DNA from: Rhodothermales bacterium
Lineage (GTDB): Bacteria; Bacteroidota; Rhodothermia; Rhodothermales; JAHQVL01
Assembly: GCA_034439735.1 (NCBI GenBank)
Contig: JAWXAX010000302.1
Span: 40,338 to 104,337 of the forward strand
Length of the DNA: 64,000 nucleotides
Direction of reading: 5' to 3'
Part shown: piece after piece, positions 1 through 64,000 of the stretch
Position numbering within the stretch: the first letter of the stretch is position 1
Layout of the letters: each line of letters begins with the position of its first letter
Program-made: the position numbers and the translations under genes
The notes under the pieces: model-generated
Seen by the model: only the letters and a program-made list of their open reading frames with translations
Told to the model about the DNA's origin: nothing
Database searches by the model: none

Positions 1-110
1 GGATGACGGGATTTTTGATGAATTTGAATTGTTATGTGGCCTGAAACCACGGAAAATATGTAATCCAACTCCTGATTCGCATTACTCGCTAATCGTCTAT
101 TCGCTAATCG

Positions 111-863
111 CTACTCTCCCAGCTCTTCATACACCAGGTCCCGCGCCAGCTCGTTGGCCTCGTGCCACCCCTCCAGCGTGCCGGCATCGCCCCACCAGCC
201 CTTCAGGACGCCGTGCGTGAGCCGGCCCTGGCGCACGTAGGCGCTGCTCACATCGCTCACCTCGTATTCGCCGCGGGCGCTCGGTTTGAGGGCGCGGATG
301 ATGTCGTACACCGTGGCGTCGTAAAAATAGATGCCGGTGACGGAGAAATTACTCGGCGGCTGCGCCGGCTTTTCGATGATCTCGATAATCCGCCCGTCCT
401 CGAACCGCGGGACGCCGTAGCGCTCGGGGTCATGCACTTCTTTGAGCAGGATCCGCGCCCCGCCGCCGTCACGCGCGAGCTGATCCCGGTACGCCGCCAC
501 TTCATCCGTGATGTCCTCGGCGAGGATGTTGTCGCCCAGGATCACCAGGAACGGGTCGGCTCCGGTGTATACCTCACACAGCGCCATGGCCTGGGCGATG
601 CCGCCGGGTTCGTCCTGCACGCGGTACGTGAGGTCCAGCCCCAACGCCCGGCCGCTGCCGAGGAGGTTGACCACGTCGCCCATGTGTTCGGGGCTCGTGA
701 CAATCGCCACCTCGCGCACGCCGGCCCGTCGGAGCCGCATCAGCGGGTGGTAGATCATGGGATACAGCCCCACCGGTAACAGGTGCTTGTTCGTAACCTT
801 TGTCAGCGGATAGAGTCGGCTGCCAGTCCCGCCGGCGAGGACGATGCCTTTTAAGGGGTTCAA
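111..863 (-). CDS. rfbA: Sugar-phosphate nucleotidyltransferase, probably glucose-1-phosphate thymidylyltransferase (short form)
   Basis: 250-aa ORF (TTG start per track). N-terminal pyrophosphorylase signature GIVLAGGTGSRLYPLTKVTNKHLLPV. Lies directly downstream of rfbB on the same strand. Confidence 0.75.
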   Translation of the reverse strand: MNPLKGIVLAGGTGSRLYPLTKVTNKHLLPVGLYPMIYHPLMRLRRAGVREVAIVTSPEHMGDVVNLLGSGRALGLDLTYRVQDEPGGIAQAMALCEVYTGADPFLVILGDNILAEDITDEVAAYRDQLARDGGGARILLKEVHDPERYGVPRFEDGRIIEIIEKPAQPPSNFSVTGIYFYDATVYDIIRALKPSARGEYEVSDVSSAYVRQGRLTHGVLKGWWGDAGTLEGWHEANELARDLVYEELGE

Positions 864-977
864 ATTGGTTGGCAGGTTTCAGGTTGGCAAGTTGGCAGGG
901 GATACGGGTAACAGGTGGCACATGATTGCAGTATAATAACCTGCAACCTGAAAACCTGTAACCTGCAACTACCTACC
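864..977 (-). repeat. GCAGGTT/AACCTGC word hairpin, copy 1 (rfbB-rfbA spacer)
   Basis: Plus strand: arm of GGCAGGTT/TCAGGTT/GGCAAGTT words (about 868-899), about 38-nt spacer, then arm of AACCTGC/AACCTGA/AACCTGT words (938-977). On the sense (minus) strand it starts at the rfbB stop: TAGGTAGTTGCAGGTT. Same design at 29131 and 62257. Confidence 0.8.
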
Positions 978-2049
978 TCCCGTGGTATTGCCTGGTGTAA
1001 TACTCCAGGTACGATTTGTCCACAACGGCCGCAAGCCAGTCCTGGTTTGCCAGGTACCAGTCGACCGTCCGTCGCAGCCCGGTTTCGAGGGTGTGGCGGG
1101 GTTTCCAGCCCAGGGCCTCGGTCAGGCGCGCGTGGTCCATCGCATAGCGGAAGTCGTGGCCGGCGCGGTCGGTCACGTAGGTGATCAGGCGCTGGCTGGT
1201 GCCGGCGGGTGAACCCGTGAGTTCATCCACGAGATCCAGCAGGAGCCGGACGAGTTCGATGTTGGGCCGCTCGCTGTCGCCGCCGATGGCGTACGTCGCG
1301 CCCGTTTCGCCATGGAGGAGGATGGTTTCGATGGCCTCGGCGTGGTCCTCCACATACAGCCAGTCCCGCACATTTTTCCCCTGGCCGTAGACCGGCACCG
1401 GTTTTCCGTGCAGCGCGTTGAGGATAAACAGCGGGATGAGCTTCTCGGGAAACTGGTACGGGCCGTAATTATTCGAGCAATTGGAGAGGACAACCGGCAG
1501 CCGGTAGGTGTGGTGGTAGGCACGCACGAAATGGTCGGACGCCGCCTTGGAGGCTGAGTACGGCGAACGGGGGTCGTAGGGGGTCGTTTCGCTGAAGGAG
1601 CCCTCGTCGCCGAGGCTGCCAAAGACCTCGTCGGTGGAGACGTGGTAGAAGCGGTAATCGCCCCCGTCCGTCCAGTGCCGGCGGGCGGCCTCCAGCAGCG
1701 CCATCGTCCCCATCACGTTCGTCCGCGCAAACGCCAGCGGGTCCAGGATCGAGCGGTCCACATGCGACTCCGCCGCGAGGTGGATCACCGTCGTGAAGCG
1801 GTGTTCGTCGAACAGGGCATGGAGCGCCTCCAGATCCCCGATATCTCCCTGCACGAAGTGGTAGTTGGGCGCCGTCTCGATGGCCCGCAGGTTCGCCAGG
1901 TTGCCGGCGTAGGTGAGTTTATCCAGATTGACAAACACCACCTCGGGATGCCGTGGCACCAAGTGAAGCAGCAGGTTGGACCCGATGAAGCCGGCGCCGC
2001 CCGTCACCAGGACGCGCTCTGGGCGATGGGTTGTATTCGTCTGTCGCAA
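973..2049 (-). CDS. rfbB: dTDP-glucose 4,6-dehydratase
   Basis: Rossmann motif RVLVTGGAGFIGSN, catalytic YSASKA, SDR-extended pattern throughout. The track ORF runs to 2184 through an intergenic repeat, so I trimmed to the in-frame TTG at 2049 (MRQTNTTHRPERVLVTGG). Confidence 0.85.
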   Translation of the reverse strand: MRQTNTTHRPERVLVTGGAGFIGSNLLLHLVPRHPEVVFVNLDKLTYAGNLANLRAIETAPNYHFVQGDIGDLEALHALFDEHRFTTVIHLAAESHVDRSILDPLAFARTNVMGTMALLEAARRHWTDGGDYRFYHVSTDEVFGSLGDEGSFSETTPYDPRSPYSASKAASDHFVRAYHHTYRLPVVLSNCSNNYGPYQFPEKLIPLFILNALHGKPVPVYGQGKNVRDWLYVEDHAEAIETILLHGETGATYAIGGDSERPNIELVRLLLDLVDELTGSPAGTSQRLITYVTDRAGHDFRYAMDHARLTEALGWKPRHTLETGLRRTVDWYLANQDWLAAVVDKSYLEYYTRQYHGR

Positions 2050-2065
2050 ATTCCTTTTCCAGGCG

Positions 2066-2137
2066 TCATCCCCGACCCCGATCGGGGATCCAGCCGACTT
2101 GCAATTCGTCTGGATCCCGCATCGAGTGCGGGATGAC
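2066..2137 (+). repeat. Two-hairpin intergenic element, copy A
   Basis: ATCCCCGA-n6-TCGGGGAT, then CCAGCCGACTTGCAATTCGTCTGG, then ATCCCGCA-TCGAG-TGCGGGAT followed by GAC. Near-identical copy at 2229-2284 and a diverged copy at 17523-17593. Confidence 0.8.
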
Positions 2138-2228
2138 AAGTTTACATTGGGAGGATTCTGGCCAAAACATAGGTGACTCTCCAACGACGCTAGCCCGGTT
2201 CGGGTTCGGTGCCTGCCGCAGGCTTAGA

Positions 2229-2284
2229 ACGGGGATTCATCCGGCTTGCAATTCGTCTGGATCCCGCTTCAAGTGCGGGATGAC
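2229..2284 (+). repeat. Two-hairpin intergenic element, copy B
   Basis: CGGGGATTCATCCGGCTTGCAATTCGTCTGGATCCCGCTTCAAGTGCGGGATGAC. Aligns base-for-base with copy A apart from a few substitutions. Confidence 0.8.
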
Positions 2285-2357
2285 GAGAGGGCGATTCGCG
2301 AAATCCCACGGCCCCTTCGTACATTGCCTCCCCGTTCCACTCGACCAAGCTTCCGCC

Positions 2358-5159
2358 GTGGCCACCAACAACACCCTCTACCTTCTGGACGCGATGGCCC
2401 TCGCCTATCGCTCGCATTTTATCTTCATCAGCCGGCCCCTCATCAACTCCAAAGGACAGAACACCTCCGCCACCTACGGCTTCGCCTCGGCGCTGTTGAA
2501 ACTCATCGAGGACCACAAGATCGACCACATCGCCGTCGTGTTCGACGTGATGGGCGAAGGCGGCACCTTTCGCGACGAGCTGTATGGCGACTATAAGGCG
2601 CACCGCGACCCGCCCCCCGAAGAACTCCTCGCCAACATCCCGGTCATCAAAGCCCTCGTCCAGGCGTTCGACATCCCGGTCGTCGAACGGGAAGGGTTCG
2701 AGGCGGATGACGTCATCGGCACGCTGGCCCGCCTCGCGGAAGCGGACGGACAGAAGGTGGTCATTGTCTCTCCCGACAAGGACTTCCAGCAGCTCATCTC
2801 CGAAAAAATCACCCAGTACCGGCCGGCGTACCGGGGCGAGGAGTTCGACCCGATCACGCTCGAACGTTTCCGCGAGAAATTCGGCGTCGAGCCCATCCAG
2901 TTTATCGACATCCTGGCCTTGATGGGGGATACGGCCGACAACGTCCCCGGCGTGCCAGGGATCGGCGAAAAAGGGGCCATCCAGCTCGTGCAAGAATACG
3001 GGAGCGTCGAGGCGCTCGTCGAACGCGCTCCGGAGATCAAGGCCAAACGGGCGCGCGAAGGGCTCATCGAACACCGCGAGGCGGCGCTGCTGAGCAAGAA
3101 GCTGGTAACGATCGTGACGGATCTGGATGTGGATCTCGACTGGCACCAGCTACGCATCGAGAAGCCAAACCTCACCGAGATCGACCGGATCTGCCAGCTC
3201 ATGGAATTTGGAGGCCTCCGTGAAAAACTGCTCACGAAGGCCCGGATGATCCTCGGCGAAGAAGACGCCGGCACCCTGTTCGCCCGGCCGAAAGCGCCGG
3301 CGGAGCCCGAGGTGGGGCAGACCCTCTCGCTCGACCTCGGCGCGCCCGAAACCCTCCGCCGCCACGACCCCGCACGGGCCCGCTACCAGATCGTCCGCAA
3401 CCGGCAGGAGCTGGAGGGAGTGGCGAAAACCCTCGCCGCGCAGCCGCGGTTCGCCTTCGACACCGAAACCACCTCCGTCGACGCCATGTCCGCCGCGCTC
3501 GTCGGGATGTCGTTCGCATGGGAGGCCGACCAGGGCGTCTTTATCCCCACGCCGCTGCCCGACGGTACCTCGACTCCAGATATCCTCGCCGTTATTGGTC
3601 CGTTATTGCAAGTTAAAAAAGAGAAGATCGGTCACAACTTGAAGTACGACATCACGGTATTCCGCCGGCACGGGGTGGAGGTGGTGGGGCCGTATTTCGA
3701 CACGATGATCGCGCACTACTTGCTGGCGCCAGACGAGCAACACGGGCTCGACTTCGTCGCCCAGGCGGTCCTCGGCTACAAGATGATCCCGATCAGCGAC
3801 CTCATCGGGACCGGCAAAAACCAGATGTCGATGCGCGACGTCCCGCTCGACCAGATCGGGCCGTATGCCGCCGAGGATGCGGATATCGCCCTGCAGCTGG
3901 CGGACATCCTCGCGGCGGACCTGGACCGGGAAGACCTCCGGAAGATCGCCGACGGCATCGAATTTCCGCTGATGGATGTCTTGGTGGAGATGGAGATGAC
4001 GGGCGTTCGCGTGGACCGCGACGTGCTTGCCCGGCTTTCGAAGCAGATGGAGATCGACATCGCGGCGTTCGAGAAGCAGATTTACGAGGCCGCCGGCGAA
4101 TCCTTCAACATCGGCTCGCCCGTTCAACTCGGTGTCATCCTGTTCGATAAACTGGGCCTGCCGGTCATCGAAAAAACGCCGAAGGGCCAGGCCTCGACCC
4201 GTGAGCGCGTCCTCGAGGAGCTGGCGACCGAACATCCGCTACCGGGCCTCATCCTGGACTGGCGCGAGCTGGCCAAGCTCAAAAGCACGTATGTCGACAG
4301 CCTGCCCGAGCTCGTCAACCCCGAGACCGGCCGGATCCACACGAACTACAACCAGACGATCGCGGCGACGGGCCGGCTCTCGTCCACCAACCCGAACCTC
4401 CAGAACATCCCCGTCCGCACCCCGCAGGGCCAGGCTGTCCGCAAAGCCTTTATCCCCATCGAAGGCCATGTGTTGATGGCGGCGGACTATGTCCAGATTG
4501 AACTCCGCATCCTCGCTCACATGAGCGGCGACCCGGGGCTCAAGGCCGCGTTCGAGAAGGGGGAGGACATCCACACGGCCACCGCCGCGCTGGTCTATAA
4601 AATCCCCATCGACCAGGTGACGAAGGACCAGCGCCGGAAGGCGAAGGAGGTGAACTATGGCATCCCGTACGGCATCTCGGCCTTTGGGCTCGCCCAGCGG
4701 CTGCGGTGCCCGCGTGCCGAGGCGCAGATGCTGATCGACCAGTACCAGCAGGCTTACCCGGCGGTCGCCGGCTTTCTGGCGGCCCAGGTGGAAAAAGCCC
4801 GTGAAAAAGGGTATTGCGAGACGCTGCTCGGGCGCCGGCGGTATGTCCCGAACATCAACGCCCGCAACCGGAACGAACGTTCCTCCGCCGAGCGGATCTC
4901 CGTCAACATGCCCATCCAGGGCACCCAGGCGGACATGATCAAGCTCGCCATGATCCGTATCTACAACCGCCTCCACGCCGAGCAACGCGCCGCCCGGATG
5001 ATCCTGCAGGTGCACGACGAACTGGTGCTCACGCTTCCGCCGGCGGAAGTGGATGCGATCCGGGGACTCGTAGAACATGAAATGGTCAATGCGCTGCGTC
5101 TGGATCTGCCGATCGAGGTAGACATCAACGTGGCGAACAACTGGCTGGATGCCCATTGA
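2358..5159 (+). CDS. polA: DNA polymerase I
   Basis: 5-prime nuclease N-terminus (TLYLLDAMALAYRSHF), exonuclease-like middle, polymerase motifs (RRKAKEVNYGIPYGIS; ILQVHDELV). The track start at 2031 reads through the repeat elements, so I trimmed to the in-frame GTG at 2358 (MATNNTLYLLD), giving 933 aa. Confidence 0.9.
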   Translation: MATNNTLYLLDAMALAYRSHFIFISRPLINSKGQNTSATYGFASALLKLIEDHKIDHIAVVFDVMGEGGTFRDELYGDYKAHRDPPPEELLANIPVIKALVQAFDIPVVEREGFEADDVIGTLARLAEADGQKVVIVSPDKDFQQLISEKITQYRPAYRGEEFDPITLERFREKFGVEPIQFIDILALMGDTADNVPGVPGIGEKGAIQLVQEYGSVEALVERAPEIKAKRAREGLIEHREAALLSKKLVTIVTDLDVDLDWHQLRIEKPNLTEIDRICQLMEFGGLREKLLTKARMILGEEDAGTLFARPKAPAEPEVGQTLSLDLGAPETLRRHDPARARYQIVRNRQELEGVAKTLAAQPRFAFDTETTSVDAMSAALVGMSFAWEADQGVFIPTPLPDGTSTPDILAVIGPLLQVKKEKIGHNLKYDITVFRRHGVEVVGPYFDTMIAHYLLAPDEQHGLDFVAQAVLGYKMIPISDLIGTGKNQMSMRDVPLDQIGPYAAEDADIALQLADILAADLDREDLRKIADGIEFPLMDVLVEMEMTGVRVDRDVLARLSKQMEIDIAAFEKQIYEAAGESFNIGSPVQLGVILFDKLGLPVIEKTPKGQASTRERVLEELATEHPLPGLILDWRELAKLKSTYVDSLPELVNPETGRIHTNYNQTIAATGRLSSTNPNLQNIPVRTPQGQAVRKAFIPIEGHVLMAADYVQIELRILAHMSGDPGLKAAFEKGEDIHTATAALVYKIPIDQVTKDQRRKAKEVNYGIPYGISAFGLAQRLRCPRAEAQMLIDQYQQAYPAVAGFLAAQVEKAREKGYCETLLGRRRYVPNINARNRNERSSAERISVNMPIQGTQADMIKLAMIRIYNRLHAEQRAARMILQVHDELVLTLPPAEVDAIRGLVEHEMVNALRLDLPIEVDINVANNWLDAH

Positions 5160-5335
5160 TCCGTTCAGCGGACTCGAATAAATCGAAAAACGCGCCGTAC
5201 GGATGTAATAAAACGCCTCTTGAATACCGGAACCCGGGGTGTATTCTCTTTTGCTTAGCCCGAGACGCGCGATGGCCGGGAAAAGCCTGTGGGGAGAAGC
5301 CATCGCGTGGCCTTACGGTACCTTCATATAAATTG

Positions 5336-7582
5336 ATGTCGAAATTTGTTGTATTTCTGCTGCTGTTGAGCGTGACCGGGCGACATGTGGGAGCTCAGGA
5401 AGTGGGCGGGGTGCTGGAGATCACGCGCCTGACGGAGGCCGTTAACCTGGACGGAGTCGTGGACGAGGCGGCATGGGACGCCGTCGCACCGCTGCCGCTT
5501 ACCATGTAAGAGCCGAGCTTCGGTGGGGTGAAAACCGAACACACGGAAATCCGCATTGGATACGACGATCAGTTCCTGTATGTATCGGGAAAGATGTTCG
5601 ACTCGGAGCCGGCCGGCATCCGGGCGAACTCCATGTACCGCGACCTGTACAGTGGGGACGATACGTTCGCGCTGATCGTGGATACCTTCAACGACCGGGA
5701 AAACGCGTTGTGGTTCATGACCACACCCAACGGCATCCGGCTCGATCTGGCGATTTCGAACGATGGTGAGATGGGGGGCGGCGGCACGAACCGAGCAGCG
5801 CCTTTCGGGCGCAACGTCAGCTCAAGCTGGAACACCTACTGGGATGTCGCCACCACCCGAACCGCCGAGGGCTGGTTCGCCGAAATGCGTATCCCGTTTT
5901 CAAGCCTCGGTTTCCAGGACCGCAATGGCGTGGTAGAAATGGGCATCAGCGCCCACCGGTATATCGCGCGTAAAAACGAACGCCACGTATTTCCGGCCGT
6001 ACCGCCTAATTGGATGCAGGCCTTTCTAAAACCCTCCCTGTTCCAGGCTGTCCGCCTCCGGGGCGCTCGTAGCCAGCGGCCGCTATACGTAACGCCGTAC
6101 GCCGCCGGCGGGCTCTCGCAGGTGAATGCCCTTAATCCGGACGGAACCGCGTACGTCCGCGGCGATGACGCCACCGGGGACGTGGGGGTGGATCTCAAGT
6201 ATAACCTGACCAGCAACCTCACCCTCGACCTGACCGTTAATACCGATTTCGCGCAGGCCGAGTCCGACGACGAGCAGGTGAACCTCACCCGGTTCTCGCT
6301 GTTTTTCCCCGAAAAACGGCAATTCTTCCAGGAGCGAGCCGGCCTGTTCGATTTTCGAACGCAGGGCCGCGACGACCGCCTCTTTAACACCCGCCAGATC
6401 GGCCTATACGAGGGCCAGACCATCCCCATCATCGCCGGCGCACGCATGGTGGGCCGGGTAGGTAAGTGGGATATGGGCCTCATCGACATGCAAACGGCCC
6501 GGCACACCCTGCTGCCGTCGGAGAATTTCGGGGTGTTCCGGTTCCGGCGGCAAGTGCTTAATGCCAATTCGTACGGGGGCGGCATGTTCACCTCACGCCT
6601 CGGAGAAGATGGCAGCTCGAACTACGCCTACGGGCTCGACGCGATCGTACGCGTCGGGGCAGCCGAGTACATGGAGATCAAGTGGGCGCAGTCCTTTGAC
6701 GACTCCACCAACAACGGCCGCGGGTACGCCCCTTCCCAGACCGGATACGGGCGCGCCCGGATCGAACGACGCGGAGTGATTGGCCTGTCCTATATCGCAT
6801 TGGTAACCTGGCAGGGGGCCGACTTCAACCCGGGCATCGGGTTTGTGTCGCGGACCGACTTCGTGCAGCCCTTTTTTCGGGTGTCGTATGGCTGGTTCGC
6901 CGGCGAAAGCTCCCGCATTCGCTCGCTGCGGCCCGGCCTCTTCGCCAATACCTATGTACGCAACGCCGACGGCGTCCTCGAGTCGGGCATGTACCAGGCC
7001 GAATTCGAGATGCTCATGAAGTCCGGCGATATGCACACGTTACAGATCGAAACCGCCTATGAAGACCTCCGCGAACCGGTCGATTTTCCTGAAAATACCC
7101 TGGTACCCGCCGGTGACTACCTCTATCCGTCGGTCCAGTGGGAATTCCGGATGCGTGACGGCAGTCTGCTCCGCACCAACGCCCAGGTGACGGCCGGCGC
7201 GTTTTTCGACGGCTGGAACGTAGGCATCCAGGCCGAACCTACCTGGAACGTGTCGCGCTTGCTCGAGTTGGGGGCCACCTACCAGTTTAACCGCGTTCGA
7301 TTCCCCGAGCGCCAGGAGGAGTTTTATGTTCACCTCGCCCGCGTGCGTGCACAACTCGGTTTCACGACGAGGATGTCGCTGAGCACCTTCTTGCAATACA
7401 ACACATCCACGGATTCTTTTACCAGCAATTTTCGATTCCGGTATAACTTCCGCGAGGGGAGCGACCTCTGGCTGGTGTACAACGAAGGACGATTCACGGA
7501 CCGCTACGCCGTGACGCCTATCTTGCCTGAACTGGACTTCCGGACAGTGCTGGTGAAGTACACGTACACGTTTATCCGGTAA
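5336..7582 (+). pseudogene. DUF5916 / CBM9-like secreted protein interrupted by an in-frame TAA
   Basis: The signal-peptide ORF (ATG 5336, MSKFVVFLLLLSVTG) and the 684-aa ORF (5528-7582) share one frame. Only TAA 5507-5509 separates them: PLPLTM*EPSFGGVKTEHTEIRIGYDDQFLYVSGKMFD. The junction reads like the conserved N-terminal core of the family. Confidence 0.65.
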
Positions 7583-7649
7583 CGAAAGGGGGATTGATGG
7601 TCGATTGTTCATGGTCGATGGCAGAAAATCATCCATCAACCATCTCCCT

Positions 7650-9197
7650 TCACCCATCCGTACATCCCGCCTCGACCGGGAAACACGTCCGCAGGCCGGC
7701 GACGAATTGCAGGATCAGCGCGGCGTCAAACGCAGATACGTCGCCATTTCCGGATACATCACCCACGGCCAGCGAAGCCGGCTCGAGCAGGATCTGCCCG
7801 ACGGCGTGGATGAGAATCTGTGAGGCGTCCAGCGCGGAGATCGTACCATTCAGCGACACATCGCCCAGCGCCGGCCCACCGCCTCCGCCTGCGTAGAAGA
7901 AGGCCGTGGCCGGGATCTCGGTTTTCGAAAAGCCCGGTCCGGCCCAGCTGGTGGATAACGCGGCGTCGCCGGTGCGCTCGAAATAGCCGACCGTGATGGC
8001 GTGCAGGCCGGCCTTGAGCCCGATCGTTCCGCTGCGTTCCTGAATGGACTGGATGCTGTCATTGTCCACCACCAGCCGGTCCCCGATATACATTTGGCTA
8101 CCGTCGTCGGAGGCGGTGTAGAGCGTGTACTGGCCGTCGTTAGGGGCGTTGAGGTAGCCGGTGAAGCGGAGGAGGTAGCCGTCGGCGATGATCGACTCGT
8201 CCAGGTCGATGTCATCTGTCACACCCGTCGCGACTGGCGTCAGAGCGTCGAAATCCCCCAGAAAATCCCAGGTCTGCTCATAATACTCGAACGCGATGCC
8301 CTGCACGGCGCCGGCCGGGTTTTCGGGCTCGCGCAGGTCGCCCACCGTCCCTTCGTTCTTGTACGTTGCCGTGATAGACACGTCAAACGCCGGCATCGTG
8401 AGGGTCGTCGTCGCGGCCAGGGCGTTGGCGAGGTGCGTCGTGGCGCCGGTCCACCGATCGAACACCTGGTCGGCCGGCGCGGCGTCGGCGCGGACCGTGA
8501 TCGTCGTTCCCGGCGGGTACGTGCCGTCTCCCGTGCCATTTACCACGGTGAGCGAGCCGCTGCCGCCTCCGGCGCCTTCTTTTGGCGATTCCGGGTAGGT
8601 GAGATTCTCGGGATCGGAGACGCCCGAGCTTTTGTAAATGTGGATGCGGTCCACACGGAAGTTGTTCGAGCGGCCGGACAGATAGACGGTGTTGACGCCG
8701 GCGGCGAGATCAAACAACGGGCTGGTGAACACGCCGCCACTGGGCTCCATTACGGTGTGGAACGTGAATCCCTCGTTCATGCGGCCGCTCGGGTGAACGG
8801 CTTTGTCCCAATCGCCGTCGTTCACCTTCAGCCAGCAGTCGTTTTCCTGGTCGCCGGCCGGCGCCCCCAGATGCGACATGCGGAGCTTGACAAAGTACTC
8901 GCCGGGATCATCCACCCGAAACGAAAGGGCGAGCGTCCCGTTGCCGGGTGTGTTCAGGGAGTTCGGACCGTCATATCGCAGATAGCCACTTCCGGTGTGG
9001 CCGGCCTCGGAGGACTCGATTACCCATTGGCCCGTCAGGGGCAGCGACTCGGCCTGCACCACTACAAGGCCGTTCTGCGGCAGATACACCGCGCCCTGGG
9101 CGAGGGTGTAGCGGGGCCCGGCAACGAGGGCAACGAGCGCGAGAAATAGCGCCGGCAGGCGGCTGGCGAAATGTGAAGCGGATGGCGTGAACGTCAT
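7650..9197 (-). CDS. Secreted multidomain protein: CBM-like N-domain, Ig-like repeat, PA14 domain, C-terminal dockerin-like repeats
   Basis: Signal peptide from ATG 9197 (MTFTPSASHFASRLPALFLALVALVAG). PA14-like block (GYLLRFTGYLNAPNDGQYTLYTASDDGSQMYIGDRLVVDND). C-terminal pair GDVSLNGTISALDASQIL / GDVSGNGDVSAFDAALIL resembles dockerin type I Ca-binding repeats. Confidence 0.65.
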   Translation of the reverse strand: MTFTPSASHFASRLPALFLALVALVAGPRYTLAQGAVYLPQNGLVVVQAESLPLTGQWVIESSEAGHTGSGYLRYDGPNSLNTPGNGTLALSFRVDDPGEYFVKLRMSHLGAPAGDQENDCWLKVNDGDWDKAVHPSGRMNEGFTFHTVMEPSGGVFTSPLFDLAAGVNTVYLSGRSNNFRVDRIHIYKSSGVSDPENLTYPESPKEGAGGGSGSLTVVNGTGDGTYPPGTTITVRADAAPADQVFDRWTGATTHLANALAATTTLTMPAFDVSITATYKNEGTVGDLREPENPAGAVQGIAFEYYEQTWDFLGDFDALTPVATGVTDDIDLDESIIADGYLLRFTGYLNAPNDGQYTLYTASDDGSQMYIGDRLVVDNDSIQSIQERSGTIGLKAGLHAITVGYFERTGDAALSTSWAGPGFSKTEIPATAFFYAGGGGGPALGDVSLNGTISALDASQILIHAVGQILLEPASLAVGDVSGNGDVSAFDAALILQFVAGLRTCFPVEAGCTDG

Positions 9198-9448
9198 AGG
9201 GCTGTACGTGGGGGATGGGGCGGAAAGCAAAAAGGCATTACCCAAGGAATATGCCAGATCCTACCAAAAACATAGTTATGCGCCAAAAGCGCATGCCGCG
9301 ATACGCCATACCTCCCGACTTTCGACCCGCGAGACCCCTGGCGGAGGTTTGCCGCCTTCAGCCGTCCGACGGAAACAGCGGCGAGAGGCTTCGGTTAGAC
9401 GACAGGAATCTCCCCATCCCTGTTTCGATCTCACGCTGAACCGGATTC

Positions 9449-10774
9449 ATGTCCCACTCTTCCCATGACGCGCCCACGCCGCCGGCCGGGTTCCGTTTTG
9501 TCGAAACCTCCGGCGGCGTTTCGCACTACGTGCTGGATACCAATGGCCTTACGGTCCTCGTCCTGCCGAACGCTGCCGCGCCCGTGGCCACGTTCATGAT
9601 CACCTACCTGGTAGGCAGTCGAAACGAGTCGATTGGAACTACGGGCGCCACCCACTTCCTCGAACATCTCATGTTCAAGGGTACCGAGCGCTATAATAAA
9701 ACGGCCGGCCTGACGATCGACCGTGCCCTCCAGCGCGTCGGCGCGCAGATCAATGCGACGACCTGGAACGATCGCACGAACTACTACGAGTTGCTGCCGC
9801 GCGAAAGCCTCGGCCTGGCCATCGACATCGAGGCGGATCGGATGCGGGGGGCGCTGATCGATCCTGTTGAGATGGAACATGAACGTACTGTTATTTTGAA
9901 CGAGTACGACCGGGGGGATAACGAGCCGTTTCGGAAGTTGTACCAGACGGTCTGGAGCCTTGCCTACCTTGCTCATCCCTACCATCATCCGACGCTCGGC
10001 TGGCGGTCCGACATTGAGCAGGTGACGCCGGCCGGCCTCCGCCAGTTTTACGACACCTACTACTGGCCGAACAACGCGGTGATCTCTGTCATCGGAGATG
10101 TGGATACCTACGACGTGCTCCGCCAGGTGGCGGAACGCTTCGGCGCCATCCCCGCTTCACCACATCCCATTCCCACACTTCGCGTCGATGAACCTGAGCA
10201 GCGGGGCGAGCGGCGTGTCGTCGTCAAAAAGGCCGGCGAACTCGGCTCCCTCATGCTCGCCTACAAAGCTCCCGAGGCCCGCCACCCGGACGCCGATGCG
10301 CTTGACGTCCTCTCGGTGGTACTTGGCAGCGGCAAACGAAGCCGACTTTTCCAGCGGCTGACGGATCGTGGCCTCACCACCAATGCTTCCGCCTCGATGA
10401 CCTCGTTCCGCGACCCCGGGCTGTTTTCCCTGTACGCGTTTCTGGCGCCAGATTATACCCACGCGCAGGTGGAGTCCGCTCTCCGGGAAACCATCGCTAT
10501 CCTCAGGAAGGATGGGGTCACCGAGGATGAACTGGCGCGCGCAAAAAGTGTTATGCACGCCCACGAAGCGTTCGGCCGGGATGGTCCGTTTGCGGTTGCC
10601 TCTCACCTCAACGAAGCCATCGCCGCCGGCGATTGGAAACTGTATACCTCGTACATGGAACGCGTCAACCAAGTGACAACGGAAGACGTTCACCGTGTCG
10701 CCCAAACCTATCTGATCGACGACCGCTGCACCGTCGGATACTATGTACCGGAAGCGGGGGAGAGTGGCGATTAG
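9449..10774 (+). CDS. M16 (pitrilysin) family zinc peptidase, active subunit
   Basis: Inverted zinc motif HxxEH in GATHFLEHLMFKGT. 441 aa, paired with a second M16 gene downstream. Confidence 0.85.
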   Translation: MSHSSHDAPTPPAGFRFVETSGGVSHYVLDTNGLTVLVLPNAAAPVATFMITYLVGSRNESIGTTGATHFLEHLMFKGTERYNKTAGLTIDRALQRVGAQINATTWNDRTNYYELLPRESLGLAIDIEADRMRGALIDPVEMEHERTVILNEYDRGDNEPFRKLYQTVWSLAYLAHPYHHPTLGWRSDIEQVTPAGLRQFYDTYYWPNNAVISVIGDVDTYDVLRQVAERFGAIPASPHPIPTLRVDEPEQRGERRVVVKKAGELGSLMLAYKAPEARHPDADALDVLSVVLGSGKRSRLFQRLTDRGLTTNASASMTSFRDPGLFSLYAFLAPDYTHAQVESALRETIAILRKDGVTEDELARAKSVMHAHEAFGRDGPFAVASHLNEAIAAGDWKLYTSYMERVNQVTTEDVHRVAQTYLIDDRCTVGYYVPEAGESGD

Positions 10775-10848
10775 CGATCAAGAAGTAGCGATTATCGATT
10801 GGAATACGACCTGTTTTTCCTTTTCTCTTTTTCCTTTTTCCTTTCCCC

Positions 10849-12132
10849 ATGCGTTTTCAAGATAGGATTCACGAGCATTCCATCGGGTCGGGCAAGCTCT
10901 ACACGTTGCAGACCGGGATCGAGGACGTCGTCTCCTGGCGGGGAGTGATTGTGGCGAATCCGGTGTTTGATCGGGGGGATGAGATGCTGATGCATCTCCT
11001 GGTCGCGTTGCTGGATAAGGGCACGAAGCGGCGGGATCGATTCGCCATCGCCGATGTGCTCGAAAACCGCGGGGCCCAGCTGGGCTTCAACGTCAGCGGG
11101 TTGCGGATCGGGTTCTGGGGGCGCGCGCTTAAGGGAGATGTGTCGACCGTTCTGGGCGTCATGGCCGAGCAGTTGCGGGAGCCGTTGTTTGACGCCGATG
11201 AATTTGAGAAAGCCCGGCAACGGCTTACGGCGTCCGTGCGTCGTGGGATGGAAAGCACCGGGCATCAGGCTTCGAGCCAGATCCTGCGCCGGCTTTATCC
11301 GCCGGCCCACCCGAACTACAGCCTGTCGTCCGAGGAAGAGCTCGACCAGTTGCGGCGCGTCCAACGCGAGGAGGTGATCGCGTTTTACGAGCGCCATGTG
11401 GGCGCGAACGAGCTGCTGATGGTCATGGTGGGCGACCTCGACGAGGGCCAGGCGCTGAACGCCGCCCGCGAGGGGCTCGAGTCGTGGGAGGGGCGCCCGA
11501 CGCCGGCCGGTTATGCTGCAGAGGCCCATCCGACAACTGGCGGCGCCCGCCTCGTGCATGCCATGCCGGACCGCATGAATCTGGATGTCCGCATCGGCCA
11601 CGCGCTCCGCCTACGTCGCGATTCGCCCGACTACGCGCCGCTGTATCTGGCCAATCACATCCTGGGAGGCAACTTTTCATCTCGCCTGATGGACATCGTG
11701 CGGGACGATATGGGCCTCACGTACGGTATCCACTCGACCATTGCAGGAATCTCCTCGCGGTACGACGGCCACTGGAACATCTCCGTCACCCTCAGCCAGG
11801 AAAACCTCGAGCGTGGCATCGCGGCCACCCTTGCCGAGGTGACCCGTTTCGTGGACGAGGGCCCGACCGCGCGCGAGTTAGAAGAAAACATCACCACGAT
11901 TACCGGCTCATACAAGGTCAAGCTTGCCACGACCGGTGGGTTGGCCGATGCCATCCTGGGAGGGCTAAAGATCGGGGCCGGGACAGGGCATCTGGACGCT
12001 TGGCCAGAGCGAATCGCGTCGCTGACAGAGGCCGAGACGCGCGCGGCCATCGCCCGGTATTTTGCGCCCGATCACTTCGATGTCGCCATCGCCGGCACCC
12101 TGCCCGACAGGAGCGTTATCCCTCCGGAATAA
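10849..12132 (+). CDS. M16 family peptidase-like protein, non-catalytic partner subunit
   Basis: 427 aa with M16-like length and layout. No HxxEH at the equivalent place (LMHLLVALLDKGT). Adjacent to the active M16 gene. Confidence 0.7.
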   Translation: MRFQDRIHEHSIGSGKLYTLQTGIEDVVSWRGVIVANPVFDRGDEMLMHLLVALLDKGTKRRDRFAIADVLENRGAQLGFNVSGLRIGFWGRALKGDVSTVLGVMAEQLREPLFDADEFEKARQRLTASVRRGMESTGHQASSQILRRLYPPAHPNYSLSSEEELDQLRRVQREEVIAFYERHVGANELLMVMVGDLDEGQALNAAREGLESWEGRPTPAGYAAEAHPTTGGARLVHAMPDRMNLDVRIGHALRLRRDSPDYAPLYLANHILGGNFSSRLMDIVRDDMGLTYGIHSTIAGISSRYDGHWNISVTLSQENLERGIAATLAEVTRFVDEGPTARELEENITTITGSYKVKLATTGGLADAILGGLKIGAGTGHLDAWPERIASLTEAETRAAIARYFAPDHFDVAIAGTLPDRSVIPPE

Positions 12133-12307
12133 CCACCGCGAGGATGATGTAGAGGATCAGCCCGGGAAAGCCCACCATGATGAAGCTGAGCAGCACATAG
12201 GCCACACGCACCAGGGTGGGGTCGATTTCAAAATAATCCGCCAGCCCGGCGCAGACGCCGGCAATCATCTTGTTGTCCATCGATCGATGGATTTTTTTTT
12301 CGCTCAT
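12116..12307 (-). CDS. PspC-domain small membrane protein
   Basis: MSEKKIHRSMDNKMIAGVCAGLADYFEIDPTLVRVAYVLL matches the PspC N-terminal domain pattern. ATG at 12307 chosen inside the track ORF. Confidence 0.75.
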   Translation of the reverse strand: MSEKKIHRSMDNKMIAGVCAGLADYFEIDPTLVRVAYVLLSFIMVGFPGLILYIILAVVIPEG

Positions 12308-12402
12308 GGTCCGCCTCGTTTGCTTGGGAAAGCGATTAAAAGTCAAAAATTGGACATTACAGACGATGATTGATCAGGTAACTGCCCAATCATCGTAATT
12401 TC

Positions 12403-12445
12403 CACTTTCCACTTTTCACTTTTCACTTTTCACTTTTCACTTTTT
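12403..12445. repeat. Tandem heptamer CACTTTT x6 between the two PspC genes
   Basis: CACTTTC then CACTTTT x5 read directly (AAAAGTG on the minus/sense strand). Begins 6 nt after the stop of the 12451-13083 gene. Confidence 0.9.
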
Positions 12446-12450
12446 AGTGA

Positions 12451-13083
12451 TCATCCCTGATCCCGAATGATGGTGATCTGTTTCTCCCGGGGGCGGGATT
12501 CGGGCTTGGGCATCACGGCGGAAAGAATAAGGTAAGCCAGGAGGAAGCCGCCTTCGGTGACGATGGTACCGATCACAAACGCGATGCGAACCAGCGTGGG
12601 GTCGATGCTGAAATATTCCGCGATCCCGCCGGCAACGCCGGCCACCTTTTTATCACGCGACTTCCACAGTTTCCGCTTCTCCTTTCCGGTGACCTCGGGG
12701 GGCGCCTCGGTTTCGATGGTGCGGCTGGCTACCCGGACCTTGACCTTGCTCTTTTTCTTTTTCGGCCGCCACGAGAGCACGCCGAAGCCGAGCAGAATGA
12801 TCAAGATGCCGGCCAGCCAGGGCAACATGCCCACGAGGGCGTCCAGGTTCGGAAAGCCGATGCCCTGCCACCCGAGCTCCTGCAGAATGTAGGCGATGCC
12901 CACGAGAATGAGCGAGAGGCCGGCGACGGTCGGGAGGTTAAATATCCCCTCCTTCTTTTTGGGCTCGTCCTCGAACAACAAGCTCTCCAGTTCCTCATCC
13001 GACAGCTGTTCGAGGTTCAACTCGTTGTTTTCGGATCCGAAACTGAGATGGTCTTCGTTCTGTTTTCGTGTGCGTGTCTTCAT
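12451..13083 (-). CDS. PspC-domain membrane protein (long form)
   Basis: C-terminal PspC block KKVAGVAGGIAEYFSIDPTLVRIAFVIGTIV. Central TM helices and an acidic N-terminus. Confidence 0.7.
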   Translation of the reverse strand: MKTRTRKQNEDHLSFGSENNELNLEQLSDEELESLLFEDEPKKKEGIFNLPTVAGLSLILVGIAYILQELGWQGIGFPNLDALVGMLPWLAGILIILLGFGVLSWRPKKKKSKVKVRVASRTIETEAPPEVTGKEKRKLWKSRDKKVAGVAGGIAEYFSIDPTLVRIAFVIGTIVTEGGFLLAYLILSAVMPKPESRPREKQITIIRDQG

Positions 13084-13175
13084 GGTACAGGTTGCTAAAC
13101 AGGTACCCGGCCGTTACGAGGCCGATGACCGGGATGTTGCGTCGATTTTAGGAGGGGTGTTACGCATCGACGGGA

Positions 13176-13205
13176 GTAGAGACACAAAACATCGTGTCTC
13201 CGTAC
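13176..13205 (-). repeat. GTAGAGAC-type hairpin downstream of the MTHFS gene
   Basis: GTAGAGACAC-AAAACATC-GTGTCTCCGTAC. Stem GAGACAC/GTGTCTC. Same flank and stem design as the GAGACGC/GCGTCTC hairpins at 50050, 63590 and 63765. Confidence 0.6.
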
Positions 13206-13221
13206 AGCCCACGCGTAACGT

Positions 13222-13836
13222 TCACTCAAGAACGCGGAGTAGACGACTTTCCGTCGCAAGATACGAAACCGGGATGTCATGCGGTTCATGGGGTAGTAGA
13301 TCAACCACACACGCATCGAATACCGGACAGACGACCGTCGCACCGAGGCCGGCCAGGAAGCTATCGTAATATCCTTTTCCATAGCCCAACCGAAAACCCA
13401 GCAGATCCGCTCCAAGCGCTGGCGTCAGAACCAGGTCGATCGCCTTATCTGGAACGGTTTTGCCCTCCATGGGTTCATGCACGCCCCACGGACCCGGTTG
13501 GAGCCGATCTTCGCCTTCAAAGAGGCGGTGTGTCATACGGGGCGTCATACGGGGCGTCATAACGGCGCCCTGGCTCGATGTGACCGCCGGCAGCAGAATT
13601 TGTTTTCCGGCACGGTGGCCGGCGAGCAGAAGCGGGCGAATATCGATTTCGCCGCGGTGGACCATCGGCCAGTAGGCATGAATACATCGAGCGGACCGGT
13701 ATGCCGGCAAGGCCTCGATGCGTTCGACAATGGCGGCTGAACAGACGGCGTGGGTATCGGCGCTCAGACTACGCCGATAGGCATCAAAACGGGCGCGATA
13801 GCTGTTTTTTTCGTGCTGGGCTGTGGAGGTCGTCAA
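13222..13836 (-). CDS. 5-formyltetrahydrofolate cyclo-ligase
   Basis: 204 aa, C-terminal family motif GFRLGYGKGYYDSFL. Contains an in-frame 12-bp tandem repeat (MTPRMTPRMTHR). Confidence 0.8.
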   Translation of the reverse strand: MTTSTAQHEKNSYRARFDAYRRSLSADTHAVCSAAIVERIEALPAYRSARCIHAYWPMVHRGEIDIRPLLLAGHRAGKQILLPAVTSSQGAVMTPRMTPRMTHRLFEGEDRLQPGPWGVHEPMEGKTVPDKAIDLVLTPALGADLLGFRLGYGKGYYDSFLAGLGATVVCPVFDACVVDLLPHEPHDIPVSYLATESRLLRVLE

Positions 13837-14102
13837 GGTGGTAGGCGCAAAAATGAAGGCGTGGCGAGGGACGTGCGTTCCCTAACTCGTCAAAAATTCG
13901 ATGTTTGTTCAGAACGTGAAAGCGTCGGCGACGTTGGATTAGCCGTTTGTATCATCTATTTTGGCCTTTCTACGCTGTAGAGTAAACGCGCGATGTAAAC
14001 GAAGCGAAGGAAGCGAGCCATACGTTAAGCGCCAATGAATGGGCCTGGCACCTGCGAGCTCACTGATCGCACGCGCTGAATACATCACCTGGAAATCCCG
14101 GA

Positions 14103-15452
14103 ATGTTCGAAAATCTGAGCGACAAGCTGGACGTTGCGTTAAAGTCCCTCGCGGGGCAGGGGCGCATCAACGAACTCAACATCGCCGAGACGATGCGTGA
14201 GATCCGGCGTGCATTGCTCGATGCGGACGTCAATTATCAGGTGGCGCGGGAGTTTACGGACAAGGTAAAAGACCAGGTTCTCGGGAGCAAGGTGCTCAAC
14301 GCGGTCTCGCCGGGGCAGCAGCTCGTGAAGATCATCTACGATGAGCTGGTGGACCTGCTCGGGTCGGTCCAGGTAGAGATCAAGACGTCGGCCAAGCCGC
14401 CGACGGTGGTGCTGGTCGCCGGCCTCCAGGGCTCAGGAAAAACGACGTTTTGCGGTAAACTCGCCGCTTATTATAAAGCCAAAGGTTTTGCCCCCATGCT
14501 CGCCGCGGCGGACGTATACCGTCCCGCGGCTGTGGATCAGCTCAAAACCCTCGCCGCCTCCATCGACGTGCCGGTGTATGCGATCGTGGAGGACGGGGTG
14601 GTTGTCCGCGATGCCGTTCGCGTGGCCCGTGAAGCGCTGGCTGAAGCGCGTCGGACCGCGCGTAACCTGCTCATCATCGACACCGCAGGCCGCTTGCATG
14701 TGGATGAGGAGATGATGCGCGAAGTCGAGCAGATCAGGGACGCCGTTTCGCCTACCGAGATCTTGTTCGTCGTCGACAGCATGACGGGTCAGGATGCCGT
14801 CAATACGGCGCTCGAGTTTAATAAGCGGCTGAACTTCGACGGCGTCGTGCTTACGAAACTCGATGGAGACACCCGCGGCGGCGCTGCGCTCTCTATCCGC
14901 TCGGTGGTTCAGAAACCGATCAAGTTTGCCTCGACGGGTGAGAAGTTAGACGCGCTGACGCCGTTTTATCCGGATCGGATGGCGCAGCGGATTCTGGGTA
15001 TGGGGGACGTCGTCTCCTTCGTCGAGCGCGCCCAGGAGCAGTTCGATGAGAAAGAGGCCGATAAACTCCAGCGGCAGATCCGCTCGGAGGATTTTAACCT
15101 CGAGGATTTTTACGAACAGCTGCAGCGCATCAAGAGCATGGGCTCGCTGAAAGATCTGCTCGGCATGATCCCTGGAGTCGGCAAGCAGGTCCGAGACCTG
15201 GACGTGGACGACGACGCGTTTAAACACATCGAGGCCATCATCAACTCCATGACCCCCCTGGAACGGCGCAAGCCGGATCTGCTTAACGGTAACCGTCGCC
15301 GGCGCATTGCCGACGGCTGTGGCATGGAGGTCAAGGACGTCAATCAGCTCATCAAGCAGTTTCATGAGATGAAAAAGATGATGAAGACGATGTCCAAGTT
15401 GATGGGTAAAGGTAGAAATGTCGACCTCCAGGGGCTCCTGGGGGCGCGATAG
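14103..15452 (+). CDS. ffh: Signal recognition particle protein Ffh
   Basis: SRP54 N/G domains (GLQGSGKTT, DTAGR, TKLDGD) and a Met-rich M domain (MKKMMKTMSKLMGKG). Confidence 0.95.
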   Translation: MFENLSDKLDVALKSLAGQGRINELNIAETMREIRRALLDADVNYQVAREFTDKVKDQVLGSKVLNAVSPGQQLVKIIYDELVDLLGSVQVEIKTSAKPPTVVLVAGLQGSGKTTFCGKLAAYYKAKGFAPMLAAADVYRPAAVDQLKTLAASIDVPVYAIVEDGVVVRDAVRVAREALAEARRTARNLLIIDTAGRLHVDEEMMREVEQIRDAVSPTEILFVVDSMTGQDAVNTALEFNKRLNFDGVVLTKLDGDTRGGAALSIRSVVQKPIKFASTGEKLDALTPFYPDRMAQRILGMGDVVSFVERAQEQFDEKEADKLQRQIRSEDFNLEDFYEQLQRIKSMGSLKDLLGMIPGVGKQVRDLDVDDDAFKHIEAIINSMTPLERRKPDLLNGNRRRRIADGCGMEVKDVNQLIKQFHEMKKMMKTMSKLMGKGRNVDLQGLLGAR

Positions 15453-15514
15453 CCGTACGAGCACAACACGAGTTCACTTCGTAACCAAGAAGCGATACAA
15501 AGGAGAGAAGCAAG

Positions 15515-16186
15515 GTGGCAGTAAAACTCCGTCTACGCCGCATGGGGCGTAAAAAACACCCGATCTACGCCGTAGTGGCGACCGATGAGCGCAACCCCCG
15601 CGATGGTAAATACATCGAGGACCTGGGCCGCTATTATGCCGTCGATGAGCCGGTTCGTGTTGAACTTCAGCGCGATCGGATCCTCTACTGGCTCTCACAG
15701 GGCGCGCAGCCGACCGATACCGTGCGCAGCATCTTCAGCCGGCATGGCCTCATGCTGGCGGCCAACCTGCGCCGAAAGGGCAAATCCGAAGCGGAAGTCG
15801 AGGAAGCCGTCCAGGCGTTCCTGACACAGCGCGCGGACAAGCAGCCGCGTAAGCGCACGGTCGCCGACCAGCGTCGCGACGCGCTCGCCCTCGAACGCCA
15901 GGAAGCCTCCAAGCGTGAAGTCGAGAACGCAAAGGCCCGCGCCGAAGCCGAGGCGAAAGCCGAAGCCGAAGCCGATGCCGCGCGCCGAATGGCCGCTGAA
16001 GAGCGTCTGAGGCAGAAGGAAGCCGCTGCGGCCGAAGCCAAAGCCGCGCAGGAAGCAGCCAATGCGGCTCAGGCCGGCGCGGAAACGCCGGCTGAAGCAG
16101 CGCCTGCCGCCGACGCTGCCGCTGAGGCGCCCGCAGAAACGCCTGCCGCTGATGAACCCGCGGCCGGTGAGACCAACGCCAGCTGA
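15515..16186 (+). CDS. rpsP: 30S ribosomal protein S16 with long Ala/Glu/Lys-rich C-terminal extension
   Basis: GTG start. N-terminus VKLRLRRMGRKKHPIYAVVATDERNPRDGKYIEDLG is S16. The last ~140 aa are low-complexity. Confidence 0.9.
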   Translation: MAVKLRLRRMGRKKHPIYAVVATDERNPRDGKYIEDLGRYYAVDEPVRVELQRDRILYWLSQGAQPTDTVRSIFSRHGLMLAANLRRKGKSEAEVEEAVQAFLTQRADKQPRKRTVADQRRDALALERQEASKREVENAKARAEAEAKAEAEADAARRMAAEERLRQKEAAAAEAKAAQEAANAAQAGAETPAEAAPAADAAAEAPAETPAADEPAAGETNAS

Positions 16187-16206
16187 CACGCGCCAGAGGC
16201 CATCCC

Positions 16207-16746
16207 ATGTCAGCTACGGACGCGCATTCGTTACGCCGCATCGGGCGGATCTTACGCGCGCACGGCGTCCTGGGGGAGCTGAAGGTATTGCCGTCGGTTG
16301 CGGATATCGAGGGTCTGGCGACACTCCCTCGGGTCTGGATCGGCGGAGCGCCGGATCAGGCAACGGCACACGCCGTGGAGTGCGTCCGCTTTCAGCATAA
16401 CGCGAAAGGCCGGCTCGTTCTCCTGCGAGTGGCCGGAGTCGTGGGCCGCGAGGCCGCGGAGGCGATGCGTGGTCGCGAGGTATTCGCGGCGGCGGCAGAC
16501 CTACCGGTATCCGATGGCGAAGCATACGATCGCGACCTGCTGGTCGGGCTCGAAGCCTTTGCCGACGGCGCGCCCATTGGCCGTATCCACGATGTGCTGG
16601 AAATGCCCGCGCATCACGTGCTCGTGATTGCGCGGGAAGGTCGGCCCGATGCCCTCGTGCCGGCTGTGCCAGCGTTCATTGAAACGATTGATCTTGCCGC
16701 CGGCCGTCTGGTCATCCGGCCCATCGAGGGCCTGTTGGAAGACTGA
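16207..16746 (+). CDS. rimM: 16S rRNA processing protein RimM
   Basis: [17 protein letters not shown]-terminal pattern, PRC-barrel-like C-terminus, conserved rpsP-rimM-trmD-rplS order. Confidence 0.85.
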
Positions 16747-16772
16747 GGCGAGCGCATACCGGGTTCCGATCC

Positions 16773-17471
16773 GTGCGAATCGATATCGTCACCGCACTGC
16801 CGGACATCGTCCGCGGTCCGCTCGAACACAGCATCATCCAACGCGCCCGCGCTGCCGGGATCGTGTCGATTGTTGTGCACGACATACGGGACTTCACGTT
16901 CGATAAGCATCGACAAGTGGACGATTACCCGTTCGGCGGAGGCGCCGGCATGGTGCTCAAGCCGGAGCCGATCTTCGCCTGCATCGAAGCGATCCAGGCG
17001 GAGGCGGAACAGCGCGGCGAACCGGTAGACGAGGTAGTGTACCTCACGCCGGATGGCGAAGTGTTCCAGCAAGCGATAGCCAACCAGCTCTCCTTGCGGC
17101 GCCATCTGATCCTGCTCGCCGGCCACTATAAAGGCGTCGATCAGCGTGTGCGCGATGCCCTCGTTACCCGCGAGATTTCGATCGGGGACTATGTGCTGAG
17201 CGGTGGTGAGCTGCCTGCCCTCGTCCTCGTCGATGCCCTCGTTCGGCTTGTGCCGGGGGTGCTCGGCGATGCGTCGTCGGCGCTAACCGATTCGCACCAG
17301 GACGGCCTCCTTGCGCCACCCGTCTACACCCGCCCCGCTTTGTATCGCGGGCTCGAGGTGCCGGACGTGTTGATGTCGGGAGATCACCGGGCTATCGATG
17401 CCTGGCGGGACGAACAGAGCCTCGCGCGGACGCGCGAGCGCCGGCCCGACATGCTCGACGCGGCGGATTGA
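16773..17471 (+). CDS. trmD: tRNA (guanine37-N1)-methyltransferase
   Basis: [20 protein letters not shown] and [30 protein letters not shown] motifs. Confidence 0.9.
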
Positions 17472-17522
17472 GATCAATCGTAACGAAGTGACAAGTGAGG
17501 GTCGAAGTTATTCGCTCTCGGC

Positions 17523-17593
17523 TTCCCCGCGAAAGCGGGGATCCATGCAACCAGTCGGTCTTGCTTGGATCCCCAATCGAGTTGGGGATGACA
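17523..17593 (+). repeat. Two-hairpin element, copy C (trmD-rplS spacer)
   Basis: TCCCCGC-GAAA-GCGGGGA, then TCCATGCAACCAGTCGGTCTTGCTTGG, then ATCCCCA-ATCGAGT-TGGGGAT followed by GAC. Second stem differs from copies A/B by paired substitutions. Confidence 0.75.
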
Positions 17594-17668
17594 ACTACCT
17601 GTGGGACCCAGTTTTTGCTGATTCCCGCGTACATAAAAGAGTACTAAATCGATAAGCGGAGGTGGCCC

Positions 17669-18031
17669 ATGGCTAAGGACCTGATTGGGATCATAGAAGC
17701 GACCCAGTTTCGCGACGATGTCGTCGCTTTTACGCCCGGAGATACGGTCAATGTGCATGTGCGCGTCGTCGAAGGCGACAAGGAGCGTATCCAGCAGTAT
17801 CAGGGTGTCGTGATCGGCATCCAGAACAGCGGCTCCAACCGCACGTTCACCGTCCGCAAGATTTCGAACGGCGTTGGCGTCGAGCGTATCTTCCCGATCT
17901 TCTCCCCGAAGGTTGCGAAGGTGGAAGTCGTTCGTCGCGGTAGCGTCCGTCGCGCGAAGTTGTATTACCTGCGCAACCTGCGTGGTAAGGCGGCCCGCAT
18001 CAAAGAGAAGATGTACGATCGCGCCCACTGA
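17669..18031 (+). CDS. rplS: 50S ribosomal protein L19
   Basis: [37 protein letters not shown] and [10 protein letters not shown] are typical L19. Confidence 0.95.
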
Positions 18032-18050
18032 TCCCCTCGATCGATCCACG

Positions 18051-18872
18051 ATGCGCATTGCCATCTGGGACGAGCCGGCACTCGATGTATTTGCGGTGGC
18101 GATGGAGCAAAGCGGACGCTTTGCTCCATCGGCTATCCGCAGGGGCACCCGCGCCCAGTGCCGAAATTGGATCGTCCTCGGTGAAGTGGATGTGGCTCTC
18201 GTGCCCACCCTGACGTTGTTCCGGGAGCAGGCGCTTTTCGATGCACTGCCGGCGGTGGCCATCTCGACGTGGGAATCCACTCTGGTGGAGATCGTGCTCA
18301 ACCGTCCGCTCGGCGAAGGCGTACGCACGGTCAGCTTCGATCCTCGCTACGCCCAGGAAGTGCTGCTAACGCAGATCGTGCTAAAAGAGCATTACCAGAC
18401 CGTCCCGGTGTTTAGACCGGTCGATGCGGAGTCGGTTAACCAGTTGCTCGAAGCGTCGACGGATGCCGCCATCCTGGTTAATGCCGCCTCCGACGCTGGC
18501 GCGGCGGCTACTTACCGGATGGACCTCGGTCGGGAGTGGTTCGAGTTGACGAACTACCCGATGGTATGGGGAATCTTCGTCACCCCTCGCGGGGCCGCGA
18601 ACAGCGATCACGTGCGCCGGCTCACGACGTATGCCGGCATGGCCGAGCAACTCACCGAGTCGTGGCTCGCCGATCGCGTGCTGGACGAACGTCGCGCGGC
18701 CTTCTACCGATCCCACATCCGGTACCGGTTGGACGACCTCGCCGTCGCCAGCTTCACAGCCCTCCAGGATTACCTCTACTTCTACCTGGCCACCGACGAC
18801 ATCGCCCCGGTTTCGTTCTACCAGGTCCCGGAGTCCGAAGCCGACGATTCCGACGACATCCCTCTGTTGTGA
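18051..18872 (+). CDS. MqnA/MqnD-family (PF02621-like) menaquinone-via-futalosine protein, probably chorismate dehydratase
   Basis: ATG 18051 inside the track ORF. Family-like blocks GEVDVALVPTLTLF, VSFDPRYAQEVLLTQIVLKEHY, YRMDLGREWFELTNYPMVWGIFV. Assignment by eye only. Confidence 0.5.
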   Translation: MRIAIWDEPALDVFAVAMEQSGRFAPSAIRRGTRAQCRNWIVLGEVDVALVPTLTLFREQALFDALPAVAISTWESTLVEIVLNRPLGEGVRTVSFDPRYAQEVLLTQIVLKEHYQTVPVFRPVDAESVNQLLEASTDAAILVNAASDAGAAATYRMDLGREWFELTNYPMVWGIFVTPRGAANSDHVRRLTTYAGMAEQLTESWLADRVLDERRAAFYRSHIRYRLDDLAVASFTALQDYLYFYLATDDIAPVSFYQVPESEADDSDDIPLL

Positions 18873-18879
18873 TTGCGCC

Positions 18880-19344
18880 ATGAGTGAGGAGATTAAAATC
18901 GTTGCTTCCAACCGCAAGGCGCGCCACGAATTCAGCATCGAGGAGTCGCTCGAAGCCGGCATGGTGCTCCATGGGACCGAAGTGAAGTCCCTCCGCGAAG
19001 GCAAAGTCAACATGTCGGACGCGTTCTGCATCGTCCAGGGCGGCGAGATGATGCTTTTGAACTGCCATATTTCGCCGTTTAAACACGGCGGGCACTTCAA
19101 CCACGAGGCCGTCCATCCGCGCAAATTACTCCTCCACCGCAAGGAGATCGAGAAGTGGCGCGAGGCGATCGAGCAGAAAGGGTTTACGATCGTGCCGCTC
19201 AAGATCTACTTCAAAGCCGGCCGCGCGAAGATCGAGATCGGCCTCGCAAAGGGTAAAAAGCTTTTTGACAAGCGTTCCGACATCGCGGACCGTGAATCGA
19301 AGCGCCGGCTCGAACGCGTCATGCGAAGTGGTAAAGACGAGTAG
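18880..19344 (+). CDS. smpB: SsrA-binding protein SmpB
   Basis: ATG 18880. IVASNRKARHEFSIEESLEAGMVLHGTEVKSLREGKVN and a basic C-terminal tail. Confidence 0.9.
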   Translation: MSEEIKIVASNRKARHEFSIEESLEAGMVLHGTEVKSLREGKVNMSDAFCIVQGGEMMLLNCHISPFKHGGHFNHEAVHPRKLLLHRKEIEKWREAIEQKGFTIVPLKIYFKAGRAKIEIGLAKGKKLFDKRSDIADRESKRRLERVMRSGKDE

Positions 19345-19390
19345 CGCCGATATTCACGCCTTCAGTCGCTGTTATTAGCCTCTAATATCC

Positions 19391-20611
19391 ATGTTTTTAC
19401 CCGTCGACGAACAGCTTGCGCACATCCGCCGGGGCGTCCAGGAAATCCTCCCCGAAGCGGCCCTCCGCGAGAAACTTCAGCGCTCGTACGATACCGGTAA
19501 ACCCCTCATCGTTAAACTCGGGTGCGACCCGAGCCGGCCCGACCTCCACCTCGGCCACTCCGTCGTCCTCCGTAAGCTCCGCCAGTTTCAGGATCTCGGC
19601 CATCAGGCCATCCTCATCGTGGGCGACTTCACGGGCATGATCGGCGACCCGAGCGGGAAGTCGAAGACCCGCCCGCCCCTCTCCCTCGAAGAGACCCGCC
19701 TCAACGGGCAGTCGTACTACGAACAGGCCTCGAAAATCCTCGACGGCGGCAAAGCGCGTATCCTGTACAACTCCGAGTGGCTGGGACCGATGAGCTTCCG
19801 CGACGTGATCCAGCTCGCCGGCAAATACACCGTCGCTCGGATGCTCGAACGAGACGAATTCGAGCGGCGCTACAAGGGCGGCGAGCCGATCGGGGTGCAC
19901 GAATTCCTGTACCCGCTCGCCCAGGCGCAGGACTCGGTGGCCATCCAATCCGACATCGAACTCGGCGGCACCGACCAGAAATTCAACCTGCTCGTTGGTC
20001 GCGACATCCAGATGGCGAACGGGATGCCGGCGCAAGTCTGCATCACGCTACCGCTTCTCGAAGGCACGGATGGGATCGAGAAAATGTCGAAATCGCTCGA
20101 CAACTACATCGGCATCTCCGAACCGCCCGAGCAGATGTACGGGAAAACGCTGTCCATCCCCGATACGCTCATCTACCGGTATTTCGAACTCGCCACGGAT
20201 CTGTCCACGGACGAGCTGCCGGCGCTCAAGGCCTACGCCGAGCGCGACCCCCGGAATGCCAAACACGACCTCGCGCTGCGCCTCGTCCAGATGTACCATG
20301 GTGCCGAAGCCGCCCGCCAGGCCCGCGCTCATTTCGAAAAGACCATCATCGGCGGGGGAGTGCCGGACGAGATCGAGTCGTTTACGCCCGAGGCGGAAAC
20401 CGGCTCTTCGATCAATCTCGTGAAGCTGATGGCACAGGCCGGCCTCGCGTCTTCTAACGGCGAAGCCCGCCGGCTCGTGCAGCAACAGGCCGTCTCCATC
20501 GACGGCGAACGCGTCGACGACCCGCAACTCGAGATCGACCTCGCCGTCCGCGCTCCGTTTGTGGTGAAAGTGGGCAAACGCCGCTTCGTTCGGATTATGT
20601 GGAAGGGCTAG
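19391..20611 (+). CDS. tyrS: Tyrosine--tRNA ligase
   Basis: Class I motifs HLGH and KMSKS, tyrosyl-type GDFTGMIGDPSGK, S4-like C-terminal domain. Confidence 0.9.
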   Translation: MFLPVDEQLAHIRRGVQEILPEAALREKLQRSYDTGKPLIVKLGCDPSRPDLHLGHSVVLRKLRQFQDLGHQAILIVGDFTGMIGDPSGKSKTRPPLSLEETRLNGQSYYEQASKILDGGKARILYNSEWLGPMSFRDVIQLAGKYTVARMLERDEFERRYKGGEPIGVHEFLYPLAQAQDSVAIQSDIELGGTDQKFNLLVGRDIQMANGMPAQVCITLPLLEGTDGIEKMSKSLDNYIGISEPPEQMYGKTLSIPDTLIYRYFELATDLSTDELPALKAYAERDPRNAKHDLALRLVQMYHGAEAARQARAHFEKTIIGGGVPDEIESFTPEAETGSSINLVKLMAQAGLASSNGEARRLVQQQAVSIDGERVDDPQLEIDLAVRAPFVVKVGKRRFVRIMWKG

Positions 20612-20690
20612 CTTCACCAGTCAGACGAGCACCTGAGGCCAATCGTACTCGATCCACGTCCATCGGATGACGCCGTCCTTCAGGTGTTAA

Positions 20691-20756
20691 TTATTTAGCA
20701 CTAGTGCTTGACAGGCGCCCGTCCGTCCGTTATCTTTCTGCTAAATATTTAGCACG
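20691..20756 (+). promoter_or_regulatory. Sigma70-like promoter overlapped by dyad operators upstream of the blaI-like gene
   Basis: TTGACA (20708-20713), 17 nt, TATCTT (20731-20736). Perfect 12-bp palindrome AGCACTAGTGCT (20697-20708) abuts the -35. Perfect 16-bp palindrome TGCTAAATATTTAGCA (20739-20754) sits just after the -10. 10-bp direct repeat TATTTAGCAC at 20692 and 20746. Confidence 0.6.
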
Positions 20757-20805
20757 CGTAACCCGGTGGAGCCGGGGGACGTACGGACACACCAGGAAGG
20801 TACGC

Positions 20806-21192
20806 ATGACCACGCCCCAGCACGAACACCTCAGCCGCCGCGAACGGCAAATCATGGATGTGATCTATCAAAAGGGAAAGGCGACGGCCGCCGAAGTGAT
20901 GGATCAGATCCCGGACGCCCCCAGCTACTCTGCCGTGCGTGCGCTGATGCGCATCCTGGTCGAAAAGGGCCACCTGTCGTACGCCCTATCGGGGAATCGG
21001 TACATCTACAAGCCGACCGTGTCGCGGCAGACCGCCAAGCACAACGCGCTACAACACGTGTTGTCGACATTCTTCGAGGGATCCGTTTCGCAGGCGATGG
21101 TGGCGTTGTTGGATCTGACGGACGAGTTGCCGGAGGATGAACTGGAGCGCCTGTCGGTGTTGATCGAAAAAGCCAAAAACGAAGGAAAATGA
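20806..21192 (+). CDS. BlaI/MecI/CopY-family transcriptional repressor
   Basis: ATG 20806 with AGGAAGG 6 nt upstream. LSRRERQIMDVIYQKGKATAAEVMDQIP winged-helix pattern. ATGA overlap with the M56 gene. Confidence 0.85.
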   Translation: MTTPQHEHLSRRERQIMDVIYQKGKATAAEVMDQIPDAPSYSAVRALMRILVEKGHLSYALSGNRYIYKPTVSRQTAKHNALQHVLSTFFEGSVSQAMVALLDLTDELPEDELERLSVLIEKAKNEGK

Positions 21193-23861
21193 CCATGGAC
21201 AACCTGCTCTTCTCGCCGGCCTTCACCCGTGAGGCCTTCGTCGTGCTTTTCGACTACGCACTCAAGGGCGTGATCATTCTTTTGTTCGCCAACCTGCTCG
21301 TCTACCTGCTTCGGCCGGCCTCCGCGGCGATCCTGCATGCGATCTGGACCGTAGCGATGGTGCTGCTGATCCTGGTGCCGATCGCGCCGCGACTCGTGCC
21401 GGGTCTGGACCTGGCGATCCTCGACCCGAGGGCCCTGCCGGGGGTGAGTGGCGCCACGGGATTGGCTGGTGAAAATGCGCCCGAGGATGCGGTAGTTGCC
21501 TACTGGCCCTCGCAAGGCGACTCATATGGGGTATTGAACCGGAATGTGCAGGAGCAGGCTGCACTGGAAGAATCCATGGCCGCGGTGAGGGACAAACAAG
21601 GCTCGGGTGACGCATACATCGTCCGTTCGCCTGACGCCGGCTACCGGATCGAGCCGGCCGCGCCCATTGCTCCTTTGCTTCGAACGCAGACGGCCATGCC
21701 TGTTCTGGACGCTGTGTTGTTGTTTGGGATGACGGCGGGATGGTCGGACTGGATGCTGCTCGTCTGGCTGGGCGGCGTGGTGTTTCTGATAGGATGGATG
21801 ATCTCGGGCGTCGTGGGGCTGTTCTGGCTGCGCCAGCGGTCGACTCATCTGATGGGGGAGGACTGGCAGGATCTCATCGATGAAATCTCCGAACGATATG
21901 CGTTGCGTCGGCCAGTAGCCCTCATGACGAGTGGCCGCATCGCGATGCCGATGACGTGGGGGGTGTGGCGTCCGGTGGTGATGTTGCCCGTCGACGCGGA
22001 GGACTGGCCGGCGGAGCGGCGGCGCTCCGTGCTCCTACACGAAGTGGCCCACATCGCGCGCTGGGATTACCTGACCCAGAGCCTCGCCTATGCCGTGTGC
22101 GCCGTAAACTGGTTCAACCCGCTGGTGTGGCGCGCCGCCGGCCAGATGCGACTCGAACAGGAAAAGGCGTGTGACGACCGGGTGTTGTCCCATGGCATGA
22201 AGGCGACCGCGTACGCCTCGCACCTGATGGACCTCGCCCGGACCGTGCGCTCCGCGTTTGTATCGCCATCCGCTGCGATGTCGATGGCGCGTCCGTCTCA
22301 GCTTGAAGGCCGGCTGATCGCCATCCTGGACGATCGGCACGACCGGCGGACCCCCTCGTGGCGCCGGCTTGTGGGGACGGCGGCGGCATCTTTCGTGCTC
22401 ATTCTACCGCTTGCGGCGATGCAGGTCTGGCGCCCAACGGCAGAGACCGTTTCCGCGAAACCGGCCCGTTTCAGCATGCTCGCGCCGGCGCCCGAGTATG
22501 AAAAGATCGCGGAGGACGCTTCCCTTGCCGCGTTGGCAGAACTCGAGGCCGTACATCTCAACCTGGAGGCGTTGGAGATTGCGAACCAGGAGCTGTACTT
22601 CACGCTGGATATCTCCACGGACACCACCGATGAGCAGCGAAAAGCCGCGCGCCGTAAGGCGATTGTCGCGCTACGCAGCGCGCTGGACGACGAAAACGAG
22701 GCTATCCGGCGCGACGCCGTGATCGCGCTGTATCAGATCGGCGGGGCCGATGCCGTCGATGCCTTTGTTGAGGTCGTCCGCAACGACCCGAGTGCGGACG
22801 TACGCCGGCAGGCCGTCATGGCGCTTAGTCGGGCCAGGGGCGAAACCGCGGAGCAGGGTCTGATCGCCGCGTTGTCCGACGCCGACCGGGATGTCCGGCG
22901 CGACGCGCTGATCGCGCTGAGCAGCCGGGAGGTGACCGAAGCGACGCCGGCATTTGAGCAGGCGTTAAAGGATGAGGACGCCATGATCCGCGCGACGGCC
23001 GTACGGGCCATGGCCGCCCATCCGGCGGAAGGGACCGTCGATGCGCTGGCGGATGTGCTCGCCAACGATGCCTCGCGCGACGTCCGTATCGCGGCGGTGC
23101 AGGGGCTCGGGATGATGCGCGATATCCGCGCGGTGGACGCGCTTTCCGCCGCACTGGAGGATGAGGATGTGGATGTGCGCCGGCTGGCAGCCCAGGCGCT
23201 CAGCCAGCTCAACTATGGGGGGGATGAGCAGGTTCGGCGTACGGTGGGTCGGGCCTGGGGCGGCGTCCTGGCGCCCGGTCAGATTCGGAGTGGGGCAGGT
23301 CCGGGGACGATTTTTTCATCGGCGGAGGCGCCGGCCGTCTGGGGGTATAGCCGGGGCTTGAACGACAGCGCGCGGGTGATGGCGTATTCGGATGATCTGG
23401 CGCGTGTTGGATCGCAGGCACGGGACAATGAGCATATTCAGTTGTTGAATGAGAAGGCATTATGGGAGAACGAACGCAAGCGGGAGGCCATCGAACAAGA
23501 AATGGAAGCATTGCGTGGATTCATAGAGCGCAGTCAGACGGAGGGCGGGGGAGAACAGGATAGTCGCGAACTTATGAAACGCCTGGAGGCGCTGCAGATT
23601 GAACGGGATCTTTCGGATTCTGCACTTGAACACCGACTCCGAATATCTCGATGGCCGCAAGCCGGCGAGACCTTCACTGCAGCCCCCGGTGCTTCGCAAG
23701 AGGAATTGAAGGAAGCACGGATCAGCGAGATGATCCGGTTCATCGAAGAGCAGCCGTCGGGCCCTCGGTGCAAGGAGTATGTTAAGCTGCTCCAGGACAT
23801 GAAGGACAGTAACCCGCGCGCGAAGATCGCCGTGGAGACCCTCAGCTGCGAGAAAGAATGA
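21189..23861 (+). CDS. BlaR1-like M56 membrane metallopeptidase with C-terminal HEAT-repeat and coiled-coil region
   Basis: M56 zinc motif LLHEVAHIARWD after several TM helices. The C-terminal half has at least five DxDVRRxAxxAL HEAT/PBS-lyase-like repeats. No penicillin-binding transpeptidase-like sensor recognisable. Confidence 0.8.
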   Translation: MTMDNLLFSPAFTREAFVVLFDYALKGVIILLFANLLVYLLRPASAAILHAIWTVAMVLLILVPIAPRLVPGLDLAILDPRALPGVSGATGLAGENAPEDAVVAYWPSQGDSYGVLNRNVQEQAALEESMAAVRDKQGSGDAYIVRSPDAGYRIEPAAPIAPLLRTQTAMPVLDAVLLFGMTAGWSDWMLLVWLGGVVFLIGWMISGVVGLFWLRQRSTHLMGEDWQDLIDEISERYALRRPVALMTSGRIAMPMTWGVWRPVVMLPVDAEDWPAERRRSVLLHEVAHIARWDYLTQSLAYAVCAVNWFNPLVWRAAGQMRLEQEKACDDRVLSHGMKATAYASHLMDLARTVRSAFVSPSAAMSMARPSQLEGRLIAILDDRHDRRTPSWRRLVGTAAASFVLILPLAAMQVWRPTAETVSAKPARFSMLAPAPEYEKIAEDASLAALAELEAVHLNLEALEIANQELYFTLDISTDTTDEQRKAARRKAIVALRSALDDENEAIRRDAVIALYQIGGADAVDAFVEVVRNDPSADVRRQAVMALSRARGETAEQGLIAALSDADRDVRRDALIALSSREVTEATPAFEQALKDEDAMIRATAVRAMAAHPAEGTVDALADVLANDASRDVRIAAVQGLGMMRDIRAVDALSAALEDEDVDVRRLAAQALSQLNYGGDEQVRRTVGRAWGGVLAPGQIRSGAGPGTIFSSAEAPAVWGYSRGLNDSARVMAYSDDLARVGSQARDNEHIQLLNEKALWENERKREAIEQEMEALRGFIERSQTEGGGEQDSRELMKRLEALQIERDLSDSALEHRLRISRWPQAGETFTAAPGASQEELKEARISEMIRFIEEQPSGPRCKEYVKLLQDMKDSNPRAKIAVETLSCEKE

Positions 23862-24207
23862 CGTCGTAGTACGCGAGGGCGGCCGGCGTCGCGACGAGGC
23901 GGGTGCCGTTGAGATCGACTTCGAAGAGGGAGGCCTGGCGGGTTTGCCGGGCCTTCCATGTTAACATTCGCTCCACGACAACCTGGACGGCGCCGTCATT
24001 GGAGCGTTCCGCCAGCGCCGGCCCGTCGAGCCCCAGCTCGTCCTGCATGAACACGAGCCAGCTGCCGTCGGACAGGACGGCGCGCACATGACCGTCCTGC
24101 ACATACAGCTGGCGGATGGCGCGGGCCATCACAGGATAGATGTGATGATGCAGCCGGGCTGCCGGCACGGGCCGGCCGCGGGCTTGCAGCGAAGGAAGGC
24201 GAGGCAT
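23842..24207 (-). CDS. Hypothetical protein (last gene of the envelope operon)
   Basis: 121-aa ORF starting 14 nt after the receiver-gene stop on the same strand. No motif recognised. Its 3-prime end overlaps the convergent blaR1-like gene by 20 nt. Confidence 0.4.
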   Translation of the reverse strand: MPRLPSLQARGRPVPAARLHHHIYPVMARAIRQLYVQDGHVRAVLSDGSWLVFMQDELGLDGPALAERSNDGAVQVVVERMLTWKARQTRQASLFEVDLNGTRLVATPAALAYYDVILSRS

Positions 24208-24220
24208 GAGGACACGGGAG

Positions 24221-24604
24221 TCACGCGGCGAGGAGTTGGGTAATGGTTTCGAGTAGCTGTTTCTGGGTGAAAGGTTTGCTCACATAGCCGTCGAACCCCA
24301 TGTTGAGGAACCGGTTACGATCTCCGGGCATGGCGTAGGCAGTAAGCGCGATGATCGGAATGGATGCGTAATGACCCTTCTGGCGGATCATGTTGAGCAG
24401 ATCGATGCCTGTACGCTCTTCGCCGAGGTGAATATCAACCAGGAGCAAGTCAAACGTATGCTGCGTTGTCAATTGCAGCGCCTCATCGATTTTGCACGCG
24501 ATGTCGATTTTGTATGAAGCCTGCAGAAAATACCGCAACAGGATCTGTGTGTCGGCATTGTCTTCGACCACCAGAATATGGGTAGCTGCCGGCTTTATAC
24601 TCAT
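24221..24604 (-). CDS. Single-domain CheY-like response regulator receiver
   Basis: ILVVEDNADTQILL, phospho-acceptor context FDLLLVDIHL, conserved ALTAY and K in GFDGYVSKPF. No output domain. Confidence 0.85.
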   Translation of the reverse strand: MSIKPAATHILVVEDNADTQILLRYFLQASYKIDIACKIDEALQLTTQHTFDLLLVDIHLGEERTGIDLLNMIRQKGHYASIPIIALTAYAMPGDRNRFLNMGFDGYVSKPFTQKQLLETITQLLAA

Positions 24605-24668
24605 CGTTCGCTCTGGGCCTCATCTATGCCTCAGCTGCGGGCGAAGGCAAAAGTAGATAGTGATAGGA

Positions 24669-26750
24669 CTATGAATCGTGCTTCCAGCGTAGCTGCATGC
24701 GCACCGTGCGGAACCGAGGGCCCTCGAACAGATCCGGCCCGCTGCCGGCCCGACGATCCACCGGGTACGACGCACGCTCGAACTTGACTTCAAACGTCAA
24801 GGCAGGGCCTGCCCGGTAGGACATCAGAATATAAAACCGATCGCCATTCCCCGCATACTGTGCAACGATAAAGCGTGAATATACATCGTCCTCATAGGCA
24901 AAAGCCGTCGCGTCCGCACCTGTGGATGCGAACGAGGCAAACCGGGTGGTGAGGCGAAGCCACGTCGCCGGCCTCCAGGTAATGTCGCTATACAGCAGGA
25001 CCCCGCGCTGGCGCTTGCCAGGCCTGTCCGCCAGGACCCAGTCCGCCCGCATACGAAGGAGCAACGCGGGGCTATGCGTGTAGCTGGCGTGGAGGCGGAA
25101 GGTGCGTCTCCGTGTGGCATATAACCCATCGACCACGCGACCGGCTGCATCCACATACATGCCGCCGGTTTCAGTCTGTTGTTGGCGGTATTGGAGGTAG
25201 CCGCCGATGTACGGCGCCGGCTCGACATTGAGGCGGATACTGGCTTCACGGCCCTGACCGGGGAGGGGGAGGCCGGTGCGTGGCCACGGGTGCCCGAAAC
25301 GGTCGATATACCCGGCCATAGACCACCGCCGCGACGGGGTGATGCGTATCGCGAGGTAGACGCCCTCCTCGTTCTGAGGGATGGACCCCGCGGCGCGAAA
25401 GGCATTGCCATACAATGGGGCGAACGCCGGCTGGAAGCGCCGCGCCACGAACAGCGCTTCGAGGCGCGGATCGGGCACGATCTGGCCTCCGACAATCAGC
25501 CCATCGCCACCTCCGGCCGTGCGGCCATACTCGGCGAACAGGTGGGCGGATCGGGAGCCATACCTCGCGAAGGCGCTGGAGGCGGACTGACGCCTGCCCC
25601 GGAAGTCGAAGGCCTCATAGAGGGCGTCGCCAGCAGCGATGGGCATGTCGAACTGGCCGAGGACATGCACGATCCCGACGCTCCACGAACGGGCGGCGGC
25701 AAGCAGGCGGAACCCGGCCGTATTCGAACGCAGAACGCCGCGCCGGGCGCGTTCGGTGGCCGTCCTGTGGAGGCCGGTCCGGTTGATGGCCCGTACCTCG
25801 GCCAGTGGGCCCGTATCGGTCAGGACGGTGTCGATCGAGGCGGCGAGTGCGCGTCGGGAAGCAAATACCAGGAGTTGGGTCCCACGTAGCGGAGCCACTT
25901 CCACGGCCGCGCCACGGAAGAAGGCGCTTTCGCCGGCACTACCGTACGGGCTGAGCCCGCTGCCCGAAACAAGCGGATCGAGGGTAGGCGCGGCGCCGGC
26001 GATCGCGCGATATGGCGCCCCGAGGAGCAATCCGTGCCCGGCCTGCGCCAGGTAATCCCCCACGACCAGGCGACGAAGCCAGCGGCGGCCGGACCACGAA
26101 ATGCTGCCAGCAACGTGATCCATCCCCAGGACTCCCCGGTTGGGCTCCCAGCTCAGTGCCTCGCCGGCGTCTTTCTCCATTGCAAACCGAACCGAGGCGC
26201 CGCCGCGATCGAGGCGGAGGCGCGTATACGCCGCCAGCGGCGACCCCGAAAAAGCCGGCCCGATGGAATCGCCGGGATCGGAACGGAAGCCGCTGCGGAG
26301 GTCGAGGTCGCGGCTGAACCGTTGCAGGATTTCGATGCGCGTGCGGGGCGGGCTCCTGTCAGCTCCTGGTGTCTCCGGGTCAGTGAAAGCCACGAAAGGG
26401 GCCAGCCGGCGGGCGGTATCGGCATCGAAGCCGGGGAGTCCCGCCAGAGCGTCGAGGGACGCGAGAGCAGGGGATAGCGAGAGTCGCGCGGTGAGCGCCG
26501 CTTTTTGTATGGCGCTCAGGTAGGGCAGGCGGTCGACGTCGCGCACGGCGGCGGCATCCAGTAAAAGGGGCTGTTCGAGAAGCGTCTGCCAGAAGTGGAG
26601 GAGAGCTTCCGCATCCGATTCGTCCGTCGGGAGGGATTCCAGCAGGTCGTCCCATCCGGCGAATAACGACTCGGGCGTCTGTGCCCTGGCCGACGTTGCG
26701 GACATTCCGCAGAGCAGGATCAGGCAGGCAACAAGTAGTGACGAAGGCAT
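24669..26750 (-). CDS. Helix-hairpin-helix (ComEA-like) domain protein fused to a large predicted outer-membrane beta-barrel-like region
   Basis: Signal peptide. Two HhH-like segments (VRDVDRLPYLSAIQKAALTARL; LDALAGLPGFDADTARRLAPFV). The remaining ~550 aa have an alternating Tyr/Arg/Gly-rich strand-like pattern. Confidence 0.6.
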   Translation of the reverse strand: MPSSLLVACLILLCGMSATSARAQTPESLFAGWDDLLESLPTDESDAEALLHFWQTLLEQPLLLDAAAVRDVDRLPYLSAIQKAALTARLSLSPALASLDALAGLPGFDADTARRLAPFVAFTDPETPGADRSPPRTRIEILQRFSRDLDLRSGFRSDPGDSIGPAFSGSPLAAYTRLRLDRGGASVRFAMEKDAGEALSWEPNRGVLGMDHVAGSISWSGRRWLRRLVVGDYLAQAGHGLLLGAPYRAIAGAAPTLDPLVSGSGLSPYGSAGESAFFRGAAVEVAPLRGTQLLVFASRRALAASIDTVLTDTGPLAEVRAINRTGLHRTATERARRGVLRSNTAGFRLLAAARSWSVGIVHVLGQFDMPIAAGDALYEAFDFRGRRQSASSAFARYGSRSAHLFAEYGRTAGGGDGLIVGGQIVPDPRLEALFVARRFQPAFAPLYGNAFRAAGSIPQNEEGVYLAIRITPSRRWSMAGYIDRFGHPWPRTGLPLPGQGREASIRLNVEPAPYIGGYLQYRQQQTETGGMYVDAAGRVVDGLYATRRRTFRLHASYTHSPALLLRMRADWVLADRPGKRQRGVLLYSDITWRPATWLRLTTRFASFASTGADATAFAYEDDVYSRFIVAQYAGNGDRFYILMSYRAGPALTFEVKFERASYPVDRRAGSGPDLFEGPRFRTVRMQLRWKHDS

Positions 26751-26804
26751 GGTACGGGCGGCCGGAGGAAGGGGGCTCTACCCGTACTAGACAGTTTTTG
26801 GAGA

Positions 26805-27074
26805 TCAGGCGTACCGTCTGTCGCGCATATTTTTTGCGAGATAAAAGGCGAGGGCTCCGAAAAACGAGACGAACCAGACGACGAAGGTCGCGCCGAAGAG
26901 GAATCCCGGCCGCCCCGATGGAAGGGCGAGCAGCACCTCGAATCGGTGCGCGTACCAGGCGCCGATGGCGTAAAACAGCCAGTAGAGCGACATCAAGGCG
27001 GCGAAGGCGCCGGCTTTACGAGAGATCGCGTTGGATGTGGGCGTCATAAGCGAGGCCAGGAGGCGGAGGGTCAT
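26805..27074 (-). CDS. Small integral membrane protein, unknown function
   Basis: 89-aa ORF with three hydrophobic helices, lying between two same-strand envelope genes. Confidence 0.5.
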   Translation of the reverse strand: MTLRLLASLMTPTSNAISRKAGAFAALMSLYWLFYAIGAWYAHRFEVLLALPSGRPGFLFGATFVVWFVSFFGALAFYLAKNMRDRRYA

Positions 27075-27182
27075 GGGAGCGGGGGCGAGTGGGAGCGGAA
27101 CCGGTTACAAGAAACGAAACACGCGGGCAAGGACGGGGTCGGGCGCACGCAATCCACACTCGCCTTTGGCGCGGCTTATATG

Positions 27183-28031
27183 CTACAATGCGCCACGTCC
27201 ATGGACGTATATGGCCACGGCCGGCGTCCACCCCAGCGCATAGTGCCGTTCGGCGGTGGCTTCGGCGTGAATCCACGTGGTTCGGACGGCCACGCCCGCC
27301 GATAGCCGCCATGGTTCCCCGGTCGCGCCGGCGCGCAGCGCCAGCGCCCGCACAGGACGCCACTCGAGGCCGGCATGGAGCGACGTCGACGCGCGGCCGC
27401 TCCGTCGGAGGGCGAGGAGGAGTGCGGTCTCGGGTGTCGGCTGGTACAGCGCGCCCAGGGCAAACCGCCGGGACAGGGGCTCGCCCGCAGCCCATCGGGG
27501 GCCATTGACGTTCTCCGCCGCCGCGCCCAGGCGGAGCGTGGGGACGACATCCACCTGCCAACCGGCGGAGAGTCCAATGGCCGTGGCGTTGCCGTAGTCC
27601 TCGATCGTAACCCGGTGCAGGGCGATACGGACGCCCATGGCGATGGGGCGATGGGTGCCGGGGAACAGGGGTCGCGCCACGCCGGCCAGCCAGCTGGATT
27701 CGCGGTAGGCCGCGTCGCCGAAACTGGCGGCGCCGGCCGCGACGACCGTCCGCCCAAGCGGCACCGCGACACGCGCGGCGCCTTCGCGTAGCTCGGGAAG
27801 ACCAAACCCCTCCGCGGCAAAGAAGCCCGCCGTCGCCGAGCGAATGGCCGCCCAGGACGCCGGGTTGGCGATCCCCCAGAGGTCGCCGCCGAGAGCCGGC
27901 GTGGCCCCGCCCAGAGCGATGGCGGCCGCGCCTTCACGCGCCGGTTGGGCGCCGGCGGCCCGCATGGGAAGGAGCAGAAGAAGGGCGATCACGCCGCGCA
28001 GTGCGGCGGAAGCTGGAGGCGAAGTGTGCAT
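27183..28031 (-). CDS. Putative outer-membrane beta-barrel, PorV/PorQ-like
   Basis: Signal peptide. AAAIALGGATPALGGDLWGIANPASWAAI resembles the N-terminal GG...NPA motif of PorV/PorQ/FadL-like barrels. Alternating strand pattern. Weak, by eye. Confidence 0.45.
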   Translation of the reverse strand: MHTSPPASAALRGVIALLLLLPMRAAGAQPAREGAAAIALGGATPALGGDLWGIANPASWAAIRSATAGFFAAEGFGLPELREGAARVAVPLGRTVVAAGAASFGDAAYRESSWLAGVARPLFPGTHRPIAMGVRIALHRVTIEDYGNATAIGLSAGWQVDVVPTLRLGAAAENVNGPRWAAGEPLSRRFALGALYQPTPETALLLALRRSGRASTSLHAGLEWRPVRALALRAGATGEPWRLSAGVAVRTTWIHAEATAERHYALGWTPAVAIYVHGRGAL

Positions 28032-28188
28032 CGGATACGATAGAGGCTGATGGACCGTTTCTCCTACTAGACGTATGTGCGTGCTCCCGCATACCGTCCG
28101 ACACAGCCAGTGCCCTCGCCGGCTGGAAACAGCACCCGCACTCGCTCGTAACAGCCTCGATTCGGAACCGTCAGTCTATCCTAACCGC

Positions 28189-29130
28189 ATGCCGAACCCA
28201 ACCCGACGCACGTCTCGCTTTTCTTCTCGCCTTATCCGCTTCCTGCTTCTGGGGTTGGGGGTTATGGTAGGGGCGCCGGCTACCGCGCCGACGGCCCACG
28301 CACAGGAATTTAACTGCCAGGTCACGGTCTCCATCGCCCAACTCACGGGCTCCGAGTTTACGTTCTTGCAGGAGCTTGGCGAACAGATCGAGCTCTATAT
28401 GAACGAGCGGTCTTTCACGCAGGACCGGTACCTGGATGTCGAGCGCATCGACTGCCTCATGCAGGTGATCTTCGAGGAAGCGGTCACCCTCACCAGCTTT
28501 CAGGCCCGGATCGTGTTATCCAGCCGGCGACCCATTTACGGTGTGCCGCAGGTCTCGACGGTCCTTCAAATCAGCGATACCGGCTGGCAGTTTAACTACG
28601 CCCAGGGGTCGCCGCTGGTATTCGATCTCGAGAAGTTCGATCCCCTGACGTCGGTGCTCAACTTCTACGCCTACATCATGCTGGGCTACGACTACGACAC
28701 ATTTGCGGAATTTGGAGGCTCCGCCCACTTCGAGCGGGCGCGGCGCATCGCGGCGCTGGCGGAGTCCCAGAACGCGCTCGGTTGGGTCGATCTGGGTGAC
28801 AACCGGGGCCGGAAAGATCTGATCGAGCAGGTGCTGGATCCCCGCTTTAAGCCACTCCGGAAGGTCTATTTCGACTACCACTACGCCGGCCTTGACGCCT
28901 TCGTCTCGGAGAATGAGGCGGCGCGAGGCAGTATTCTCGCGGCGATTGAGAGCCTGGACGCTCTTTATGATGAGATGTCGCGATCGTATGTGTTCGACAT
29001 CTTTTTCTCAAGCAAAGCCGAGGAGATCGCCGCGGTGTTTGACGACTCTCCCCTGAGTTCACAGGCGTACGATGTGCTCCGCCGTGTCGACCCCGCGAAC
29101 CTGTCGAAATACGATAAGCTGGTGAACTGA
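28189..29130 (+). CDS. DUF4835 family protein (T9SS PorD-like)
   Basis: ATG 28189. After the signal peptide, AQEFNCQVTVSIAQLTGSEFTFLQELGEQIELYMNERSFT ... ERIDCLMQVIF follows the DUF4835 pattern over the full length. Confidence 0.75.
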   Translation: MPNPTRRTSRFSSRLIRFLLLGLGVMVGAPATAPTAHAQEFNCQVTVSIAQLTGSEFTFLQELGEQIELYMNERSFTQDRYLDVERIDCLMQVIFEEAVTLTSFQARIVLSSRRPIYGVPQVSTVLQISDTGWQFNYAQGSPLVFDLEKFDPLTSVLNFYAYIMLGYDYDTFAEFGGSAHFERARRIAALAESQNALGWVDLGDNRGRKDLIEQVLDPRFKPLRKVYFDYHYAGLDAFVSENEAARGSILAAIESLDALYDEMSRSYVFDIFFSSKAEEIAAVFDDSPLSSQAYDVLRRVDPANLSKYDKLVN

Positions 29131-29250
29131 GGTAGTTGCAGGTTGGCAAGTTGGCATGTTGCAGGTTACGACCGATCGGAAACCTATCTACCTGCAACCC
29201 GCCAACCCGCCAACCTGCAACCTGCCAACCTGCAACCTGCCAACCATTCC
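29131..29250 (+). repeat. GCAGGTT/AACCTGC word hairpin, copy 2
   Basis: Starts right after the porD-like TGA: GGTAGTTGCAGGTTGGCAAGTTGGCATGTTGCAGGTTA. Spacer, then CCTGCAACCCGCCAACCCGCCAACCTGCAACCTGCCAACCTGCAACCTGCCAACC. Ends 3 nt before the convergent tRNA-Leu. Confidence 0.8.
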
Positions 29251-29253
29251 ATG

Positions 29254-29335
29254 TGCGAAAGGGGGGACTCGAACCCCCACTCCCTGAGGAACTAGATCCT
29301 AAGTCTAGCGCGTCTACCAATTCCGCCACTCTCGC
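29254..29335 (-). tRNA. tRNA-Leu (anticodon UAG)
   Basis: Folded by hand: acceptor GCGAGAG/CTTTCGC, D-arm GCG-GAATTGGTAGA-CGC, anticodon stem CTAGA/TCTAG with loop CTTAGGA, long variable arm, T-arm GGGGG-TTCGAGT-CCCCC, discriminator A. CCA not encoded. Confidence 0.9.
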
Positions 29336-29444
29336 ATGAGCGAAAATGATATGGCGCTGCACCCCTGGAGGTTCCGATGCCGCTTCGGCGGCGCGGTGGC
29401 CGGCCGGCAATGATGAACTATTTTCCCACCCAGACTACGACGTT

Positions 29445-31622
29445 ATGATCACTGGTATCGAGGCCCGCGGAAAGAGCCTGCTGGGCCTTCTGCTCTTGAG
29501 CGGTACGTTGCTTTCCGCTCAGGCGCAGCCCGAGCAGAACGACCCCTTGAAAGCGGGGCGGTTCGACAATGGGAAGATGTGGACGTTCGACTATCCGCCG
29601 GCCGACTACTTCGAGGAGGCCTATGGTTTTTCGCCGGATGAGGCCTGGTTCGATCGGGCGCGTCTGGGGGCGCTTCGCATCCCGGGCTGCACGGCGTCGT
29701 TCGTTAGTTCGACGGGTCTGGTGCTCACCAACCACCATTGCGGCCGCGGTCCGGTGGCTCAGGTGACGCAGGCCGGCGAAAACCTTTTGGACGATGGCTT
29801 TTATGCCCCCTCGCTGGCCGAAGAGCGGATCGTTCCCGGTTTCTATGCGGATCAGATGATCGCCATCGCCGATGTGACCGACGAGGTTTTCGCGGCCCAG
29901 CAGGGCATGGAGACCGACGCGGAGCGGGCGGCGGCGCGCGATGAGGCTGTACAGCGCATCCAGGACCGCCTCACGACGGAAGCCGGCGGCGCCGAAGCCG
30001 GCATCGTGGTCGAGGTCACCCCCCTGTACCACGGAGGTCGCTACTCGGCCTACACCTTCCGCCGCTACCCGGATGTCCGCCTCGTGATGGCGCCGGAACT
30101 CCAGATGGGCTTTTTTGGCGGCGACGATGATAATTTCACCTTTCCCCGATACGCGCTCGACATGACTTTTTTCCGGGTGTACGACGACGCCGGCGAGCCG
30201 CTCGAAACGGAGCACTACTTCACCTGGAGCCTCGAAGGCGTGCAGCCGGGGCATCCGGTGTTCGTCATCGGCAACCCGGGTAGCACGAGCCGCCTCGAGA
30301 CTGTCGCCCAGCTTGACCTCCGCCGCGACGTGACGGACAAAAGCCTGCTCGCGTTTGTCTCCAGCCGCCTCGCCGCCCTCGAACGGTACCAGGAATCCCT
30401 GCCGCCGTCGCAACGTTCGGACGCGACGCGCAATCAGATCTTTTCGCTGCGGAATGCCCAGAAGGCGTATACCGGGCAGCAGGCCGCACTGGTCGATCCC
30501 GTGGTGGTCGCGCGTAAAAAAGATGCCGAGCGCGCGTTTATGGAGGCGATCCGGGCGGATGCCGCGTTGACCGCCACCTATGGGTCCGTGATTTCGGAGA
30601 TAGCCGAAACCCAGACGAGCTTCCGCGAGCTCGGCGCTGAATACGGCGCATTCTTCGGCCTCACCAGCGCCGCCTATTCTTCGGCGCTGATGCGGCGGGC
30701 GATAGCCGCCTACACCTACCTGGAACGCCGGGCAGCTGGCCAGCAAGGCGCGGCCCTCGACCCCCTTGAAACGCAGATCAACGGCATCGCCGATCAGCCC
30801 GAGGGGCTCGCCCGTGAACTGCTCGCGACCCGCCTGCACGATTTTTTGACGTACTTCGGAACGGAGGACACAGTGGTGCAAACTGCGCTCGCCGGCGCCT
30901 CGCCGGAGGACCGCGCCGCGGCGCTCCTCGCGTCGTCCGCCCTCGCCACCGCCGAGAAGACACAGCAGGCGATGGCAAATGAGACGCTCACGATGGAGGA
31001 TCCCGCGGTGATCCTGGTCGGCGCCTTCATCCAGCGATATCGTGACTTTCAGAGCGCCTCGGCCGGGCTCACCGGCCGGCAGAACGAACTAGCCAGCCAA
31101 CTCGGCCGGGCGCGCTTCGCGGTGTATGACACGGACGTTCCACCCGACGCCACGTTTTCGCTCCGCATCGCCGACGGGGTCGTCGCCGGCTACCCCTACA
31201 ACGGCACCTTTGCCTCGCCGTTCACCAGCTTCTACGGGTTGTACGATCACTATTATTCCTACGGAGCAGGCTCCGCGTGGGACCTGCCGGCGCGCTGGCT
31301 CAAGCCGCCGGCGACCTTCGATATGGGGGTACCCATGAACTTCGCCTCGACGAACGACATCATCGGCGGCAATTCCGGCTCTCCGGTCTTGAATCAGGAC
31401 CTCGAACTGGTGGGCCTCATCTTCGACGGCAACATCGAGAGCCTCGCCGGCGAGTTTATGTATCTCCCCGAGAAAAACCGCGCGGTGTCTGTTGATGCCC
31501 GCGGTATACTGGAGGCGCTGGATGAGATCTACGATGCGGATCGGATCGTCCTCGAACTCACGGAGGACGAACTCGTCCCTACCGAGGACGAGGCCGACCG
31601 TAGCCGCGGCAGCCAGCGCTGA
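29445..31622 (+). CDS. S46 family dipeptidyl-peptidase (DPP7/DPP11-like), paralog 1
   Basis: ATG 29445 with type I signal peptide. Catalytic His block GLVLTNHHCG and Ser block IIGGNSGSPVLNQDLELVGLIFDGN. Confidence 0.85.
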   Translation: MITGIEARGKSLLGLLLLSGTLLSAQAQPEQNDPLKAGRFDNGKMWTFDYPPADYFEEAYGFSPDEAWFDRARLGALRIPGCTASFVSSTGLVLTNHHCGRGPVAQVTQAGENLLDDGFYAPSLAEERIVPGFYADQMIAIADVTDEVFAAQQGMETDAERAAARDEAVQRIQDRLTTEAGGAEAGIVVEVTPLYHGGRYSAYTFRRYPDVRLVMAPELQMGFFGGDDDNFTFPRYALDMTFFRVYDDAGEPLETEHYFTWSLEGVQPGHPVFVIGNPGSTSRLETVAQLDLRRDVTDKSLLAFVSSRLAALERYQESLPPSQRSDATRNQIFSLRNAQKAYTGQQAALVDPVVVARKKDAERAFMEAIRADAALTATYGSVISEIAETQTSFRELGAEYGAFFGLTSAAYSSALMRRAIAAYTYLERRAAGQQGAALDPLETQINGIADQPEGLARELLATRLHDFLTYFGTEDTVVQTALAGASPEDRAAALLASSALATAEKTQQAMANETLTMEDPAVILVGAFIQRYRDFQSASAGLTGRQNELASQLGRARFAVYDTDVPPDATFSLRIADGVVAGYPYNGTFASPFTSFYGLYDHYYSYGAGSAWDLPARWLKPPATFDMGVPMNFASTNDIIGGNSGSPVLNQDLELVGLIFDGNIESLAGEFMYLPEKNRAVSVDARGILEALDEIYDADRIVLELTEDELVPTEDEADRSRGSQR

Positions 31623-31640
31623 GCGCGCCGCCTGCCCCCT

Positions 31641-31690
31641 CGATAGCGTTTGAACGATAGCGTTTGAACGATAGCTTTTGAACTATCTTA
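31641..31690. repeat. 14-bp tandem repeat CGATAGCGTTTGAA x3.5 between the S46 paralogs
   Basis: CGATAGCGTTTGAA CGATAGCGTTTGAA CGATAGCTTTTGAA CTATCTTA read directly. Ends 4 nt before ATG 31695. Confidence 0.9.
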
Positions 31691-31694
31691 GCCG

Positions 31695-33941
31695 ATGATT
31701 TTCATGACAGCATTCGCGCGCCCAGCACTCGTCGCCCTCGCCCTGGTTCTGATGACCGGCTGCGCCACGACGACCAGTGAGATGGCCGTCATCACCGAGC
31801 GCCCCCGGCCAGCCGCGCCCCCAACCGTCACGCCGGCGGCCGACGTGACGACGCCCGCCCCTGAAGAGACCATCCAGCCCGGCCGGTTTGATGGCGGTAA
31901 GATGTGGACGTTCGACAACCCGCCGCTCGAGTACTTCCGCGAAGCGTACGGTCTCGAACTGAATGATCAGTGGTTTGAAGTCGCCAGCCGGAGCGCTCTG
32001 CGTTTCGGCGAGAGCTGCTCAGCCTCGTTTGTCTCCCGTCGCGGCCTTGTGATGACCAACCACCACTGCGCCCGTGAGAGCATCACCAAAGTAAGCGGCG
32101 CCGGCGAGTCCTTGCTCGATGACGGGTTCTACGCGACCTCCCTCGACGCCGAACGGAAAGTGGAGGACCTGTATGTCGATCAGCTGCTGTTTATCGCGGA
32201 CGTGACGGATAAGCTTACCGATGACATCCCGGACTATCAAAACGACGAAGAGGAGGCCGACGCGCGCGAGCGCGCCATCGAAGCACTCGAAGAGCGGATG
32301 ACCCGCGACGCGCGCGGTCAGGATACCACGCATATCGTGCAGATCGTCCCGCTGTACAACGGCGGTAAGTATTCGGCCTACACGTTTAAGCGCTACAGCG
32401 ACGTGCGCCTCGTGGTCGCGCCTGAGCTGCTGATGGGCAAGTTCGGCGGCGATCCGGACAACTTCACGTATCCGCGGTATTCGCTGGACATGACGTTCTT
32501 CCGGGTGTATGGCCCCGACGGGGCGCCCATAGAAACCCGCTATTTCTTCCCGTGGAGCACCGCCGGCGTGCAGGAAGGTGACCCCGTTTTTGTGGTCGGT
32601 AACCCTGGCTCCACCAGCCGGCTCAATACCATCAGCCAGCTGGAGTATGAGCGCGACTTCGACCTCCCGCAGCAGCTCGAAGTGCTGACCGCGTTCGCCG
32701 GCATCATGAAGACTTACCTCGATACCCAGCCACCCGGTGACGCGAACGGGGACATACGGAACGATTATTACTCGCTCTCCAACTCGATCAAGGCGATGGA
32801 GGGCCAGCTTGCCGGTCTCCGCGATCCCGCGCTTATGGCGCGCAAACGCGCTGCCGAGCAGAACCTCCGCCGCGCCATCGACGCCGACCCGAAGCTGAAG
32901 GCCGACTACGGGAACGTGCTAGATGACCTCCTTGCCGTGCAGGCTTCTAAGAAGGCAACGGCCCGCCAGGCCGGCGCGCTCACCTTTTATGGCTCCGCGC
33001 TAGGGTCGCGCATCCTCACTCGCGCACTCTACGGCTATGCCTACACGCTCCTCAAACAACGCGGCGCTACGCAAACAACCCTCGACGAGCTGCTCAAGGA
33101 CGCCAACGAACTGAAAGATTACCCGCCTGAAGTGGAACGCAGCCTCATCGTGGCCCGCATCCGTCAAATGGAAAGATACCTCGGCCGCACGGACCCCACC
33201 ATTCGTGGCATGCTCCAGGGCCTCACGCCCGAAGCGTTGGCGGATACCCTGGTCGCCACCTCCGCCCTCGTCGATTCCGCCCGATTCGTCGTCCTGCTGG
33301 ATGGCACCTACCTCTCCAGCAAAGACGCGTCGGTGCCCGTCATCAACGCCCTCGCGCCCCTGTATTTTACGCTCGGCCAGCAGATCGGAAGCTTTGGCGA
33401 CCGCGAGGGCAATCTCAACGCCGAACTCTCCCGCGCTCGCTTCGCCGTCGACGGCTTCACCAGCCCGCCGGACGCGACCTTCTCGCTGCGCCTCACCGAT
33501 GGCGTCGTACAGGGTTATGCCTACAACGGAACAGTCGCACCGTACAAGACGACTTTTTATGGTGTTTACGATCACTATGTGACCTACGGCCCGAACTCCG
33601 AGTGGGATCTGCCCGAAGCCTGGAAGCGTGTGCCTCCTGGCCTCGACCTGTCTACCCCGCTCAATCTGGTTTCCACCAACGACATCACCGGCGGTAACTC
33701 TGGCTCCCCGCTGCTCAACAAGAATCTAGAAGTGGTGGGATTGATCTTCGACGGCAATATCGAATCGCTGCCCAACGAGTATGTTTATACCGACAAAGCC
33801 GCCCGCGCCATCTCGGTTGACGCTCGCGGGATTCTGGAAGCGCTGGATGAGATGTACGACGCCGATCGGATCGTCCTCGAGCTGACCGCCGGCCAGATGA
33901 CGGCGACAGAGCAGGAAGCGGATGCGGTGAGAGGGGAATGA
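31695..33941 (+). CDS. S46 family dipeptidyl-peptidase, paralog 2 (lipoprotein signal)
   Basis: LVLMTGC lipobox. GLVMTNHHCA and ITGGNSGSPLLNKNLEVVGLIFDGN. Collinear with paralog 1. Confidence 0.85.
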   Translation: MIFMTAFARPALVALALVLMTGCATTTSEMAVITERPRPAAPPTVTPAADVTTPAPEETIQPGRFDGGKMWTFDNPPLEYFREAYGLELNDQWFEVASRSALRFGESCSASFVSRRGLVMTNHHCARESITKVSGAGESLLDDGFYATSLDAERKVEDLYVDQLLFIADVTDKLTDDIPDYQNDEEEADARERAIEALEERMTRDARGQDTTHIVQIVPLYNGGKYSAYTFKRYSDVRLVVAPELLMGKFGGDPDNFTYPRYSLDMTFFRVYGPDGAPIETRYFFPWSTAGVQEGDPVFVVGNPGSTSRLNTISQLEYERDFDLPQQLEVLTAFAGIMKTYLDTQPPGDANGDIRNDYYSLSNSIKAMEGQLAGLRDPALMARKRAAEQNLRRAIDADPKLKADYGNVLDDLLAVQASKKATARQAGALTFYGSALGSRILTRALYGYAYTLLKQRGATQTTLDELLKDANELKDYPPEVERSLIVARIRQMERYLGRTDPTIRGMLQGLTPEALADTLVATSALVDSARFVVLLDGTYLSSKDASVPVINALAPLYFTLGQQIGSFGDREGNLNAELSRARFAVDGFTSPPDATFSLRLTDGVVQGYAYNGTVAPYKTTFYGVYDHYVTYGPNSEWDLPEAWKRVPPGLDLSTPLNLVSTNDITGGNSGSPLLNKNLEVVGLIFDGNIESLPNEYVYTDKAARAISVDARGILEALDEMYDADRIVLELTAGQMTATEQEADAVRGE

Positions 33942-33959
33942 CCCCTCACCCCCACACCC

Positions 33960-34391
33960 CTACCTCTGCCTTTCCCACTCCTCGAATTTCTTGATTTCCG
34001 GCCTGAGAGCCTGGTAGAGGAGCGCGATGACCGTTGCGTCATCCAGATAACCGATGCCGGGCAGGAAATCGACGATCAGGTCCATGGGGCTGATGAAATA
34101 CAGCAGGCCGGCCGTGATGAGCACCAGCGGAGTCTTGGAGAAGCTGGTGTATTCCCCACGCAACCACCGATAGAGGAGACGGGCGAAGGCGCCGACTTCG
34201 GTGCGGAAGCGCGGGAGAAGCGCCGGCGTGTGGCCCATCTTGTCGACCACCTTGCGGAGCAGGTTCCATAACCTCACTCGCCGGCCGATCAGGCCATGCG
34301 CCTTTCCGATGCTTCGCCGCAACAGGGGTTTAAAAACCTTGAAGAGAAGCGCCGGCGCGAGTCGGCGGGATCCGGCGGAGCGATGATTCAT
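33960..34391 (-). CDS. DUF1232 (YkvA-like) membrane protein
   Basis: LLYFISPMDLIVDFLPGIGYLDDATVIALL is the DUF1232 core motif. Confidence 0.75.
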   Translation of the reverse strand: MNHRSAGSRRLAPALLFKVFKPLLRRSIGKAHGLIGRRVRLWNLLRKVVDKMGHTPALLPRFRTEVGAFARLLYRWLRGEYTSFSKTPLVLITAGLLYFISPMDLIVDFLPGIGYLDDATVIALLYQALRPEIKKFEEWERQR

Positions 34392-34498
34392 GGGGGCCCT
34401 GGGAGGTAAGCTTGCAGATCAGCCATAGAATAGCGATTCTGCGGCAAAAATCACAGCCCGGCGTCTTTCTTCAGCCCCCGGCCCTTGCTTCTGAGGGG

Positions 34499-34678
34499 CA
34501 GACACTGTTTCACACGCTGCGGCCGACACTGCGGCAGACACTGCGGAAGACACTGTTTCACACACTGCGGCAGACACTGCGGCAGACACTGCGGCAGACA
34601 CTGCGGCAGACACTGCGGCAGACACTGCGGTAGACACTGTTTCACACACTGCGGCAGACACTGCGGCAGAAACGGTGG
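34499..34678. repeat. 12-bp-period tandem array (15 phased units) of CAGACACTGCGG with three CACTGTTTCACAC variants
   Basis: Read directly: 9 short units plus 3 double-length units CAGACACTGTTTCACAC(G/A)CTGCGG. Unit junctions create the 9-bp palindrome CTGCGGCAG every 12 bp. All six frames are open across it. Confidence 0.9.
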
Positions 34679-34889
34679 ACCGACGCGGCGTTTCCGGTAA
34701 TGGGGAGACGTCGGGACGTACACGATCGAGGTGACTCGGGAAGGCGCGAAGGCGCGCGAAACGCTCGTGATTGAGGCCGCCGTCCGGCGTTGAGAAAAAA
34801 ACGTGTCAGTGTCGTGCAGAAGCGCTATTTTCGCCCTATCCACCAAACACGCCAGACGCGCGACGCGGTACATGCAAGGAGAAAAAGAT

Positions 34890-35546
34890 ATGGCGCCGAT
34901 CCGGGTGGTCCTCGCGGACGACCACCCGCCGCTCCGCGCCGGCATCCGGATGCGTCTCGAGCAGGAGCGAGACATCACCGTCATCGCCGAGGCCGACAAC
35001 GGCCGCGACGCGTTGCGGCTGGTACGCGATCTCAAACCTCATCTGCTGGTGCTGGACATGGAGATGCCCGACATGACGGGGTTGGATGTCGCTCGACAGT
35101 TGCGAGAGTCGGACGATACGATCCGCATACTCATCCTCAGCGCCCACGAAAACGACGACTATCTCGAGCAGCTCTTCGAGAGCGGCGCGGCGTCGGGTTA
35201 TCTCACCAAACAGGAATCTCTCGAGACGATTGTGGCCGCCGTTCGCGGCGTGGCGCGTGGTGAGGAGGGCTGGCTGAGCCGCGAGGTGGCGGCGGCCATG
35301 ATGAAGCAGCGCCGGGGCGGATCGCACAAGGCGGACCCTGCGATGCAGGAGTTAAGCCGGCGTGAGATCGAAGTCCTCAAGATGGTCGCCCGCGGTTTCA
35401 ACAACATCCAGATCGGCGATGAGCTGTTCATCGCGGAAAGTACCGTCAAAAAACACGTCAGCAACATCTACACAAAGCTCGAATTGGGCTCGCGCGCCGA
35501 AGCGGCGGCGTGGGCCTGGCGGCAGGGTCTGGTCGAGAAAGACTGA
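34890..35546 (+). CDS. NarL/FixJ-family response regulator (receiver + LuxR-type HTH)
   Basis: ATG 34890 preceded by AGGAGAAAAAG. IRVVLADDHPPLR, HLLVLDMEMPDMTG, and HTH LSRREIEVLKMVARGFNNIQIGDELFIAESTVKKHVSNIYTKL. No histidine kinase adjacent. Confidence 0.9.
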   Translation: MAPIRVVLADDHPPLRAGIRMRLEQERDITVIAEADNGRDALRLVRDLKPHLLVLDMEMPDMTGLDVARQLRESDDTIRILILSAHENDDYLEQLFESGAASGYLTKQESLETIVAAVRGVARGEEGWLSREVAAAMMKQRRGGSHKADPAMQELSRREIEVLKMVARGFNNIQIGDELFIAESTVKKHVSNIYTKLELGSRAEAAAWAWRQGLVEKD

Positions 35547-35718
35547 TCCAGAGTACGAATCATTTCGGCACAGTGTTTGACAAAGGATTTTCAGAAATCG
35601 AAACTCTGTGGTCACGCTGCGCATGGACCCTTACGTGCACGGATGACGCATGGAACGCCGTAAACGGCGCCCCTGACCATTCGCTTTAGGTCTCGCGGGC
35701 GCATCGCTCTGAAAGGCC

Positions 35719-36732
35719 TTGTTGGATAACGTTCACCTCGTATCGCTTGTCGTGCTCCTTGCGGTTTGTGCGATGGGGTGCGACAGCGCGCTGATGCGGG
35801 AGGTCGCCTACCACGAACGTGTCGGTAACCTGGAGGAAGCCCGTACGGCCGCCGAGCGCGCCGCCCAGTCGGATCCTGCGAATAGTGAAGCGCACTTCTT
35901 ACTTGGCCGCACCTGGTTGGCGCAAGGAGCGTACCCGGAAGCCCACGCCGCCTTCGAACGCGCTAACACCCGCACGGCCCGGTATGCGGACCAGATCGCC
36001 TTTTTGCTTGAATCCGCCTATCGAACCGCGATGGCGGAGGGGGCAACGGCCTATGGGATGGCCCGTTTCGCGGACGCCGCCGCCCACTTCGCCGCCGCTA
36101 CCCGCGTCGATACCGTCGCCCTGGATGCGTATCGCGCGCTGGGCCACGCCTCGGTCCAGGCCGGCGATCGGACCTCGGCCATTGCCGCCTACCGCACCGC
36201 CAGCCCCCTCGCCCCGGCCGACGTCGAACTGTGGAATAACCTCGCCGAACTGACGACCCTTGAAGCCGATTACGAGGCCGCGCTCGTCTACTCGCGCCAG
36301 GTGCTCCAGCTGGATCCAGCCTTTCGGCCCGGTCTGCGCCGGCTGGCCTACGTCGAAGAAAAGCTGGGCCATGACGACGAGGCCGAGGCGCACTACCGCC
36401 AGCTGGTCGACGGCGGCCACACCCAGGCCGACGCCCGCAATTTTGCCTTCTTGCTATACAACCGTCAGAACTACGCCGAAGCGCTGCCACATCTCGAGAT
36501 CCTGGCGGACCACGGGCAGCCCGACTGGGACGTGCTCAAGGTGTTGTGCGAGAGTTATCTGGCTGTTGAAGACTTCGCACGGGCAATCGATATAGGCATC
36601 CTGCTGCACGATCGCCGGCCCGAAGACCGCGACGTGGTGAGTAATCTGATCCTGGCGTACGAAAAGGTGGGCGACAACAAGCACGTGGTGCTGTACCGCG
36701 AGCGTCTCGCGCGCATGGAGGACGAATTATGA
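35719..36732 (+). CDS. TPR-repeat lipoprotein (first gene of the ten-gene operon)
   Basis: TTG start per track. LLAVCAMGCDS lipobox-like signal and multiple TPR-like A/Y/L repeats. ATGA overlap with the next gene. Confidence 0.7.
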   Translation: MLDNVHLVSLVVLLAVCAMGCDSALMREVAYHERVGNLEEARTAAERAAQSDPANSEAHFLLGRTWLAQGAYPEAHAAFERANTRTARYADQIAFLLESAYRTAMAEGATAYGMARFADAAAHFAAATRVDTVALDAYRALGHASVQAGDRTSAIAAYRTASPLAPADVELWNNLAELTTLEADYEAALVYSRQVLQLDPAFRPGLRRLAYVEEKLGHDDEAEAHYRQLVDGGHTQADARNFAFLLYNRQNYAEALPHLEILADHGQPDWDVLKVLCESYLAVEDFARAIDIGILLHDRRPEDRDVVSNLILAYEKVGDNKHVVLYRERLARMEDEL

Positions 36733-39700
36733 AGCATCCTATCCACCGGACGCGCGTTGCCCTGATCATCGGGTGCCTGGTTATCGTGGTGGGCCGTGAC
36801 GCCGTGGGTCAGACGCTGCTTCCGGCGTTGATCGAGCCGGCGCCGTACTCGGCCAGTAGCCTGCCGTTTGATCCCATTCGACTGACCTTCGACACCCCGA
36901 TCGACACGACCAGCTTCGCGACGGCGGTCTTCCGGGTATATGGCAGCCAGACCGGCCTGTACGAGGGCACGCTTTCGTACGACGAGGCGACCCTCACCGT
37001 CATCTATACGCTTCCCTGCGCCCTCAAGGAAGGGGAGCGCGTTTCAGTCACGGCGGCGGGGATACGGTCGATGTCCGGCGGCGTGCTCGCGCCGTTTCAG
37101 TGGCAGTTCATCCCGGCGGTCGTCTACGGCAGCGGCCGGTTTGAAGGGCCGGATCAGTTCGACCTCGGCCTGGCCGATGCGCCGGCGTTTGTGTTTGCCG
37201 GCGACCTCGATGGCGACCTCCTGCCGGACGCCGTCGTCGCCAACAGCGGCTCGGGCTCCATCGGCATCTACCTCAACCAGGGCATCCGTGCGCGTCGGTT
37301 TGCACAGCGCACCGATGTGCGCGTCGGCTCGGGTCCGTTTGCGATCTCGGGCGGCGACTGGAACGCCGACGGCCGGCTCGACCTCGTCGTGAGCAACCTG
37401 CTTGAAAGCTCGCTCACCCTGGTCGTGAACGACGGCAACGGCCTGTTCTCGACCTCGACGATCGAAACCGGGGAGCGCCCCGTGCGCACCGCGGTAGGCG
37501 ACTTCGACAACGACGGCGACGAAGATATCGCGGTGTCCGCTTTTGGCGTCGATCTGATCTACGTGCACCTCAACAACGGCGACGGCACCTTTGCGTTGCC
37601 GGCGACCTATCCCGTAGGCGCGTCGCCGGCCGGCCTGGTGGCGGGCGATTTCGATAACGACGGCGACCTGGACCTCTACGCCGCCAGCCTCGGCGATCAG
37701 CGGTTGGATTTTCTTCGCAACGATGGCGCGGGCGCGTTCGGGGTCTCCGTCACGACGCCGCTGCCGTTTTCGCCGGCGGCCATCGAAGCCGCCGACCTCC
37801 TCAGCGCCGACACCACCCGGTACAGCGACTCCCGGCTGGACCTCGTCGTCTCCGCCCAGGATTCGCGGGAGGTGCTCATCCTCCAGAATACCGGCAACGG
37901 CGCCGCGCTCCAACTGGCCGCGCCGCTACCCGTCGATTCGTCCTCCTCCCAGGCGCTGGCCCTCGTCGTGGCCGATATCGACAGCAGCGATGCCCTGGGG
38001 GCGTTCCGCGGTCTCGGGCAGGATTTTGACCTCGATATCGTGACGGCCCACCTGGCGGCCGGCGAGATCCGACCGTTTATCAACACCGCCGCGCAGGGCT
38101 TCGAGCGCGGGTTGCCGGACGTGTATCCGACCGCCGCACTCGCGCAGGACCGTAATCCGATCTCAATCGCCTCCACGGATGTCGATGGTGATGGCGACCT
38201 GGACCTACTAGTAGTGAACGGGACGTCGGGCAATCTGGCTGTCTTTTATAATATCGGGGGCCGCGAGGCGCCCGTCGAAGCGTTCCCCCCGATCCTCAGC
38301 TACGGTGAACTGTGTGTGGATGAAGATTCTACCCAGACCGTGCAGCTGCGCAATACCACCAACCATCCCATTTCGGTGGAGATCAGCGTCCGCCCGGACG
38401 CCGGCGTCTATTTTCCGGACACCTCGGCGGTCGTGCTCGCTCCCGGCGAAACGCGTAGCGTGGCCGTGCGGTTCTCGCCGCTGGCGGCGGAGGACTACTT
38501 CGCCGAACTTGTCCTCCGTACCCGCATCCTGGCCGAGTTGTGCGGGATCGACGCCCAGCAGAGCATCGTCGAAGTGACCGTCCCACTCGTCGGCCGCGGC
38601 ATCGCCACCCGCTTCTCCGCCGTCCCCGATACGCTCGATTTCGGGATTGTTGTCGTGGGCGACTCACTGGTGCGCTCGTTCGACCTGCTCAATGATGGCA
38701 ATATCGGGGGCGATATCGCGAGCTTCCTCTCGGGCAATCCGCTCTTCACCGTCCTGGCGCCTCTCACGCCGCAGACCGTCGCGGCCGGCGGCCGGCAGCC
38801 CGTAGACGTCCAGTTTCAGCCCCTCATCGCCGGCGTGTACTTCGATTCGTTGCGGGTGGCTACGGTCGATTTGTGCGGGCGCGACACCCTCACCGTCTAC
38901 CTCCGCGCGCGATCCGTCGACCCCTTACCCGATCTCCTGCCGCTGAACCTGGCGTTGGTCGCCGGCCAGACCCTCACCGGACTGCGGGTGGGGGATGCCC
39001 TCGATGCGCAGGTCGACCTCCAGAATCAGTTTTACGCCGTGCCCGATACCTTCCTGAGCCGGTTCGTGCTCATCCGCCCTGACGGCGTCAGCCAGCCCGC
39101 CGGCGACATTATCACGGAGGGGATAGGCGTGGAGACGATCGTCGGGCTGTCTAGCCCGGCGATTACGCTGACCCAGCCCGGCCGGCACCAGCTCTGTTTC
39201 GATGCCGACGCCCTCGACGCAGTCCTCGAGGCCGTCGAGGATAACAACCGCCTCTGTCTGGAGGCTTTCGACGTGCGTCCGCTCCTGCCGGATCTGCTCG
39301 CTGCCGACCTCGTTCGCGCGGACGGCATTACCGACGCCATCCGGCGGGGGCAGACGCATGACTATACCGGCACCGTCCGTAACATCGGCGATCAGGACGT
39401 CGCCGCACCGTTTCAGGTCGAGATCCTGCTCAATGACCTCGTCGTCGAGTCGCTGACGCTCGAAGGGCTGGCCGTGGGCGCGGAGGCAACCTTCACCGCG
39501 GCCGTGGACTTCCCCGATGTGGGCGCCTACACGCTCATCTTCCGGGTGGACGCCGGCTTCGGGATTGATGAGATCCTGGAGGATAACAACGACTTCATCC
39601 TCGGCCCCTTCGATGTCGAACTGCCCGACGCGCTGCCGGTGGGTCCGAACCCCTTTACGCCGAACAACGACGGTTTTAACGACCGCGTGGCGTTCCGCAT

Positions 39701-39908
39701 CGAGGAGTTCGGGCTCGCCCAGCCCGTCGTGCGCATCTTCAGCTTCGAGGGCCGGCTTCTGCGCACGTTCGACGAAGTAGTGGAGGGCGCACTCGCCTGG
39801 GACGGCCGCGATGACGAAGGGCGCGAGCTGCGGCCCGGCGTCTATCTCTACACGGTGGAAGAGGCGCGCGAAACCGTCGCCACCGGTCATATCACGCTGG
39901 CGAGGTAG
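36729..39908 (+). CDS. FG-GAP/VCBS-repeat, ASH-like and CARDB-like surface protein with T9SS type-B (gliding-motility-associated) C-terminal domain
   Basis: At least five GD(F/L/W)(D/N)xDGxxD(L/I) FG-GAP repeats. N-terminal SbsA-type Ig-like segment. C-terminus PNPFTPNNDGFNDRVAFRI...RIFSFEGRLLRTF...WDGRDDEGRELRPGVYLYTV matches the type-B CTD pattern. Confidence 0.7.
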   Translation: MKHPIHRTRVALIIGCLVIVVGRDAVGQTLLPALIEPAPYSASSLPFDPIRLTFDTPIDTTSFATAVFRVYGSQTGLYEGTLSYDEATLTVIYTLPCALKEGERVSVTAAGIRSMSGGVLAPFQWQFIPAVVYGSGRFEGPDQFDLGLADAPAFVFAGDLDGDLLPDAVVANSGSGSIGIYLNQGIRARRFAQRTDVRVGSGPFAISGGDWNADGRLDLVVSNLLESSLTLVVNDGNGLFSTSTIETGERPVRTAVGDFDNDGDEDIAVSAFGVDLIYVHLNNGDGTFALPATYPVGASPAGLVAGDFDNDGDLDLYAASLGDQRLDFLRNDGAGAFGVSVTTPLPFSPAAIEAADLLSADTTRYSDSRLDLVVSAQDSREVLILQNTGNGAALQLAAPLPVDSSSSQALALVVADIDSSDALGAFRGLGQDFDLDIVTAHLAAGEIRPFINTAAQGFERGLPDVYPTAALAQDRNPISIASTDVDGDGDLDLLVVNGTSGNLAVFYNIGGREAPVEAFPPILSYGELCVDEDSTQTVQLRNTTNHPISVEISVRPDAGVYFPDTSAVVLAPGETRSVAVRFSPLAAEDYFAELVLRTRILAELCGIDAQQSIVEVTVPLVGRGIATRFSAVPDTLDFGIVVVGDSLVRSFDLLNDGNIGGDIASFLSGNPLFTVLAPLTPQTVAAGGRQPVDVQFQPLIAGVYFDSLRVATVDLCGRDTLTVYLRARSVDPLPDLLPLNLALVAGQTLTGLRVGDALDAQVDLQNQFYAVPDTFLSRFVLIRPDGVSQPAGDIITEGIGVETIVGLSSPAITLTQPGRHQLCFDADALDAVLEAVEDNNRLCLEAFDVRPLLPDLLAADLVRADGITDAIRRGQTHDYTGTVRNIGDQDVAAPFQVEILLNDLVVESLTLEGLAVGAEATFTAAVDFPDVGAYTLIFRVDAGFGIDEILEDNNDFILGPFDVELPDALPVGPNPFTPNNDGFNDRVAFRIEEFGLAQPVVRIFSFEGRLLRTFDEVVEGALAWDGRDDEGRELRPGVYLYTVEEARETVATGHITLAR

Positions 39909-39911
39909 CCG

Positions 39912-41714
39912 ATGGATAGCCGCATGAGACCTCAACGCGTGACCCTGCGCCGGCTGCTGGCCGCGGCCGGCCTGGTACTTTTTTACTGGTCCGGGGGGAC
40001 TCCCGCCCGAGCGCAACAGCCCCTGATGGGGCCGTCGCTGAGCATGGAAGATCCGATGGCGGTGTTCGCTAATCCCGCCATCCTGTCGTTTCAGCGCGCG
40101 CGCCTTGCGCTGGGCGCCAAGGCCTATCACCTCGGCGTGAGCGAGGCCGGCGGCGTGCCGCTGCGCCAGGGGGCGTTTGTGCTCTCGACGCCGTTTTTGC
40201 TCTCGGACCGCTTCGGCGCCGGCGCCCTGGTGCAGTACTTCGACAGCCCCATTTTCCAGCGGACCTCCATCGGCCTGGGCGTTTCGGCTCGGGTGCTCCG
40301 CTTTGTGTCGGTCGGCGTCCAACTCGCCGCCTTCAACCTGTCGTACGACGCGGCGAATTTCATCGAGTTCGATCCGGCCGACCCCGTGTTCGCCGGCGGC
40401 TATAGCCGCACCGTGATCAACGCCTCGCTGGGCGCGTACGCCCAGCCGTTGCCGGCGCTGAGCCTGTCTCTGGGCGTGCGTAATGCGAACAGTCCCGATC
40501 TATCGCTGGTGGGCGACGGGGTCCTGTTATCGCCCGAGCCGTTTATCGGGGCCGGTTATGCCGTCGGGCCCGTGCGGGCGCTGCTCGAGCTGGTCGGCAC
40601 CCCGTACGGCGCCGAAACGCGGTGGAGCGTCGAAGCCGTGTCGTTGGCCGGCTCGTACCTCCGGTTCAGCAGCAACACGGCCTTCGACCAGGCGCGGGTG
40701 GAGGGGCTGCTGCATGTCGGCGGCCCGATCAGCGTCAGTTATGGCTACGAACTACCGTTCGGAGCCCTCGGCGGCGCCACGAACGGATCCCATACCGTGA
40801 GTGTAGTCTATGAGTTCGGCCGCACGCCCGATCTGCCCGACCCGATCGTACCGCCTGCCTTCCTGTATACCACCGAGTTGCCGGCGCTCGACCCCGTCCT
40901 GAGGCCAAGGGTCTATACCAGTGCGACAAGCGACTACCTCCGCTATTACGAGCAGATCATCGTTCGGCAGATCGACAGCGACGTGCCTGATGAGGCGTTG
41001 CGGCAGCTCACCGAGGCCGATCTCGGCGCGCTCGATAGCGTGCTCGTGGCGCGTCCGCCGGCTTATGCACCGGCGCCGATCTACGACCCGAACGAACGGG
41101 TGGTGATGACCGGATCGTATTCGTCTCAGTATGAAGCTTCATTGCGGGAAGCCGGACGCGTTGTGGGACGTGACGAAACACAGACCATACGGGTGACGGC
41201 GCCATCGGGCGACGTGCTGCGCGCCACGGGAATCCGTAACCGGCTTGTGGCACAGGGAATTCCCGAGAACCGCATCGAACTGTCCCCGGCGCCGGCGGAT
41301 TCGATGCTCGAGCCGGCAACACAGGAGAGCTTTTTGCCAGAGGCTTACATGCTCCGACTCGAACCCGCCGAGACCGTGCTGTATTTCCTCGGCGCCAATC
41401 AGGATAGTGCCGCCGTGGACTGGGAAGTGCGGGTCGAAGACGCCGACGGACGGGTCGTCAGGTCCTTCTCTGGCGCCGGCGCCGTGCCGGACCAGCTGAT
41501 GTGGGATTGGATGGACGAGACTGGAGCCGTGATCGCGCCGGGCGTCTACCAGTACCGGATGAGTTGGACCGACCGGCAGGGCGAGCGCCACGTGTCGAAC
41601 CGGCGCACGCTGTATGTCCAAAAATTCCTGAGAAAAACGACCGTCCGCGTCACCCGCGACCCCGAGGCGCTGCGGCGGGAGGCCGACCGCATTGAACTAC
41701 GTATTCAACACTAG
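39912..41714 (+). CDS. PorP/SprF-like outer-membrane protein with long C-terminal extension ending in a FlgD-Ig-like domain
   Basis: Signal peptide then AQQPLMGPS...AVFANPAILSF, resembling the PorP/SprF N-terminus. Position directly after a type-B CTD gene is the usual cargo/PorP pairing. C-terminus WDWMDETGAVIAPGVYQYRM is FlgD-Ig-like. By eye, moderate. Confidence 0.5.
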   Translation: MDSRMRPQRVTLRRLLAAAGLVLFYWSGGTPARAQQPLMGPSLSMEDPMAVFANPAILSFQRARLALGAKAYHLGVSEAGGVPLRQGAFVLSTPFLLSDRFGAGALVQYFDSPIFQRTSIGLGVSARVLRFVSVGVQLAAFNLSYDAANFIEFDPADPVFAGGYSRTVINASLGAYAQPLPALSLSLGVRNANSPDLSLVGDGVLLSPEPFIGAGYAVGPVRALLELVGTPYGAETRWSVEAVSLAGSYLRFSSNTAFDQARVEGLLHVGGPISVSYGYELPFGALGGATNGSHTVSVVYEFGRTPDLPDPIVPPAFLYTTELPALDPVLRPRVYTSATSDYLRYYEQIIVRQIDSDVPDEALRQLTEADLGALDSVLVARPPAYAPAPIYDPNERVVMTGSYSSQYEASLREAGRVVGRDETQTIRVTAPSGDVLRATGIRNRLVAQGIPENRIELSPAPADSMLEPATQESFLPEAYMLRLEPAETVLYFLGANQDSAAVDWEVRVEDADGRVVRSFSGAGAVPDQLMWDWMDETGAVIAPGVYQYRMSWTDRQGERHVSNRRTLYVQKFLRKTTVRVTRDPEALRREADRIELRIQH

Positions 41715-41731
41715 TATCAAACACGAGCATC

Positions 41732-43363
41732 GTGAGATCCATGAACCGACTACTGCGCATTTTCCTGGTGATTGTTGCCGCCGGCGTGCTGGAGGCGCCG
41801 GGCGGCGTCGGCCAAACGGCCCTCGCGGCCGGCGTGATGCCTCAATCCGTACCCGAGGGGACGGCGGAAGGGTTTACGATGAGCAACATGTGGACCCTCA
41901 CCGAGCAGGCCGGGCCGCTGCGCTGGCCGATCTTTGGCGTATTCATCATCGGCATGTTTCTCGTTTGCCTGAAGTGGTTCGAGTTGATGTCCGACCGTCG
42001 GGAGTCTCGCACGCTGGAGCACATCGACTTTCGCCTGATGGGGTTGCCGCAGATCATCAAGACGATCTCCGGCCAGAAGGACAGCATGCTGGCCCGCCTG
42101 CAGGCGACGATGCTCAACGTCTTCCAGTCGCAGCAGTCGCAGGCCGATCTGCACGACGAGATCGCAAACTACATCCGGTATCAGCAGGATCGGTTCGACA
42201 CGTTCAAGCGGCGGGTGGATTTTATGTCCGACACCGCCGGCGCCCTCGGTCTGCTCGGCACCGTCTGGGGCATCTTTACGGTGTTCTCCCAGGGGTTGTT
42301 GGACGATCAGGTCATCCTCACCGGCATGGGCTTCGCGCTCATCACAACGTTGATGGGCCTCGTCGTGAGTATCATCCTGAACCTGAGCTCCACGGAGGTG
42401 TTCGGCTTTTTCAACCGCCGGCTGGAACGGATCGGCGGCAAGTCGGACGAACTGCGCTTCCGTCTCATGGAGCTCGCCCTCCCGCAACAGAAAGGCGGCG
42501 GGGATACGCATCTGGACATCGACACCATGCTCACCGAGACCCTGGCACCGGTGGTGTCGGTCTCGGGCAGCCCGGTCGTCAAAACCGAATCCATGCGGCC
42601 GGCCCCCGAAGGTAAACCCATCGCCCATGTAGAGGCCGTGTTGCAGGATCGTTTTTCGAACAGCCTGTACGGCGACTCGGGCACCTCGGCACTTCGGAAG
42701 TCGATCCAGTCGGCGACCGTCGACGTCACCCGGGCGCCGTACGCGCTTCGTGTGCTGAACGCGCCCAAGGAAGAGGCGGCGGGGCGGACGGTGAAGCATG
42801 TCGTACTGCAACTCGTGGATGAAGCCGATGGCCCCGTGGCCGGCCGCAAGGTCGTGGTGACGGTCGACAAAGGGGAGAGCAGCCTAAACGGGGGCGAGCC
42901 CGAGGTGTCGGCCACGACGGACGAACGCGGGGAAATCCGGTTTGATTGGAATCTACCTCAACGCGCCGGCCTGCAGACATTTACCGCCAGCGTGCCTGGC
43001 GCCGAGGCGCCGGGGCTGTCGATCAAACACACCATGATGGCGCGCCCCGGTCTGCCACGCAAACTCAAACAGTTTGGCAACAATCAGGGAGGCCCCGCCG
43101 GCGAAAAGCTACCGAAGCCGCTCAAGGTGCTGGTGCTGGATGAGTTCGAGAACCCGATCTCCGATTGGCCCGTCGTGTATGTCGTGGAACTGGGCGATGG
43201 CTCGTTCGACAATGGGAAGCAGGAGATCAAAGCGAAGACAGACAAACGCGGTGAGATCGGCATCACGTTTCGCGTGGGCACCGAGCCCGGTTTCAACACC
43301 GTGAAGGTGACGGTCGATGGCGTCGGGCGGGACCTGAAGTTCCAGGCCATGTCCATGTCGTGA
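41732..43363 (+). CDS. MotA/TolQ/ExbB-family proton channel protein with ~290-aa C-terminal extension carrying two Ig-like repeats
   Basis: ExbB core FMSDTAGALGLLGTVWGIFTVF ... LTGMGFALITTLMGLVVSIILNL. After the last TM, two ~80-aa repeats of Big_1-like pattern (VVLQLVDEADGPVAGRKVVVTV...TDERGEIRFDW...; VLVLDEFENPISDWPVVYVV...TDKRGEIGITFRV...). GTG 41732, alternative ATG 41741. Confidence 0.75.
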   Translation: MRSMNRLLRIFLVIVAAGVLEAPGGVGQTALAAGVMPQSVPEGTAEGFTMSNMWTLTEQAGPLRWPIFGVFIIGMFLVCLKWFELMSDRRESRTLEHIDFRLMGLPQIIKTISGQKDSMLARLQATMLNVFQSQQSQADLHDEIANYIRYQQDRFDTFKRRVDFMSDTAGALGLLGTVWGIFTVFSQGLLDDQVILTGMGFALITTLMGLVVSIILNLSSTEVFGFFNRRLERIGGKSDELRFRLMELALPQQKGGGDTHLDIDTMLTETLAPVVSVSGSPVVKTESMRPAPEGKPIAHVEAVLQDRFSNSLYGDSGTSALRKSIQSATVDVTRAPYALRVLNAPKEEAAGRTVKHVVLQLVDEADGPVAGRKVVVTVDKGESSLNGGEPEVSATTDERGEIRFDWNLPQRAGLQTFTASVPGAEAPGLSIKHTMMARPGLPRKLKQFGNNQGGPAGEKLPKPLKVLVLDEFENPISDWPVVYVVELGDGSFDNGKQEIKAKTDKRGEIGITFRVGTEPGFNTVKVTVDGVGRDLKFQAMSMS

Positions 43364-43397
43364 GCCGGCCCTCCCCACACACCAACTGAGCGATGGA

Positions 43398-43796
43398 ATG
43401 ACGAATTCCGGTTTCATCATGCGATTCGTCGATGTGGTGCTGATCATGTTGTTCGGCTTCATCACCATATCGAACCTGCAAGATTCCGAAGTCGCGCTCC
43501 CCGAAAGCGGCGAGACCGACTTGCACCCCATGGATACCGAGGAAGTCGAGTTTATCGGCATCCTGCCGGACGGCACGTTTCTAATCGAGGACGAGCAGAC
43601 GCTCATCAGCAGCGTCGAGGCGCTGCGCGGGTTTCTGGCCCAGCGCCGGGCCGCGGCTGGCGTCGCGTCGCTAAAGATCCGCATCCGCAGCAGCTGGGAC
43701 GCTCCGGTGCATTATGCGCTCGATGTGGCGGCGCTGTGCGACGAACTGGGCCTCCAGAAATCGATCGAAGTCGAACTCAACCTCAACGGCGTCTAA
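43398..43796 (+). CDS. ExbD/TolR-family biopolymer transport protein 1
   Basis: 132 aa. N-terminal TM FVDVVLIMLFGFITISNL and an ExbD-like periplasmic domain. Confidence 0.8.
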   Translation: MTNSGFIMRFVDVVLIMLFGFITISNLQDSEVALPESGETDLHPMDTEEVEFIGILPDGTFLIEDEQTLISSVEALRGFLAQRRAAAGVASLKIRIRSSWDAPVHYALDVAALCDELGLQKSIEVELNLNGV

Positions 43797-43813
43797 CGAC
43801 TCCACGAAGCAGG

Positions 43814-44245
43814 ATGCAACGCAAAGGATATATCATTCGCTTCATCGACATCGGGCTGATCATCCTGTTCGGGTTTTTGATGATCAGCGACCTGACCGTG
43901 ATCTCGCAGATCCAGCTTCCGGGAAGCGAGCAGGATCGTCCCGCGGATCCACCAGACGACAACACACGGATGATTGGCGTCGTAATCGAAGAATCGGGTC
44001 TGTACCGGATTCGCGAAATGGCCACCGATGTGCCGTTATTTGTAAATGTCGAGCAGATCGCGGATCTCGAAGTCCTCGTTCGCCGGCTCGTCGAGGAGCA
44101 CGAGGCGGTGGGGGGGGCGATCGAAGTCGTGATCGAGCCGCATCCGAATGCCGTCATGCAGCGGCTGGTGGATGTGCACGACCTCTGCGAACGGCTCGGC
44201 GTCAAAAAGAACATCAACACCGCGATCGGGCGGGGCGGGCCATGA
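43814..44245 (+). CDS. ExbD/TolR-family biopolymer transport protein 2
   Basis: ATG 43814. FIDIGLIILFGFLMISDL TM and an ExbD-like C-terminal domain. Confidence 0.8.
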   Translation: MQRKGYIIRFIDIGLIILFGFLMISDLTVISQIQLPGSEQDRPADPPDDNTRMIGVVIEESGLYRIREMATDVPLFVNVEQIADLEVLVRRLVEEHEAVGGAIEVVIEPHPNAVMQRLVDVHDLCERLGVKKNINTAIGRGGP

Positions 44246-45294
44246 TATTACCGGAACCCAGAGGCGACACGGCCGGCCGACGCGGCCGCGCCTTGCTGAC
44301 CACGGTCGTGTTTAGCGGGGTCTGTTATGGCCTGCTCGTGGCTGCCTCGTATTCCATCGATAAGCCCACGCGAGAACTCTTCCGCGAGGTGGATTTTGCG
44401 CTGTTCGCGCCGCCGGCGCCCGTGCTCGCGCCTGAGCCGGCCGCTTCCGAGAGTGAAGCGCCCGAGACGGCGCCCCGCGAGACGACCCGCGAGCCAAATG
44501 CCTCGGCGGTGAGCGCGCTGGATCAGCTGGATCTGAGCGCCTTCTTGCCGCAGGAGCTGGACTTGCCGGTGGAGGATGCGCCGGAGGCGACGCGCTCGCG
44601 CCAGCCCTCGGCCGGCGCCGCCGGCGTCGAAACCGCCGACGCCCTCTCCGGCATCGGCGACCTCAGCGCGCTCGATGGGCTCAATACCGCCCAGCCCACC
44701 GGCAGCCGCGGACGCGCCGGCGCCGGTAGGACCGCGGACATCGCGCTGGCCTCGGGCGCTGGAGGAGAAGGGGGGACCCGCCTCGGCGAACAGGTCGGCG
44801 GGGACACCCGCGTGGTGGGGGGGCAGCAGGCCCGGCAGGTGACCGGTTTACAGCAGGGGCCGGCGGTCGAGCGGATCTCATTGGATGCACTCGGCGACGC
44901 ATATTCGAACCTCGAGGTCCGCGAACTCATCGATTGGATGAAAAAAAATCCGGCCGAATTGCCGATTGGCATTCGTCAACTCGTGCGTCACCGCCCCTCG
45001 TTCCTGTCTTCCGTCGCTTCGTTTTCCATCGATGGGAAGGCCTACGAGCTCTACCTGATGTGCAAGGAAAGCCTCTATGAGGTACACATCGTGCTGGTGG
45101 AGCAGGAGGAGGCCACCTACCTCGTCGACCGTAGCTTCCAGAAACTCAGCACCTATCTCCGGGAGGGCGGGGTGCGCCGCGACGGGCGCGATATTGTCGC
45201 CGTCAACTCCCGGCGCGATGCCGCCTCGAGCGAACACTCGCGTGAATTTTATGGTCTCTTTCTCTCCTGGTGGGAGCAGGCGCGCACGGAATAG
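44242..45294 (+). CDS. Membrane-anchored protein in the TonB position (Pro/Ala/Glu-rich linker, unrecognised C-terminal domain)
   Basis: ATG 44242 (ATGA overlap with exbD2). One N-terminal TM (LLTTVVFSGVCYGLLVAASY). Linker APPAPVLAPEPAASESEAPETAP. C-terminal ~130 aa without the TonB C-terminal pattern I know. Confidence 0.5.
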   Translation: MILPEPRGDTAGRRGRALLTTVVFSGVCYGLLVAASYSIDKPTRELFREVDFALFAPPAPVLAPEPAASESEAPETAPRETTREPNASAVSALDQLDLSAFLPQELDLPVEDAPEATRSRQPSAGAAGVETADALSGIGDLSALDGLNTAQPTGSRGRAGAGRTADIALASGAGGEGGTRLGEQVGGDTRVVGGQQARQVTGLQQGPAVERISLDALGDAYSNLEVRELIDWMKKNPAELPIGIRQLVRHRPSFLSSVASFSIDGKAYELYLMCKESLYEVHIVLVEQEEATYLVDRSFQKLSTYLREGGVRRDGRDIVAVNSRRDAASSEHSREFYGLFLSWWEQARTE

Positions 45295-45329
45295 CGGCTT
45301 CGCCGTGTTTCGAGCGTCTTACTTTTGGT

Positions 45330-46847
45330 ATGCCATCTGACCCCGTACGTATGATAACCCTTTCTCGTATCGTCCTCGTCGCCAGCCTGCTGCTGGCCGG
45401 CTGTTCGGGCTCCCGGAACGCGACGCGGCCCACCGGCCCGCCGCCCACGGCGGAGGTGCTCGTCATTCCCGCCGGCGTCGACAGCACCGTCGCTGCCTAC
45501 GCCGACTCGCTCAGCAAGGCTTCGTTTGTCTCGATCCCGGATCAGGAGCAGGCGAGTGGCGCCCGCGAGGAGGCGGTGACGTGGACGGCCTTCAGCGATA
45601 CCCTCTGGGAATACCTCGAGCTTGCCGGCGACAGCGCCGGCCGGGTGGATGCTCCCGCCGCCGACGCCGCGTTGCGCGCCGCCAACCAGGCGGCAGGCCC
45701 GCTGAACGAGTTGATCCAGCTATCCCGTGCCGGCGACCTCGATACCGAGCAGGGGCTCCGCCGGCAGGGCGTGTTGTTGGATCAGGCGCAACAGGCCCTC
45801 GAGGCGTCGATCCGGCTCAACCCGTTCGACGAACAAACCCAGAGCGTCCTGGCCCGGGTGTATACGGCCCAGGCGCAACGCCTCGGTCGCGAGGATGCGT
45901 ATGATGCCTCCATACAGGTCCTGGAAAAGCTGACGCGTCTGCGCCCCGATCAGCACAGCCTGTTCCTTGCCCTCGCCAACAACTACTACCAGACGCGCCA
46001 GTGGGGGCCGGCGCTCCAGCACTACGAACGCGCCGAGTATGTCTACCTTGCCACGTACGACCTCGTGCCGGATCCGGCCGAGGCGGCGCTGGACTCCATG
46101 TTGCTCTTCCAGTACGTCACCCGCCAGGCCGACGTCCACGTCTGGCGTTACGACGCGCCGGCGGCGCTCGCCGCGTACGAACGCGCCCTCGCGCTCGCCA
46201 GCATCCCCGAGGACGTCGATTTCGTCCGTGGCGAAATGCAGTGGATCGGGTGGGATAATGGCAACATCGCCGCCAGCTTTGCGCGTGATTCGCTCGTCAT
46301 GATCGAGCAGGAGGGCCAGCTTGTCGAGGCCGAGCGCGGGTTCAGCCGGCTCCTGGGAGAACTTGCGACCCAGCCGGCGCGCGACGAAACCGAGTGGCGG
46401 CTGGCGGCCGTCCAGTATAAAAACGGGAATGGGGACGAGGCGGCCAACCGGCTCTTGGGCCTCGTGCAGCGGACCCGCGTCGATGCCGCCGGCGTGCCGG
46501 TGGATACGCTTTCTACCCGGTATTTCGACACCTTCGGGACGATCTGCTTCAACCAGGCCATGATTTATCTGGGAGAAAAACGGGATAACCGGACGGCCCT
46601 CAAGTACCTCGAGCAGGCGGCGTCGATCCCCTGGCAGGACCGGCCGCGCGCGTACCTCGAGAGTGCGAAGCTGCTACGGAGCAACGTCGCCGAGGCCAAA
46701 CGCCGGGCCGAGAGGGCGCTGGAGGAGGTCGAACGGCTCTCCGGCGAGGACCAGAAAGCCCTCTACGGCCTGCTGGCCACCTTCCATCGCACCGAAGGGA
46801 ATTTCGCCGAGGCCCGGAAGTACCTCGAACTCTACCGCGCGATGTGA
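45330..46847 (+). CDS. TPR-repeat lipoprotein
   Basis: ATG 45330 (or 45351). LLLAGCSGS lipobox. TPR-like repeats throughout. Confidence 0.7.
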   Translation: MPSDPVRMITLSRIVLVASLLLAGCSGSRNATRPTGPPPTAEVLVIPAGVDSTVAAYADSLSKASFVSIPDQEQASGAREEAVTWTAFSDTLWEYLELAGDSAGRVDAPAADAALRAANQAAGPLNELIQLSRAGDLDTEQGLRRQGVLLDQAQQALEASIRLNPFDEQTQSVLARVYTAQAQRLGREDAYDASIQVLEKLTRLRPDQHSLFLALANNYYQTRQWGPALQHYERAEYVYLATYDLVPDPAEAALDSMLLFQYVTRQADVHVWRYDAPAALAAYERALALASIPEDVDFVRGEMQWIGWDNGNIAASFARDSLVMIEQEGQLVEAERGFSRLLGELATQPARDETEWRLAAVQYKNGNGDEAANRLLGLVQRTRVDAAGVPVDTLSTRYFDTFGTICFNQAMIYLGEKRDNRTALKYLEQAASIPWQDRPRAYLESAKLLRSNVAEAKRRAERALEEVERLSGEDQKALYGLLATFHRTEGNFAEARKYLELYRAM

Positions 46848-46903
46848 TCAGGCGCGGTCAGGCCGCGCACGCACCCTTTTTGTCGACGAATCGAGCCACC
46901 GAC

Positions 46904-47683
46904 ATGACGACGTCCATCCAACCCTTTGCCATTACCGCGATTCTGGCGGGCGCCATGCTGGCGGCTGCGACGCCGGCGTTGGGCCAGGCGCGGCTCGATT
47001 TTAGCCAGGTCACGCGGCCCGTCGTTGAAGTCCAGGATCCCCAACTCGTCGCCTTCCTCCTCGATGCGCTCATCATCCTTACCGAAGGCGAGACGACTTC
47101 CCTTGAAGTGATCGACATCACTCGGAACGGCTTCGGCCCGGACGACGTGGTCGTCGTCCACCCCTCCATGGAAACACACAAGCTGCCGCCCGTCCTCCCG
47201 TTAGATGTGCAGGACCTCATGAACGGATGGGAGCTCGAGGCCAACACCCAGTACGACGGCGCCAACGACCGCGCATCCGTCTATGACCCGGAGCGAGACC
47301 CCGAACTTCGCACAAGCCGGCAGAAGGCCGAACGCGCCGTGTTGTACGACCTCCTCCGCTCGCTCGAACGCAACTACCGCGACGCGCCCCTGAGCATCCT
47401 GTTCGAGCGCAACGAGGAGGCGTTTACGTTTCAGATGTGGGACTACAACGAGGACGCCCTCGCTTACACTCCGCCGCCTCCGGCCCAGCCGGACACCGTC
47501 AACGCCTACGATATGCTGTTCGTCCTCCGCCAGGATTCCCTCATCATCGCGGACACCGTACTCTACGACCTATTTTATCTCCAGAAAACCGTCGAAGAGA
47601 TCATCTGGATGCCCGATATCCCCGAAAACCGCACCGGCCCGACAGCTGCACGGTTTGTCGATTCGCCGTTTCGCCGGCAGTGA
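46904..47683 (+). CDS. Secreted hypothetical protein (last gene of the operon)
   Basis: ATG 46904. Signal peptide AITAILAGAMLAAATPALGQ. No motif recognised. Confidence 0.5.
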   Translation: MTTSIQPFAITAILAGAMLAAATPALGQARLDFSQVTRPVVEVQDPQLVAFLLDALIILTEGETTSLEVIDITRNGFGPDDVVVVHPSMETHKLPPVLPLDVQDLMNGWELEANTQYDGANDRASVYDPERDPELRTSRQKAERAVLYDLLRSLERNYRDAPLSILFERNEEAFTFQMWDYNEDALAYTPPPPAQPDTVNAYDMLFVLRQDSLIIADTVLYDLFYLQKTVEEIIWMPDIPENRTGPTAARFVDSPFRRQ

Positions 47684-47810
47684 GGGGGATCCGTGTCACG
47701 TTGCGCGTTTTTGCGTTGAACGTTTTGTGTGTTGGTACGCGCTATCTGGCTGTAGAGCGTGATTCCAGGATGCAACACATAACGCGCAACGGATCAACGC
47801 GTAACGTTGG

Positions 47811-48215
47811 TTACTTCGGCAGCCCGAACATATCCTCGATCGCGTTCCGGACCATCGGGTCGTAGCTGACGCGGTGGATCAGGATGATGCTACCCTGGTG
47901 GTACACCTCGTAGAGCGCGAGCGTCTCCGCAACGTTGGACTCCTTTTTGGCCTGCTCTTCGTCCCGGAAGAAATACACATCGACGATGTCCCGCTCGTTT
48001 AGCAGCAGCCGCTCGCCAAAAGTGGACGTGATGGTCGTCTCAGAAACCGGACCCTCTTCACGCGCCGTGATGCCCTGCATCGAGAGCTGCTGCATGAAGT
48101 CCGACAGATGAAGGCGAGATGGGTTCTGCCCCGTTTGTTTGAAGCTGGCGCAACCGTTCATGATCAGTAGCGCGATGAACGAGGCGGCAAGCGTAACCAA
48201 TGAGCGATGTCGCAT
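47811..48215 (-). CDS. Hypothetical lipoprotein
   Basis: ATG 48215. FIALLIMNGCASF lipobox. No motif recognised. Confidence 0.5.
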   Translation of the reverse strand: MRHRSLVTLAASFIALLIMNGCASFKQTGQNPSRLHLSDFMQQLSMQGITAREEGPVSETTITSTFGERLLLNERDIVDVYFFRDEEQAKKESNVAETLALYEVYHQGSIILIHRVSYDPMVRNAIEDMFGLPK

Positions 48216-48559
48216 GGAGCAGAGGAGATGAGTGGATGAACTCGTTGCGCCGGCCCTACCGATAAACTGGACCCAACGGTAGGATACGATTTTCTCCGAT
48301 GAACTCATATCTTACCAGACAAACCACGGCCGGCGGGGTTGCCGAACGCCATTTAAGTAATGTCGCTGAATAGCCGATCCCCTATGCATCCAGGCCGCGC
48401 TCGGCGATTTGGCGCCTGAAGTTCGATCGGCGGCCTGTCAGCAGGAAATCTCGGGGCAGAAGTTTTTCCTCTTTCTGGAGATATTTTGCCCCGCGATGAT
48501 ACTGTATGATGAGAAAATGATGAGCGTTTAAAGTTTCTCGTTAGCCATCCGAATCCACC

Positions 48560-49213
48560 ATGGTCCACGCTAAAAAGCTCTTTCTACTCGGCGGTCCGCC
48601 GGTCGCCGGGAAATCCTATCTCATGGACAAAATCCACGCGGGGGGACTCCCCGGCATCGTCAAGGCGCTAAATCTCGGCGACCCGGAGCAGCTTGTGTAT
48701 GCCCGCGCCGCCACCTTGAAAGATATCGCCGAGCCGGTGGTCGAGCGGCTCGTCCTGCATTATGACTTCCTGGGGCCGTTCGTAAACGGCAAGCAAGAAT
48801 ACTTTGCGCAGGATGCGCTGGGTCTCATCGCGGACTCGGACGAGGTGGTGTTTGTCACCCTGTGGGTGCCGCAGCCCGTGCTTTCGAAGCGAATCCACGA
48901 ACGACGCGTGCGCGAGACCATCGCCTTCATGCCGAAGCTGGCGCTCGGTAAGGAGGGATTCTCGCAACAGATCCACAAGCTGAAACGGTTCAAGATGATC
49001 CAGGATCTGTACGATAGTCCGGAGCGTCTCGGTCTGCAGTACGCCAAATGGTTGACCTTCTGCGCCCAGTACCCGGGCCGGCCGCATCATGTACTCGTCA
49101 ACATGAAAAATGAAGAGACGTTGTTGCCGATCGAAACGTGGAATGAGATCCAGAAAGATTACAAACACGTCATCCGGTCACACCGCCCCATGGCGACCAG
49201 CCTTGTGATGTGA
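48560..49213 (+). CDS. P-loop NTPase-like hypothetical protein
   Basis: Walker A-like LFLLGGPPVAGKSYLM at the N-terminus. Nothing else recognised. Confidence 0.45.
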   Translation: MVHAKKLFLLGGPPVAGKSYLMDKIHAGGLPGIVKALNLGDPEQLVYARAATLKDIAEPVVERLVLHYDFLGPFVNGKQEYFAQDALGLIADSDEVVFVTLWVPQPVLSKRIHERRVRETIAFMPKLALGKEGFSQQIHKLKRFKMIQDLYDSPERLGLQYAKWLTFCAQYPGRPHHVLVNMKNEETLLPIETWNEIQKDYKHVIRSHRPMATSLVM

Positions 49214-49289
49214 TTTCATGTTCACGTCTCGGTCTCGTGGCGTATCATGAGGGCATGGTTTGGCCTTCTTCCTCGTTATAAAGACACCC

Positions 49290-50036
49290 ATGAACGTGTC
49301 CCACGCTGCTGCCTGGCTTCTCTTCCTCTGCCTCGCGCCGGGATCGGGGGCTGCCCAGCCGACGGCCTCGACCGATGTGGTGGCCCGTAGCCTGGCGCTA
49401 CACGATCCAGGCGGCGTATGGTACCAGCGTGCCCATCGGCTCCAGCTCCGAGAAACCCGGCCGGAGGCCGAAGACCGATTGACGGAGGTCGTCCTCGACT
49501 ATCCTGCCGGTCTGTTTGTCATGACCACCGTACGCGAGGGCCGGCGGATAGAAATGCGCCTGCAGGACGAAGGGGGATGTGTTGCCACGCTGGACGGCTC
49601 GACGGAAATCGCGGAAGTCGACCGGAAGAAGTACCGGTTGGATTGCGAGGGTGTCGCCTGGTGGCGCGGGTATCAGGAATACTTGTACGGGCTACCGATG
49701 AAAATTCGAGACGCCGGCGCCACGCTCGAAGCCGAGGCCAAAACCGCCACCTTCAATGGCCGCGAGGCCCTCTCCGTCCGCGTCACCTACGACCCGACCG
49801 TCGGCGGGGACGTCTGGTATTTCTATTTCGACCCCACCACGTTCGCGCTCGTCGGCGCCCGATTCTACCACGACGAGGCCAAAAACGACGGGGAGTACCT
49901 GTATTTTGAGGAGCAAATCTCGGCCGGCGGCATCACGCTGCCGCGAGTCCGCGCGTGGTACTACAACAGCGACGATCGGTATCTGGCCAAAGATATCATC
50001 GAATCGTACGAGCAGGTGCCATCAGGCCAGAATTGA
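49290..50036 (+). CDS. Secreted hypothetical protein
   Basis: ATG 49290 with signal peptide AAWLLFLCLAPGSGAAQP. No motif recognised. Confidence 0.5.
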   Translation: MNVSHAAAWLLFLCLAPGSGAAQPTASTDVVARSLALHDPGGVWYQRAHRLQLRETRPEAEDRLTEVVLDYPAGLFVMTTVREGRRIEMRLQDEGGCVATLDGSTEIAEVDRKKYRLDCEGVAWWRGYQEYLYGLPMKIRDAGATLEAEAKTATFNGREALSVRVTYDPTVGGDVWYFYFDPTTFALVGARFYHDEAKNDGEYLYFEEQISAGGITLPRVRAWYYNSDDRYLAKDIIESYEQVPSGQN

Positions 50037-50049
50037 CCCCGGCACGCCC

Positions 50050-50078
50050 GTAGAGACGCTCCTGTGAAGCGTCTCCTT
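50050..50078. repeat. GTAGAGACGC-type hairpin between convergent genes
   Basis: CGTAGAGACGCT-CCTGTGA-AGCGTCTCC. Stem GAGACGCT/AGCGTCTC. Same core as the palindromes at 63590 and 63765. Confidence 0.65.
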
Positions 50079-50111
50079 CCCGAAAACCGATCGCCAGTTT
50101 GTGTCGTGGCC

Positions 50112-51359
50112 CTACGGGAGCAATGGGGCGAGATCAGCCTTCATCTTCTCGAACTCCGGCCGTAGCGAATCGGGCAGGGGTTCGGCCGTGTCGGGCAACT
50201 CTTCGCGGAGCGGATCGACCTGGGTGCCGTTGCGCCAGAACCGGTAACACAGGTGCGGCCCCGTGGCGAGCCCCGTGCTGCCGACGAACCCGATCACGTC
50301 GCCCTGCTTGACGAAGGCGCCGGCCTTCACACCGTCCGCGATGCCGGAGAGATGCAGGTAGCCGGTGGTGTAGGTGCTGTTGTGTTTGATCTTGACGTAG
50401 CGGCCGTTGTTTTTTGTGTACGCCGCTTCTTCGACGACCCCATCGGCCGTGGCGCGTACGGGCGTGCCGACCGGCGCGGCGTAGTCGGTGCCGAGGTGCG
50501 CCCGGTACAGCTTCAGCACCGGATGGAACCGGTTGCCGGAATAGCGGGAGCTGATGCGGGAGTAGGAGAGCGGTGCGCGGAGAAACGGCCGGCGCAGGCC
50601 GTTGCCGTCTGCATCGTAATAATCCACCCGGCCCTCGTGTTCGAAGCGGTAAGCGGTATACGTCCGGCCCTGGTGCACGAAGCGCGCGGCCAGCACCTTA
50701 TCCACACCGATCGACTCACCCTCGATATACTGCTCTTCGTACACCGCGGCGAAGGAGTCGCCCCGCATGATCCGGTAGAAGTCCACCTGCCAGGCAAACA
50801 CATCGGACAACGCGACGGCGAGTTGTGGGTCCTTGTCCTGGTTCTGTAGCGTCACATACAGCGACCCGTCGATCGCTCCGCCGGCCTGTTGGCGGCGAAC
50901 GCTCACCTCGCGGTGGCCCTCGAGGATGCGGAGACTGTCGGAAAGGTCGAGGACGACAAAGTCGATCGCGTTCTTCGCGTATACGAAATAGCGAGGCGCT
51001 TTGGGGGCGTCGGGCGCAAAGTAGAACCGATAGGCATTGCCGGCGCGCATGCGCCGGTCGTCGAGCATGGGCCGGGAGGTTTCGGCGATCGTGTGGATGC
51101 GATTAGAAGCGACGCCGTGCCGGGTGAGGAGGTCGGAGAACGTCTCGTTGCGCTGGACCCTGCCATCCGTTATCGCAAAAGCCCCTTCGCGCATGCCGAA
51201 CGCGTCGAACATGAGCGGCAGGCCGGCGGAGGTGAACGGTATGGGCGGCGCGCCCGTGGTCCCGATCGAGGCGGTCGATCGCGGATAAAACAGGAAGAGG
51301 CAGACAAATAACAGGTAGGTGCCCAGGAGGGCGAGCACAGAACGTCGTCGGTGGGGCAT
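50112..51359 (-). CDS. M23 family (LytM-type) metallopeptidase
   Basis: ATG 51359 with N-terminal TM. HLGTDYAAPVGTPVRATADGVV, GYLHLS, GFVGSTGLATGPHLCYRF. Confidence 0.85.
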   Translation of the reverse strand: MPHRRRSVLALLGTYLLFVCLFLFYPRSTASIGTTGAPPIPFTSAGLPLMFDAFGMREGAFAITDGRVQRNETFSDLLTRHGVASNRIHTIAETSRPMLDDRRMRAGNAYRFYFAPDAPKAPRYFVYAKNAIDFVVLDLSDSLRILEGHREVSVRRQQAGGAIDGSLYVTLQNQDKDPQLAVALSDVFAWQVDFYRIMRGDSFAAVYEEQYIEGESIGVDKVLAARFVHQGRTYTAYRFEHEGRVDYYDADGNGLRRPFLRAPLSYSRISSRYSGNRFHPVLKLYRAHLGTDYAAPVGTPVRATADGVVEEAAYTKNNGRYVKIKHNSTYTTGYLHLSGIADGVKAGAFVKQGDVIGFVGSTGLATGPHLCYRFWRNGTQVDPLREELPDTAEPLPDSLRPEFEKMKADLAPLLP

Positions 51360-51477
51360 GCGAAAGTGCCTGATAGCGCCTGTAGGGGGATTACACGGCG
51401 TTGGAGGGAGTTTCGTTGACGGGGCGGGTGTCGAAACTACGAACGGCCGGCGAGAAAAGCACCTCCCGGGCTTTACT

Positions 51478-52032
51478 TCATCCAGGGATCCAGGGCGTTT
51501 CGCCCGAGCCATCCCGATGGTTGGCCCAGCGGGCGAGAACGAAAAGGAAGTCCGACAACCGGTTCAGGTAGATGGCCGATTGCTGGTTGACCGCCTCCTG
51601 CTCGGCGAGCGCCACGACCAGTCGCTCGGCCCGGCGGCAGACGGTGCGGGCGACATGCAGCGCCGCTCCGGCTGGCCGGCCACCCGGCAGGATAAAGTGC
51701 TTGAGCACCGGCACCTCGGCCTCGTACCGGTCGATCTCGGCTTCGATGCGAGTAACCTGATCGGGCGTCGTGCGGGGCACGGATGCCCTGGCTTCGAGCG
51801 GCGTCGCGAGGTCGGCCCCGAGCGTGAACAGGTCTTTCTGGATACTCGTCAGCACCTCGACGAGTCCATCCGCCTGTGGATGCCCCGCGGCATGGGCGAT
51901 CGCCAGGCCGAGGAAGGAATTCGTTTCGTCGACCGACCCGTAGGCTTCGATGCGGAGGTGGTGTTTGGAGACGCGGCCGCCGCCGAAGAGGCCCGTTGTG
52001 CCGTCGTCGCCCGTTCGGGTGTAGATTTTCAC
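51478..52032 (-). CDS. PduO-type ATP:cob(I)alamin adenosyltransferase
   Basis: GTG start. MKIYTRTGDDGTTGLFGGGRVSKHHLRIEAYGSVDE is the family N-terminus. 4-nt overlap with the upstream ABC ATPase gene. Confidence 0.85.
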   Translation of the reverse strand: MKIYTRTGDDGTTGLFGGGRVSKHHLRIEAYGSVDETNSFLGLAIAHAAGHPQADGLVEVLTSIQKDLFTLGADLATPLEARASVPRTTPDQVTRIEAEIDRYEAEVPVLKHFILPGGRPAGAALHVARTVCRRAERLVVALAEQEAVNQQSAIYLNRLSDFLFVLARWANHRDGSGETPWIPG

Positions 52033-52814
52033 AGAGGTAGGGTTTGATGAAACAGGATGGTAGGGCGCTGCGCGGCATCGAGGGCGACGTCCGCCTGCAT
52101 GCGGAAGACATCGGCGAGGAGGGTCGGCGTGAGCACCTCCGCCGGCGACCCCTCCGCGGCCAGGCGCCCATCCTGGAGGACAAGCACGGCGTCGGCGAAG
52201 CGGGCGGCGAGGGCGAGGTCGTGCACGACGGCCAGGACGGTTTTGCCGGCCTGAACGAGTGCTTCGAGCCGGCGCATGAGGTCGTACTGATGGTACAGAT
52301 CGAGGTGTAGTGTCGGCTCATCGAGCAGCAGCACCTCGGTGTCCTGCGCCAGGGCCTGGGCGAGGAAGAGACGCTGCTGTTCGCCGCCGCTGAGGCGGGT
52401 AGCCGGCGCGTCGGCGTAACGCGTCAGGTCCAGCGCATCGAGCAGGGCATCCACCTGACCTTTCTCGGCCGGCGACGAACCACCCAGCCAGGGCCGGTGT
52501 GGGGTCCGGCCGAGGGCGACGAACTCGCGCGCCGTGAAGTCGAACGAAACGGCCGCCGACTGACGGACGAAGGCCAGCGTGCGGGCCAGTTCGCGGGCTG
52601 GCCACGCGGCCACCTCGCGGCCCGCGAGGGTGAGGGATCCGCTATACGGTAACAACCCACCGATCGCCCGAAGCAGCGTCGTCTTGCCGCTGCCGTTGGG
52701 GCCGATGAGTGCCGTGAACTTCCCGGGCGCTACCTCGAACCCCGGGCCGGCGAGGACCGTCCGCTGGCCGAGGTGGACGTAGAGCGCCTCGGCGGCGATG
52801 CGCGGTGCGTTCAT
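52029..52814 (-). CDS. ABC transporter ATP-binding protein, FecE/BtuD-like class
   Basis: Start trimmed to ATG 52814 (MNAPRIAAEALYV). Walker A GPNGSGKTT, signature LSGGEQQR, Walker B LLLLDEPT. The longer track ORF (to 53291) overlaps the kinase gene in another frame. Confidence 0.85.
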   Translation of the reverse strand: MNAPRIAAEALYVHLGQRTVLAGPGFEVAPGKFTALIGPNGSGKTTLLRAIGGLLPYSGSLTLAGREVAAWPARELARTLAFVRQSAAVSFDFTAREFVALGRTPHRPWLGGSSPAEKGQVDALLDALDLTRYADAPATRLSGGEQQRLFLAQALAQDTEVLLLDEPTLHLDLYHQYDLMRRLEALVQAGKTVLAVVHDLALAARFADAVLVLQDGRLAAEGSPAEVLTPTLLADVFRMQADVALDAAQRPTILFHQTLPL

Positions 52815-54328
52815 CGGAGGAGATCGGCGAAGGAGGCGTCGAGCCGGCGGTAGAGGGTGTCGAATGCACGGTACCGGTCCGTATACACGGCGTGTCGCTC
52901 TGCATCGGGTTGGCACACGCGGTCGACCGCGAAAAGGGCGTCTAACGCCTCCCGCGGGATGGGTTCCCCCACAGCTTCCCAGCCGAGGATGCAGGCGCCC
53001 AGCGCGGAGGCATCGCCTGTCGCGAGCAAGTGGACCGGTTGGCCGAATACGTCGGCCAGGATTTGCGTCCACAATGGAGAATGGACGAACCCCCCGGTGG
53101 CATGGAGTGCCGTCACGGGCGGCGCGTTCGCGGCGAGGCGCTCGGCGATGGCATACAGGGTAAAGATAACCCCCTCGAGCGCGGCCCGGAGGAAGTGGGC
53201 GAGGGTGTGCTGGATGCTGATCCCGAAGTATACGCCGCGCGCACGAGCATTCCAGTAGGGGGCCCGCTCGCCCAGGAGGTAGGGGAGACACAACAGGCCG
53301 TCGGCGCCGGCCGGCAGGGTGCCGGCTTCACGGAGCAGCGTGTCCATGTCCAGGGGAGATCCACCCGGAAAGCGCTCGGCGAACCACTGGTAGACGATGC
53401 CGCCGTTGTTGATCGGGCCGCCCTGGATGTAGGTCGTTTCGTCGAGGATATAACTGAACAGCCCGCTGGCCGTGTCGAAGTCCGCCCGCTGTGTGGCGAT
53501 ACGCACCGCGCCGCTGGTGCCAATCGTCACGGCCAATCGGCCCGGCTCCAGCGCATCGACGCCCAGGTTGGCAAGGCAGCCATCGCTGGCGCCGACGATG
53601 ACGGGGGTGTCGATGGGAAGCCCGATGGCGGCCGCGGCGGCGGGAAGGAGCGCGGGGATGCGGTGCCGGGTCGGGACCGGCGGCGCGAGCCGGCCCGCGT
53701 CGATGCCGGCCAGGGCGAGTGCGCCGGCATGCCACTGGCGCGTTCGGATATCGAACAGTCCCGTCGCCGAGGCGAGGGAGGCGTCGGCGGCCAACTCGCC
53801 GGTGAGCGCGTGGAGGACAAATTCCTTGATCGAGACGAAACGGTGGGCGCGGCGGTGGAGGTCCGGGTGATCTTCCCTTAGCCAGATCAATTTGCACAGG
53901 GGCGTCATAGGATGGATCGGCGTCCCCGTTGCGGCGTACACGCTGTCGCCGGCGGGTGTGCCCCGTAGGGCGTCGGCCTGGCGTCGGCTGCGTGTATCGG
54001 CCCACGTGATACACGGCGTCAGAGGGCTTCCGTCGGCATCGAGCGCGATCAGGCTGTGCATGGCGCTGCTGAATGACAGGCCCCGGATAGGCGCCTCGGT
54101 TAGCGAGGCCACCAGTTCGCGCAGCACCTCGAACGCGGCATCGCGAATGGCGATGGGGTCCTGCTCCGCCGTGGCGTCGTCCGGCGTGAGGAGCGGGTAA
54201 CCGACCTCCCGCCGGCCCCGAACGCGGCCGGCCCGGTCGATGGCGACGGCCTTGGTGCTCGTCGTCCCGATATCGACGCCAATACAGACCTCATCGCTCG
54301 TCAACCCTACCTTCGTTTCCATACCCAT
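52811..54328 (-). CDS. FGGY-family carbohydrate kinase (gluconokinase/xylulokinase-like)
   Basis: IGVDIGTTSTKAVAID N-terminus and C-terminal ATGGFVHSPLWTQILADVFG pattern. 505 aa. Confidence 0.8.
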   Translation of the reverse strand: MGMETKVGLTSDEVCIGVDIGTTSTKAVAIDRAGRVRGRREVGYPLLTPDDATAEQDPIAIRDAAFEVLRELVASLTEAPIRGLSFSSAMHSLIALDADGSPLTPCITWADTRSRRQADALRGTPAGDSVYAATGTPIHPMTPLCKLIWLREDHPDLHRRAHRFVSIKEFVLHALTGELAADASLASATGLFDIRTRQWHAGALALAGIDAGRLAPPVPTRHRIPALLPAAAAAIGLPIDTPVIVGASDGCLANLGVDALEPGRLAVTIGTSGAVRIATQRADFDTASGLFSYILDETTYIQGGPINNGGIVYQWFAERFPGGSPLDMDTLLREAGTLPAGADGLLCLPYLLGERAPYWNARARGVYFGISIQHTLAHFLRAALEGVIFTLYAIAERLAANAPPVTALHATGGFVHSPLWTQILADVFGQPVHLLATGDASALGACILGWEAVGEPIPREALDALFAVDRVCQPDAERHAVYTDRYRAFDTLYRRLDASFADLLR

Positions 54329-54356
54329 GGTACCCGTCCTGTCCCGCGACTATCGT

Positions 54357-54920
54357 ATGAAACTCATCCGTATCCTGCGCGCAGGTGTCCCGCGTAGTGG
54401 TGCCTTCTGTTTGTGTCTGGCGTTGGCGCTGGCCGGCTGCGACACCCAGGAGGCCCAGGAGGAATTCGTGGATGACGCCAATCAGCTCCCGGCCGGGGCC
54501 ACCGTCATCCTCGACGACAGCTTTGGCGGCGCCATCTGCCGCGAAGACGCCGACGACTGGCGGATCGCGCCGGTCTACAACGGCGTCGTGTTTGTCGATC
54601 GCCCGCCGGCGCCCAACCCGGTCTCCAGCGCCCTGGTAACCGTCACCCTGCGCGTGTTGCAGTTCGATCGCGTGCGTGGCGGACTCGTCCTCCGCGCGTT
54701 CGGCGCGGCCAATACGCTGCTTGTGCTCGATACGATCCTCGATGCCGGCGCGCCAGGCGAGTATATCTTCCAGTTCAGCCCCTCGCTGTTGAGCGAAAAC
54801 GGTATACATCGGCTGTACATTTTCGATTCATTCAGCGAAATCGTCTCCTACGGCGATCTCTTCGTCGTCGCCCAGCCGGCGCCCACCTGCTCCGTCGCGA
54901 TCACGCTGATCGGGGGATAA
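54357..54920 (+). CDS. Hypothetical lipoprotein
   Basis: ATG 54357. LALALAGCDTQ lipobox. No motif recognised. Confidence 0.5.
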   Translation: MKLIRILRAGVPRSGAFCLCLALALAGCDTQEAQEEFVDDANQLPAGATVILDDSFGGAICREDADDWRIAPVYNGVVFVDRPPAPNPVSSALVTVTLRVLQFDRVRGGLVLRAFGAANTLLVLDTILDAGAPGEYIFQFSPSLLSENGIHRLYIFDSFSEIVSYGDLFVVAQPAPTCSVAITLIGG

Positions 54921-54926
54921 TAGGTT

Positions 54927-55892
54927 TCACCCCTTAGCCGCGCGCTCCAGCCGGTCCATCAGGGCCCGTCCGATGCCCTCGGGCTCGACGCGCTGGCAGT
55001 AGATCGTCTCGATGTCGGCCCGATCCGAGCGACGGAAAAACTGGAATAGGAGGCGGGCGTAGGCCGTGGTATCAGCCGGCGTTTCGTGCAGGCCCAGCGC
55101 CTGGGGGCGGGCATGGGTCGTGAGGCCGATAAAGGCATTGCCCTCGTTTACCGGGACCTCTGCTGGCGTGTCGATCAATACAACGCGGGCCTGCGGGGCG
55201 TAGTGGCGATGGCGGAGACCCGGGCTGCGCACCTCGGTGAGGCGGCTCAGATCTGCGTACCGGATGCCGGGCGCCACCGCCTGCAGGTCGGCCAGCGTAA
55301 CGCCCCCGGGGCGGAGGATCAGCGGCTCATCGGTGGTGCAATCGACCACCGTCGACTCGAGGCCCACGTCGGAGGGGTCCCCCTGGAGGATGCAGGCGAT
55401 CCGGCCCATCATGTCCGCATAGACATCTTCCCAGGTCGTCGGGCTCGGCCGGCCGGAGCGATTGGCTGACGGGGCCGCGACGGGCGTGCCGCACGCTTCG
55501 AGGAACGCGCGGGCGACGGGGTGGCGCGGCATGCGGATGGCGATGGTCGACAATCCGGCGCTCACGCCCGCCGGCACGTCGGCGCGGCGGGGCAGGACGA
55601 GCGTGAGCGGCCCCGGGAATAACGCCTCTATCAGCGCATGGGCCACGGAGGGGACGGTCTCGGCGAGTTGCTCGATCTGCTCGATGGAGGCGATGTGGAC
55701 GATCAACGGGTTGTCCGCCGGCCGGCTCTTGGCGCTGAAAATGGCCTCGATGGCCGCCGGCTGGAAGGCGTCGGCGCCGAGGCCGTAGACGGTCTCGGTC
55801 GGAAAAGCCGCCAGCTGGCCGCGCCGGATGAACGCGGCGGCCTCCTCGGGCGACTCGGTGACGACGGTGGAAAGCGGTAGCTGGAAGGTCAT
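54927..55892 (-). CDS. tsaC: L-threonylcarbamoyladenylate synthase (Sua5/YwlC long form)
   Basis: Start trimmed to ATG 55892 (MTFQLPL). YrdC motifs AAFPTETVYGLGADAF and KSRPADNPLIVHI, plus a Sua5-type C-terminal domain. The track ORF extension overlaps the RND gene. Confidence 0.85.
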   Translation of the reverse strand: MTFQLPLSTVVTESPEEAAAFIRRGQLAAFPTETVYGLGADAFQPAAIEAIFSAKSRPADNPLIVHIASIEQIEQLAETVPSVAHALIEALFPGPLTLVLPRRADVPAGVSAGLSTIAIRMPRHPVARAFLEACGTPVAAPSANRSGRPSPTTWEDVYADMMGRIACILQGDPSDVGLESTVVDCTTDEPLILRPGGVTLADLQAVAPGIRYADLSRLTEVRSPGLRHRHYAPQARVVLIDTPAEVPVNEGNAFIGLTTHARPQALGLHETPADTTAYARLLFQFFRRSDRADIETIYCQRVEPEGIGRALMDRLERAAKG

Positions 55893-55900
55893 GCCCCGCA

Positions 55901-58900
55901 TCACGCCCCATCGCTCGATTTGATTCGCGCCGCGTACCCGACCCGCCGGCTCCACTCCCGCAAGTCGTCCAGCACGATGTAGATCGTGGGCAGGATGATG
56001 AGGGTCACGACGGTCGAAAAGGTCAGCCCGCCCACGATGGCTCGGGCCATCGGGAAGTACGGCGGACCGTCGCCGCCGATCTGGGTCGATCCAAAACAAA
56101 GCGGGATGAGGCCGAGCACGGTCGTCGCGGCCGTCATGACAATCGGGCGAAAACGGTCGTGGCCGGCCTGGAGGATCGCCTCCCGTCGGGCCAGTCCGGT
56201 GCCGCGGAGGTAGTTGACGTGGTCGATCAATACAATCCCGTTGTTCACCACCACGCCAATCAGGATCAGCACCCCGATCCACGCCATAATCTGGAGGGTG
56301 GTGTTGGTCAGAAAAAAGAACCAGAAGACGCCCACGATGGCGAAGACGATGGACGACCAGATCGCGGCCGGATGGATGAGCGACTCGAACAGGGCCGCCA
56401 TCACCAGGTAGATGAGCATCAGCGCGAGGACGATGTTGATCAGCATCAGCTGCTCGCTGGTCGCCTCGTCGCTCCGTCGCTGGGTGTAGCCCCATTCGTA
56501 GCCGGCCGGCAGCTCGTAGTTCGCCAGCACGGCCTCCAGACGCTCCCGGCCCTCGTCCTTGGTGAGGCCGACGAGGTTGACTTGCACACCCAGCATCGTG
56601 ATCCGGTTTTCGCGTTGGATCGACTGCGGGCCGCGGCGGGCGTCGAGCCGGGCGATGGAGGCCAGGCGGACGGAGGCGTTATCCGGCCCCTGAACAGTCA
56701 GGTTTTCGAGATCCTCCAGGCTTTCCTGGTCGGTCCGCTGGAACGCCAGCCGCATGTCCACCTCGCCGTCCGGAGTCCGGAATCGCCGCAGGTTGTACCC
56801 GCGCATCGCCGTGGAGACGGTGCTCGCGATCTGCTGCGTCGAAAAACCGTACTGCCGCGCCCGTTCCCGGTCCACTACCACCTGAATCTCCTCATCCCCC
56901 CGCGCCGCTTCGGAACGGACATCCACGAACCCATCCACCCGGCTCAGGACGCGCGCGACTTCGTTCGTGATTTCGACGAGCCGCTCGCTGGATTCACCCG
57001 AGATCATGATGCGGAGCCCTTCTTCGTCGTTGCCGCCCTGCCAGCTGAAGGAGGGATTGGCGATGGCGAGCTTCGGGAGGCCGGCGCGAATCGAGTCCTG
57101 TATGGCCTCAAGCGAGCGTACGGACGAGTCCGCCGATACCAGTAGGAGCGAAGACTCGGCGTAACCAGGCTCGAAAAAGGTGTAGACCGATTCGATCTCA
57201 AACGCTTCTTTATTGGCGAACAGGAACGCTTCGACCTGTTCGACAGCCTCTTCCACCCGTTCCAGCGTGTACGAGCCGTTGATGTGGTAGTGCAGGTCGA
57301 TGCGTCGCTCCGTGCCATCGTTGTCGGGGAAAAAATCCATCGTGACGAACCGCGCCGGGATGACGACGCTCACCAGGGTAGCCAGGGTGATGCCCACCGC
57401 GGTCCAACGCCGATCCACCAGCCACTCCAGCACCCGGTCGTACACGCGAACGACGGCATCGATCGCGGTTTTTTTCTCGACCAAATCGGGCGACGGCTTG
57501 AGGCGGGCCATGAGCAAAGGCACGACCGTCAGCGACATGAGCAGCGAGACGCCGAGTGCGATACAGATGGAGATCGCGACGTGTTTCATGAACAGCGTCA
57601 CCTCGTCGGCCGGGCTGACGATGAAGGGGAGGAAGACGATGGCGGTGGTGAGCGTGCCGGCTGTCACGGCCAGGGCCACTTCCTTCACTCCCCGCCGTGT
57701 CGCCTCAAATGGCGCATCCGGGTCCATCACCTGATGTCGATGCACACTCTCGGTCACCACCACGGCATTATCCACCAGCATCCCCACGGCTAACATCAGT
57801 CCCATCATCGACAACACGTTGAGCGACAAGTCAAGGAAATAGAGGGCGCCGAGGGTGATGATGATCGATATCGGGACGGCCAGGGTGACGATGAGCGTCG
57901 TGCTCATCCGACGGAGAAAGATGTACAGCACGATGAGAGAAAGCACGGCGCCGATGACGCCGCTCTGGAGCAAATCCGTGAGCGAGGAGATGATCCCGTC
58001 GGCGGCGTTTTCCATGTAGTAGATGTTGACGCCGAGCAGTTCGGGATCCGCCTTGATCGACTCGATCTCCGCCTCTACCAGCCGGCTCACCGCGACGGTG
58101 TTGGCGCCGGACTCCTTCTGGATGTTCATACCGATGGCGTAGGTCCCGTTAAGGTGCCGGCCTTCCGTCCGCTCCGGCTGCTCGAAGGAGACTTCCGCGA
58201 TGTCGCTGAGCCTCAAGCCATCCGGGTTGAGCACGAGATCGCGGATCTCCTCCAGCGTGTGCAGTTCGCCCAGCGGCCGCAGGGTGAATCGGCGGTTGCT
58301 GTCGGTGATGCGGCCGGCGGTCAGCGAAAAATCGCTCTTACTGAGCTGGTCGGCGAGGTCGACGAGGTTGATCCGGTGCGCCGCCACCCGGTCCGCCCGC
58401 AGCTCGATTCGCACCTCGCGGGGATACACGCCATACAACTCCACCTGCGAGACGCCCTCCACGCGCTCTAGACGCTGCTTCACCTTGCGGTTGAGCAGTT
58501 CGTAGGCGCCCGAGAGATCCTGCTCCGAAGAGATGCGCATCATCAGGATCGGCATGTCCGACGTCGAGAACTGGAACGTGTAATACCGCTCTACATCCGA
58601 CGGCCACTGCCGCTGGATGCCATCCAGCTTCTCGCGCACCTCCAGCCCCTTGAGCGTAGTCTCTTCACCCCAATCGAACTGGAGGAATATATCCGCCCCG
58701 CCCTCGTGCGAGGTGGTGCTGAGCGCTTTCAGCCCGCTGATCGTGGCCAGTACTTCTTCCGCGGGCCGGGTGATCTGTTTTTCAACTTCCTCCGGCGTGG
58801 ACCCCCGGTAGGGTACCTGGACGAAGATGCCCGGGAAGTCCACCGACGGAAAATACTCCAGCGCCAGCAGCCGTGCGGCGATGAGGCCGACGACGACGAG

Positions 58901-58960
58901 CGACAGGTACGACATGACGACCGTCACCGGGCGCCGCAACGAAAGATCGGTGAGGCTCAT
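55901..58960 (-). CDS. Efflux RND transporter permease subunit (second of a tandem pair)
   Basis: 1019 aa, AcrB/HAE-type layout with 12 TM and two large periplasmic loops. 4-nt overlap with the upstream RND gene. Confidence 0.9.
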   Translation of the reverse strand: MSLTDLSLRRPVTVVMSYLSLVVVGLIAARLLALEYFPSVDFPGIFVQVPYRGSTPEEVEKQITRPAEEVLATISGLKALSTTSHEGGADIFLQFDWGEETTLKGLEVREKLDGIQRQWPSDVERYYTFQFSTSDMPILMMRISSEQDLSGAYELLNRKVKQRLERVEGVSQVELYGVYPREVRIELRADRVAAHRINLVDLADQLSKSDFSLTAGRITDSNRRFTLRPLGELHTLEEIRDLVLNPDGLRLSDIAEVSFEQPERTEGRHLNGTYAIGMNIQKESGANTVAVSRLVEAEIESIKADPELLGVNIYYMENAADGIISSLTDLLQSGVIGAVLSLIVLYIFLRRMSTTLIVTLAVPISIIITLGALYFLDLSLNVLSMMGLMLAVGMLVDNAVVVTESVHRHQVMDPDAPFEATRRGVKEVALAVTAGTLTTAIVFLPFIVSPADEVTLFMKHVAISICIALGVSLLMSLTVVPLLMARLKPSPDLVEKKTAIDAVVRVYDRVLEWLVDRRWTAVGITLATLVSVVIPARFVTMDFFPDNDGTERRIDLHYHINGSYTLERVEEAVEQVEAFLFANKEAFEIESVYTFFEPGYAESSLLLVSADSSVRSLEAIQDSIRAGLPKLAIANPSFSWQGGNDEEGLRIMISGESSERLVEITNEVARVLSRVDGFVDVRSEAARGDEEIQVVVDRERARQYGFSTQQIASTVSTAMRGYNLRRFRTPDGEVDMRLAFQRTDQESLEDLENLTVQGPDNASVRLASIARLDARRGPQSIQRENRITMLGVQVNLVGLTKDEGRERLEAVLANYELPAGYEWGYTQRRSDEATSEQLMLINIVLALMLIYLVMAALFESLIHPAAIWSSIVFAIVGVFWFFFLTNTTLQIMAWIGVLILIGVVVNNGIVLIDHVNYLRGTGLARREAILQAGHDRFRPIVMTAATTVLGLIPLCFGSTQIGGDGPPYFPMARAIVGGLTFSTVVTLIILPTIYIVLDDLREWSRRVGYAARIKSSDGA

Positions 58961-61900
58961 GTGGGTTCGGTGGTCGGCGTGGCGTCGGGCTTGCGGTCGA
59001 CGAGGGTGTACATGACGGGGATGACGACGAGGGTCAGCAGGGTGGAGACCGACAGGCCTCCGATGACGGTGATGGCCATCGGGGCGCGGATCTCGGCGCC
59101 ATCGCCGATGCCCAGGGCGAGCGGCGCGAGGCCGAGTACGGTGGTAAGCGTCGTCATCAGGATCGGCCGCAGCCGCAGCCGGCCGGCTTCGAGCACGGCT
59201 TCCGCGCGCGGCATCCCATCTTGCCGAAGCTGATTGATGACATCCACCAGAATGATGGCGTTGTTGACGACGATGCCGGCGAGTAAGATCATCCCGATAA
59301 AGACGACGACACTGATGGTGGAGCCTGTCACCCAGAGCGCCAGCACGGCGCCGATCAGGGCCAGCGGGATGCTAAAAAAGATGATCAACGGGTGCAGCAA
59401 CGACTCGAACTGCGACGCCATGATCAGGTACACCAGGAAAACGGCCAGCACGAGGGCAAAAAGGAGCGAGCGGAAGCTGCGTGTCATCTCCTCGCTCTGG
59501 CCGCTGAGCCGCACCGACAGTCCTGCCGGCATCGCCACACGGCCGATCACCGCGTCTATCTCCTCCGCTGCCGCGCCCAGATCCCCATAGGCCAGGTTCG
59601 CCGAAACGATGGCCACCCGTTCCTGCCCGACCCGCCGGATCTCTCCGGGGCCGACATTCACCACCACCTCGGCGACGGCCGACAGCGGGATGGGGCGGTC
59701 GCTTTCCGGGTTGATGATCAGCTCGCGGATCCGGTCGATGTCCTGCCGATCCCGCTCCTGTACCCGTACGAGCACGTCGATCTTGCGGTCGCGCCACGAA
59801 TACCGCGTCGCCACATCGCCCCGGACGCTGCTTACGACGCGGCGCGCCAATTCGTGCACAGGCAGGCCGAGCGCCGCGGCGCGGTCGCGGTCGAAGAAGA
59901 TCTGGACCTCGGGGTTGCCGGTCTCCATGGTGGATTTGACGTCGGCGAACCGATCCGTGTCGGCCAGGCCGGCGGCGATAGCCTGGGAGACCTCCTTTAG
60001 CCGCGTCAGGTCGTAGCCCGAGACCTCGATTTCTATCGGGGTGTCGAACGTAAAGAGGGTTGGGTAGCTGAATTCGTACTGTACCCCGGGCTCGCCGCGC
60101 AGCGAAGTGCGGAGGGCGTCCATGGCCGTGGCTTCGCCGTCGGAGCCGGCGGCGGGGTCCAGGGCAATATGCACCTCGCCCCAGTTCTCTCCGCCCTGAT
60201 CCGGGTTGGCGTCCATCCGGTTGCCCGTGCCGGCGACGGCGAAGGACGATTGGATGGCCGGCACGTCCAGCGCGGCTCGTTGCATCCGGGTCAGGACCTG
60301 ATCAGTCTGCTCCAGCGGCGTTCCGGGCGCGAGGCGGAAGGACACGTTGAATTCTCCCTGGGTGAGCTGCGGGATCAGTTCGATCCCCAGCCGGGGCACC
60401 AGGGCCAACGATCCCCCGAATGCCAGAAGCGCGAGACCCAGCACGACGGCGCGGTGACCGAGCGACCACCGGAGCAGGGGGAGGTACCGCGCGGCGAGGA
60501 AACCGTACCCCGCGTTGAAGCCGGCCACGAGCGGAGAAAAGGCGATTCGCGCGCCCCGCGAGACCAGTCTGAAGAAGCCGTACACATAGCGAGCGACGGC
60601 GTCTGGAAACCGCTGGAACACCGCCAGCCGCGCCGTCCGCATCGCCCGGCCGAAACGCGTCTTCGGCTCTTTAAGGACAGGTACCGGCGGCGGCTCCGCT
60701 ACGCCCGTTTTTCGGAGCGACGCCATCATTGGAATCAGGGTAATCGCCACGAGCAACGACGCCAGCAGCGAAAACGTTACCGTAAGCGCCTGGTCGCGGA
60801 AGAGCTGGCCGGCGATGCCCTGCACAAAAACGAGCGGGAAAAAGACGGCGATGGTCGTCAACGTCGAGGCGACTACGGCCTGCGTCACCTCCGTTGCCCC
60901 GGTTCGCGCGGCCTCAACGGGGGAAGCGCCGAGTTCGCGATGGCGCGCGATGTTTTCGAGCACGACGATCGAGTTGTCCACCAGCATGCCGATACCCAGC
61001 GCGAGGCCGCCGAGGGACATGATATTCAGCGACAGATCGAAGCCGTACATCATGTTGAAGGTGGCGATGATTGACACCGGGATCGAGACAGAGATGATGA
61101 CCGTCGTCCGGAAATCCCGCAGAAACAGATACAGGATGAAGATGGCCAGCAGGCCCCCGAAGAGGCCGGCGTTCACCACCTCGTTGACGGCGCTTTCGAT
61201 GAAGGTCGATTGATCGTATACCTTCTCGACCGCCATGCTCGACGGCAGACTGCTCTGGATCGCCTCCAGCCGGCGTTCGATGTTGCGGGCGACGTCCACC
61301 GTGTTGGCGTCGCCTTCTTTGTAGATGGCGACTTCGACGGCCTCCCGACCGTTGATCCGGGTGATGGCCTCGCGCTCTTTATAGCCGAGGTTCACCGTGG
61401 CGATGTCGTGGAGGTATACCGGCGCATTCCCGTCCGGCACGATGATCACGTCGCCGATTTCCTCGACGGTGCCGAACTCGTTGACCGTCCGCACCAGGTA
61501 TTCCTGTACGCCTTCTTCGAGCCGGCCGCCCGAGAGGTTGACGTTCTCCGCGCTCAGCACCTGGACGACCTGCCCGGTGGTGAGGTTGAGCTGGGAGAGC
61601 TTTTTCTGGTCGAGAAGCACCTGGACCTCGTCTTCCAGCCCGCCGCTGATTTTCACGGCCGCGACGCCGGCGGTCGATTCCAGGTCCTTTTTGAGCTGCT
61701 CGTCGGCGAATCGGCGAAGCTGTTTGAGTTCGCTGTCGTTGAACGTAGGCTCCTCGGTCGCTCTATCGTCCCCGGCCAGGGCGACTGGCGTGGCGCCGGC
61801 GTCCGCCATGAGTGGGGCATCCGGCTTACGGAACAGCCCGAAACGCATGATGGGATCCAGGCTCGGGTCGAACCGGAGCAGCACCGGTCGCTCCGCTTCG

Positions 61901-62256
61901 AGCGGGAGCTGGAGCGCGTCCAGTTTCTCTCGGACTTCCATCCGCGCCACGTCGATGTCCGCCCCCCAGGCGAATTCGAGGACGACATCCGACTGCCCCG
62001 TGCGCGAGATCGACTCGATCTTGACGAGGTTCTTCACGACTCCGAGGGCCTCCTCGACTGGCTTTGAGATCAGATTTTCAACCTCCGCCGGCGCCGCGCC
62101 GTCGTAGGCGGTGCGGACGGTGAGTGTCGGAAACGTGAGGTCGGGCAGCAGGTTCAGCGACAGCCGGCTCAGGGAAACCCCCCCGAACAATAACACCGCC
62201 AGCGTGAACATGGCGATCGTGACCCGCCGGCGGATGGATAGGTCGATCAGGGACAT
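58957..62256 (-). CDS. Efflux RND transporter permease subunit (first of a tandem pair)
   Basis: 1099 aa, AcrB-type. N-terminus MSLIDLSIRRRVTIAMFTLAVLLFG parallels MSLTDLSLRRPVTVVMSYLSLVVVG of the downstream paralog. Confidence 0.9.
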   Translation of the reverse strand: MSLIDLSIRRRVTIAMFTLAVLLFGGVSLSRLSLNLLPDLTFPTLTVRTAYDGAAPAEVENLISKPVEEALGVVKNLVKIESISRTGQSDVVLEFAWGADIDVARMEVREKLDALQLPLEAERPVLLRFDPSLDPIMRFGLFRKPDAPLMADAGATPVALAGDDRATEEPTFNDSELKQLRRFADEQLKKDLESTAGVAAVKISGGLEDEVQVLLDQKKLSQLNLTTGQVVQVLSAENVNLSGGRLEEGVQEYLVRTVNEFGTVEEIGDVIIVPDGNAPVYLHDIATVNLGYKEREAITRINGREAVEVAIYKEGDANTVDVARNIERRLEAIQSSLPSSMAVEKVYDQSTFIESAVNEVVNAGLFGGLLAIFILYLFLRDFRTTVIISVSIPVSIIATFNMMYGFDLSLNIMSLGGLALGIGMLVDNSIVVLENIARHRELGASPVEAARTGATEVTQAVVASTLTTIAVFFPLVFVQGIAGQLFRDQALTVTFSLLASLLVAITLIPMMASLRKTGVAEPPPVPVLKEPKTRFGRAMRTARLAVFQRFPDAVARYVYGFFRLVSRGARIAFSPLVAGFNAGYGFLAARYLPLLRWSLGHRAVVLGLALLAFGGSLALVPRLGIELIPQLTQGEFNVSFRLAPGTPLEQTDQVLTRMQRAALDVPAIQSSFAVAGTGNRMDANPDQGGENWGEVHIALDPAAGSDGEATAMDALRTSLRGEPGVQYEFSYPTLFTFDTPIEIEVSGYDLTRLKEVSQAIAAGLADTDRFADVKSTMETGNPEVQIFFDRDRAAALGLPVHELARRVVSSVRGDVATRYSWRDRKIDVLVRVQERDRQDIDRIRELIINPESDRPIPLSAVAEVVVNVGPGEIRRVGQERVAIVSANLAYGDLGAAAEEIDAVIGRVAMPAGLSVRLSGQSEEMTRSFRSLLFALVLAVFLVYLIMASQFESLLHPLIIFFSIPLALIGAVLALWVTGSTISVVVFIGMILLAGIVVNNAIILVDVINQLRQDGMPRAEAVLEAGRLRLRPILMTTLTTVLGLAPLALGIGDGAEIRAPMAITVIGGLSVSTLLTLVVIPVMYTLVDRKPDATPTTEPT

Positions 62257-62432
62257 GAGAGGTTGAGGGTTGGCAGGTTACAGGTTGCAGGTTTGCAGGT
62301 TTGCAGGTTTGCAGGTTTGCAGGTTGCAGGTTTGCAGGTTGGCAGGTTACAGGTTGGTTTTATCGTCAGGGCAAGGGCAGCGCCTTCATCTTGAGAAACC
62401 TGCCAACTTGTAACCTGCCAACCTGCAACCTA
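62257..62432 (-). repeat. GCAGGTT/AACCTGC word hairpin, copy 3 (MFP-RND spacer), with a tandem 7/8-mer run
   Basis: Fills the whole 173-nt spacer. Sense strand: TAG GTTGCAGGTTGGCAGGTTACAAGTTGGCAGGTTT, then ~40-nt spacer, then AACCAACCTGTAACCTGCCAACCTGCAAACCTGCAACCTGCAAACCTGCAAACCTGCAAACCTGCAAACCTGCAACCTGTAACCTGCCAACC, ending a few nt before the RND ATG. Confidence 0.85.
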
Positions 62433-63488
62433 TTGCCAGATCACCTCCACCTTGCTGCTGTCGCGTAGGCTGGACTGGCCGGCGGTGATGACGGTGTCGC
62501 CCTCGGCGAGGCCGGCGAGGATTTCGTAATGCTGCGTGTCGCCGTAGCCGCGCTCGATATCCAGCCGGAAGGCTTCGCTGTTACGCACGACGTAGACGGA
62601 GGCGACTTCATCTTCCACGATTACGGCCTCTTTTGGCACGAGGAGGGCGTTGTCGCGGGTGTCGTACACAATCTGGATCCGCCCGAACATGCCCGGCTTG
62701 AGCTGCCGGCTCGCATCCCGCACCTCGATCGTCACCTTGAACGTCCCGGTCGCGGGGTCGACGATCGGGCTGATGCGCTTGATCGAGCCGGTGAAGACGC
62801 TGCCACTCATGGCGTCCACGCCGAGGCGCGCCTCCTGCCCGACACGCAACTTGCCCAGTTCACGCTCCGGCGCGTGCATAACGGCAAGTAGCGGGTCGAA
62901 ATCGGAGATATGGAAGGCCGGATCGCCCACCCGCAGGCTATGGCCGATCTTGATGAACCGCTGGGCGATGATGCCGGCGATGGGGGCGGTGATCATCGTG
63001 TAATCGAGCTCCAGTTTCGCCAGGTTATACGCCGCCTGTTGAGCCTCGAAGTCAGACCGGATCCGCTCGTATTCCTCGACACTGATGAGTTGCTTCTCGT
63101 ACAGCCCTTCGTTGCGCAGGTGTTCGCGTTTGAGTTTGTTGAGATTGACCTCCGTGCGGGCGAGCTCGAGCGCGAGGCGCTCGCCGTCCAGCTTCGCAAG
63201 CGGCTGGCCGGCTTTGACATACTGGCCTTCCTCGACAAACAACTCGGTTACGACGCCACCGGCCTTTGTGGCAACACTGGCCTCTTCTTCTGCTTCCAGG
63301 GAAGCGGTGCCCGTGTAGTAAGCGGATATGGTCCCGCGAGAGGCCGACACGGCTTCGACGGGGATCGTCGTTTCTTCCGCCTTTTCTTCTTCGGGGGATT
63401 TGGATTGAGCTTCGCCGCTGCAGCCGGCGTTGGAATAAGAGAGCAGGGACAACAGCAGGACAACGGCGGTGGATTCTACGGCACGCAT
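62430..63488 (-). CDS. Efflux RND transporter periplasmic adaptor (MFP/HlyD family) lipoprotein
   Basis: ATG 63488. SYSNAGCSG lipobox. Coiled-coil hairpin (LARTEVNLNKLKREHLRNEGLYEKQLIS) and beta-barrel domains typical of the family. Confidence 0.85.
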   Translation of the reverse strand: MRAVESTAVVLLLSLLSYSNAGCSGEAQSKSPEEEKAEETTIPVEAVSASRGTISAYYTGTASLEAEEEASVATKAGGVVTELFVEEGQYVKAGQPLAKLDGERLALELARTEVNLNKLKREHLRNEGLYEKQLISVEEYERIRSDFEAQQAAYNLAKLELDYTMITAPIAGIIAQRFIKIGHSLRVGDPAFHISDFDPLLAVMHAPERELGKLRVGQEARLGVDAMSGSVFTGSIKRISPIVDPATGTFKVTIEVRDASRQLKPGMFGRIQIVYDTRDNALLVPKEAVIVEDEVASVYVVRNSEAFRLDIERGYGDTQHYEILAGLAEGDTVITAGQSSLRDSSKVEVIWQ

Positions 63489-63589
63489 GGACGGCTCCAG
63501 GAGAATGAAAGGCGAGATCGGAACGACGGGATCTACGGATGCCGCGCCGCCGATGTTACAGAGGGGCCGTGGTTCGGTCGTCCCCCGTC

Positions 63590-63791
63590 GTAGAGACGCA
63601 ATACATTGCGTCTCCATCGCGTCGCCGCCATCGCGTCGCCGCCTCACGTCGCCGCCTCACGTCGCCGCATCATGTCGCCGCATCGCGTCGCCCCATCGCG
63701 TCGCCGCATCATGTCGCCGCATCATGTCGCCCCATCGCGTCGGCCCATCGCCCCGGCCGTCCATTGGAGACGCAATGTATTGCGTCTCTAC
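63590..63791. repeat. Composite element: 27-bp perfect inverted repeats (each a near-palindrome) flanking ~11 tandem 13/14-bp units
   Basis: Left GTAGAGACGCAATACATTGCGTCTCCA (63590-63616). Right TGGAGACGCAATGTATTGCGTCTCTAC (63765-63791) is its exact reverse complement. Core is (C)ATCGCGTCGCCGC / CTCACGTCGCCGC / ATCATGTCGCCGC units. The right repeat contains the stop codon of the TonB-dependent receptor gene. Confidence 0.85.
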
Positions 63792-64000
63792 AAGGTCACG
63801 TTCACACCGGCCTGGATCGACCGGCCGGGCGACGGCTCGAAAAACCGTCCGCCGAAGGCATTTACCACCACCGAGCCGGCGTATTTCCTATCGAAAGCAT
63901 TGGCGAGCCGCACGAACGGCGTGGCCTGGACCCCTCCTGCGTCGATGCGGGCGCCGAGGTTGAGGTCGATGAGCGTATAGCCGTCGTTTTTCTGCGTATT
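63788..64000 (-). CDS. TonB-dependent receptor, C-terminal fragment (gene continues beyond the window)
   Basis: My own minus-strand translation: NTQKNDGYTLIDLNLGARIDAGGVQATPFVRLANAFDRKYAGSVVVNAFGGRFFEPSPGRSIQAGVNVTL*. This is a typical TBDR terminal beta-strand region. Not in the ORF track because no start lies in the window. Confidence 0.75.
   Translation of the reverse strand, partial: NTQKNDGYTLIDLNLGARIDAGGVQATPFVRLANAFDRKYAGSVVVNAFGGRFFEPSPGRSIQAGVNVTL

Follow-up and report, generated by a model that had tools for sequence, protein, structure and literature searches.

A conserved pair of outer-membrane barrel genes in Rhodothermota and Bacteroidota with a possible role in DNA uptake

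In sum, two genes, encoding outer-membrane proteins of 282 and 693 residues, are the conserved unit within a five-gene cluster of a Rhodothermales genome (Table 1), found in a 64-kb stretch of DNA (the window). Across Rhodothermota and Bacteroidota, 151 loci could be evaluated, and in 127 of them the small and large barrel genes are adjacent, frequently with overlap. The small barrel gene comes immediately before the large one in 72 of 84 genome loci (46/49 of the Rhodothermales type, 26/35 of the Bacteroidia type) and in 55 of 67 metagenome loci, and 4-nt start/stop overlaps occur between the called genes of the pair. The strongest functional lead, missed in the preliminary description of the cluster, is the operon linkage of the large-barrel family to comEC in other lineages. 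Our best reading, held tentatively and a little short of even confidence, is that the two barrels would form a complex in the outer membrane that serves the uptake of DNA toward ComEC, the complex and its DNA substrate both being putative.

Table 1. Features of the cluster and its divergent neighbor (positions in the window)
Feature	Position	Strand	Basis
282-aa outer-membrane protein, core gene 1 of the conserved pair	27183..28031	minus	ORF list, AF2, Foldseek, family profiles
89-aa small membrane protein between the two barrel genes, lineage-specific addition	26805..27074	minus	ORF list, hydropathy, 5-orthologue alignment
693-aa outer-membrane protein, core gene 2 of the pair	24669..26750	minus	ORF list, AF2, family profile
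ComEA-like (HhH)2 domain of the 693-aa protein, residues ~60-122	26385..26573	minus	Family profile
Large beta-barrel of the 693-aa protein, residues ~137-692	24675..26342	minus	DSSP of model
127-aa stand-alone CheY-like receiver, Rhodothermales-specific addition to the pair	24221..24604	minus	ORF list, PF00072
121-aa cytoplasmic protein, narrow lineage-specific family	23842..24207	minus	ORF list, dN/dS, alignment
T9SS protein PorD (DUF4835), divergent neighbor	28189..29130	plus	NF052317, PF16119

The five minus-strand reading frames, with their lengths and the gaps of 108, 54, 64, and 13 nt, match the ORF list exactly. All five look coding and under purifying selection, with GC3 values of 0.65 to 0.81 (compared with 0.54 for the ORF antisense to the 89-aa gene) and dN/dS ratios of 0.07 to 0.34 against two relatives. 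Two relatives keep the gene order: it is complete in locus L010, and L001, whose contig begins inside the 282-aa gene, keeps it as far as the contig reaches. Together with the single strand, the gaps of 13 to 108 nt, and the lack of terminator-like sites in the intergenic gaps, this makes the proposed five-gene operon plausible, but not as one old unit. The set is a recent, lineage-limited assembly in which only the 282-aa and 693-aa genes are ancient, and to which three lineage-specific genes, for the 89-aa two-span membrane protein, the receiver, and the 121-aa protein, have been added in the window genome. The term envelope or cell-surface module suits the two products with signal peptides and confident beta-barrel models (282 and 693 aa) and not the other three.

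The 282-aa protein carries a signal peptide (cleavage ...AGA|Q) and, as modeled, is a 14-strand beta-barrel of the FadL/PorV superfamily (AF2 pLDDT 85) with an N-terminal hatch in which N56-P57-A58 (NPA) is invariant across the family, as is Q29. Foldseek matched the model to OmpG (6e-8), the T9SS PorV chains 6h3i_F (TMq 0.70) and 8gl6_F, and the FadL family. The earlier assignment as PorV/PorQ-like is supported by fold and for the family, 10 of 14 members of which match NF033709 (best 5e-7), a model that the window protein fails to match.

The 693-aa protein consists of a signal peptide, an acidic helical linker, a ComEA-type (HhH)2 domain predicted to be periplasmic, and a large barrel of ~26 strands (AF2 pLDDT 85.7, pTM 0.84; strands from DSSP of the model). 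Its family is large, with 43 homologues found in one search and at least 544 genome and at least 548 metagenome relatives. Sequence comparison with Pfam, NCBIfam, and the PDB gave no match over the barrel, and Foldseek returned only generic large barrels: MtrB (2e-11, TMq 0.40), TonB-dependent transporters, FimD, and AlgE. Its long loops contain conserved motifs with invariant columns (EKDAGE, GDYxxQxGQGL...FGKG, GLHRTxxE, and QNExG). The family profile matches the ComEA structures 8dss (5e-12), 8dfk, and 2duy, and also Tex and EEPD1; HHH_3 is matched by 31 and TIGR01259 (comEA) by 20 of 40 members. The preliminary description of an HhH plus barrel-like protein is supported for the family and, for the barrel, by the model, although the window protein falls below the Pfam and NCBIfam thresholds for both HHH_3 and comEA. 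Homology to ComEA (TIGR01259, PF12836) extends over the whole ~60-residue (HhH)2 unit, and some lineages link the family genetically to comEC. ComEA is a small protein, either free in the periplasm or tethered to the inner membrane, whereas here the domain is joined to a barrel of the outer membrane, and the G-h-G hairpins of ComEA (G-I-G) are replaced (LPxLS, GxD). In the window genome, the domain is degenerate (hairpins LPYLS and LPGFD; net charge 0); it is acidic in most Bacteroidia-type members (−1 to −8) and in the comEC-linked group (−6). A degenerate, neutral or acidic HhH domain counts against simple DNA binding and is the chief reservation about the DNA-uptake reading.

By analogy with SprA-PorV and BamA-BamG, we infer that the two barrels may form a heterodimeric outer-membrane complex, the one line of support being the tight, often overlapping gene pairing. 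The T9SS translocon SprA(Sov)-PorV also combines a large outer-membrane barrel with a 14-strand FadL-like barrel of the PorV family in the same phyla, and PorV chains are among the top structural matches of the small barrel. However, the ~26-strand barrel shows no match to SprA in sequence and no close one in fold, the pair has no associated CTD cargo, and the 282-aa and 693-aa proteins are encoded together, whereas sprA and porV are not known to be. In the BAM complex of Bacteroidota, BamG, a FadL-homologous 14-strand barrel, is bound tightly to the larger barrel as a structural partner and not as a fatty-acid channel (PMC12578637). BAM chains (9n2d_B, 9hiv_F) are among the matches of the 282-aa model, with weaker scores than PorV, but the 693-aa partner does not belong to Omp85, as it lacks POTRA domains and a BamA match. 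Complexes of a large and a FadL-like barrel have precedent in the same phylum (PMC10994853, PMC12578637).

What might such a complex transport? Directly downstream of the large barrel, comEC is found in 18 of 70 evaluable metagenome-set loci; these belong to a Sphingobacterium-like clade that covers identities of 38 to 87% and includes a protein of a Sphingobacterium MAG. Six of the 18 also have the small barrel upstream, as part of the order (small barrel)-large barrel-comEC-recQ of this clade. The gaps in these 18 loci are −13 to +3 nt, apart from one of −53 nt that depends on a longest-ORF start call. In L093, large barrel, comEC, and recQ follow each other with overlapping genes, and recQ also follows comEC in L098, L100, and L101. 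Locus L007 (GC 0.60) has the reverse order, comEC and then, after 2 nt, the large barrel; between L007 and L093, the barrels are only 25% and the ComECs 24% identical. The two arrangements are independent, and the linkage arose two or more times, with comEC on either side of the barrel gene and with reading frames that overlap. Since the same barrel family is built into comEC operons of other lineages, the most likely job of the pair is the part of DNA uptake that takes place at the outer membrane and in the periplasm.

Several observations count against DNA uptake. The 64-kb window contains no comEC (by the ComEC HMM), dprA, or comF, and phmmer with one ComEC query found no comEC within 8 kb in the genome loci L013 to L092. 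The small barrel is missing upstream in 10 of 16 comEC-linked loci, and the subthreshold HHH_3 and comEA scores of the window protein point in the same direction. So would, provided that the species has the family, a transposon screen for transformation genes in Riemerella anatipestifer, in which this family is not among the reported genes (PMC8459023).

The pair may instead be a general outer-membrane transport or biogenesis pair for a non-DNA substrate, for example a hydrophobic or polymeric one, with the HhH domain serving docking or structure as in PsbU and GspK and the comEC linkage being incidental or secondary. We consider this unlikely, though the likeliest of the three alternatives. 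It would fit the acidic or degenerate HhH domains, the matches of family members to GspK and PsbU (for neither of which DNA binding is known), and the NPA hatch of the partner, which is typical of FadL-type channels for hydrophobic substrates. Polar motifs in the loops are strongly conserved, which suggests a binding site for a specific ligand, and in Cytophagales the neighbors are housekeeping or envelope genes (lgt, an Omp85-like protein, PagL). The repeated comEC linkage speaks against it, as does the fact that the best matches of the domain (ComEA, Tex, and EEPD1) are all nucleic-acid binders. A connection to the T9SS, suggested before, would cast the small barrel as a carrier or anchor of the PorV/PorQ type and the large one as its partner in docking or translocation, both working with PorD and the T9SS under control of the receiver. 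The divergent gene encodes PorD (NF052317, 6e-78, 261.8 bits with a cutoff of 170; PF16119 [DUF4835], 8e-77), and the described 157-nt gap holds with the likely start M39 at 28189, which yields a signal peptide (the longest ORF starts at 28075). The PorV/PorQ family matches, PorV among the top two structural matches, the detection of the barrel family in T9SS-bearing phyla only, and T9SS cargo in the same genome (a CHU_C type-B CTD protein at 36729-39908) are consistent with this. However, the suggestion relied on PorV-superfamily membership and on PorD, which is divergent from the 282-aa gene in 38 of 44 Rhodothermales-type loci but in 0 of 33 of the Bacteroidia type. Outside Rhodothermales-type loci, the pair has housekeeping genes (fabF, rnc, nadE, lgt) or comEC as neighbors. 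Furthermore, the small barrel is ~60 to 90 residues shorter than solved PorV chains (282 compared with 345 and 367 aa), the cluster showed no T9SS CTD, deletion of PorD in Flavobacterium johnsoniae has no detectable T9SS phenotype (PMC10994853), and FadL/PorV-like barrels such as BamG also work outside the T9SS (PMC12578637). We therefore regard a T9SS accessory module as improbable.

Even less probable, in our view, is that all five genes make up a single signaling-plus-surface device, with the receiver and the 121-aa and 89-aa proteins as dedicated, phosphorelay-controlled regulators or subunits. The 127-aa protein is a complete receiver (PF00072, 4e-23, 82 bits with a cutoff of 30) with acidic pocket, D57, T87, Y106, and K109, as in single-domain CheY-like regulators. 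No chemotaxis or motor genes are nearby, however, and its closest NCBIfam matches are the receivers of the hybrid kinases HrmK, TorS, and BarA. All its phospho-acceptor residues are intact, 32 orthologues retain VEDN, DINL, ALTAYA, and Y.SKPF, and dN/dS is 0.07. This conservation, the compact one-strand arrangement, and, in 30 of 47 Rhodothermales-type loci, the presence of the receiver behind the pair, though the genes beyond it vary (M56/BlaI, SCO1/CusF, or a zinc ribbon plus a Tricorn-like protein), would favor such a device. Against it, the receiver is missing from the other 17 and from all 31 Bacteroidia-type loci, and its gap to the large barrel reaches 150 to 550 nt in Salinibacter-type loci. 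The cluster contains no kinase or output domain, as had been noted, and no kinase or Hpt protein was found among the scanned window ORFs. Phosphorelay control, as proposed, is conjectural: the receiver is intact but cytoplasmic, and the barrels are in the outer membrane. Any regulation by a receiver without an output domain would have to rely on contacts between proteins or on phosphate-sink action, and the link to the barrels is a putative one. The two small genes are confined to close relatives. The 89-aa protein has two hydrophobic spans (residues ~21-42 and ~57-79, from hydropathy and an alignment of five orthologues) and not the three transmembrane segments described; among the fetched loci, its gene (dN/dS 0.20 to 0.30, GC3 0.79) adjoins that of the large barrel in just four (L001, L010, L017, L048), and its family has only 6 clusters in a database of 5.8 billion proteins. 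The 121-aa gene (dN/dS 0.12 to 0.19) was found in two loci only, L001 and L010, where conservation extends from end to end; it has 6 representatives among 1.84 billion and no match in Pfam or NCBIfam. It starts 13 nt after the receiver, to which it is probably translationally coupled, and shares 20 nt at its 3' end with the convergent M56 gene.

In the DNA-uptake model, which we tentatively prefer, both barrels would be exported by Sec and inserted into the outer membrane, with the (HhH)2 domain of the large barrel hanging in the periplasm. DNA would go through the large barrel or bind to it. The ComEA-like domain would either retain the DNA or link the complex to ComEC or ComEA, for transfer of the DNA to the inner-membrane ComEC channel. 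The PilQ secretin of type IV pilus-dependent uptake in Proteobacteria serves this same step, from outer membrane to ComEA to ComEC, but is a multimer of unrelated fold and not a pair of monomeric barrels, and the cluster has no pilus genes. For R. anatipestifer, too, a DNA-uptake route has been proposed that combines a barrel in the outer membrane with an HhH domain on a protein of its own (RA0C_RS04915, RS04920, and RS02645) and that its authors describe as differing from the well-known transformation machinery (PMC8459023). That set comprises a CarboxypepD_reg-type barrel, a DUF5689/DUF5017 surface protein, and a ComEA-like protein (HhH at residues 236-301), none of which shares the architecture of our pair. 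If our reading is true, the pair may represent an undescribed outer-membrane route of DNA uptake.

Our data describe a conserved two-barrel outer-membrane module that, as far as we could find, is apparently uncharacterized: a PorV/FadL-type barrel (the 282-aa protein and its family, here called the small barrel) paired with a barrel that carries a ComEA-like domain (the 693-aa protein and its family, the large barrel). In the window, this pair is decorated with a stand-alone CheY-like receiver (127 aa) and two small, lineage-specific genes (89 and 121 aa). The ORF list bears out the five consecutive minus-strand genes of the preliminary description, with gaps of 108, 54, 64, and 13 nt. All five behave as genes: their GC3 is 0.65 to 0.81, compared to 0.54 for an antisense ORF over the 89-aa gene, and dN/dS against two relatives is 0.07 to 0.34. 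The 89-aa protein, previously described as having three transmembrane segments, has two hydrophobic spans instead. The divergent neighbor is indeed a PorD (NF052317, 261.8 bits with a cutoff of 170; DUF4835/PF16119, 8e-77 and 258.6 bits with a cutoff of 25), and the start that provides a signal peptide, at 28189, places it 157 nt from the cluster.

Positions of the five cluster ORFs (from the ORF list) and of neighboring features in the window
Feature	Positions	Strand	Remarks
282-aa ORF	27183-28031	minus	small barrel
89-aa ORF	26805-27074	minus	
693-aa ORF	24669-26750	minus	large barrel
127-aa ORF	24221-24604	minus	receiver
121-aa ORF	23842-24207	minus	
TAnnTTTG match TACTTTTG	24648-24655	minus	44 nt upstream of the receiver start codon
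BlaI-like repressor (162 aa) and BlaR1-type M56 peptidase with fused HEAT repeats (890 aa)	20704-23861	plus	convergent to the cluster; 20-nt overlap between the 3' end of the M56 gene and the 121-aa gene
Two tandem S46 (DPP7/DPP11-type) peptidase genes	29346-33941	plus	downstream of porD
12-nt tandem repeat GGCAGACACTGC	34497-34670		14.5 copies, 80% matches; yields a spurious repetitive minus-strand ORF
LuxR-type response-regulator gene	34803-35546		tandem repeat lies just upstream
Three genes in a row	36729-43363	plus	1059-, 600-, and 543-aa products

The five genes have the marks of an operon, being on the same strand, 13 to 108 nt apart, and conserved in order. Conservation of gene order in relatives had been set as a check, and among the homologous loci compared (numbered with the prefix L) the complete five-gene order is present in L010, whose large barrel is ~48% identical to that of the window, while the contig of L001 (large barrel 77% identical) starts inside the 282-aa gene and keeps the order of all that remains. 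The convergent BlaI/M56 pair is present in both of these loci and also follows the cluster in L017 and L059. No terminator-like site was found in the intergenic gaps of the cluster; the four that were detected all lie within coding sequence and correspond to the chance rate. A sigma-70 promoter scan found nothing, and the number of matches to the Bacteroidetes −7 consensus TAnnTTTG is uninformative, with 6 in the 64-kb window and 6.9 expected by chance.

Searches of Pfam and NCBIfam with the 282-, 89-, 693-, and 121-aa products of the window gave no match, and neither barrel family has a dedicated model in these databases or a close solved structure. Behind a signal peptide that ends AGA↓Q, the structural model of the small barrel (pLDDT 85) has two short N-terminal helices and a 14-strand barrel. 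In fold it is most similar to OmpG, to the PorV chains in two structures of the T9SS translocon (TMq 0.70), and to the FadL family. The residues N56-P57-A58 in the N-terminal segment are invariant across 14 small-barrel sequences. FadL channels have this N-P-A as their hatch motif, and structures of the FadL mutants N33A and P34A are among the structural matches. In its predicted 14-strand barrel and N-terminal, NPA-containing hatch, the 282-aa protein agrees with the PorV/PorQ family (NF033709), which falls within the FadL superfamily. The NF033709 model was matched by 10 of the 14 family members (best E value, 5e-7; listed without scores relative to the curated cutoff). The window protein itself gave no match to this model at an E value of ≤1, and the family profile had no match among PDB sequences. 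The length of the protein, 282 aa compared to 345 to 367 aa in the solved PorV chains, suggests shorter loops.

The 693-aa protein has a signal peptide only if the 693-aa start is used. As publicly annotated, the identical protein (MAG protein SH809_21175) starts 15 codons downstream (678 aa) and so lacks the predicted signal peptide; the 693-aa start agrees with orthologs of 694 to 695 aa and gives an ...ARA↓Q cleavage site. In the model (pLDDT 85.7, pTM 0.84), residues ~33 to 120 are helical and are followed by ~26 beta-strands, with strongly conserved polar motifs in the long barrel loops (EKDAGE, GDYxxQxGQGL..FGKG, GLHRTxxE, and QNExG). The barrel portion of the family has no Pfam, NCBIfam, or PDB sequence match, and when the 693-aa model was compared with the PDB by Foldseek, the matches were confined to large barrels of a generic kind (MtrB, TonB-dependent transporters, FimD, and AlgE) with TM scores of 0.3 to 0.4. 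At the N terminus, the family profile aligns with the entire DNA-binding domain of ComEA (8dss, 5e-12; also 8dfk and 2duy) and also matches Tex and EEPD1; the homology to ComEA spans the double helix-hairpin-helix (HhH) unit of ~60 residues. Of 40 members, 31 have HHH_3 (PF12836) and 20 have TIGR01259 (comEA). The window protein alone matches neither model, yet it aligns in register with the family.

The G-h-G hairpins and basic surface with which ComEA-type domains contact the DNA backbone are absent from the window protein. The hairpins read LPxLS and GxD in the family and LPYLS and LPGFD in the window protein, so that G-h-G is lost. The domain is uncharged overall in the window protein (net charge 0), positive in Salinibacter-type members (+1 to +6), and negative in most Bacteroidia-type members (−1 to −8) and in the comEC-linked group described below (−6). 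Because of the lost hairpins and the neutral or acidic charge of many members, the HhH domain may dock to ComEC or to free ComEA instead of binding DNA itself.

To trace the neighborhood, translated ORFs of the fetched loci were scanned with the family HMMs; ORFs were called crudely as the longest ones, and start positions are approximate. In a first set of 89 nonredundant loci, the small barrel lies directly upstream of the large barrel in 46/49 Rhodothermales-type and 26/35 Bacteroidia-type loci. A divergent PorD (38/44) and a receiver downstream of the large barrel (30/47) are frequent in the Rhodothermales type and absent from the Bacteroidia type (0/33 and 0/31, respectively). A further 83 loci formed the second set (80 from a metagenome scan and three from context look-ups); here, the small barrel is upstream in 55 of 67 evaluable loci. 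The called genes of the pair overlap by 4 nt in several Bacteroidia-type contigs. The small genes are rare: the 89-aa family comprises 6 clusters among 5.8 billion proteins and the 121-aa family 6 representatives among 1.84 billion; among the fetched loci, the former gene occurs in L001, L010, L017, and L048, and the latter in L001 and L010 only. Since the pair, PorD, the receiver, and the small genes are distributed so differently, the two-barrel pair is an ancient unit and the five-gene arrangement a young elaboration within one Rhodothermales lineage. The envelope module proposed earlier holds for the conserved pair; the five-gene arrangement is local. The large-barrel family has at least 544 species-level genome matches and at least 548 metagenome matches in two phyla. 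In the Cytophagales-type loci L045, L060, L067 to L071, L073, L084, L086, L089, and L092, the pair sits in a conserved housekeeping block with fabF, rnc, nadE, lgt, and a 484-aa Omp85/surface-antigen-like protein (identities judged from the sequences). Two family members carry non-Bacteroidota labels, L064 (a Comamonadaceae MAG) and P0025 (Massilibacillus); they are probably misbinned contigs, since L064 has a GC of 0.41 and its layout matches the Flavobacteriales locus L076.

The linkage to comEC emerged from context look-ups and a metagenome scan; phmmer with the L007 ComEC as its one query detected none in the initial 92 loci. In L007, a comEC gene (DUF4131 plus Competence) ends 2 nt before the large-barrel homolog; in L093, overlapping comEC and recQ genes come after the large barrel. 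A metagenome scan seeded on the L093-type protein returned a whole clade with this arrangement, 38 to 87% identical to the query. Counting L093, the gene immediately after the large barrel is comEC in 18 of the 70 metagenome-set loci that could be evaluated, with gaps of −13 to +3 nt, apart from one of −53 nt that is due to the longest-ORF start call. The order small barrel-large barrel-comEC is found in six comEC-linked loci, the small barrel is missing upstream in 10 of 16, and recQ comes after comEC in several; one protein of this clade derives from a Sphingobacterium MAG. The linkage in L007 is an independent event, since the gene order is reversed, the GC differs (0.60 compared to 0.38), and the barrels and ComECs are only 25% and 24% identical, respectively. 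comEC is absent from the 64-kb window, and none was found within 8 kb in the genome loci L013 to L092 by phmmer with the single L007 ComEC query.

Other genes of DNA metabolism also lie near the pair. In L006, a separate 295-aa HHH_3 (ComEA-like) protein and a 347-aa protein are encoded (15251-17174, minus strand) 6 kb from the large-barrel homolog, with recJ and recQ on its other side; the 295-aa protein is reminiscent of the free-standing HhH protein on which transformation of Riemerella anatipestifer depends. recA is immediately beyond porD, beside the pair, in 11 Salinibacter-type loci (L002, 4718-5779, and 10 others), and in L011 and L012, dprA is found at a distance of 8 kb upstream, with an AddAB-like helicase-nuclease pair downstream. 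The recA, dprA, and AddAB-like neighbors may or may not be meaningful.

A connection to the T9SS had been considered in the preliminary description. This reading of the pair rests on the PorV-family fold and on the lineage-restricted adjacency of PorD; FadL/PorV-like barrels also serve outside the T9SS, as in BamG (PMC12578637), and loss of PorD in Flavobacterium johnsoniae has no detectable T9SS phenotype (PMC10994853). Elsewhere in the window, the tandem S46 peptidase genes beyond porD recur as porD neighbors in L010, L011, L012, L030, and L048. The three plus-strand genes further on encode an FG-GAP/CARDB protein that carries a T9SS sorting domain of the CHU_C (type-B) kind, a protein that weakly matches PorP/SprF and, at 1e-5, the small-barrel HMM, and a MotA/ExbB-plus-Big_1 protein; they have the look of a type-B T9SS cargo accompanied by its anchor and a motor-like protein.

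The phosphorelay proposed earlier concerns the receiver, which is complete (PF00072, 4e-23, 82.1 bits against a cutoff of 30.2), including the acidic pocket, the phospho-acceptor Asp, the Thr/Ser, the aromatic switch residue, and the Lys, and has the receivers of hybrid kinases as its closest matches. VEDN, D57, ALTAYA, and Y.SKPF are conserved in 32 orthologs, all of which keep the phospho-acceptor residues; the D57 motif is DIHL in the window and DINL in the consensus. The receiver keeps its place beside the pair as its other neighbors vary between loci, which hints at co-regulation. It speaks against a dedicated role with the pair that the receiver is cytoplasmic, has no output domain, is missing from a third of the Rhodothermales-type loci, and is separated by 150 to 550 nt in Salinibacter-type loci. 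With the promoter scans uninformative, phosphorelay control of the cluster is a possibility only. The 121-aa protein was considered as an Hpt domain and rejected: its conserved VQDGHVRAVLSDGSWLVFMQ stretch looks beta-rich (read by eye), and it has no family match.

The operon fusion with comEC, the gene of the inner-membrane DNA channel, arose twice; it is the best available clue to function and fits the ComEA ancestry of the periplasmic HhH domain. The most likely role of the pair is, tentatively, DNA uptake toward ComEC. More doubtful is the full model, in which the pair would be the missing channel through which Bacteroidota and Rhodothermota take up DNA across the outer membrane, pilus independent and made of monomeric barrels, with a fused ComEA-derived domain that hands DNA to ComEC and, in Rhodothermales, wired to a phosphorelay via a dedicated receiver and its 121-aa partner. 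Our literature searches on Bacteroidota competence, ComEA with barrels, PorD, PorV-like proteins, and T9SS and transformation retrieved no paper on this family and no experimental data on a requirement for it in DNA uptake or transformation. R. anatipestifer, the one screened species, has parts that its authors call unlike well-known transformation machinery; the transposon screen did not report the large-barrel family, and the HhH protein RA0C_RS02645 differs in architecture from the 693-aa protein (PMC8459023).

The pair combines known kinds of components, a large barrel with a FadL-like partner and ComEA, and would be the third case of a Bacteroidota large barrel with a FadL-like barrel, after SprA-PorV and BamA-BamG. 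Without the link to DNA, the pair would remain an envelope component of wide distribution; proof of the DNA-channel reading would make it highly interesting. To our knowledge, the passage of DNA across the outer membrane of Bacteroidota is largely unresolved, and a family in which a large barrel with a ComEA-like domain is joined by a PorV/FadL-type partner, and which lies in comEC-recQ operons in one clade, is a concrete and testable candidate.

Follow-up and report, generated by a model that had tools for sequence, protein, structure and literature searches.

For Bacteroidota, it is an open question by what means DNA passes the outer membrane if type IV pilus and secretin are absent. In Bacteroidota and Rhodothermota, the route through a competence pilus and secretin is generally missing. 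For Porphyromonas gingivalis, in which T2SS, T4SS and pilus routes are absent, the outer-membrane step of uptake has been explicitly described as unknown (PMC11532111), and a screen in Riemerella yielded non-canonical candidates only (PMC8459023). A gene found in a 64,000-nucleotide stretch of DNA from a Rhodothermales bacterium (contig JAWXAX010000302.1, positions 40,338 to 104,337; hereafter the window) raises the question whether its product, in which helix-hairpin-helix (HhH) motifs precede a predicted outer-membrane barrel, could take part in this step. Capture of extracellular DNA (eDNA), DNA uptake and biofilm-matrix anchoring had all been suggested as roles in the original prediction for this gene.

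Organization and distribution of the HhH-barrel protein

An NCBI protein of 100% identity from a Rhodothermales MAG, one homologue with 77% identity and relatives numbering in the thousands indicated that the HhH-barrel open reading frame (Table 1) is a real gene. Direct reading of its sequence placed cleavage of the signal peptide between MPSSLLVACLILLCGMSATSARA and QTP, and "AQ" at this position is the consensus in the alignment of the HhH-barrel family. In the shorter NCBI gene model (P0001), which starts at Met16, the signal peptide would be lost. The acidic segment that follows (residues 24-59) contains nine Asp/Glu and no Lys/Arg residues and, in an AlphaFold2 model based on a 40-sequence alignment (pLDDT 85.7, pTM 0.84), includes helices at residues 33-38 and 44-59. 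Four further helices in this model (residues 69-73, 80-92, 99-103, and 110-119) showed a double-HhH pattern; the HhH-like motifs reported earlier were at residues 72-89 and 101-119. C-terminal to the HhH domain, approximately 556 amino acids of beta structure were modelled as about 25-27 strands between residues 137 and 692, with ambiguity in both the count and the parity of the strands. Sequence and AlphaFold2 model together bore out the originally described architecture of a signal peptide, an acidic segment, two HhH motifs and some 550 amino acids of beta structure.

The C-terminal region is predicted to form a large outer-membrane barrel. The protein combines a signal peptide, amphipathic strands, a barrel in the predicted structure and a hydrophobic C-terminal strand (family C-terminus ..QLRW.[FL]), as expected of outer-membrane beta-barrels. 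In its strands, hydrophobic and polar faces alternate, which differ by a mean of 1.95 Kyte-Doolittle units, and the lumen face of the barrel carries 29 positive and 19 negative charges. Foldseek searches with the model returned large outer-membrane barrels only, all with a probability of 1.0, and the top matches were MtrB (6r2q_B), TonB-dependent transporters, FimD, and AlgE, with TM-scores of only 0.3-0.4. The earlier claim of a C-terminal outer-membrane barrel therefore holds as a prediction. No Pfam or NCBIfam model matched the barrel domain of the window protein or of the 40 family members, in which the motifs EKDAGE, GDY..Q.GQGL, GLHRT..E, and QNE.G.Y and a YE.D region are conserved. Identity as a TonB-dependent transporter was rejected by the absence of Plug and TonB_dep_Rec domains from the window protein and the 40 members, and identity as a secretin (PilQ/GspD) by the lack of a Secretin Pfam match and of secretins among the top fold matches. 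Usher, MtrB, or LptD membership was likewise rejected, as profile support was absent.

A genome scan was seeded with a 13-sequence subset, the divergence among all 40 aligned sequences being too great for this purpose. Homology searches indicated that the family is widespread in Bacteroidota and Rhodothermota, with at least 590 genome loci and 6,208 clusters, and in the genome scan it seemed to be confined to T9SS-bearing phyla. Family proteins are approximately 650-745 amino acids long and the full profile was covered by all of the best 150 representatives, which therefore share the full-length architecture. Twenty invariant residues, mostly polar or glycine, were found in the family alignment across 22-77% identity. 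With 693 amino acids, including the barrel, the window protein does not conform to the small, essentially HhH-only format of whole ComEA proteins, to which an oligomerisation domain may be added. When the Bacteroidales branch was searched for homologues from named model organisms, all matches were generically named MAG proteins. In the databases and literature searched, neither a curated model nor a paper describing the full-length protein was found, which agrees with the earlier statement that no experimental characterisation of this architecture was known. A separate HHH_3 protein of about 300 amino acids also occurs in Bacteroidales (locus L005).

Table 1. Features of the HhH-barrel locus in the window.
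Feature	Position	Strand	Description and basis
121-aa conserved hypothetical protein	23842..24207	-	Last gene of the apparent operon
Single-domain response regulator (REC)	24221..24604	-	Immediately downstream of the HhH-barrel gene; PF00072, E = 4e-23
HhH-barrel gene	24669..26750	-	693 aa, ATG start; signal peptide, acidic helix, ComEA-type (HhH)2 domain by family profiles, predicted large outer-membrane beta-barrel
Predicted large beta-barrel domain, residues 137-693	24672..26342	-	About 24-26 membrane strands; DSSP, invariant columns, Foldseek
Putative diverged ComEA-type double HhH domain, residues 60-122	26385..26573	-	In-register alignment with profile-matching members; four modelled helices
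Acidic, mostly helical N-terminal segment, residues 24-59	26574..26681	-	Composition and AlphaFold2 helices
Signal peptide, residues 1-23	26682..26750	-	Read from the sequence; cleavage expected after ARA, before Gln24
89-aa small membrane protein	26805..27074	-	Between partner and barrel genes; lineage-specific
Partner gene, 282 aa, predicted compact 14-strand PorV/FadL-family outer-membrane barrel	27183..28031	-	Adjacency, AlphaFold2, Foldseek, profile
porD, T9SS accessory gene	28075..29130	+	Divergently transcribed; NCBIfam PorD equivalog, E = 6e-78, DUF4835

Relation of the HhH domain to ComEA

Profile searches gave different results for the window copy and for the family, by which the earlier assignment of an HhH region was only partly upheld: failure of this region in such searches, named in the original prediction as grounds for refutation, occurred for the single window sequence but not for the family. 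Searches of Pfam with the window protein did not return HHH_3 and yielded T2SSK_1st as the sole match (E = 0.17), while no match was found in NCBIfam or, by sequence, in the PDB at E <= 10. Across the family, HHH_3 (PF12836) was matched by 31 of the 40 members (best E = 6e-18), the comEA model TIGR01259 by 20 and TIGR00426 by 12. A profile of the family matched solved ComEA structures (8dss, E = 9e-12; 2duy, E = 2.5e-7) as well as the HhH domains of Tex and EEPD1, and weak matches in the family-level searches included GspK and PsbU, whose HhH folds do not bind DNA. ComEA models were by far the strongest matches. These profile matches assign the N-terminal domain to the ComEA type at the level of the family, and the window copy is assigned to HhH because it aligns in register with family members that match the profiles.

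Canonical Gly-hydrophobic-Gly motifs, through which DNA phosphates are contacted, were not found in the hairpins of the window copy; in each of hairpins 1 and 2, another residue takes the place of the second glycine. Hairpin 1 reads LPYLS in the window copy and LP.LS or L.LLS in the family, and hairpin 2 reads LPGFD, where the family has PGFD or PGWD with a conserved Asp. Since Gly-x-Gly hairpins are mostly replaced throughout the HhH-barrel family, DNA binding by the HhH domain should not be assumed. In many family members the domain is net acidic. Genuine ComEA domains are, however, also near neutral, so that net charge was uninformative and the family domains were judged by hairpin composition instead. 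The HhH domain of the window copy is diverged and degenerate. Its degenerate state and the replaced hairpin glycines, like the PorV-like partner barrel and the ComEC link described below, had not been part of the original prediction.

Genes adjoining the HhH-barrel gene

In 68 of the 83 loci compared, the HhH-barrel gene has an adjacent partner gene of the same orientation, with a stop/start overlap reported for the pair. Of the assessable loci, 87%, the window among them, have a 14-strand PorV homologue immediately upstream. Five of the remaining loci are truncated upstream. The AlphaFold2 model of the window partner (pLDDT 85.3) contains 14 strands, and its fold matches in Foldseek included PorV (6h3i_F, TMq 0.70), OmpG, and FadL. 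In addition, a profile of 50 partners matched the PorV sequence (E = 7.7e-10) with alignment of the N-terminal G.G...D.WS...NPA motif. Profile and model thus place the partner in the PorV/FadL-like family of 14-strand barrels. The window partner itself had no match in Pfam. Identity with PorV proper, the T9SS shuttle, was rejected: PF19572 was matched by only one of the 50 partners (E = 0.004), and the partner is about 130 amino acids shorter than PorV and is paired with the HhH barrel rather than with SprA.

ComEC was the commonest neighbour in operon position. In 11 Sphingobacteriales and Chitinophagales loci, comEC starts between 3 nucleotides before and 45 nucleotides past the end of the barrel gene; the identity of ComEC at these loci was supported by PF03772 (E = 3.6e-57) and DUF4131. 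In locus L087 the order is barrel-comEC-recQ, with overlapping ORFs, and in L088 it is comEC-barrel, with a gap of 1 nucleotide. In all, distant lineages have comEC beside the barrel gene in three different orders, and the comEC-linked family members share a pairwise identity of only 24-40%. The classical arrangement is a comEA-comEC operon, and ComEC proteins with DUF4131 and Competence domains are near-universal in Bacteroidetes (PMC6299819). The three gene orders therefore indicate that the barrel gene occupies the place of comEA in such operons. This adjacency is a minority arrangement (11 of 83 loci, plus 2 of 8 extra contexts); comEC is absent from the 64-kb window, and the Bacteroidaceae and Prevotellaceae copies of the HhH-barrel gene stand alone. 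In eight loci, recJ is located downstream in convergent orientation. The conserved PorV-like partner upstream of the HhH-barrel gene and the comEC adjacency are new observations.

In the window, the partner, the 89-amino-acid membrane protein, the barrel, the response regulator, and the 121-amino-acid protein are encoded in an apparent Rhodothermales-specific operon. The closest relative, locus L093, encodes the 89-amino-acid protein with 88% identity and the same length and position, and no counterpart was present in the other loci examined. Four Rhodothermota loci (L001, L002, L007, and L093) have the response regulator gene in the equivalent place, and the 121-amino-acid protein, which had no match in Pfam, is 93% identical in L093. 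Adjacency of porD was limited to four of the 83 loci, all from Rhodothermota and including the window, and porD is probably a neighbour rather than a part of the HhH-barrel system. Other neighbours in operon position (PurE, MerR, an S46 peptidase, SusC-like proteins, an acyltransferase, and a POT transporter) lacked a common theme, and CarboxypepD_reg barrels adjoin the family gene in a few loci.

Candidate roles and comparison with known systems

We rate as about evenly balanced the chances that the HhH barrel is an outer-membrane component of DNA uptake, acting as a tethered ComEA-type receptor that would hand DNA to ComEC. In the proposed mechanism, double-stranded DNA would pass the outer membrane at or through the large barrel of about 24-26 strands, after which the HhH domain, presumed periplasmic because the N-termini of outer-membrane barrels normally sit in the periplasm, would capture it as a built-in ComEA-like receptor or ratchet. 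The DNA would then be handed on to the inner-membrane channel ComEC, and the outer-membrane step of uptake would thereby be supplied, for transformation or nutrition, in Bacteroidota and Rhodothermota. The HhH barrel and its PorV-like partner probably form a two-barrel complex in the outer membrane, as SprA-PorV and BamA-BamP suggest by analogy. Only tentatively do we propose that the two barrels constitute an unrecognised outer-membrane DNA translocon, free of pilus and secretin, in which double-stranded DNA would pass through the barrel of about 26 strands and be ratcheted to ComEC by the covalently tethered ComEA-type domain. Such a translocon would serve as a general route, for transformation and/or the use of DNA as food, in Bacteroidota and Rhodothermota, gut Bacteroidaceae and oral pathogens included. 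In P. gingivalis, a KEGG assignment as ComEA and a very strong E-value to COG1555 suggest that PGN_0421, annotated as ComEA, may be a short canonical ComEA rather than a member of the HhH-barrel family.

Homology of the partner to PorV is also what would be expected of a translocon or biogenesis factor that has no connection with DNA, for instance in T9SS or in the handling of cargo or lipids, with the HhH domain as a protein-interaction or plug module similar to those of GspK and PsbU. Known PorV-like barrels pair with SprA and with Bacteroidota BamA (fold matches 9n2d_B and 9hiv_F), and such a role would fit the apparent confinement of the family to T9SS-bearing phyla, the divergent porD in the window and three other Rhodothermota loci, the lost hairpin glycines, the acidity of many HhH domains, and the weak GspK and PsbU matches. 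We nevertheless regard it as unlikely: beyond porD, present in so few of the 83 loci, no T9SS gene recurs beside the partner-barrel pair, the HhH-barrel protein has no T9SS C-terminal domain, the abutting of comEC in three gene orders would not be accounted for, and ComEA models clearly lead among the domain matches. A T9SS role as the main reading was set aside, PorD adjacency being limited to four Rhodothermota loci. That the protein is a general large porin or a structural protein of the outer membrane, with a vestigial HhH domain or one serving as a periplasmic tether and with comEC adjacency as inherited synteny without function, is distinctly improbable. Strict conservation of the architecture in all of the best 150 representatives, the invariant, mostly polar or glycine residues and the persistence of comEC adjacency through gene-order changes between lineages only about 25% identical all argue against it, even though the window HhH domain fails the profiles, most loci have housekeeping neighbours, and the fold matches are generic at the TM-scores given above. 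Under this porin reading, loss of HhH function may already have occurred in the lineage of the window.

The predicted topology leaves the side of the HhH domain ambiguous, and a domain outside the cell, displayed on the barrel or threaded through it, could capture or anchor eDNA, for a biofilm or for nuclease-based scavenging, independently of ComEC. The ComEA-type domain would suit such surface DNA handling, and other loci are documented to serve the utilisation of DNA in Bacteroidales (PMC12478041). Nuclease or SusCD-type genes were, however, not consistently adjacent in the loci examined, and the recurrent DNA-related partner gene encodes the inner-membrane importer ComEC. With the normally periplasmic position of barrel N-termini also against it, surface DNA handling is highly improbable. 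Among the originally suggested roles, DNA uptake thus gained support from the abutting of comEC in three gene orders, whereas surface eDNA capture and biofilm-matrix anchoring did not.

For bacteria without a competence pilus, the HhH barrel is a testable candidate for the missing outer-membrane uptake step, and a concrete gene pair and a defined 70-residue domain are now available for deletion and DNA-binding studies. If the proposed uptake role is correct, the HhH barrel and its partner would represent a new class of DNA conduit in the outer membrane, with consequences for horizontal gene transfer among Bacteroidota of the gut and mouth and for development of genetic tools. The theme of a large barrel with a PorV-like barrel would, moreover, reach past T9SS and BAM. 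Should an uptake role be refuted, the two barrels would still be a very widespread, uncharacterised outer-membrane complex in which the HhH fold has been repurposed.

Several known systems resemble the HhH barrel in part. A transposon screen in Riemerella anatipestifer identified as competence genes RA0C_RS04915/04920, encoding a CarboxypepD_reg barrel and a lipoprotein, and RA0C_RS02645, encoding an HhH protein (PMC8459023). As in the HhH-barrel proposal, an HhH protein and an outer-membrane barrel are implicated there in pilus-independent transformation of a member of the Bacteroidota (PMC8459023). In contrast to the HhH barrel, the Riemerella HhH protein has about 300 amino acids, with HhH at residues 236-301, and the barrel is a separate protein of the TonB-receptor type; the HhH-barrel family was not among the finds of this non-saturating screen of 3,000 mutants (PMC8459023). 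The role proposed for the HhH barrel, transfer of double-stranded DNA across the outer membrane ahead of ComEA/ComEC, is that of the PilQ secretin of the type IV competence pilus. Unlike PilQ, the HhH barrel is predicted to be a single-chain beta-barrel rather than a multimeric secretin and has no sequence or fold relationship to it, and no pilus genes were found near the HhH-barrel loci examined.

The best structural neighbours of the barrel are large monomeric barrels that enclose or pass macromolecules, namely 26-strand barrels of the MtrB/LptD class and 22-strand TonB-dependent transporters. Similarity to these is limited to TM-scores of 0.3-0.4 and approximately 9-10% identity and, unlike them, the HhH barrel lacks a Plug, TonB box, OstA, cytochrome partner, and Pfam match. 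With SprA-PorV and BamA-BamP, which occur in the same phyla, it shares the pairing of a large barrel with a 14-strand barrel of the PorV family. It differs from SprA (36 strands, about 2,400 amino acids) and from BamA in having about 26 strands, 693 amino acids, and an unrelated sequence, and SprA was absent from its top 50 fold matches in Foldseek. The partner is likewise far more compact than PorV (about 255 amino acids in mature form versus about 390), and no T9SS genes are consistently linked to the pair.

In contrast to ComEA, which is small and either soluble or anchored in the inner membrane, the HhH-barrel protein carries its HhH domain at the N-terminus of an outer-membrane barrel of about 560 amino acids; its Gly-x-Gly hairpins are largely replaced, and neither the ComEA nor the HHH_3 model is matched by the window copy. 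With ComEA/ComE (PF12836, TIGR01259; 8dss, 2duy), it shares a homologous double HhH domain at the family level and a gene position beside comEC, as in classical comEA-comEC operons, and the presumed periplasmic location of this domain would be compatible with a role as a DNA ratchet.

Architecture and distribution of the HhH-barrel family

The protein encoded by the HhH-barrel gene had originally been predicted to comprise a signal peptide, an acidic segment, two helix-hairpin-helix (HhH) motifs and a beta-strand-like region. All these parts were present, since the ORF, signal peptide, acidic segment, motifs and structural model agreed. The 693-aa version begins with a canonical signal peptide, MPSSLLVACLILLCGMSATSARA, which ends in ARA and is followed by QTP; the AQ at the cleavage site is the family consensus at that point. 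In NCBI, the identical protein of a Rhodothermales MAG is named 'hypothetical protein' and modelled from Met16 (678 aa), losing the signal peptide. Because the 693-aa ORF restores this peptide, the public record is probably truncated at its N-terminus. Residues 24-59 include nine acidic and no basic residues, and the two motifs occupy residues 72-89 and 101-119. A confident AlphaFold2 model (pLDDT 85.7, pTM 0.84), built from a 40-sequence alignment, predicted four short helices within residues 69-119, followed by approximately 25-27 strands spanning residues 137-692.

Consistent with the proposed outer-membrane-like domain, the C-terminal region was predicted to form a large barrel. In a Foldseek search of the model against the PDB, matches at probability 1.0 were exclusively large outer-membrane barrels, including MtrB (6r2q_B, 26 strands), many TonB-dependent transporters, the ushers FimD and PapC, and AlgE, all at TM 0.3-0.4 and approximately 10% identity. 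Hydrophobic and polar faces alternate along the strands, the polar face being modestly basic (+29/-19). Neither Plug, TonB, Secretin nor any other Pfam or NCBIfam model matched the barrel in the window protein and 40 family members. The family alignment, at 22-77% identity, contained 20 invariant residues, within EKDAGE, GLHRT..E, QNE and YE.D motifs.

Assignment of the HhH region as ComEA-type held at the family level but not for the window copy alone, which yielded only T2SSK_1st (E = 0.17) in Pfam and no match in NCBIfam or in a PDB sequence search. The family is well defined (650-745 aa), and its members matched PF12836 HHH_3 (31 of 40; best E = 6e-18), TIGR01259 'comEA protein' (20 of 40) and TIGR00426 (12 of 40). 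The family profile matched Tex and EEPD1 in addition to solved ComEA structures (8dss, E = 9e-12; 2duy, E = 2.5e-7). In the alignment, the window HhH residues were in register with ComEA-matching members, which identifies the domain, at the level of sequence, as a diverged ComEA-type (HhH)2 domain.

Scanning a single genome from each species confirmed at least 590 loci, the best 80 of which come from Rhodothermota (Salinibacter, Salinivenus) and every major order of Bacteroidota. When 1.84 billion representatives were searched exhaustively with the profile, 6,208 clusters reached E <= 1e-30, and the best 150 all covered its full length (664-744 aa). Two members on short MAG contigs were labelled Halioglobus (Gammaproteobacteria; locus L067) and Massilibacillus (Firmicutes; protein P0025); these are probably mis-binned Bacteroidota DNA and not family presence beyond the FCB group.

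The PorV-like partner and the window operon

Directly upstream of the barrel gene, 68 of 83 loci carried a same-strand gene of approximately 275 aa, whose stop typically overlaps the barrel-gene start. Five of the 15 partner-less loci were truncated upstream, giving a partner rate of 87% of assessable loci. The other ten had sufficient upstream DNA (L050, L061, L084 and L085 from Spirosoma; L025, L022, L028, L031, L067, L005), and in Bacteroidaceae and Prevotellaceae (L090-L092) the barrel gene stands alone; in such genomes the partner may be encoded elsewhere or be dispensable. The window partner was modelled by AlphaFold2 as a 14-strand barrel (pLDDT 85.3). Its top TM match was PorV within the SprA translocon (6h3i_F, TMq 0.70), followed by OmpG, FadL and the PorV-like subunits found in BAM complexes of Bacteroidota. 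The PorV sequence was matched by a profile built from 50 partners (E = 7.7e-10), which aligned the N-terminal ARAaGlG...D.WS...NPA segment. However, the partner is much more compact than PorV, and the partner family falls short of the Pfam PorV model, which only one of the 50 matched.

Features of the window around the HhH-barrel gene
Feature	Position	Strand	Remark
BlaR1-type M56 peptidase sensor with long HEAT-repeat C-terminal region, 890 aa	21189-23861	+	converges on the operon
121-aa protein	23842-24207	-	no Pfam match; 93% identity in L093
Single-domain response regulator (REC)	24221-24604	-	3' of barrel gene
HhH-barrel gene	24669-26750	-	693-aa ORF, ATG start
Part left out by NCBI	26706-26750	-	within HhH-barrel gene
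89-aa predicted membrane protein	26805-27074	-	in unusual 433-nt partner-barrel gap
PorV-like partner	27183-28031	-	upstream of barrel gene
porD, T9SS accessory gene	28075-29130	+	NCBIfam equivalog, E = 6e-78; divergent from partner
S46 (DPP7/DPP11-like) peptidase genes, two in tandem	29346-31622, 31695-33941	+	beside porD
FG-GAP, CARDB, Ig-like protein, 1,059 aa	36729-39908	+	C-terminal CHU_C type IX secretion signal

The window operon runs from the partner through the 89-aa membrane protein, the barrel gene and REC to the 121-aa protein. In L093, the closest relative of the window locus, the 89-aa protein occupies the same place (620-889) at 88% identity, compared with 77% for the barrel itself; no counterpart was found at other loci. 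The M56/HEAT-repeat gene is present in L093 as well. A REC gene also lies downstream in Rhodothermota loci L001, L002, L007 and L093, a recurrence confined to that phylum that hints at lineage-specific regulation. The porD-partner arrangement is kept in Salinibacter, Salinivenus and another Rhodothermales contig, and in none of the Bacteroidota loci. The 1,059-aa protein is a T9SS cargo with a CHU_C signal, confirming that the window organism uses T9SS. In Hymenobacter (L012, 6488-8851), an S46 peptidase lies just 5' of the partner-barrel pair. The wider window surroundings are housekeeping genes, and no comEC was found within the 64 kb.

Linkage to comEC and possible role in DNA uptake

Across the family, ComEC (PF03772, E = 3.6e-57, plus DUF4131) was the commonest operon-position neighbour. 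The order partner-barrel-comEC, with comEC starting -3 to +45 nt past the barrel gene, occurred in 11 loci: seven from Pedobacter and one each from Arcticibacter, Desertivirga, a Sphingobacteriales MAG and Flavihumibacter, which is chitinophagal. Overlapping ORFs in the order barrel-comEC-recQ, lacking the partner, occurred in L087, and in L088, from a 60% GC lineage, comEC lies upstream of the barrel gene with a 1-nt gap. Family proteins across these arrangements shared just 24-40% identity, indicating that the adjacency outlasted rearrangement in distant lineages. Nearly all Bacteroidetes have a ComEC of the DUF4131+Competence type, and operons joining comEA to comEC are the classical arrangement (PMC6299819), so the HhH-barrel gene holds the comEA position.

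A convergent recJ lies downstream of the barrel gene in eight Bacteroidales and Marinilabiliales loci (L014, L034, L036, L040, L046, L051, L055, L005), directly abutting it in three. The remaining recurrent neighbours shared no theme. Further observations included recA beside porD (L001), endonuclease III and dnaX flanking the pair (L003, L089) and HU 3' of it (L088).

The best-supported reading, given about an even chance, is a two-barrel outer-membrane module in which ComEC and the tethered ComEA-type domain act together to take up DNA. The originally proposed roles were thus supported in part, the operon link to ComEC sharpening them towards uptake and making surface handling of eDNA by the HhH barrel less likely. 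Canonical Gly-x-Gly hairpins are mostly substituted family-wide (by LP.LS or L.LLS in the first hairpin and by PGFD or PGWD in the second), the HhH region is net acidic in many members, and HhH searches gave weak matches to GspK and PsbU, whose HhH folds bind no DNA. The main rival, a PorV-partnered translocon that has no DNA role and a repurposed HhH fold, is considered unlikely; surface eDNA handling and a generic porin whose HhH domain is vestigial are less likely still. Judged from sequence, DNA binding by the family HhH domain is plausible.

As the original prediction had supposed, no description of this architecture was found in the literature searched. The outer-membrane step of DNA uptake in P. 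gingivalis has been stated as unknown (PMC11532111). Competence work on that species showed that a 'ComEA', PGN_0421, with COG1555 at residues 94-165, is essential; this protein may be either a short ComEA or an HhH-barrel family member. A non-saturating transposon screen in Riemerella implicated proteins other than this family (PMC8459023). The transformation-essential HhH protein of approximately 300 aa in Riemerella is resembled by a separate 295-aa HHH_3 protein (16287-17174, -) approximately 6 kb from the family gene in L005, a Bacteroidales genome; bacteria such as this one may thus have both free and barrel-tethered ComEA-type domains. In four loci of Chitinophagaceae (L042, 12184-15453; L016; L052; L082), the family gene adjoins a SusC-like CarboxypepD_reg barrel with Plug; in L086 (1972-4341), its neighbour is a 789-aa CarboxypepD_reg barrel in which Plug was not found. 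The Riemerella competence gene RA0C_RS04915 encodes a CarboxypepD_reg barrel too, and such genes are abundant, so this adjacency could be chance. The parts of the module are known (ComEA domain, outer-membrane barrel, PorV-like partner), and the architecture combining them is a new variant. If the uptake role is real, the module would represent a novel type of conduit for DNA across the outer membrane.

Follow-up and report, generated by a model that had tools for sequence, protein, structure and literature searches.

A 12-bp tandem array in the apparent scar of a lost sortilin/BNR gene: a probable young minisatellite beside a NarL/LuxR-type regulator

Intergenic tandem repeats that lie beside a regulatory gene are easily taken for its binding sites. 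In the 64-kb stretch of Rhodothermales DNA analysed here (the window), we observe such an array, made of 15 in-register 12-mers with the consensus CAGACACTGCGG at 34499-34678 (no strand assigned), in the 499-bp spacer between a DUF1232/YkvA gene and a response regulator gene. Using orthologous loci, we find that the array is best explained as a young minisatellite, specific to this lineage, that expanded within the scar of a gene deletion, and we give this explanation a probability of about 0.7. Judging from the sequence comparison, the array appears to be filler in a gene-loss scar and unique to the lineage of the window. We infer that it grew by slippage and that it is neutral. The array is probably neutral and possibly length-variable, and its effect is most likely none, or merely an altered spacing of two promoters.

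As a bacterial intergenic minisatellite the array is of a known kind, with an unusually well defined birthplace. Its direct importance is small. It demonstrates, however, that repeats beside a regulator need not serve as its operator, a reading that is tempting but mistaken in this case, and that orthologous loci can both date a repeat and locate its birthplace, in this case the gap of a lost sortilin/BNR gene.

Structure and surroundings of the array

The array is flanked by the DUF1232 (YkvA-family) gene on the minus strand (33960-34391, Pfam E=8.9e-13) and by a NarL/LuxR-type response regulator with REC and GerE domains on the plus strand (34890-35546, Pfam). The regulator is followed by genes for TPR, FG-GAP/CHU_C, PorP-like and MotA/ExbB-Ig (Pfam) proteins and by two ExbD proteins. 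TRF called the array at 34497-34670 with a period of 12, 14.5 copies and a score of 236, the top-scoring array in the 64-kb window. Reading the units in register from 34499, we found that 7 of the 15 are exact copies of CAGACACTGCGG, 3 carry one mismatch and 1 carries two mismatches, and unit 15 (CAGAAACGGTGG) is degenerate. Across the whole window, unit matches with ≤2 mismatches number 18 compared with a shuffle mean of 7, and 11 of the 18 are inside the array. The periodicity of the array is far beyond chance, and the 12-mer is present at this single locus, with no other locus within the 64 kb. The GC content around the array is ~0.62.

The array has a higher-order structure. Three double units of the form NAGACACTGTTT CACACNCTGCGG start at 34499, 34547 and 34631: D1 (CAGACACTGTTT CACACGCTGCGG; 34499-34522, no strand assigned), D2 (34547-34570) and D3 (34631-34654). 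It can be read directly from the sequence that removing the 12 nt that separate the two ACACTG words of a double unit leaves a single unit. The layout of the array is D-S-S / D-S-S-S-S-S / D-S-S', which yields three blocks; each opens with a 24-bp double unit, and the number of single units after it is 2, 5 and 2, respectively. Five consecutive exact units form a homogeneous core (34571-34630, no strand assigned), and the longest perfectly periodic run extends over 69 nt (34562-34630), whereas the edges of the array are degenerate.

This anatomy agrees in large part with the original prediction, which had been made from the sequence alone. The flanking DUF1232 gene on the minus strand and the regulator start at 34890 were borne out by Pfam, the 15 phased 12-mers at 34499-34678 by TRF and the in-register reading, and the double units at all three positions by the exact word CACTGTTTCACAC located 4 nt into each (34503, 34551 and 34635). 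The proposed palindrome every 12 bp was correct only in part. The word CTGCGGCAG is present at 8 of the 14 unit junctions (n=8 in the array, with ~1 expected per window); it is, however, a 4+1+4 dyad (CTGC G GCAG) and no full palindrome, and the series is broken before each double unit. The units also contain a second dyad, 4+3+4 (GCAG ACA CTGC), and on the minus strand of the array GTGTC recurs every 12 bp. As a single strand the array folds modestly better than shuffled sequences (z = -3.6 for the DNA plus strand and -2.2 for the RNA minus strand), which the alternation of GCAG and CTGC words leads one to expect and which is no evidence of function. A search of Rfam returned no family at the gathering threshold, and at E≤1 only a 13-bit match attributable to chance.

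The lost sortilin/BNR gene

The evidence for a deleted gene comes from six orthologous regulator loci (L024, L025, L055, L056, L057 and L059; the ortholog P0247 was left out). The closest genome match is MAG JTS-AC300 (L024), with a regulator 97% identical overall to that of the window; the regulator of L057 is 96% identical. In L024, a sortilin/VPS10-BNR gene of >910 aa is located directly upstream of the regulator and there is no tandem repeat. An intact BNR gene adjoins the regulator upstream in L024, L055 and L056. The intact BNR orthologs carry the PF15902 Sortilin-Vps10 and PF02012 BNR domains. The gene order is DUF4835 - S46 - S46 - AP_endonuc_2 - cytochrome c - BNR - regulator - TPR - FG-GAP in L055, a 544-kb contig, and BNR - regulator - TPR in L056. 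In the window this ~2.9-kb sortilin/BNR gene is missing.

Both edges of the gap can be located. On the right, a blastn match between L024 2671-4174 and window 34674-36167 (81%) starts at 34674, and homology therefore begins at the right edge of the array. The first 120 bp of this match on the plus strand (34674-34793) are a relic of the last ~40 codons of the sortilin/VPS10-BNR gene, 73% identical to L024. The relic is interrupted by an in-frame TAA (34698-34700), its original TGA (34791-34793) is still present, and its translation ..GTYTIEVTREGAKARETLVIEAAVRR corresponds to ..GSYTVEVARDGVSARETLVVEAPGRR in L024. It is homologous to an intact syntenic ortholog, truncated and stop-interrupted, in line with a pseudogene relic. 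On the left, the segment at 34392-34498 (no strand assigned) is the ancestral divergent spacer between DUF1232 and BNR, homologous to L057 and L058 up to ~34490. The DUF1232 upstream spacer of L058 can be aligned with the window as far as this point; beyond it, L058 has the start of a signal-peptide ORF (MKTFVRRCLWLALV...ADAQRR), similar to the N-terminal end of the BNR protein that is intact in L055. The left-flank homology stops about at the expected BNR ATG (~34490), and the array fills exactly the stretch between the point where BNR used to start and the 3′ relic. L058 together with the intact-BNR loci indicates that the ancestor of the subclade therefore had an S46 peptidase gene facing DUF1232, DUF1232 divergent from sortilin/BNR, and the regulator following sortilin/BNR in the same direction, ahead of the TPR / FG-GAP / T9SS-like operon.

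The array itself is absent from all six orthologous loci, and in L024, L025, L055 and L059 the region upstream of the regulator has no tandem repeat. Two further losses, in L057 and in L059/L060, were independent and left different relics of ~200 bp and no array. Counting the window, the BNR gene was lost at least three times independently in the subclade (L057, L059/L060 and the window) and was kept in L024, L055, L056 and L058; each loss left a different short relic.

We propose that a deletion removed nearly all of the sortilin/BNR ORF, beginning at or close to the start codon and sparing the final ~40 codons. Replication slippage or unequal recombination would then have amplified a 12/24-bp word located at the deletion junction and thereby generated the higher-order blocks and the homogenised core. 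Smith-Waterman comparisons on both strands against the BNR 5′ ends and relics of L055, L057, L058 and L059 returned no significant source of the unit (best p 0.024 of 8 tests, uncorrected). In the intact genes, the region just 5′ of the relic is too variable to align. Counted against a young minisatellite is that the array is identical in every assembly, although these all represent one clone. The neutrality suggested above rests on the lack of conservation, and a recently born element can be functional.

Promoter-like blocks and alternative explanations

Conserved promoter-like blocks are found on both sides of the array and outside it. The block upstream of the regulator (34795-34831, plus strand), just past the BNR stop, reads A7-CGTGTCnGTGTCG-N11-GCTATTTT, with an A-tract at 34795-34801, GTGTCA GTGTCG at 34803-34814 and TATTTT at 34826-34831. 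The spacing from GTGTCA to TATTTT is 17 nt, and the core motifs CGTGTC, TGTC and CTATTTT are conserved in the window, L024, L055, L056, L057 and L059. We consider this block the putative promoter of the regulator. It is mirrored upstream of DUF1232 by a promoter-like block on the minus strand (GAATCGCTATTCT; 34427-34439) that is conserved in L057 and L058. The word GAAnCGnTATTnT has only two exact matches in the 64 kb, at 34427-34439 (minus) and 34819-34831 (plus), both conserved in close relatives, which suggests that DUF1232 and the regulator have one promoter type or are co-regulated. A simple sigma-70 and terminator scan of the spacer returned nothing, and GTGTCnGTGTCG is not enriched in the window. 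The array lies between the two blocks and overlaps neither: it starts ~65 bp from the DUF1232 block and ends ~125 bp upstream of the regulator -35-like element, at ~107 bp from the DUF1232 start and ~210 bp from the regulator start. A mobile element was considered and rejected, as there are no terminal inverted repeats around the array; the sole inverted pair (34429-34442 / 34816-34829) is the promoter-like motif common to both flanking genes.

This position raises the question of length-dependent tuning. If the array were a VNTR or contingency-type locus, adding or removing 12-bp units would alter the distance or helical phase of the divergent promoters, or the leader of a transcript that reads through from the orphaned BNR promoter, and would in this way modulate expression. 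The former BNR promoter region (34392-34498) appears to be retained and to point into the array, into which it may be transcribing, and the perfectly periodic core is a good slippage substrate located between two promoter-like blocks. Additionally, eight short-read contigs break within the array; de Bruijn assemblers, however, break at any such repeat, and no length variant was observed among the crossing contigs, which come from two samples of one clone. Units of 12 bp slip far less often than units of 1-7 bp. The array is also intergenic and upstream of both blocks, outside any ORF, the -35/-10 spacers and the promoter-to-start intervals in which a contingency tract would act. The slippage-prone contingency locus suggested originally holds for its slippage anatomy (homogeneous core, degenerate edges and higher-order structure) but not for its placement, and we regard tuning as unlikely. 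In H. influenzae hmw1A, transcript levels drop as the repeat number grows (PMC8262952). By analogy, a P2-repeat-P1 arrangement as in hmw is possible, and an hmw1A-like tuning role is possible but unsupported.

The array had also been predicted to be an iteron-like operator for the adjacent LuxR-HTH regulator. This is contradicted by the comparative evidence. The recognition helix AESTVKKHVSNIYTKL is identical in all seven regulators (window, L024, L025, L055, L056, L057 and L059), yet the six other loci have neither the array nor its unit, leaving the operator reading unsupported. No 12-mer with ≤1 mismatch is found near any orthologous regulator promoter, and the only one in the relatives is inverted, inside the BNR signal-peptide codons of L055. 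The sites are therefore not co-conserved with regulators that share the recognition helix, and the array would seem to be unneeded by a regulator whose orthologs do without it.

It could still be argued that the array is a newly evolved multi-site platform to which the NarL/LuxR-type regulator, or some other dimeric DNA-binding protein, binds, and that it works as an enhancer of auto-regulation or as a sink that titrates the protein. The repeated 4+1+4 and 4+3+4 dyads and the closeness of the regulator gene are consistent with this, as is the minus-strand GTGTC, which is also part of the conserved GTGTCnGTGTCG of the regulator promoter-like block. We estimate this last overlap as a weak coincidence, with a few-percent chance per pentamer and several pentamers available. 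The absence of the array from all six loci despite the identical helix argues against such a platform, as do its distances of ~65 bp from the DUF1232 block and ~125 bp from the regulator -35-like element. With a period of 12 bp on a 10.5-bp helix, successive sites would rotate by ~51 degrees. NarL sites are 7-2-7 and the lux box is 20 bp, so that the 4-bp half-sites of the array are far shorter. Finally, the related words noted originally downstream of the regulator (35571-35612) have 3 of 13 mismatches to the unit and are at chance level, with 6 found and 8.9 expected. Altogether we consider a newly evolved binding array very improbable.

An equally slim chance is given to the array as a functional element that was just born. 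Here the orphaned BNR promoter and the GCAG/CTGC dyads would have been co-opted in one of two roles: a multi-site platform bound by the regulator or by a nucleoid protein, or a structured leader through which expression of the regulator and the downstream T9SS-like operon is retuned. If this were true, the array would be de novo cis-regulatory DNA from a deletion scar.

Upstream of the TPR / FG-GAP / T9SS-like operon there is another conserved block, TTTTCGGCACAGTGTTTGACA (35560-35612, plus strand), with TTGACA at 35577-35582; its 5′ half is conserved in 5 of the 6 orthologous loci compared. The related words noted originally fall within this block. Within it, an imperfect 10-bp inverted repeat (CACAGTGTTT ... 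AAACTCTGTG; 35570-35611) brackets a promoter-like TTGACA-17-GAAACT. The 5′ arm of the repeat is conserved in 5 of the 6 loci, and only the window, L056 and L057 have a recognisable 3′ arm. As a candidate operator of the regulator, we favour this inverted repeat over the array.

An assembly artefact, that is, a mis-joined or collapsed repeat, can be discounted almost entirely. By exact-protein look-ups, the same locus was found in several metagenome assemblies that are 99.98-100% identical to the window. This holds for all available assemblies, which therefore represent one clonal population, and our comparison of unit number covers this one clone. Eight shorter contigs stop inside the array, and the ENA contig L006 is a chimera in which the array is fused through a common 33-mer to the unrelated conjugation-gene locus L019. 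The array-crossing contigs from two samples (L001/L007 and L008) nevertheless have identical 15 units, with unique variant units on both sides, and partial contigs agree with them. The perfect run is just 69 nt long, which we judge can be spanned by 150-nt reads, if such reads were used. As a practical warning, most short-read assemblies of this organism break at the array, which has also produced at least one chimeric contig.

The sample sequences gave two additional observations. In L008 (JGI sample 3300015360), the regulator has a 2-bp deletion (TC) corresponding to window 35162-35163 that splits it into a 129-aa REC ORF and a 104-aa GerE ORF, which is either a real inactivating variant in the population or an assembly error. 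When the metagenome collection was scanned for pairs of adjacent units, 11 matches were obtained, mostly coding coincidences in unrelated organisms, and there was no match to the array in viral contigs. Locus L019 (Ga0163144_10044153), a contig with F-like conjugation genes (TraF, TraU and a T2SSE ATPase) from a sample that also holds the population of the window, has a 6-unit array of the same 12-mer family at 2703-2770; in translation, this array makes up the hydrophobic core of a TraF-like signal peptide (..AASAAVSAAVSAAASAAAL..). L019 was rejected as a related locus, as its flanks are not shared with the window; it accounts for the chimeric L006.

No frame of the unit contains a stop codon, and all six frames are therefore open across the array; four of them yield ORFs of 71-194 aa. 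These were predicted to be spurious repeat peptides, and the four array-spanning translations tested have no significant Pfam match. That the array is coding, for example as a minus-strand 80-aa ORF (34419-34661, (SAAV)n) for a small hydrophobic peptide or an N-terminal extension of DUF1232, is already close to refuted: the frame is in phase with the DUF1232 ATG and the related short array of L019 codes in the same frame, but one TGA intervenes (34419-34421, visible in L012 and located where the assemblies are 99.98-100% identical), the DUF1232 proteins of orthologous loci lack an extension, the upstream region is conserved as DNA and not as an ORF, and relatives have no array.

Known repeat systems and other arrays in the window

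The closest known class is the bacterial intergenic minisatellite or VNTR, as used for MLVA typing. Like these, the array has head-to-tail units of ≥10 bp in a non-coding spacer, a homogenised core, degenerate edges and no evident conserved partner protein, and is found in one lineage only, its presence differing between the window and the six related loci. Unlike a typical VNTR, its birthplace is pinned to a specific gene-loss scar; moreover, a VNTR is defined by copy-number polymorphism, whereas the array is known from one clone. The (ATCTTTC)n repeats between P2 and P1 of H. influenzae hmw1A and hmw2A are, like the array, longer than 1-4-nt SSRs and lie upstream in the promoter region, and their unit number grades transcription (PMC8262952). 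They have 7-bp rather than 12-bp units, and are conserved at the locus among strains and demonstrably variable. The array, in contrast, is upstream of both putative core promoters, with neither conservation nor variability seen in its one clone.

Plasmid iterons and type Ib/II partition centromeres (R1 parC, with 11-bp repeats) are also phased direct repeats of about a helical turn, on which, as on the array, a dimeric protein might in principle assemble in many copies. Iterons, however, have units of 17-22 bp, and the flanks of the array are conserved chromosomal synteny. Unlike iterons and centromeres, the array is not co-conserved with any neighbouring gene. Replication-origin iterons, which adjoin the gene of the Rep initiator that binds them and usually come with an AT-rich segment or DnaA boxes, were rejected given the 12-bp unit, the DUF1232 and response regulator neighbours, the GC of ~0.62 and the chromosomal synteny. 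A partition centromere (parC/parS-type), which would lie beside a parA/parM-parR/parB operon, was rejected since the ten flanking proteins scanned have no Rep, ParR, ParB or ParA/ParM domain. The TAACTGA heptamer arrays of Beggiatoaceae, Cyanobacteria and some Bacteroidetes (PMC4679880) resemble the situation here in that short intergenic arrays accumulate. They consist of one word that recurs at a very large number of loci, in most cases immediately before a start codon (PMC4679880), whereas the 12-mer has one locus in 64 kb.

The window also holds arrays of 7-, 8-, 13- and 14-mers. The lineage seems generally prone to gaining intergenic arrays, and we consider this the more interesting lead: several such arrays were gained, and a relative is without them at the two syntenic spacers compared. 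The spacer between DUF4835 and tRNA-Leu is ~15 nt in L055, compared with ~120 nt of inverted 7/8-mer arrays in the window. In the second case, the 14-mer CGATAGCGTTTGAA (31641-31683, 3.1 copies) fills most of the 72-nt S46-S46 spacer, and the L055 spacer has no 14-mer.

The inverted 7/8-mer arrays form a dispersed family with members at 867-969, 29134-29245 and 62260-62431, with (A)GGTTGCA / GGTTGGCA on one arm and the complement on the other. They form long repeat-built hairpins, and two of the three (29134-29245 and 62260-62431) adjoin gene ends; they could be terminators or a small mobile element. A further array, TTTTCAC (6.6 copies), is located in an intergenic spacer at 12399-12444. At 63615-63751, the 13-mer CATCGCGTCGCCG is repeated 10.5 times (TRF score 167). 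A perfect 22-nt hairpin flanks this array on both sides in opposite orientations, as GAGACGCAATACATTGCGTCTC on one side (63593-63614) and as the complement on the other (63767-63788).

Follow-up and report, generated by a model that had tools for sequence, protein, structure and literature searches.

A palindromic GCAGGTT/AACCTGC heptamer repeat in intergenic spacers of a Rhodothermales bacterium

In a Rhodothermales bacterium, the whole spacer between an MFP adaptor gene and the RND pump gene that follows it is built of 7- and 8-nt words set in two inverted arms, and words of the same vocabulary make up two further elements in the 64,000-nt stretch of DNA that was analysed (the window). The element is best classed with the intergenic heptamer repeats known as STRR, TAACTGA and GGGAATC, as a member with a new word, a new host lineage and a palindromic habit. 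We think it fairly probable that it is a palindromic heptamer/octamer simple-sequence repeat driven by slippage, which is tolerated where it stands and whose shape is filtered by the neighbouring genes.

Clusters of GCAGGTT/AACCTGC words occur at exactly three places in the window, all three confined to non-coding DNA and each lying between a stop codon and the next gene (Table 1). AACCTGC is present 35 times in the 64-kb window against 5.57 +/- 2.35 times in shuffled sequences, the shuffle maximum being 12, and none of 100 shuffles reached 35. The arrays and arms were recovered independently by TRF and by an inverted-repeat finder; together with direct reading and the shuffles, this confirms the description given by an earlier reading of the DNA from its letters alone (hereafter the sequence-only reading), namely a word-built spacer, unequal arms and one vocabulary shared by three copies. 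Its claim that every copy abuts a stop codon also holds (TAG, TAG and TGA): all three elements begin at a stop codon or within 8 nt of one, and two of the three end no more than 3 nt short of the start codon that follows. The arms consist of 4-13 tandem words, and the centres that they enclose are unrelated in sequence between the three copies. In copy 3, the G arm has five GCAGGTT-type words, counting from the one that contains TAG, and 11 of the 13 words of the C arm are canonical AACCTG(C/T), the other two being degenerate (AACCCTC and AACCTCTC); the 8-mer AACCTGCA occurs five times in this arm, four of them contiguous. The last two degenerate C words are also predicted to be able to pair with the final MFP codons. 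The left boundaries read GTTGCAGGTT after TAG, GTAGTTGCAGGTT after TAG and GGTAGTTGCAGGTT after TGA. Copies 1 and 2 share the identical 14-nt left boundary GGTAGTTGCAGGTT, in which GGTAGTT precedes the first GCAGGTT, ATAGGTT being found at that place in copy 3, and AACCTGCCAACC is present in the right boundaries of all three.

Three independent JGI assemblies (L001-L003), all samples of the same population, have the 173-nt spacer in identical form, and no repeat-number polymorphism was seen among them. As the same spacer is found in these assemblies and a variant of it in a related organism, copy 3 is not an assembly artefact. The short-read Logan assemblies L004 and L005 break inside its C arm. 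The RND, MFP and second RND proteins have exact matches in a Rhodothermales MAG (NCBI MDZ4702262-4) and in JGI mat metagenomes.

Table 1. Positions of the three elements, of their parts and adjoining genes, and of other tandem repeats.
Feature	Position	Strand	Remarks
Copy 1, entire element	864-972	minus (sense)	109 nt; between rmlB-like and rmlA-like genes
Stop TAG of rmlB-like dehydratase gene	973-975	minus	directly 5' of copy 1
Copy 1, 5' arm: GTAGTT GCAGGTT ACAGGTT TTCAGGTT GCAGGTT	933-972	minus	directly after rmlB-like TAG
Copy 1, centre	898-932	minus	35 nt; sequence unrelated to centres of copies 2 and 3
Copy 1, 3' arm: AACTTGCC AACCTGA AACCTGCC AACCAAT	864-897	minus	adjoins rmlA-like TTG start
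Start TTG of rmlA-like nucleotidyltransferase gene	861-863	minus	250-aa product recorded with same start
Copy 2, entire element	29131-29252	plus	122 nt; between DUF4835 gene and tRNA-Leu
Stop TGA of DUF4835 gene	29128-29130	plus	directly 5' of copy 2
Copy 2, 5' arm: GGTAGTT GCAGGTT GGCAAGTT GGCATGTT GCAGGTT	29131-29168	plus	directly after DUF4835 TGA
Copy 2, centre	29169-29189	plus	21 nt
Copy 2, 3' arm: seven AACC(T/C)GC-type words	29190-29252	plus	adjoins tRNA-Leu 3' end
tRNA-Leu, convergent to copy 2	29253-29335	minus	3' end 1-2 nt from copy 2
Copy 3, entire element	62257-62432	minus (sense)	176 nt; MFP-RND spacer 173 nt
Stop TAG of MFP adaptor gene	62430-62432	minus	embedded in first G-arm word
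Copy 3, 5' (G) arm: TAGGTT GCAGGTT GGCAGGTT ACAAGTT GGCAGGTT	62397-62432	minus	direct reading, inverted-repeat finder
Copy 3, centre (loop)	62356-62396	minus	41 nt, non-repetitive; partly conserved in 90% relative
Copy 3, 3' (C) arm: 13 AACCTGC-type words, 7- and 8-mers	62257-62355	minus	direct reading, TRF
Start ATG of RND pump gene	62254-62256	minus	at most 3 nt from last copy 3 C word
TRF arrays of period 7/8	867-899, 938-969, 29134-29161, 29190-29245, 62268-62348, 62397-62431		
TCGCTAA x3.9	86-113		Logan contig (L277) ends there
TTTTCAC x6.6	12399-12444		
14-mer x3	31641-31683		
12-mer x14.5	34497-34670		
13-mer x10.5	63615-63751		flanked by two copies of a 21-24-nt palindrome
AAAATGA arrays			same contig (window and L276), intergenic
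ATCGCTA			same contig (window and L276), organised in a 48-nt higher-order repeat

The elements are young and unstable, being gained and lost on the scale of 10-15% protein divergence and changing by whole words. For the MFP-RND junction, relatives were taken as MFP orthologues and their percentages are MFP identities. The spacer of this genome (window and L001-L003) carries the hairpin with 11 canonical C words in 173 nt. The 109-nt spacer of the 90% relative (L269) holds the same element with 4 such words; there, too, TAG lies embedded in the same first word (GATAGGTTGCAAGTTGGCAGGTTAC), the centre is partly conserved and the fold has -41.2 kcal/mol (z -4.4). The spacer of the 80% relative (L271) has 99 nt, none of the words and a z of -1.3, and that of the 76% relative (L274) has 47 nt and neither words nor structure (z +0.6). 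This comparison of repeat number, which the sequence-only reading had put forward, upholds the expansion by slippage that it had read from the unequal arms. A query of metagenome contigs with the RND protein returned relatives all of at most 53% identity. The rmlB-rmlA spacer, which holds the hairpin within 109 nt here, is 54 nt long and hairpin-free in the closest relative found (rmlB 85% identical, from the same sample as L269), in which rmlB stops (with TAA) at the same codon position and the region of the TTG start is conserved. Since the element is missing from orthologous spacers of relatives, the operons work without it and it is dispensable. Other repeats were surveyed over about 72 kb of the genome, namely the window plus 8 kb next to it (L276), and the many intergenic tandem arrays found there are included in Table 1; in the 80% relative, different heptamers (GAAATCG, TGACCAA, CCAATGA) occupy the orthologous TatD-kinase spacer. 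With so many coexisting vocabularies, the GCAGGTT hairpins appear as one dialect of a general and rapidly evolving repeat habit of this lineage.

The same words recur in distant genomes. When one genome per species was scanned for GCAGGTT three times in succession, at least 120 loci emerged. The matches listed belong to Bacteroidota, Chloroflexota, Acidobacteriota, Verrucomicrobiota, Armatimonadota, Cyanobacteria, Actinomycetota and others, two further Rhodothermales MAGs being among them, and most of the arrays listed are not spanned by long ORFs. This phylogenetic breadth is probably not special to the word. We compared GCAGGTT with four permuted heptamers, composition-matched and stop-free (these controls were run in viral contigs, the polarity analysis in bacterial genomes), and stretches of three words numbered 17 for GCAGGTT against 9, 18, 11 and 21 for the controls; the idea of GCAGGTT as an exceptional universal word was therefore rejected, permuted heptamers forming arrays about as often in viral contigs. 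Two-armed arrays are rare in viral loci, with 1 of 20 for the target and 1 of 63 arrays across the four controls. The viral contigs from the mat samples that contain the word (L126, L127, L139) come from a 50%-GC organism and carry a single three-word array. Two other candidate identities of the word were discarded. AACCUGC coincides with the helix-45 loop/stem of 16S rRNA, a coincidence in our opinion, as the chance of such a match is about 19% per 7-mer against a 1.5-kb rRNA on either strand; the bases flanking the words do not extend it. ACCTGC and CGTCTC are type IIS restriction sites, and no evidence was found to support a reading of the words as such.

With respect to genes, the arrays obey a simple rule of polarity. 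Outside the window, each of the 20 two-armed elements among the matches listed opens with the GCAGGTT arm and closes with the AACCTGC arm (p 2e-6), and with the window included the GCAGGTT arm comes first in 23 of 23, the reverse order never being seen in this set, eight members of which bridge the stop and start of co-directional ORFs. In another Rhodothermales MAG (L031), TGA-GGTTACAGGTT...AACCTGTAACTTTCC-ATG leads from an ABC permease-like gene to the next gene. Among the one-armed arrays listed, read on the sense strand of the neighbouring ORF, those lying within 25 nt after a stop are GCAGGTT-type in 24 cases against 10 AACCTGC-type (p 0.024), and those within 45 nt before a start are AACCTGC-type in 40 cases against 12 (p 1.3e-4), gene calls being heuristic in both counts (a boundary test on long ORFs that are coding-like by composition); most of the start-preceding arrays listed stop 4-19 nt short of the start codon. 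The two biases are real and amount to one strand-symmetric rule, according to which the G-rich word strand runs 5' to 3' away from the adjoining gene end. Replication strand cannot explain it, since arrays after stops and arrays before starts are oppositely oriented on the same coding strand. Being strand-symmetric, the polarity is no proof of a dependence on the direction of transcription. The sequence-only reading had observed that the three copies share one orientation relative to transcription and had taken the element for an oriented, RNA-level one; a GCAGGTT-first inverted repeat reads alike on both strands, so the shared orientation is not an independent observation and the argument built on it is circular for a palindrome. 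The statistics of position and orientation that it had proposed do reveal a gene-relative polarity in other genomes, but not a dependence on the direction of transcription.

A slippage-driven repeat that neighbouring genes tolerate would account for this rule as follows. Words would be gained and lost in 7-8-nt steps by replication slippage, and arrays would spread across non-coding spacers up to the flanking stop and start codons, the strand facing each gene being set by what that neighbour tolerates, so that the polarity would be due to selection. In no frame do AACCUGC repeats offer AUG, GUG, UUG or a stop, nor can they pair with themselves; GCAGGUU repeats present AGG followed by UUG at a Shine-Dalgarno-like spacing and self-pair via G.U. 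It seems reasonable to argue that AACCUGC-type words are tolerated just upstream of starts because they are free of starts and stops and cannot self-pair, and that GCAGGUU-type words end up after stops because they carry AGG plus UUG/GUU and pair with themselves. Next to a start codon, arrays would survive solely in the AACCUGC orientation, and inverted copies could be added only at the free, gene-distal end, which would give a hairpin with the G arm first. Once both arms are present, the transcript would fold into a long hairpin with the insert looped out and the stop and start at the stem base. We regard this hairpin mainly as a tolerated by-product, with possible side effects as a 3' exonuclease barrier, as an RNase III substrate or in gating the downstream ribosome-binding region. 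Two observations count against the slippage reading. Its weak point is dispersal: independent slippage cannot yield a shared vocabulary at three loci, and the same 7-mers at three loci in 64 kb, along with the 14-nt boundary common to copies 1 and 2, call for a step of copying or dispersal. The other is that repeat number did not vary among the three samples of one population. Moreover, the polarity and the exact abutment on stops and starts could be equally compatible with positive selection for an RNA function.

Such selection would make of the element a cis-acting RNA hairpin. It would stabilise the message between cistrons or terminate transcription in part, serve RNase III as a processing site, or couple translation, in which case the terminating ribosome would melt the stem base and free downstream initiation; repeat number would tune the adaptor-to-pump or rmlB-to-rmlA expression ratio. 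We consider this reading unlikely, albeit with a sizeable minority chance. In its favour is the stability of the predicted structures, copies 3 and 2 folding at -71 kcal/mol (z -6.1) and -58.8 kcal/mol (z -6.2) relative to dinucleotide shuffles; the stable folding anticipated by the sequence-only reading is thus found in these two copies but is only marginal in copy 1 (-47.6 kcal/mol, z -2.3). Stems of more than 20 bp suit known RNase III substrates, and the bridging of co-directional stops and starts by eight of the 23 elements in the window and the matches listed, as well as a polarity that holds across phyla, speak for the same reading. In the predicted folds, the stem base contains the stop codon, so that a ribosome terminating there has to open it; the start codon follows the stem base at a distance of 3 nt in copy 3 and of about 7-10 nt in copy 1. 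When 28 nt around the MFP stop of copy 3 are kept single-stranded, the mean unpaired probability of RND positions -20 to +5 rises from 0.45 to 0.77; the same calculation gives no effect for copy 1 (0.59 against 0.54). Over the exact elements, antisense folds are more stable than sense folds (-86.5 against -67.0 kcal/mol for copy 3, -66.2 against -56.4 for copy 2 and -42.6 against -37.5 for copy 1), because GCAGGUU words pair with one another through G.U and AACCUGC words cannot, and the minus-strand transcript of copy 2 is predicted to form a near-unbroken stem of about 40 bp with G.U pairs. A wobble test on 24 hairpins gave no sign of selection for sense-RNA pairing, the transitions that leave a G.U pair numbering 25 for the sense and 40 for the antisense strand; mismatches thus favour antisense pairing, which weakens the notion of an oriented RNA element further. 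No U-tract follows any copy (3' flanks CCAACCCTCAACCTCTCATG, CCAACCAATTTG and CCAACCATTCCATG), and a scan of 62000-63900 found no terminator-like site within the copy 3 spacer, the sole one lying at 63356-63370 on the + strand. The copies have the hairpin but lack the U-tract, hence are not canonical intrinsic (Rho-independent) terminators. In a search of the whole window against Rfam 15 at gathering score, only tRNA-Leu passed; a permissive search with copies 3 and 2 returned only eukaryotic miRNA-precursor models (16-35 bits against thresholds of 45-168), which are matches of generic long hairpins. The lack of an Rfam family and the dispensability of the element in near relatives weigh on the same side.

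The element could instead be a REPIN/BIME-like or MITE-like non-autonomous mobile element, whose arms would be recognised by a transposase (e.g., a RAYT) encoded elsewhere and whose copies would be modified by slippage after insertion, a reading to which we give a small chance. Dispersed copies with common termini (left GGT(AG)TTGCAGGTT, right AACCTGCCAACC), an extragenic position immediately behind stop codons, where REPs typically lie, and presence or absence at orthologous sites are all in its favour; so is the GTAG at the left end of copies 1 and 2, a tetranucleotide conserved at the 5' end of REP units, although here it may be just a degenerate word. Against these features, unit length is not constant (109-176 nt), the unrelated centres leave no common internal sequence, there is no modal length, and each arm is a run of tandem words where a REP would have a discrete imperfect palindrome. 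Aligning the filled with the empty rml spacer does not reveal a simple insertion and no target-site duplication is visible, so that the clean insertion with duplication expected of a MITE is not seen either. Among those ORFs of the window that were looked at, none was identified as a transposase.

It is tempting to go further and to see in paired inverted heptamer arrays with fixed polarity an unrecognised, widespread class of self-expanding "adjustable hairpins" that would span the junction from the stop of one cistron to the start of the next; changes of word number by slippage would act as a heritable rheostat, setting translational coupling or the processing of mRNA between cistrons. The G/U-rich arm would follow the stop and the C/A-rich, start-free arm would precede the start, and here the setting would concern the adaptor-to-pump ratio of RND efflux. 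Paired inverted arrays were named from at least Rhodothermales, Bacteroidota, Chloroflexota, Acidobacteriota, Armatimonadota, Actinomycetota and Cyanobacteria among the matches listed; we nevertheless judge this reading quite improbable. A DNA-level array of binding sites for a protein sensitive to the direction of the 7-bp word, with two arms converging on a dyad (a nucleoid-associated or regulatory protein, or a restriction-modification or other enzyme, ACCTGC being a type IIS site), is very unlikely: the strand-symmetric polarity with words pointing toward the centre is what such a dyad would give and a 7-8-bp periodicity would put sites on different helical faces, but no candidate protein is known, one cognate binding protein is hard to reconcile with vocabularies that change between close relatives and coexist in one genome, and the arrays avoid nothing except coding sequence.

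For intergenic heptamer repeats, known since 1990 and statistically over-represented in many bacteria, there is no accepted function or dispersal mechanism. To this picture, the present case adds a new word in a host new at the level of phylum (Rhodothermales), a natural series found at a single operon junction, from an empty 47-nt spacer through a 109-nt to a 173-nt hairpin, and a simple polarity rule over at least 120 loci of many phyla. Series and rule both offer handles on the question whether such repeats are neutral genomic weeds shaped by the tolerance of their neighbours or tunable RNA devices; what most deserves follow-up is the rule, together with the way in which hairpins bridge stop and start in different phyla. 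No new regulator is demonstrated here, and regulation by the modelled hairpins is a possibility. On the practical side, the arrays break short-read assemblies, and they can mislead gene callers since they are open in all six frames.

The classic REP of malE-malF is an mRNA 3' stabiliser. The sequence-only reading had likened the spacer to it, an analogy that amounts to no more than an idea of how the element might work, the extragenic position after stops being common to both, whereas the discrete REP unit is absent. Like REP, BIME and REPIN sequences, our elements are extragenic and multicopy, stand often after stops and inside operons, and have inverted arms that give a long hairpin (PMC2817692, PMC3116915, PMC8266576). 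The REP unit itself, a discrete imperfect palindrome, measures 20-40 nt, keeps a constant length and is mobilised by the RAYT transposase (PMC2817692, PMC3116915, PMC8266576). Here, by contrast, the number of tandem 7/8-mers varies, centres are unrelated and there is no discrete unit. A nearer likeness is found among heptamer repeats. The STRR (short tandemly repeated repetitive) heptamers of heterocystous cyanobacteria, reportedly described in 1990 by Mazel et al., whom PMC4692102 cites, are said to include several vocabularies per genome, in tandem in non-coding DNA and with no established function; they differ by phylum and words, and a palindromic arrangement anchored on stops and starts is reportedly not part of their description. 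The GGGAATC and GGGGA(T/C)T repeats of Xanthomonas and Nostoc (Rehm et al., PMC4692102) are likewise intergenic heptamer SSRs, many per genome, which vary in length at the same site between related strains and some pairs of which are inverted repeats able to form stem-loops; these G-tract-rich words were studied as G-quadruplex formers, whereas GCAGGTT has no G-tract and the hairpin dominates its predicted structure. The TAACTGA direct repeats of Beggiatoaceae, Cyanobacteria and Bacteroidetes (MacGregor 2015, PMC4679880) share with ours tandem 7-nt intergenic words in one preferred orientation a few nucleotides upstream of starts, phylogenetically scattered hosts with absence from orthologous spacers of close relatives, indels in 7-nt steps, contigs that end inside arrays, other heptamers intermixed and no known function. 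TAACTGA contains stop codons and AACCTGC has none; the TAACTGA repeats are almost all direct, with one indirect repeat among about 170 sets (PMC4679880), whereas all three copies here are paired, inverted and abut the upstream stop. Every feature of the heptamer SSR class that was tested is present in our elements: units of 7 nt (with occasional 8-mers) placed head to tail, a non-coding location, variation between relatives, and several vocabularies.

In the copy of the GCAGGTT element that fills the MFP-RND spacer (62257-62432, minus strand), two degenerate words, AACCCTC AACCTCTC (62257-62275), lie immediately 5' of the RND start and could pair with the final MFP codons, GGTGGAGGTGA (62433-62452). 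Because of this complementarity, the predicted stem reaches into coding sequence; in the 90% relative, complementarity between the words before the RND start and the last MFP codons is absent. The copy between the DUF4835 gene and the convergent tRNA-Leu (29131-29252) can also be read on the tRNA strand. There, positions that are A.C mismatches in RNA from the plus strand turn into G.U pairs, and the predicted fold is an almost continuous stem, about 40 bp long (-66 kcal/mol, 8 G.U). This stem, which begins a few nucleotides past the tRNA-Leu 3' end, could serve as a trailer or processing structure of this tRNA.

The MFP-RND operon is also directly preceded by a 13-nt array whose vocabulary and architecture both differ from those of the GCAGGTT element. 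This array lies within the spacer at 63590-63790 (sense = minus), bounded by the stop of a TonB-dependent receptor gene and the MFP start, and is flanked on either side by an identical palindrome of 21-24 nt, AGAGACGCAATACATTGCGTCTC. The 12-mer array, each unit of which is a small palindrome in itself (GCAG-ACA-CTGC), apparently sits in the spacer preceding a LuxR-type response-regulator gene; the sole ORF spanning it encodes low-complexity CLPQ repeats and looks spurious. Intergenic simple-sequence repeats are unusually abundant in this genome (about 9 arrays in 64 kb), and the further intergenic repeats, from TCGCTAA to ATCGCTA in the table, use unrelated words.

Repeats other than the GCAGGTT element (window positions, or positions in L276, the adjoining 8 kb of the same genome)
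Repeat	Position	Copies	Remark
13-nt CGACGCGATGSGG	63615-63751	~10.5	tandem; sense = minus
12-mer GGCAGACACTGC	34497-34670	14.5	
TCGCTAA	86-113	3.9	intergenic simple repeat
TTTTCAC	12399-12444	6.6	intergenic simple repeat
TTTTCC(C)	10814-10844		intergenic simple repeat
14-mer	31641-31683	3	intergenic; 18 nt past TGA stop
AAAATGA	L276, within 1086-1335	3.4	intergenic
ATCGCTA in 48-nt higher-order repeat	L276, within 1086-1335	3.8	intergenic
CGATGGAGCAAAGCG-ga-CGCTTTGCTCCATCG	18100-18131		perfect 15-bp inverted repeat; no kinship to word families

These repeats have practical consequences. The AACCTGC arm and the TCGCTAA array fragment assemblies: independent Logan short-read assemblies of the same organism break off inside the AACCTGC arm (L004/L005, at position 1) and at the TCGCTAA array (end of L277, near window position 87). 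All six reading frames of (GCAGGTT)n and its complement are free of stop codons, so an ORF finder working mechanically reads straight through the arrays (e.g., ORFs 574..921 and 29136..339), and gene calls there can be distorted.

Three resemblances of the word AACCTGC and its kin to known sequences were all judged coincidental: AACCUGC matches 16S rRNA in helix 45, across its loop and 3' stem (GGGGAACCUGCGG); ACCTGC is the BspMI/BfuAI site; and GGTTACA arrays have the telomere unit of fission yeast. In the 80% relative (Rhodothermales, GCA_041391505.1), the orthologous TatD-histidine kinase spacer (1138-1764 of locus L271) carries four copies of a 29-mer and different heptamers, GAAATCG, CCAATGA, CCAGTGA and TGACCAA, the last being the reverse complement of TTGGTCA, the STRR2 word among the short tandemly repeated repetitive heptamers of cyanobacteria.
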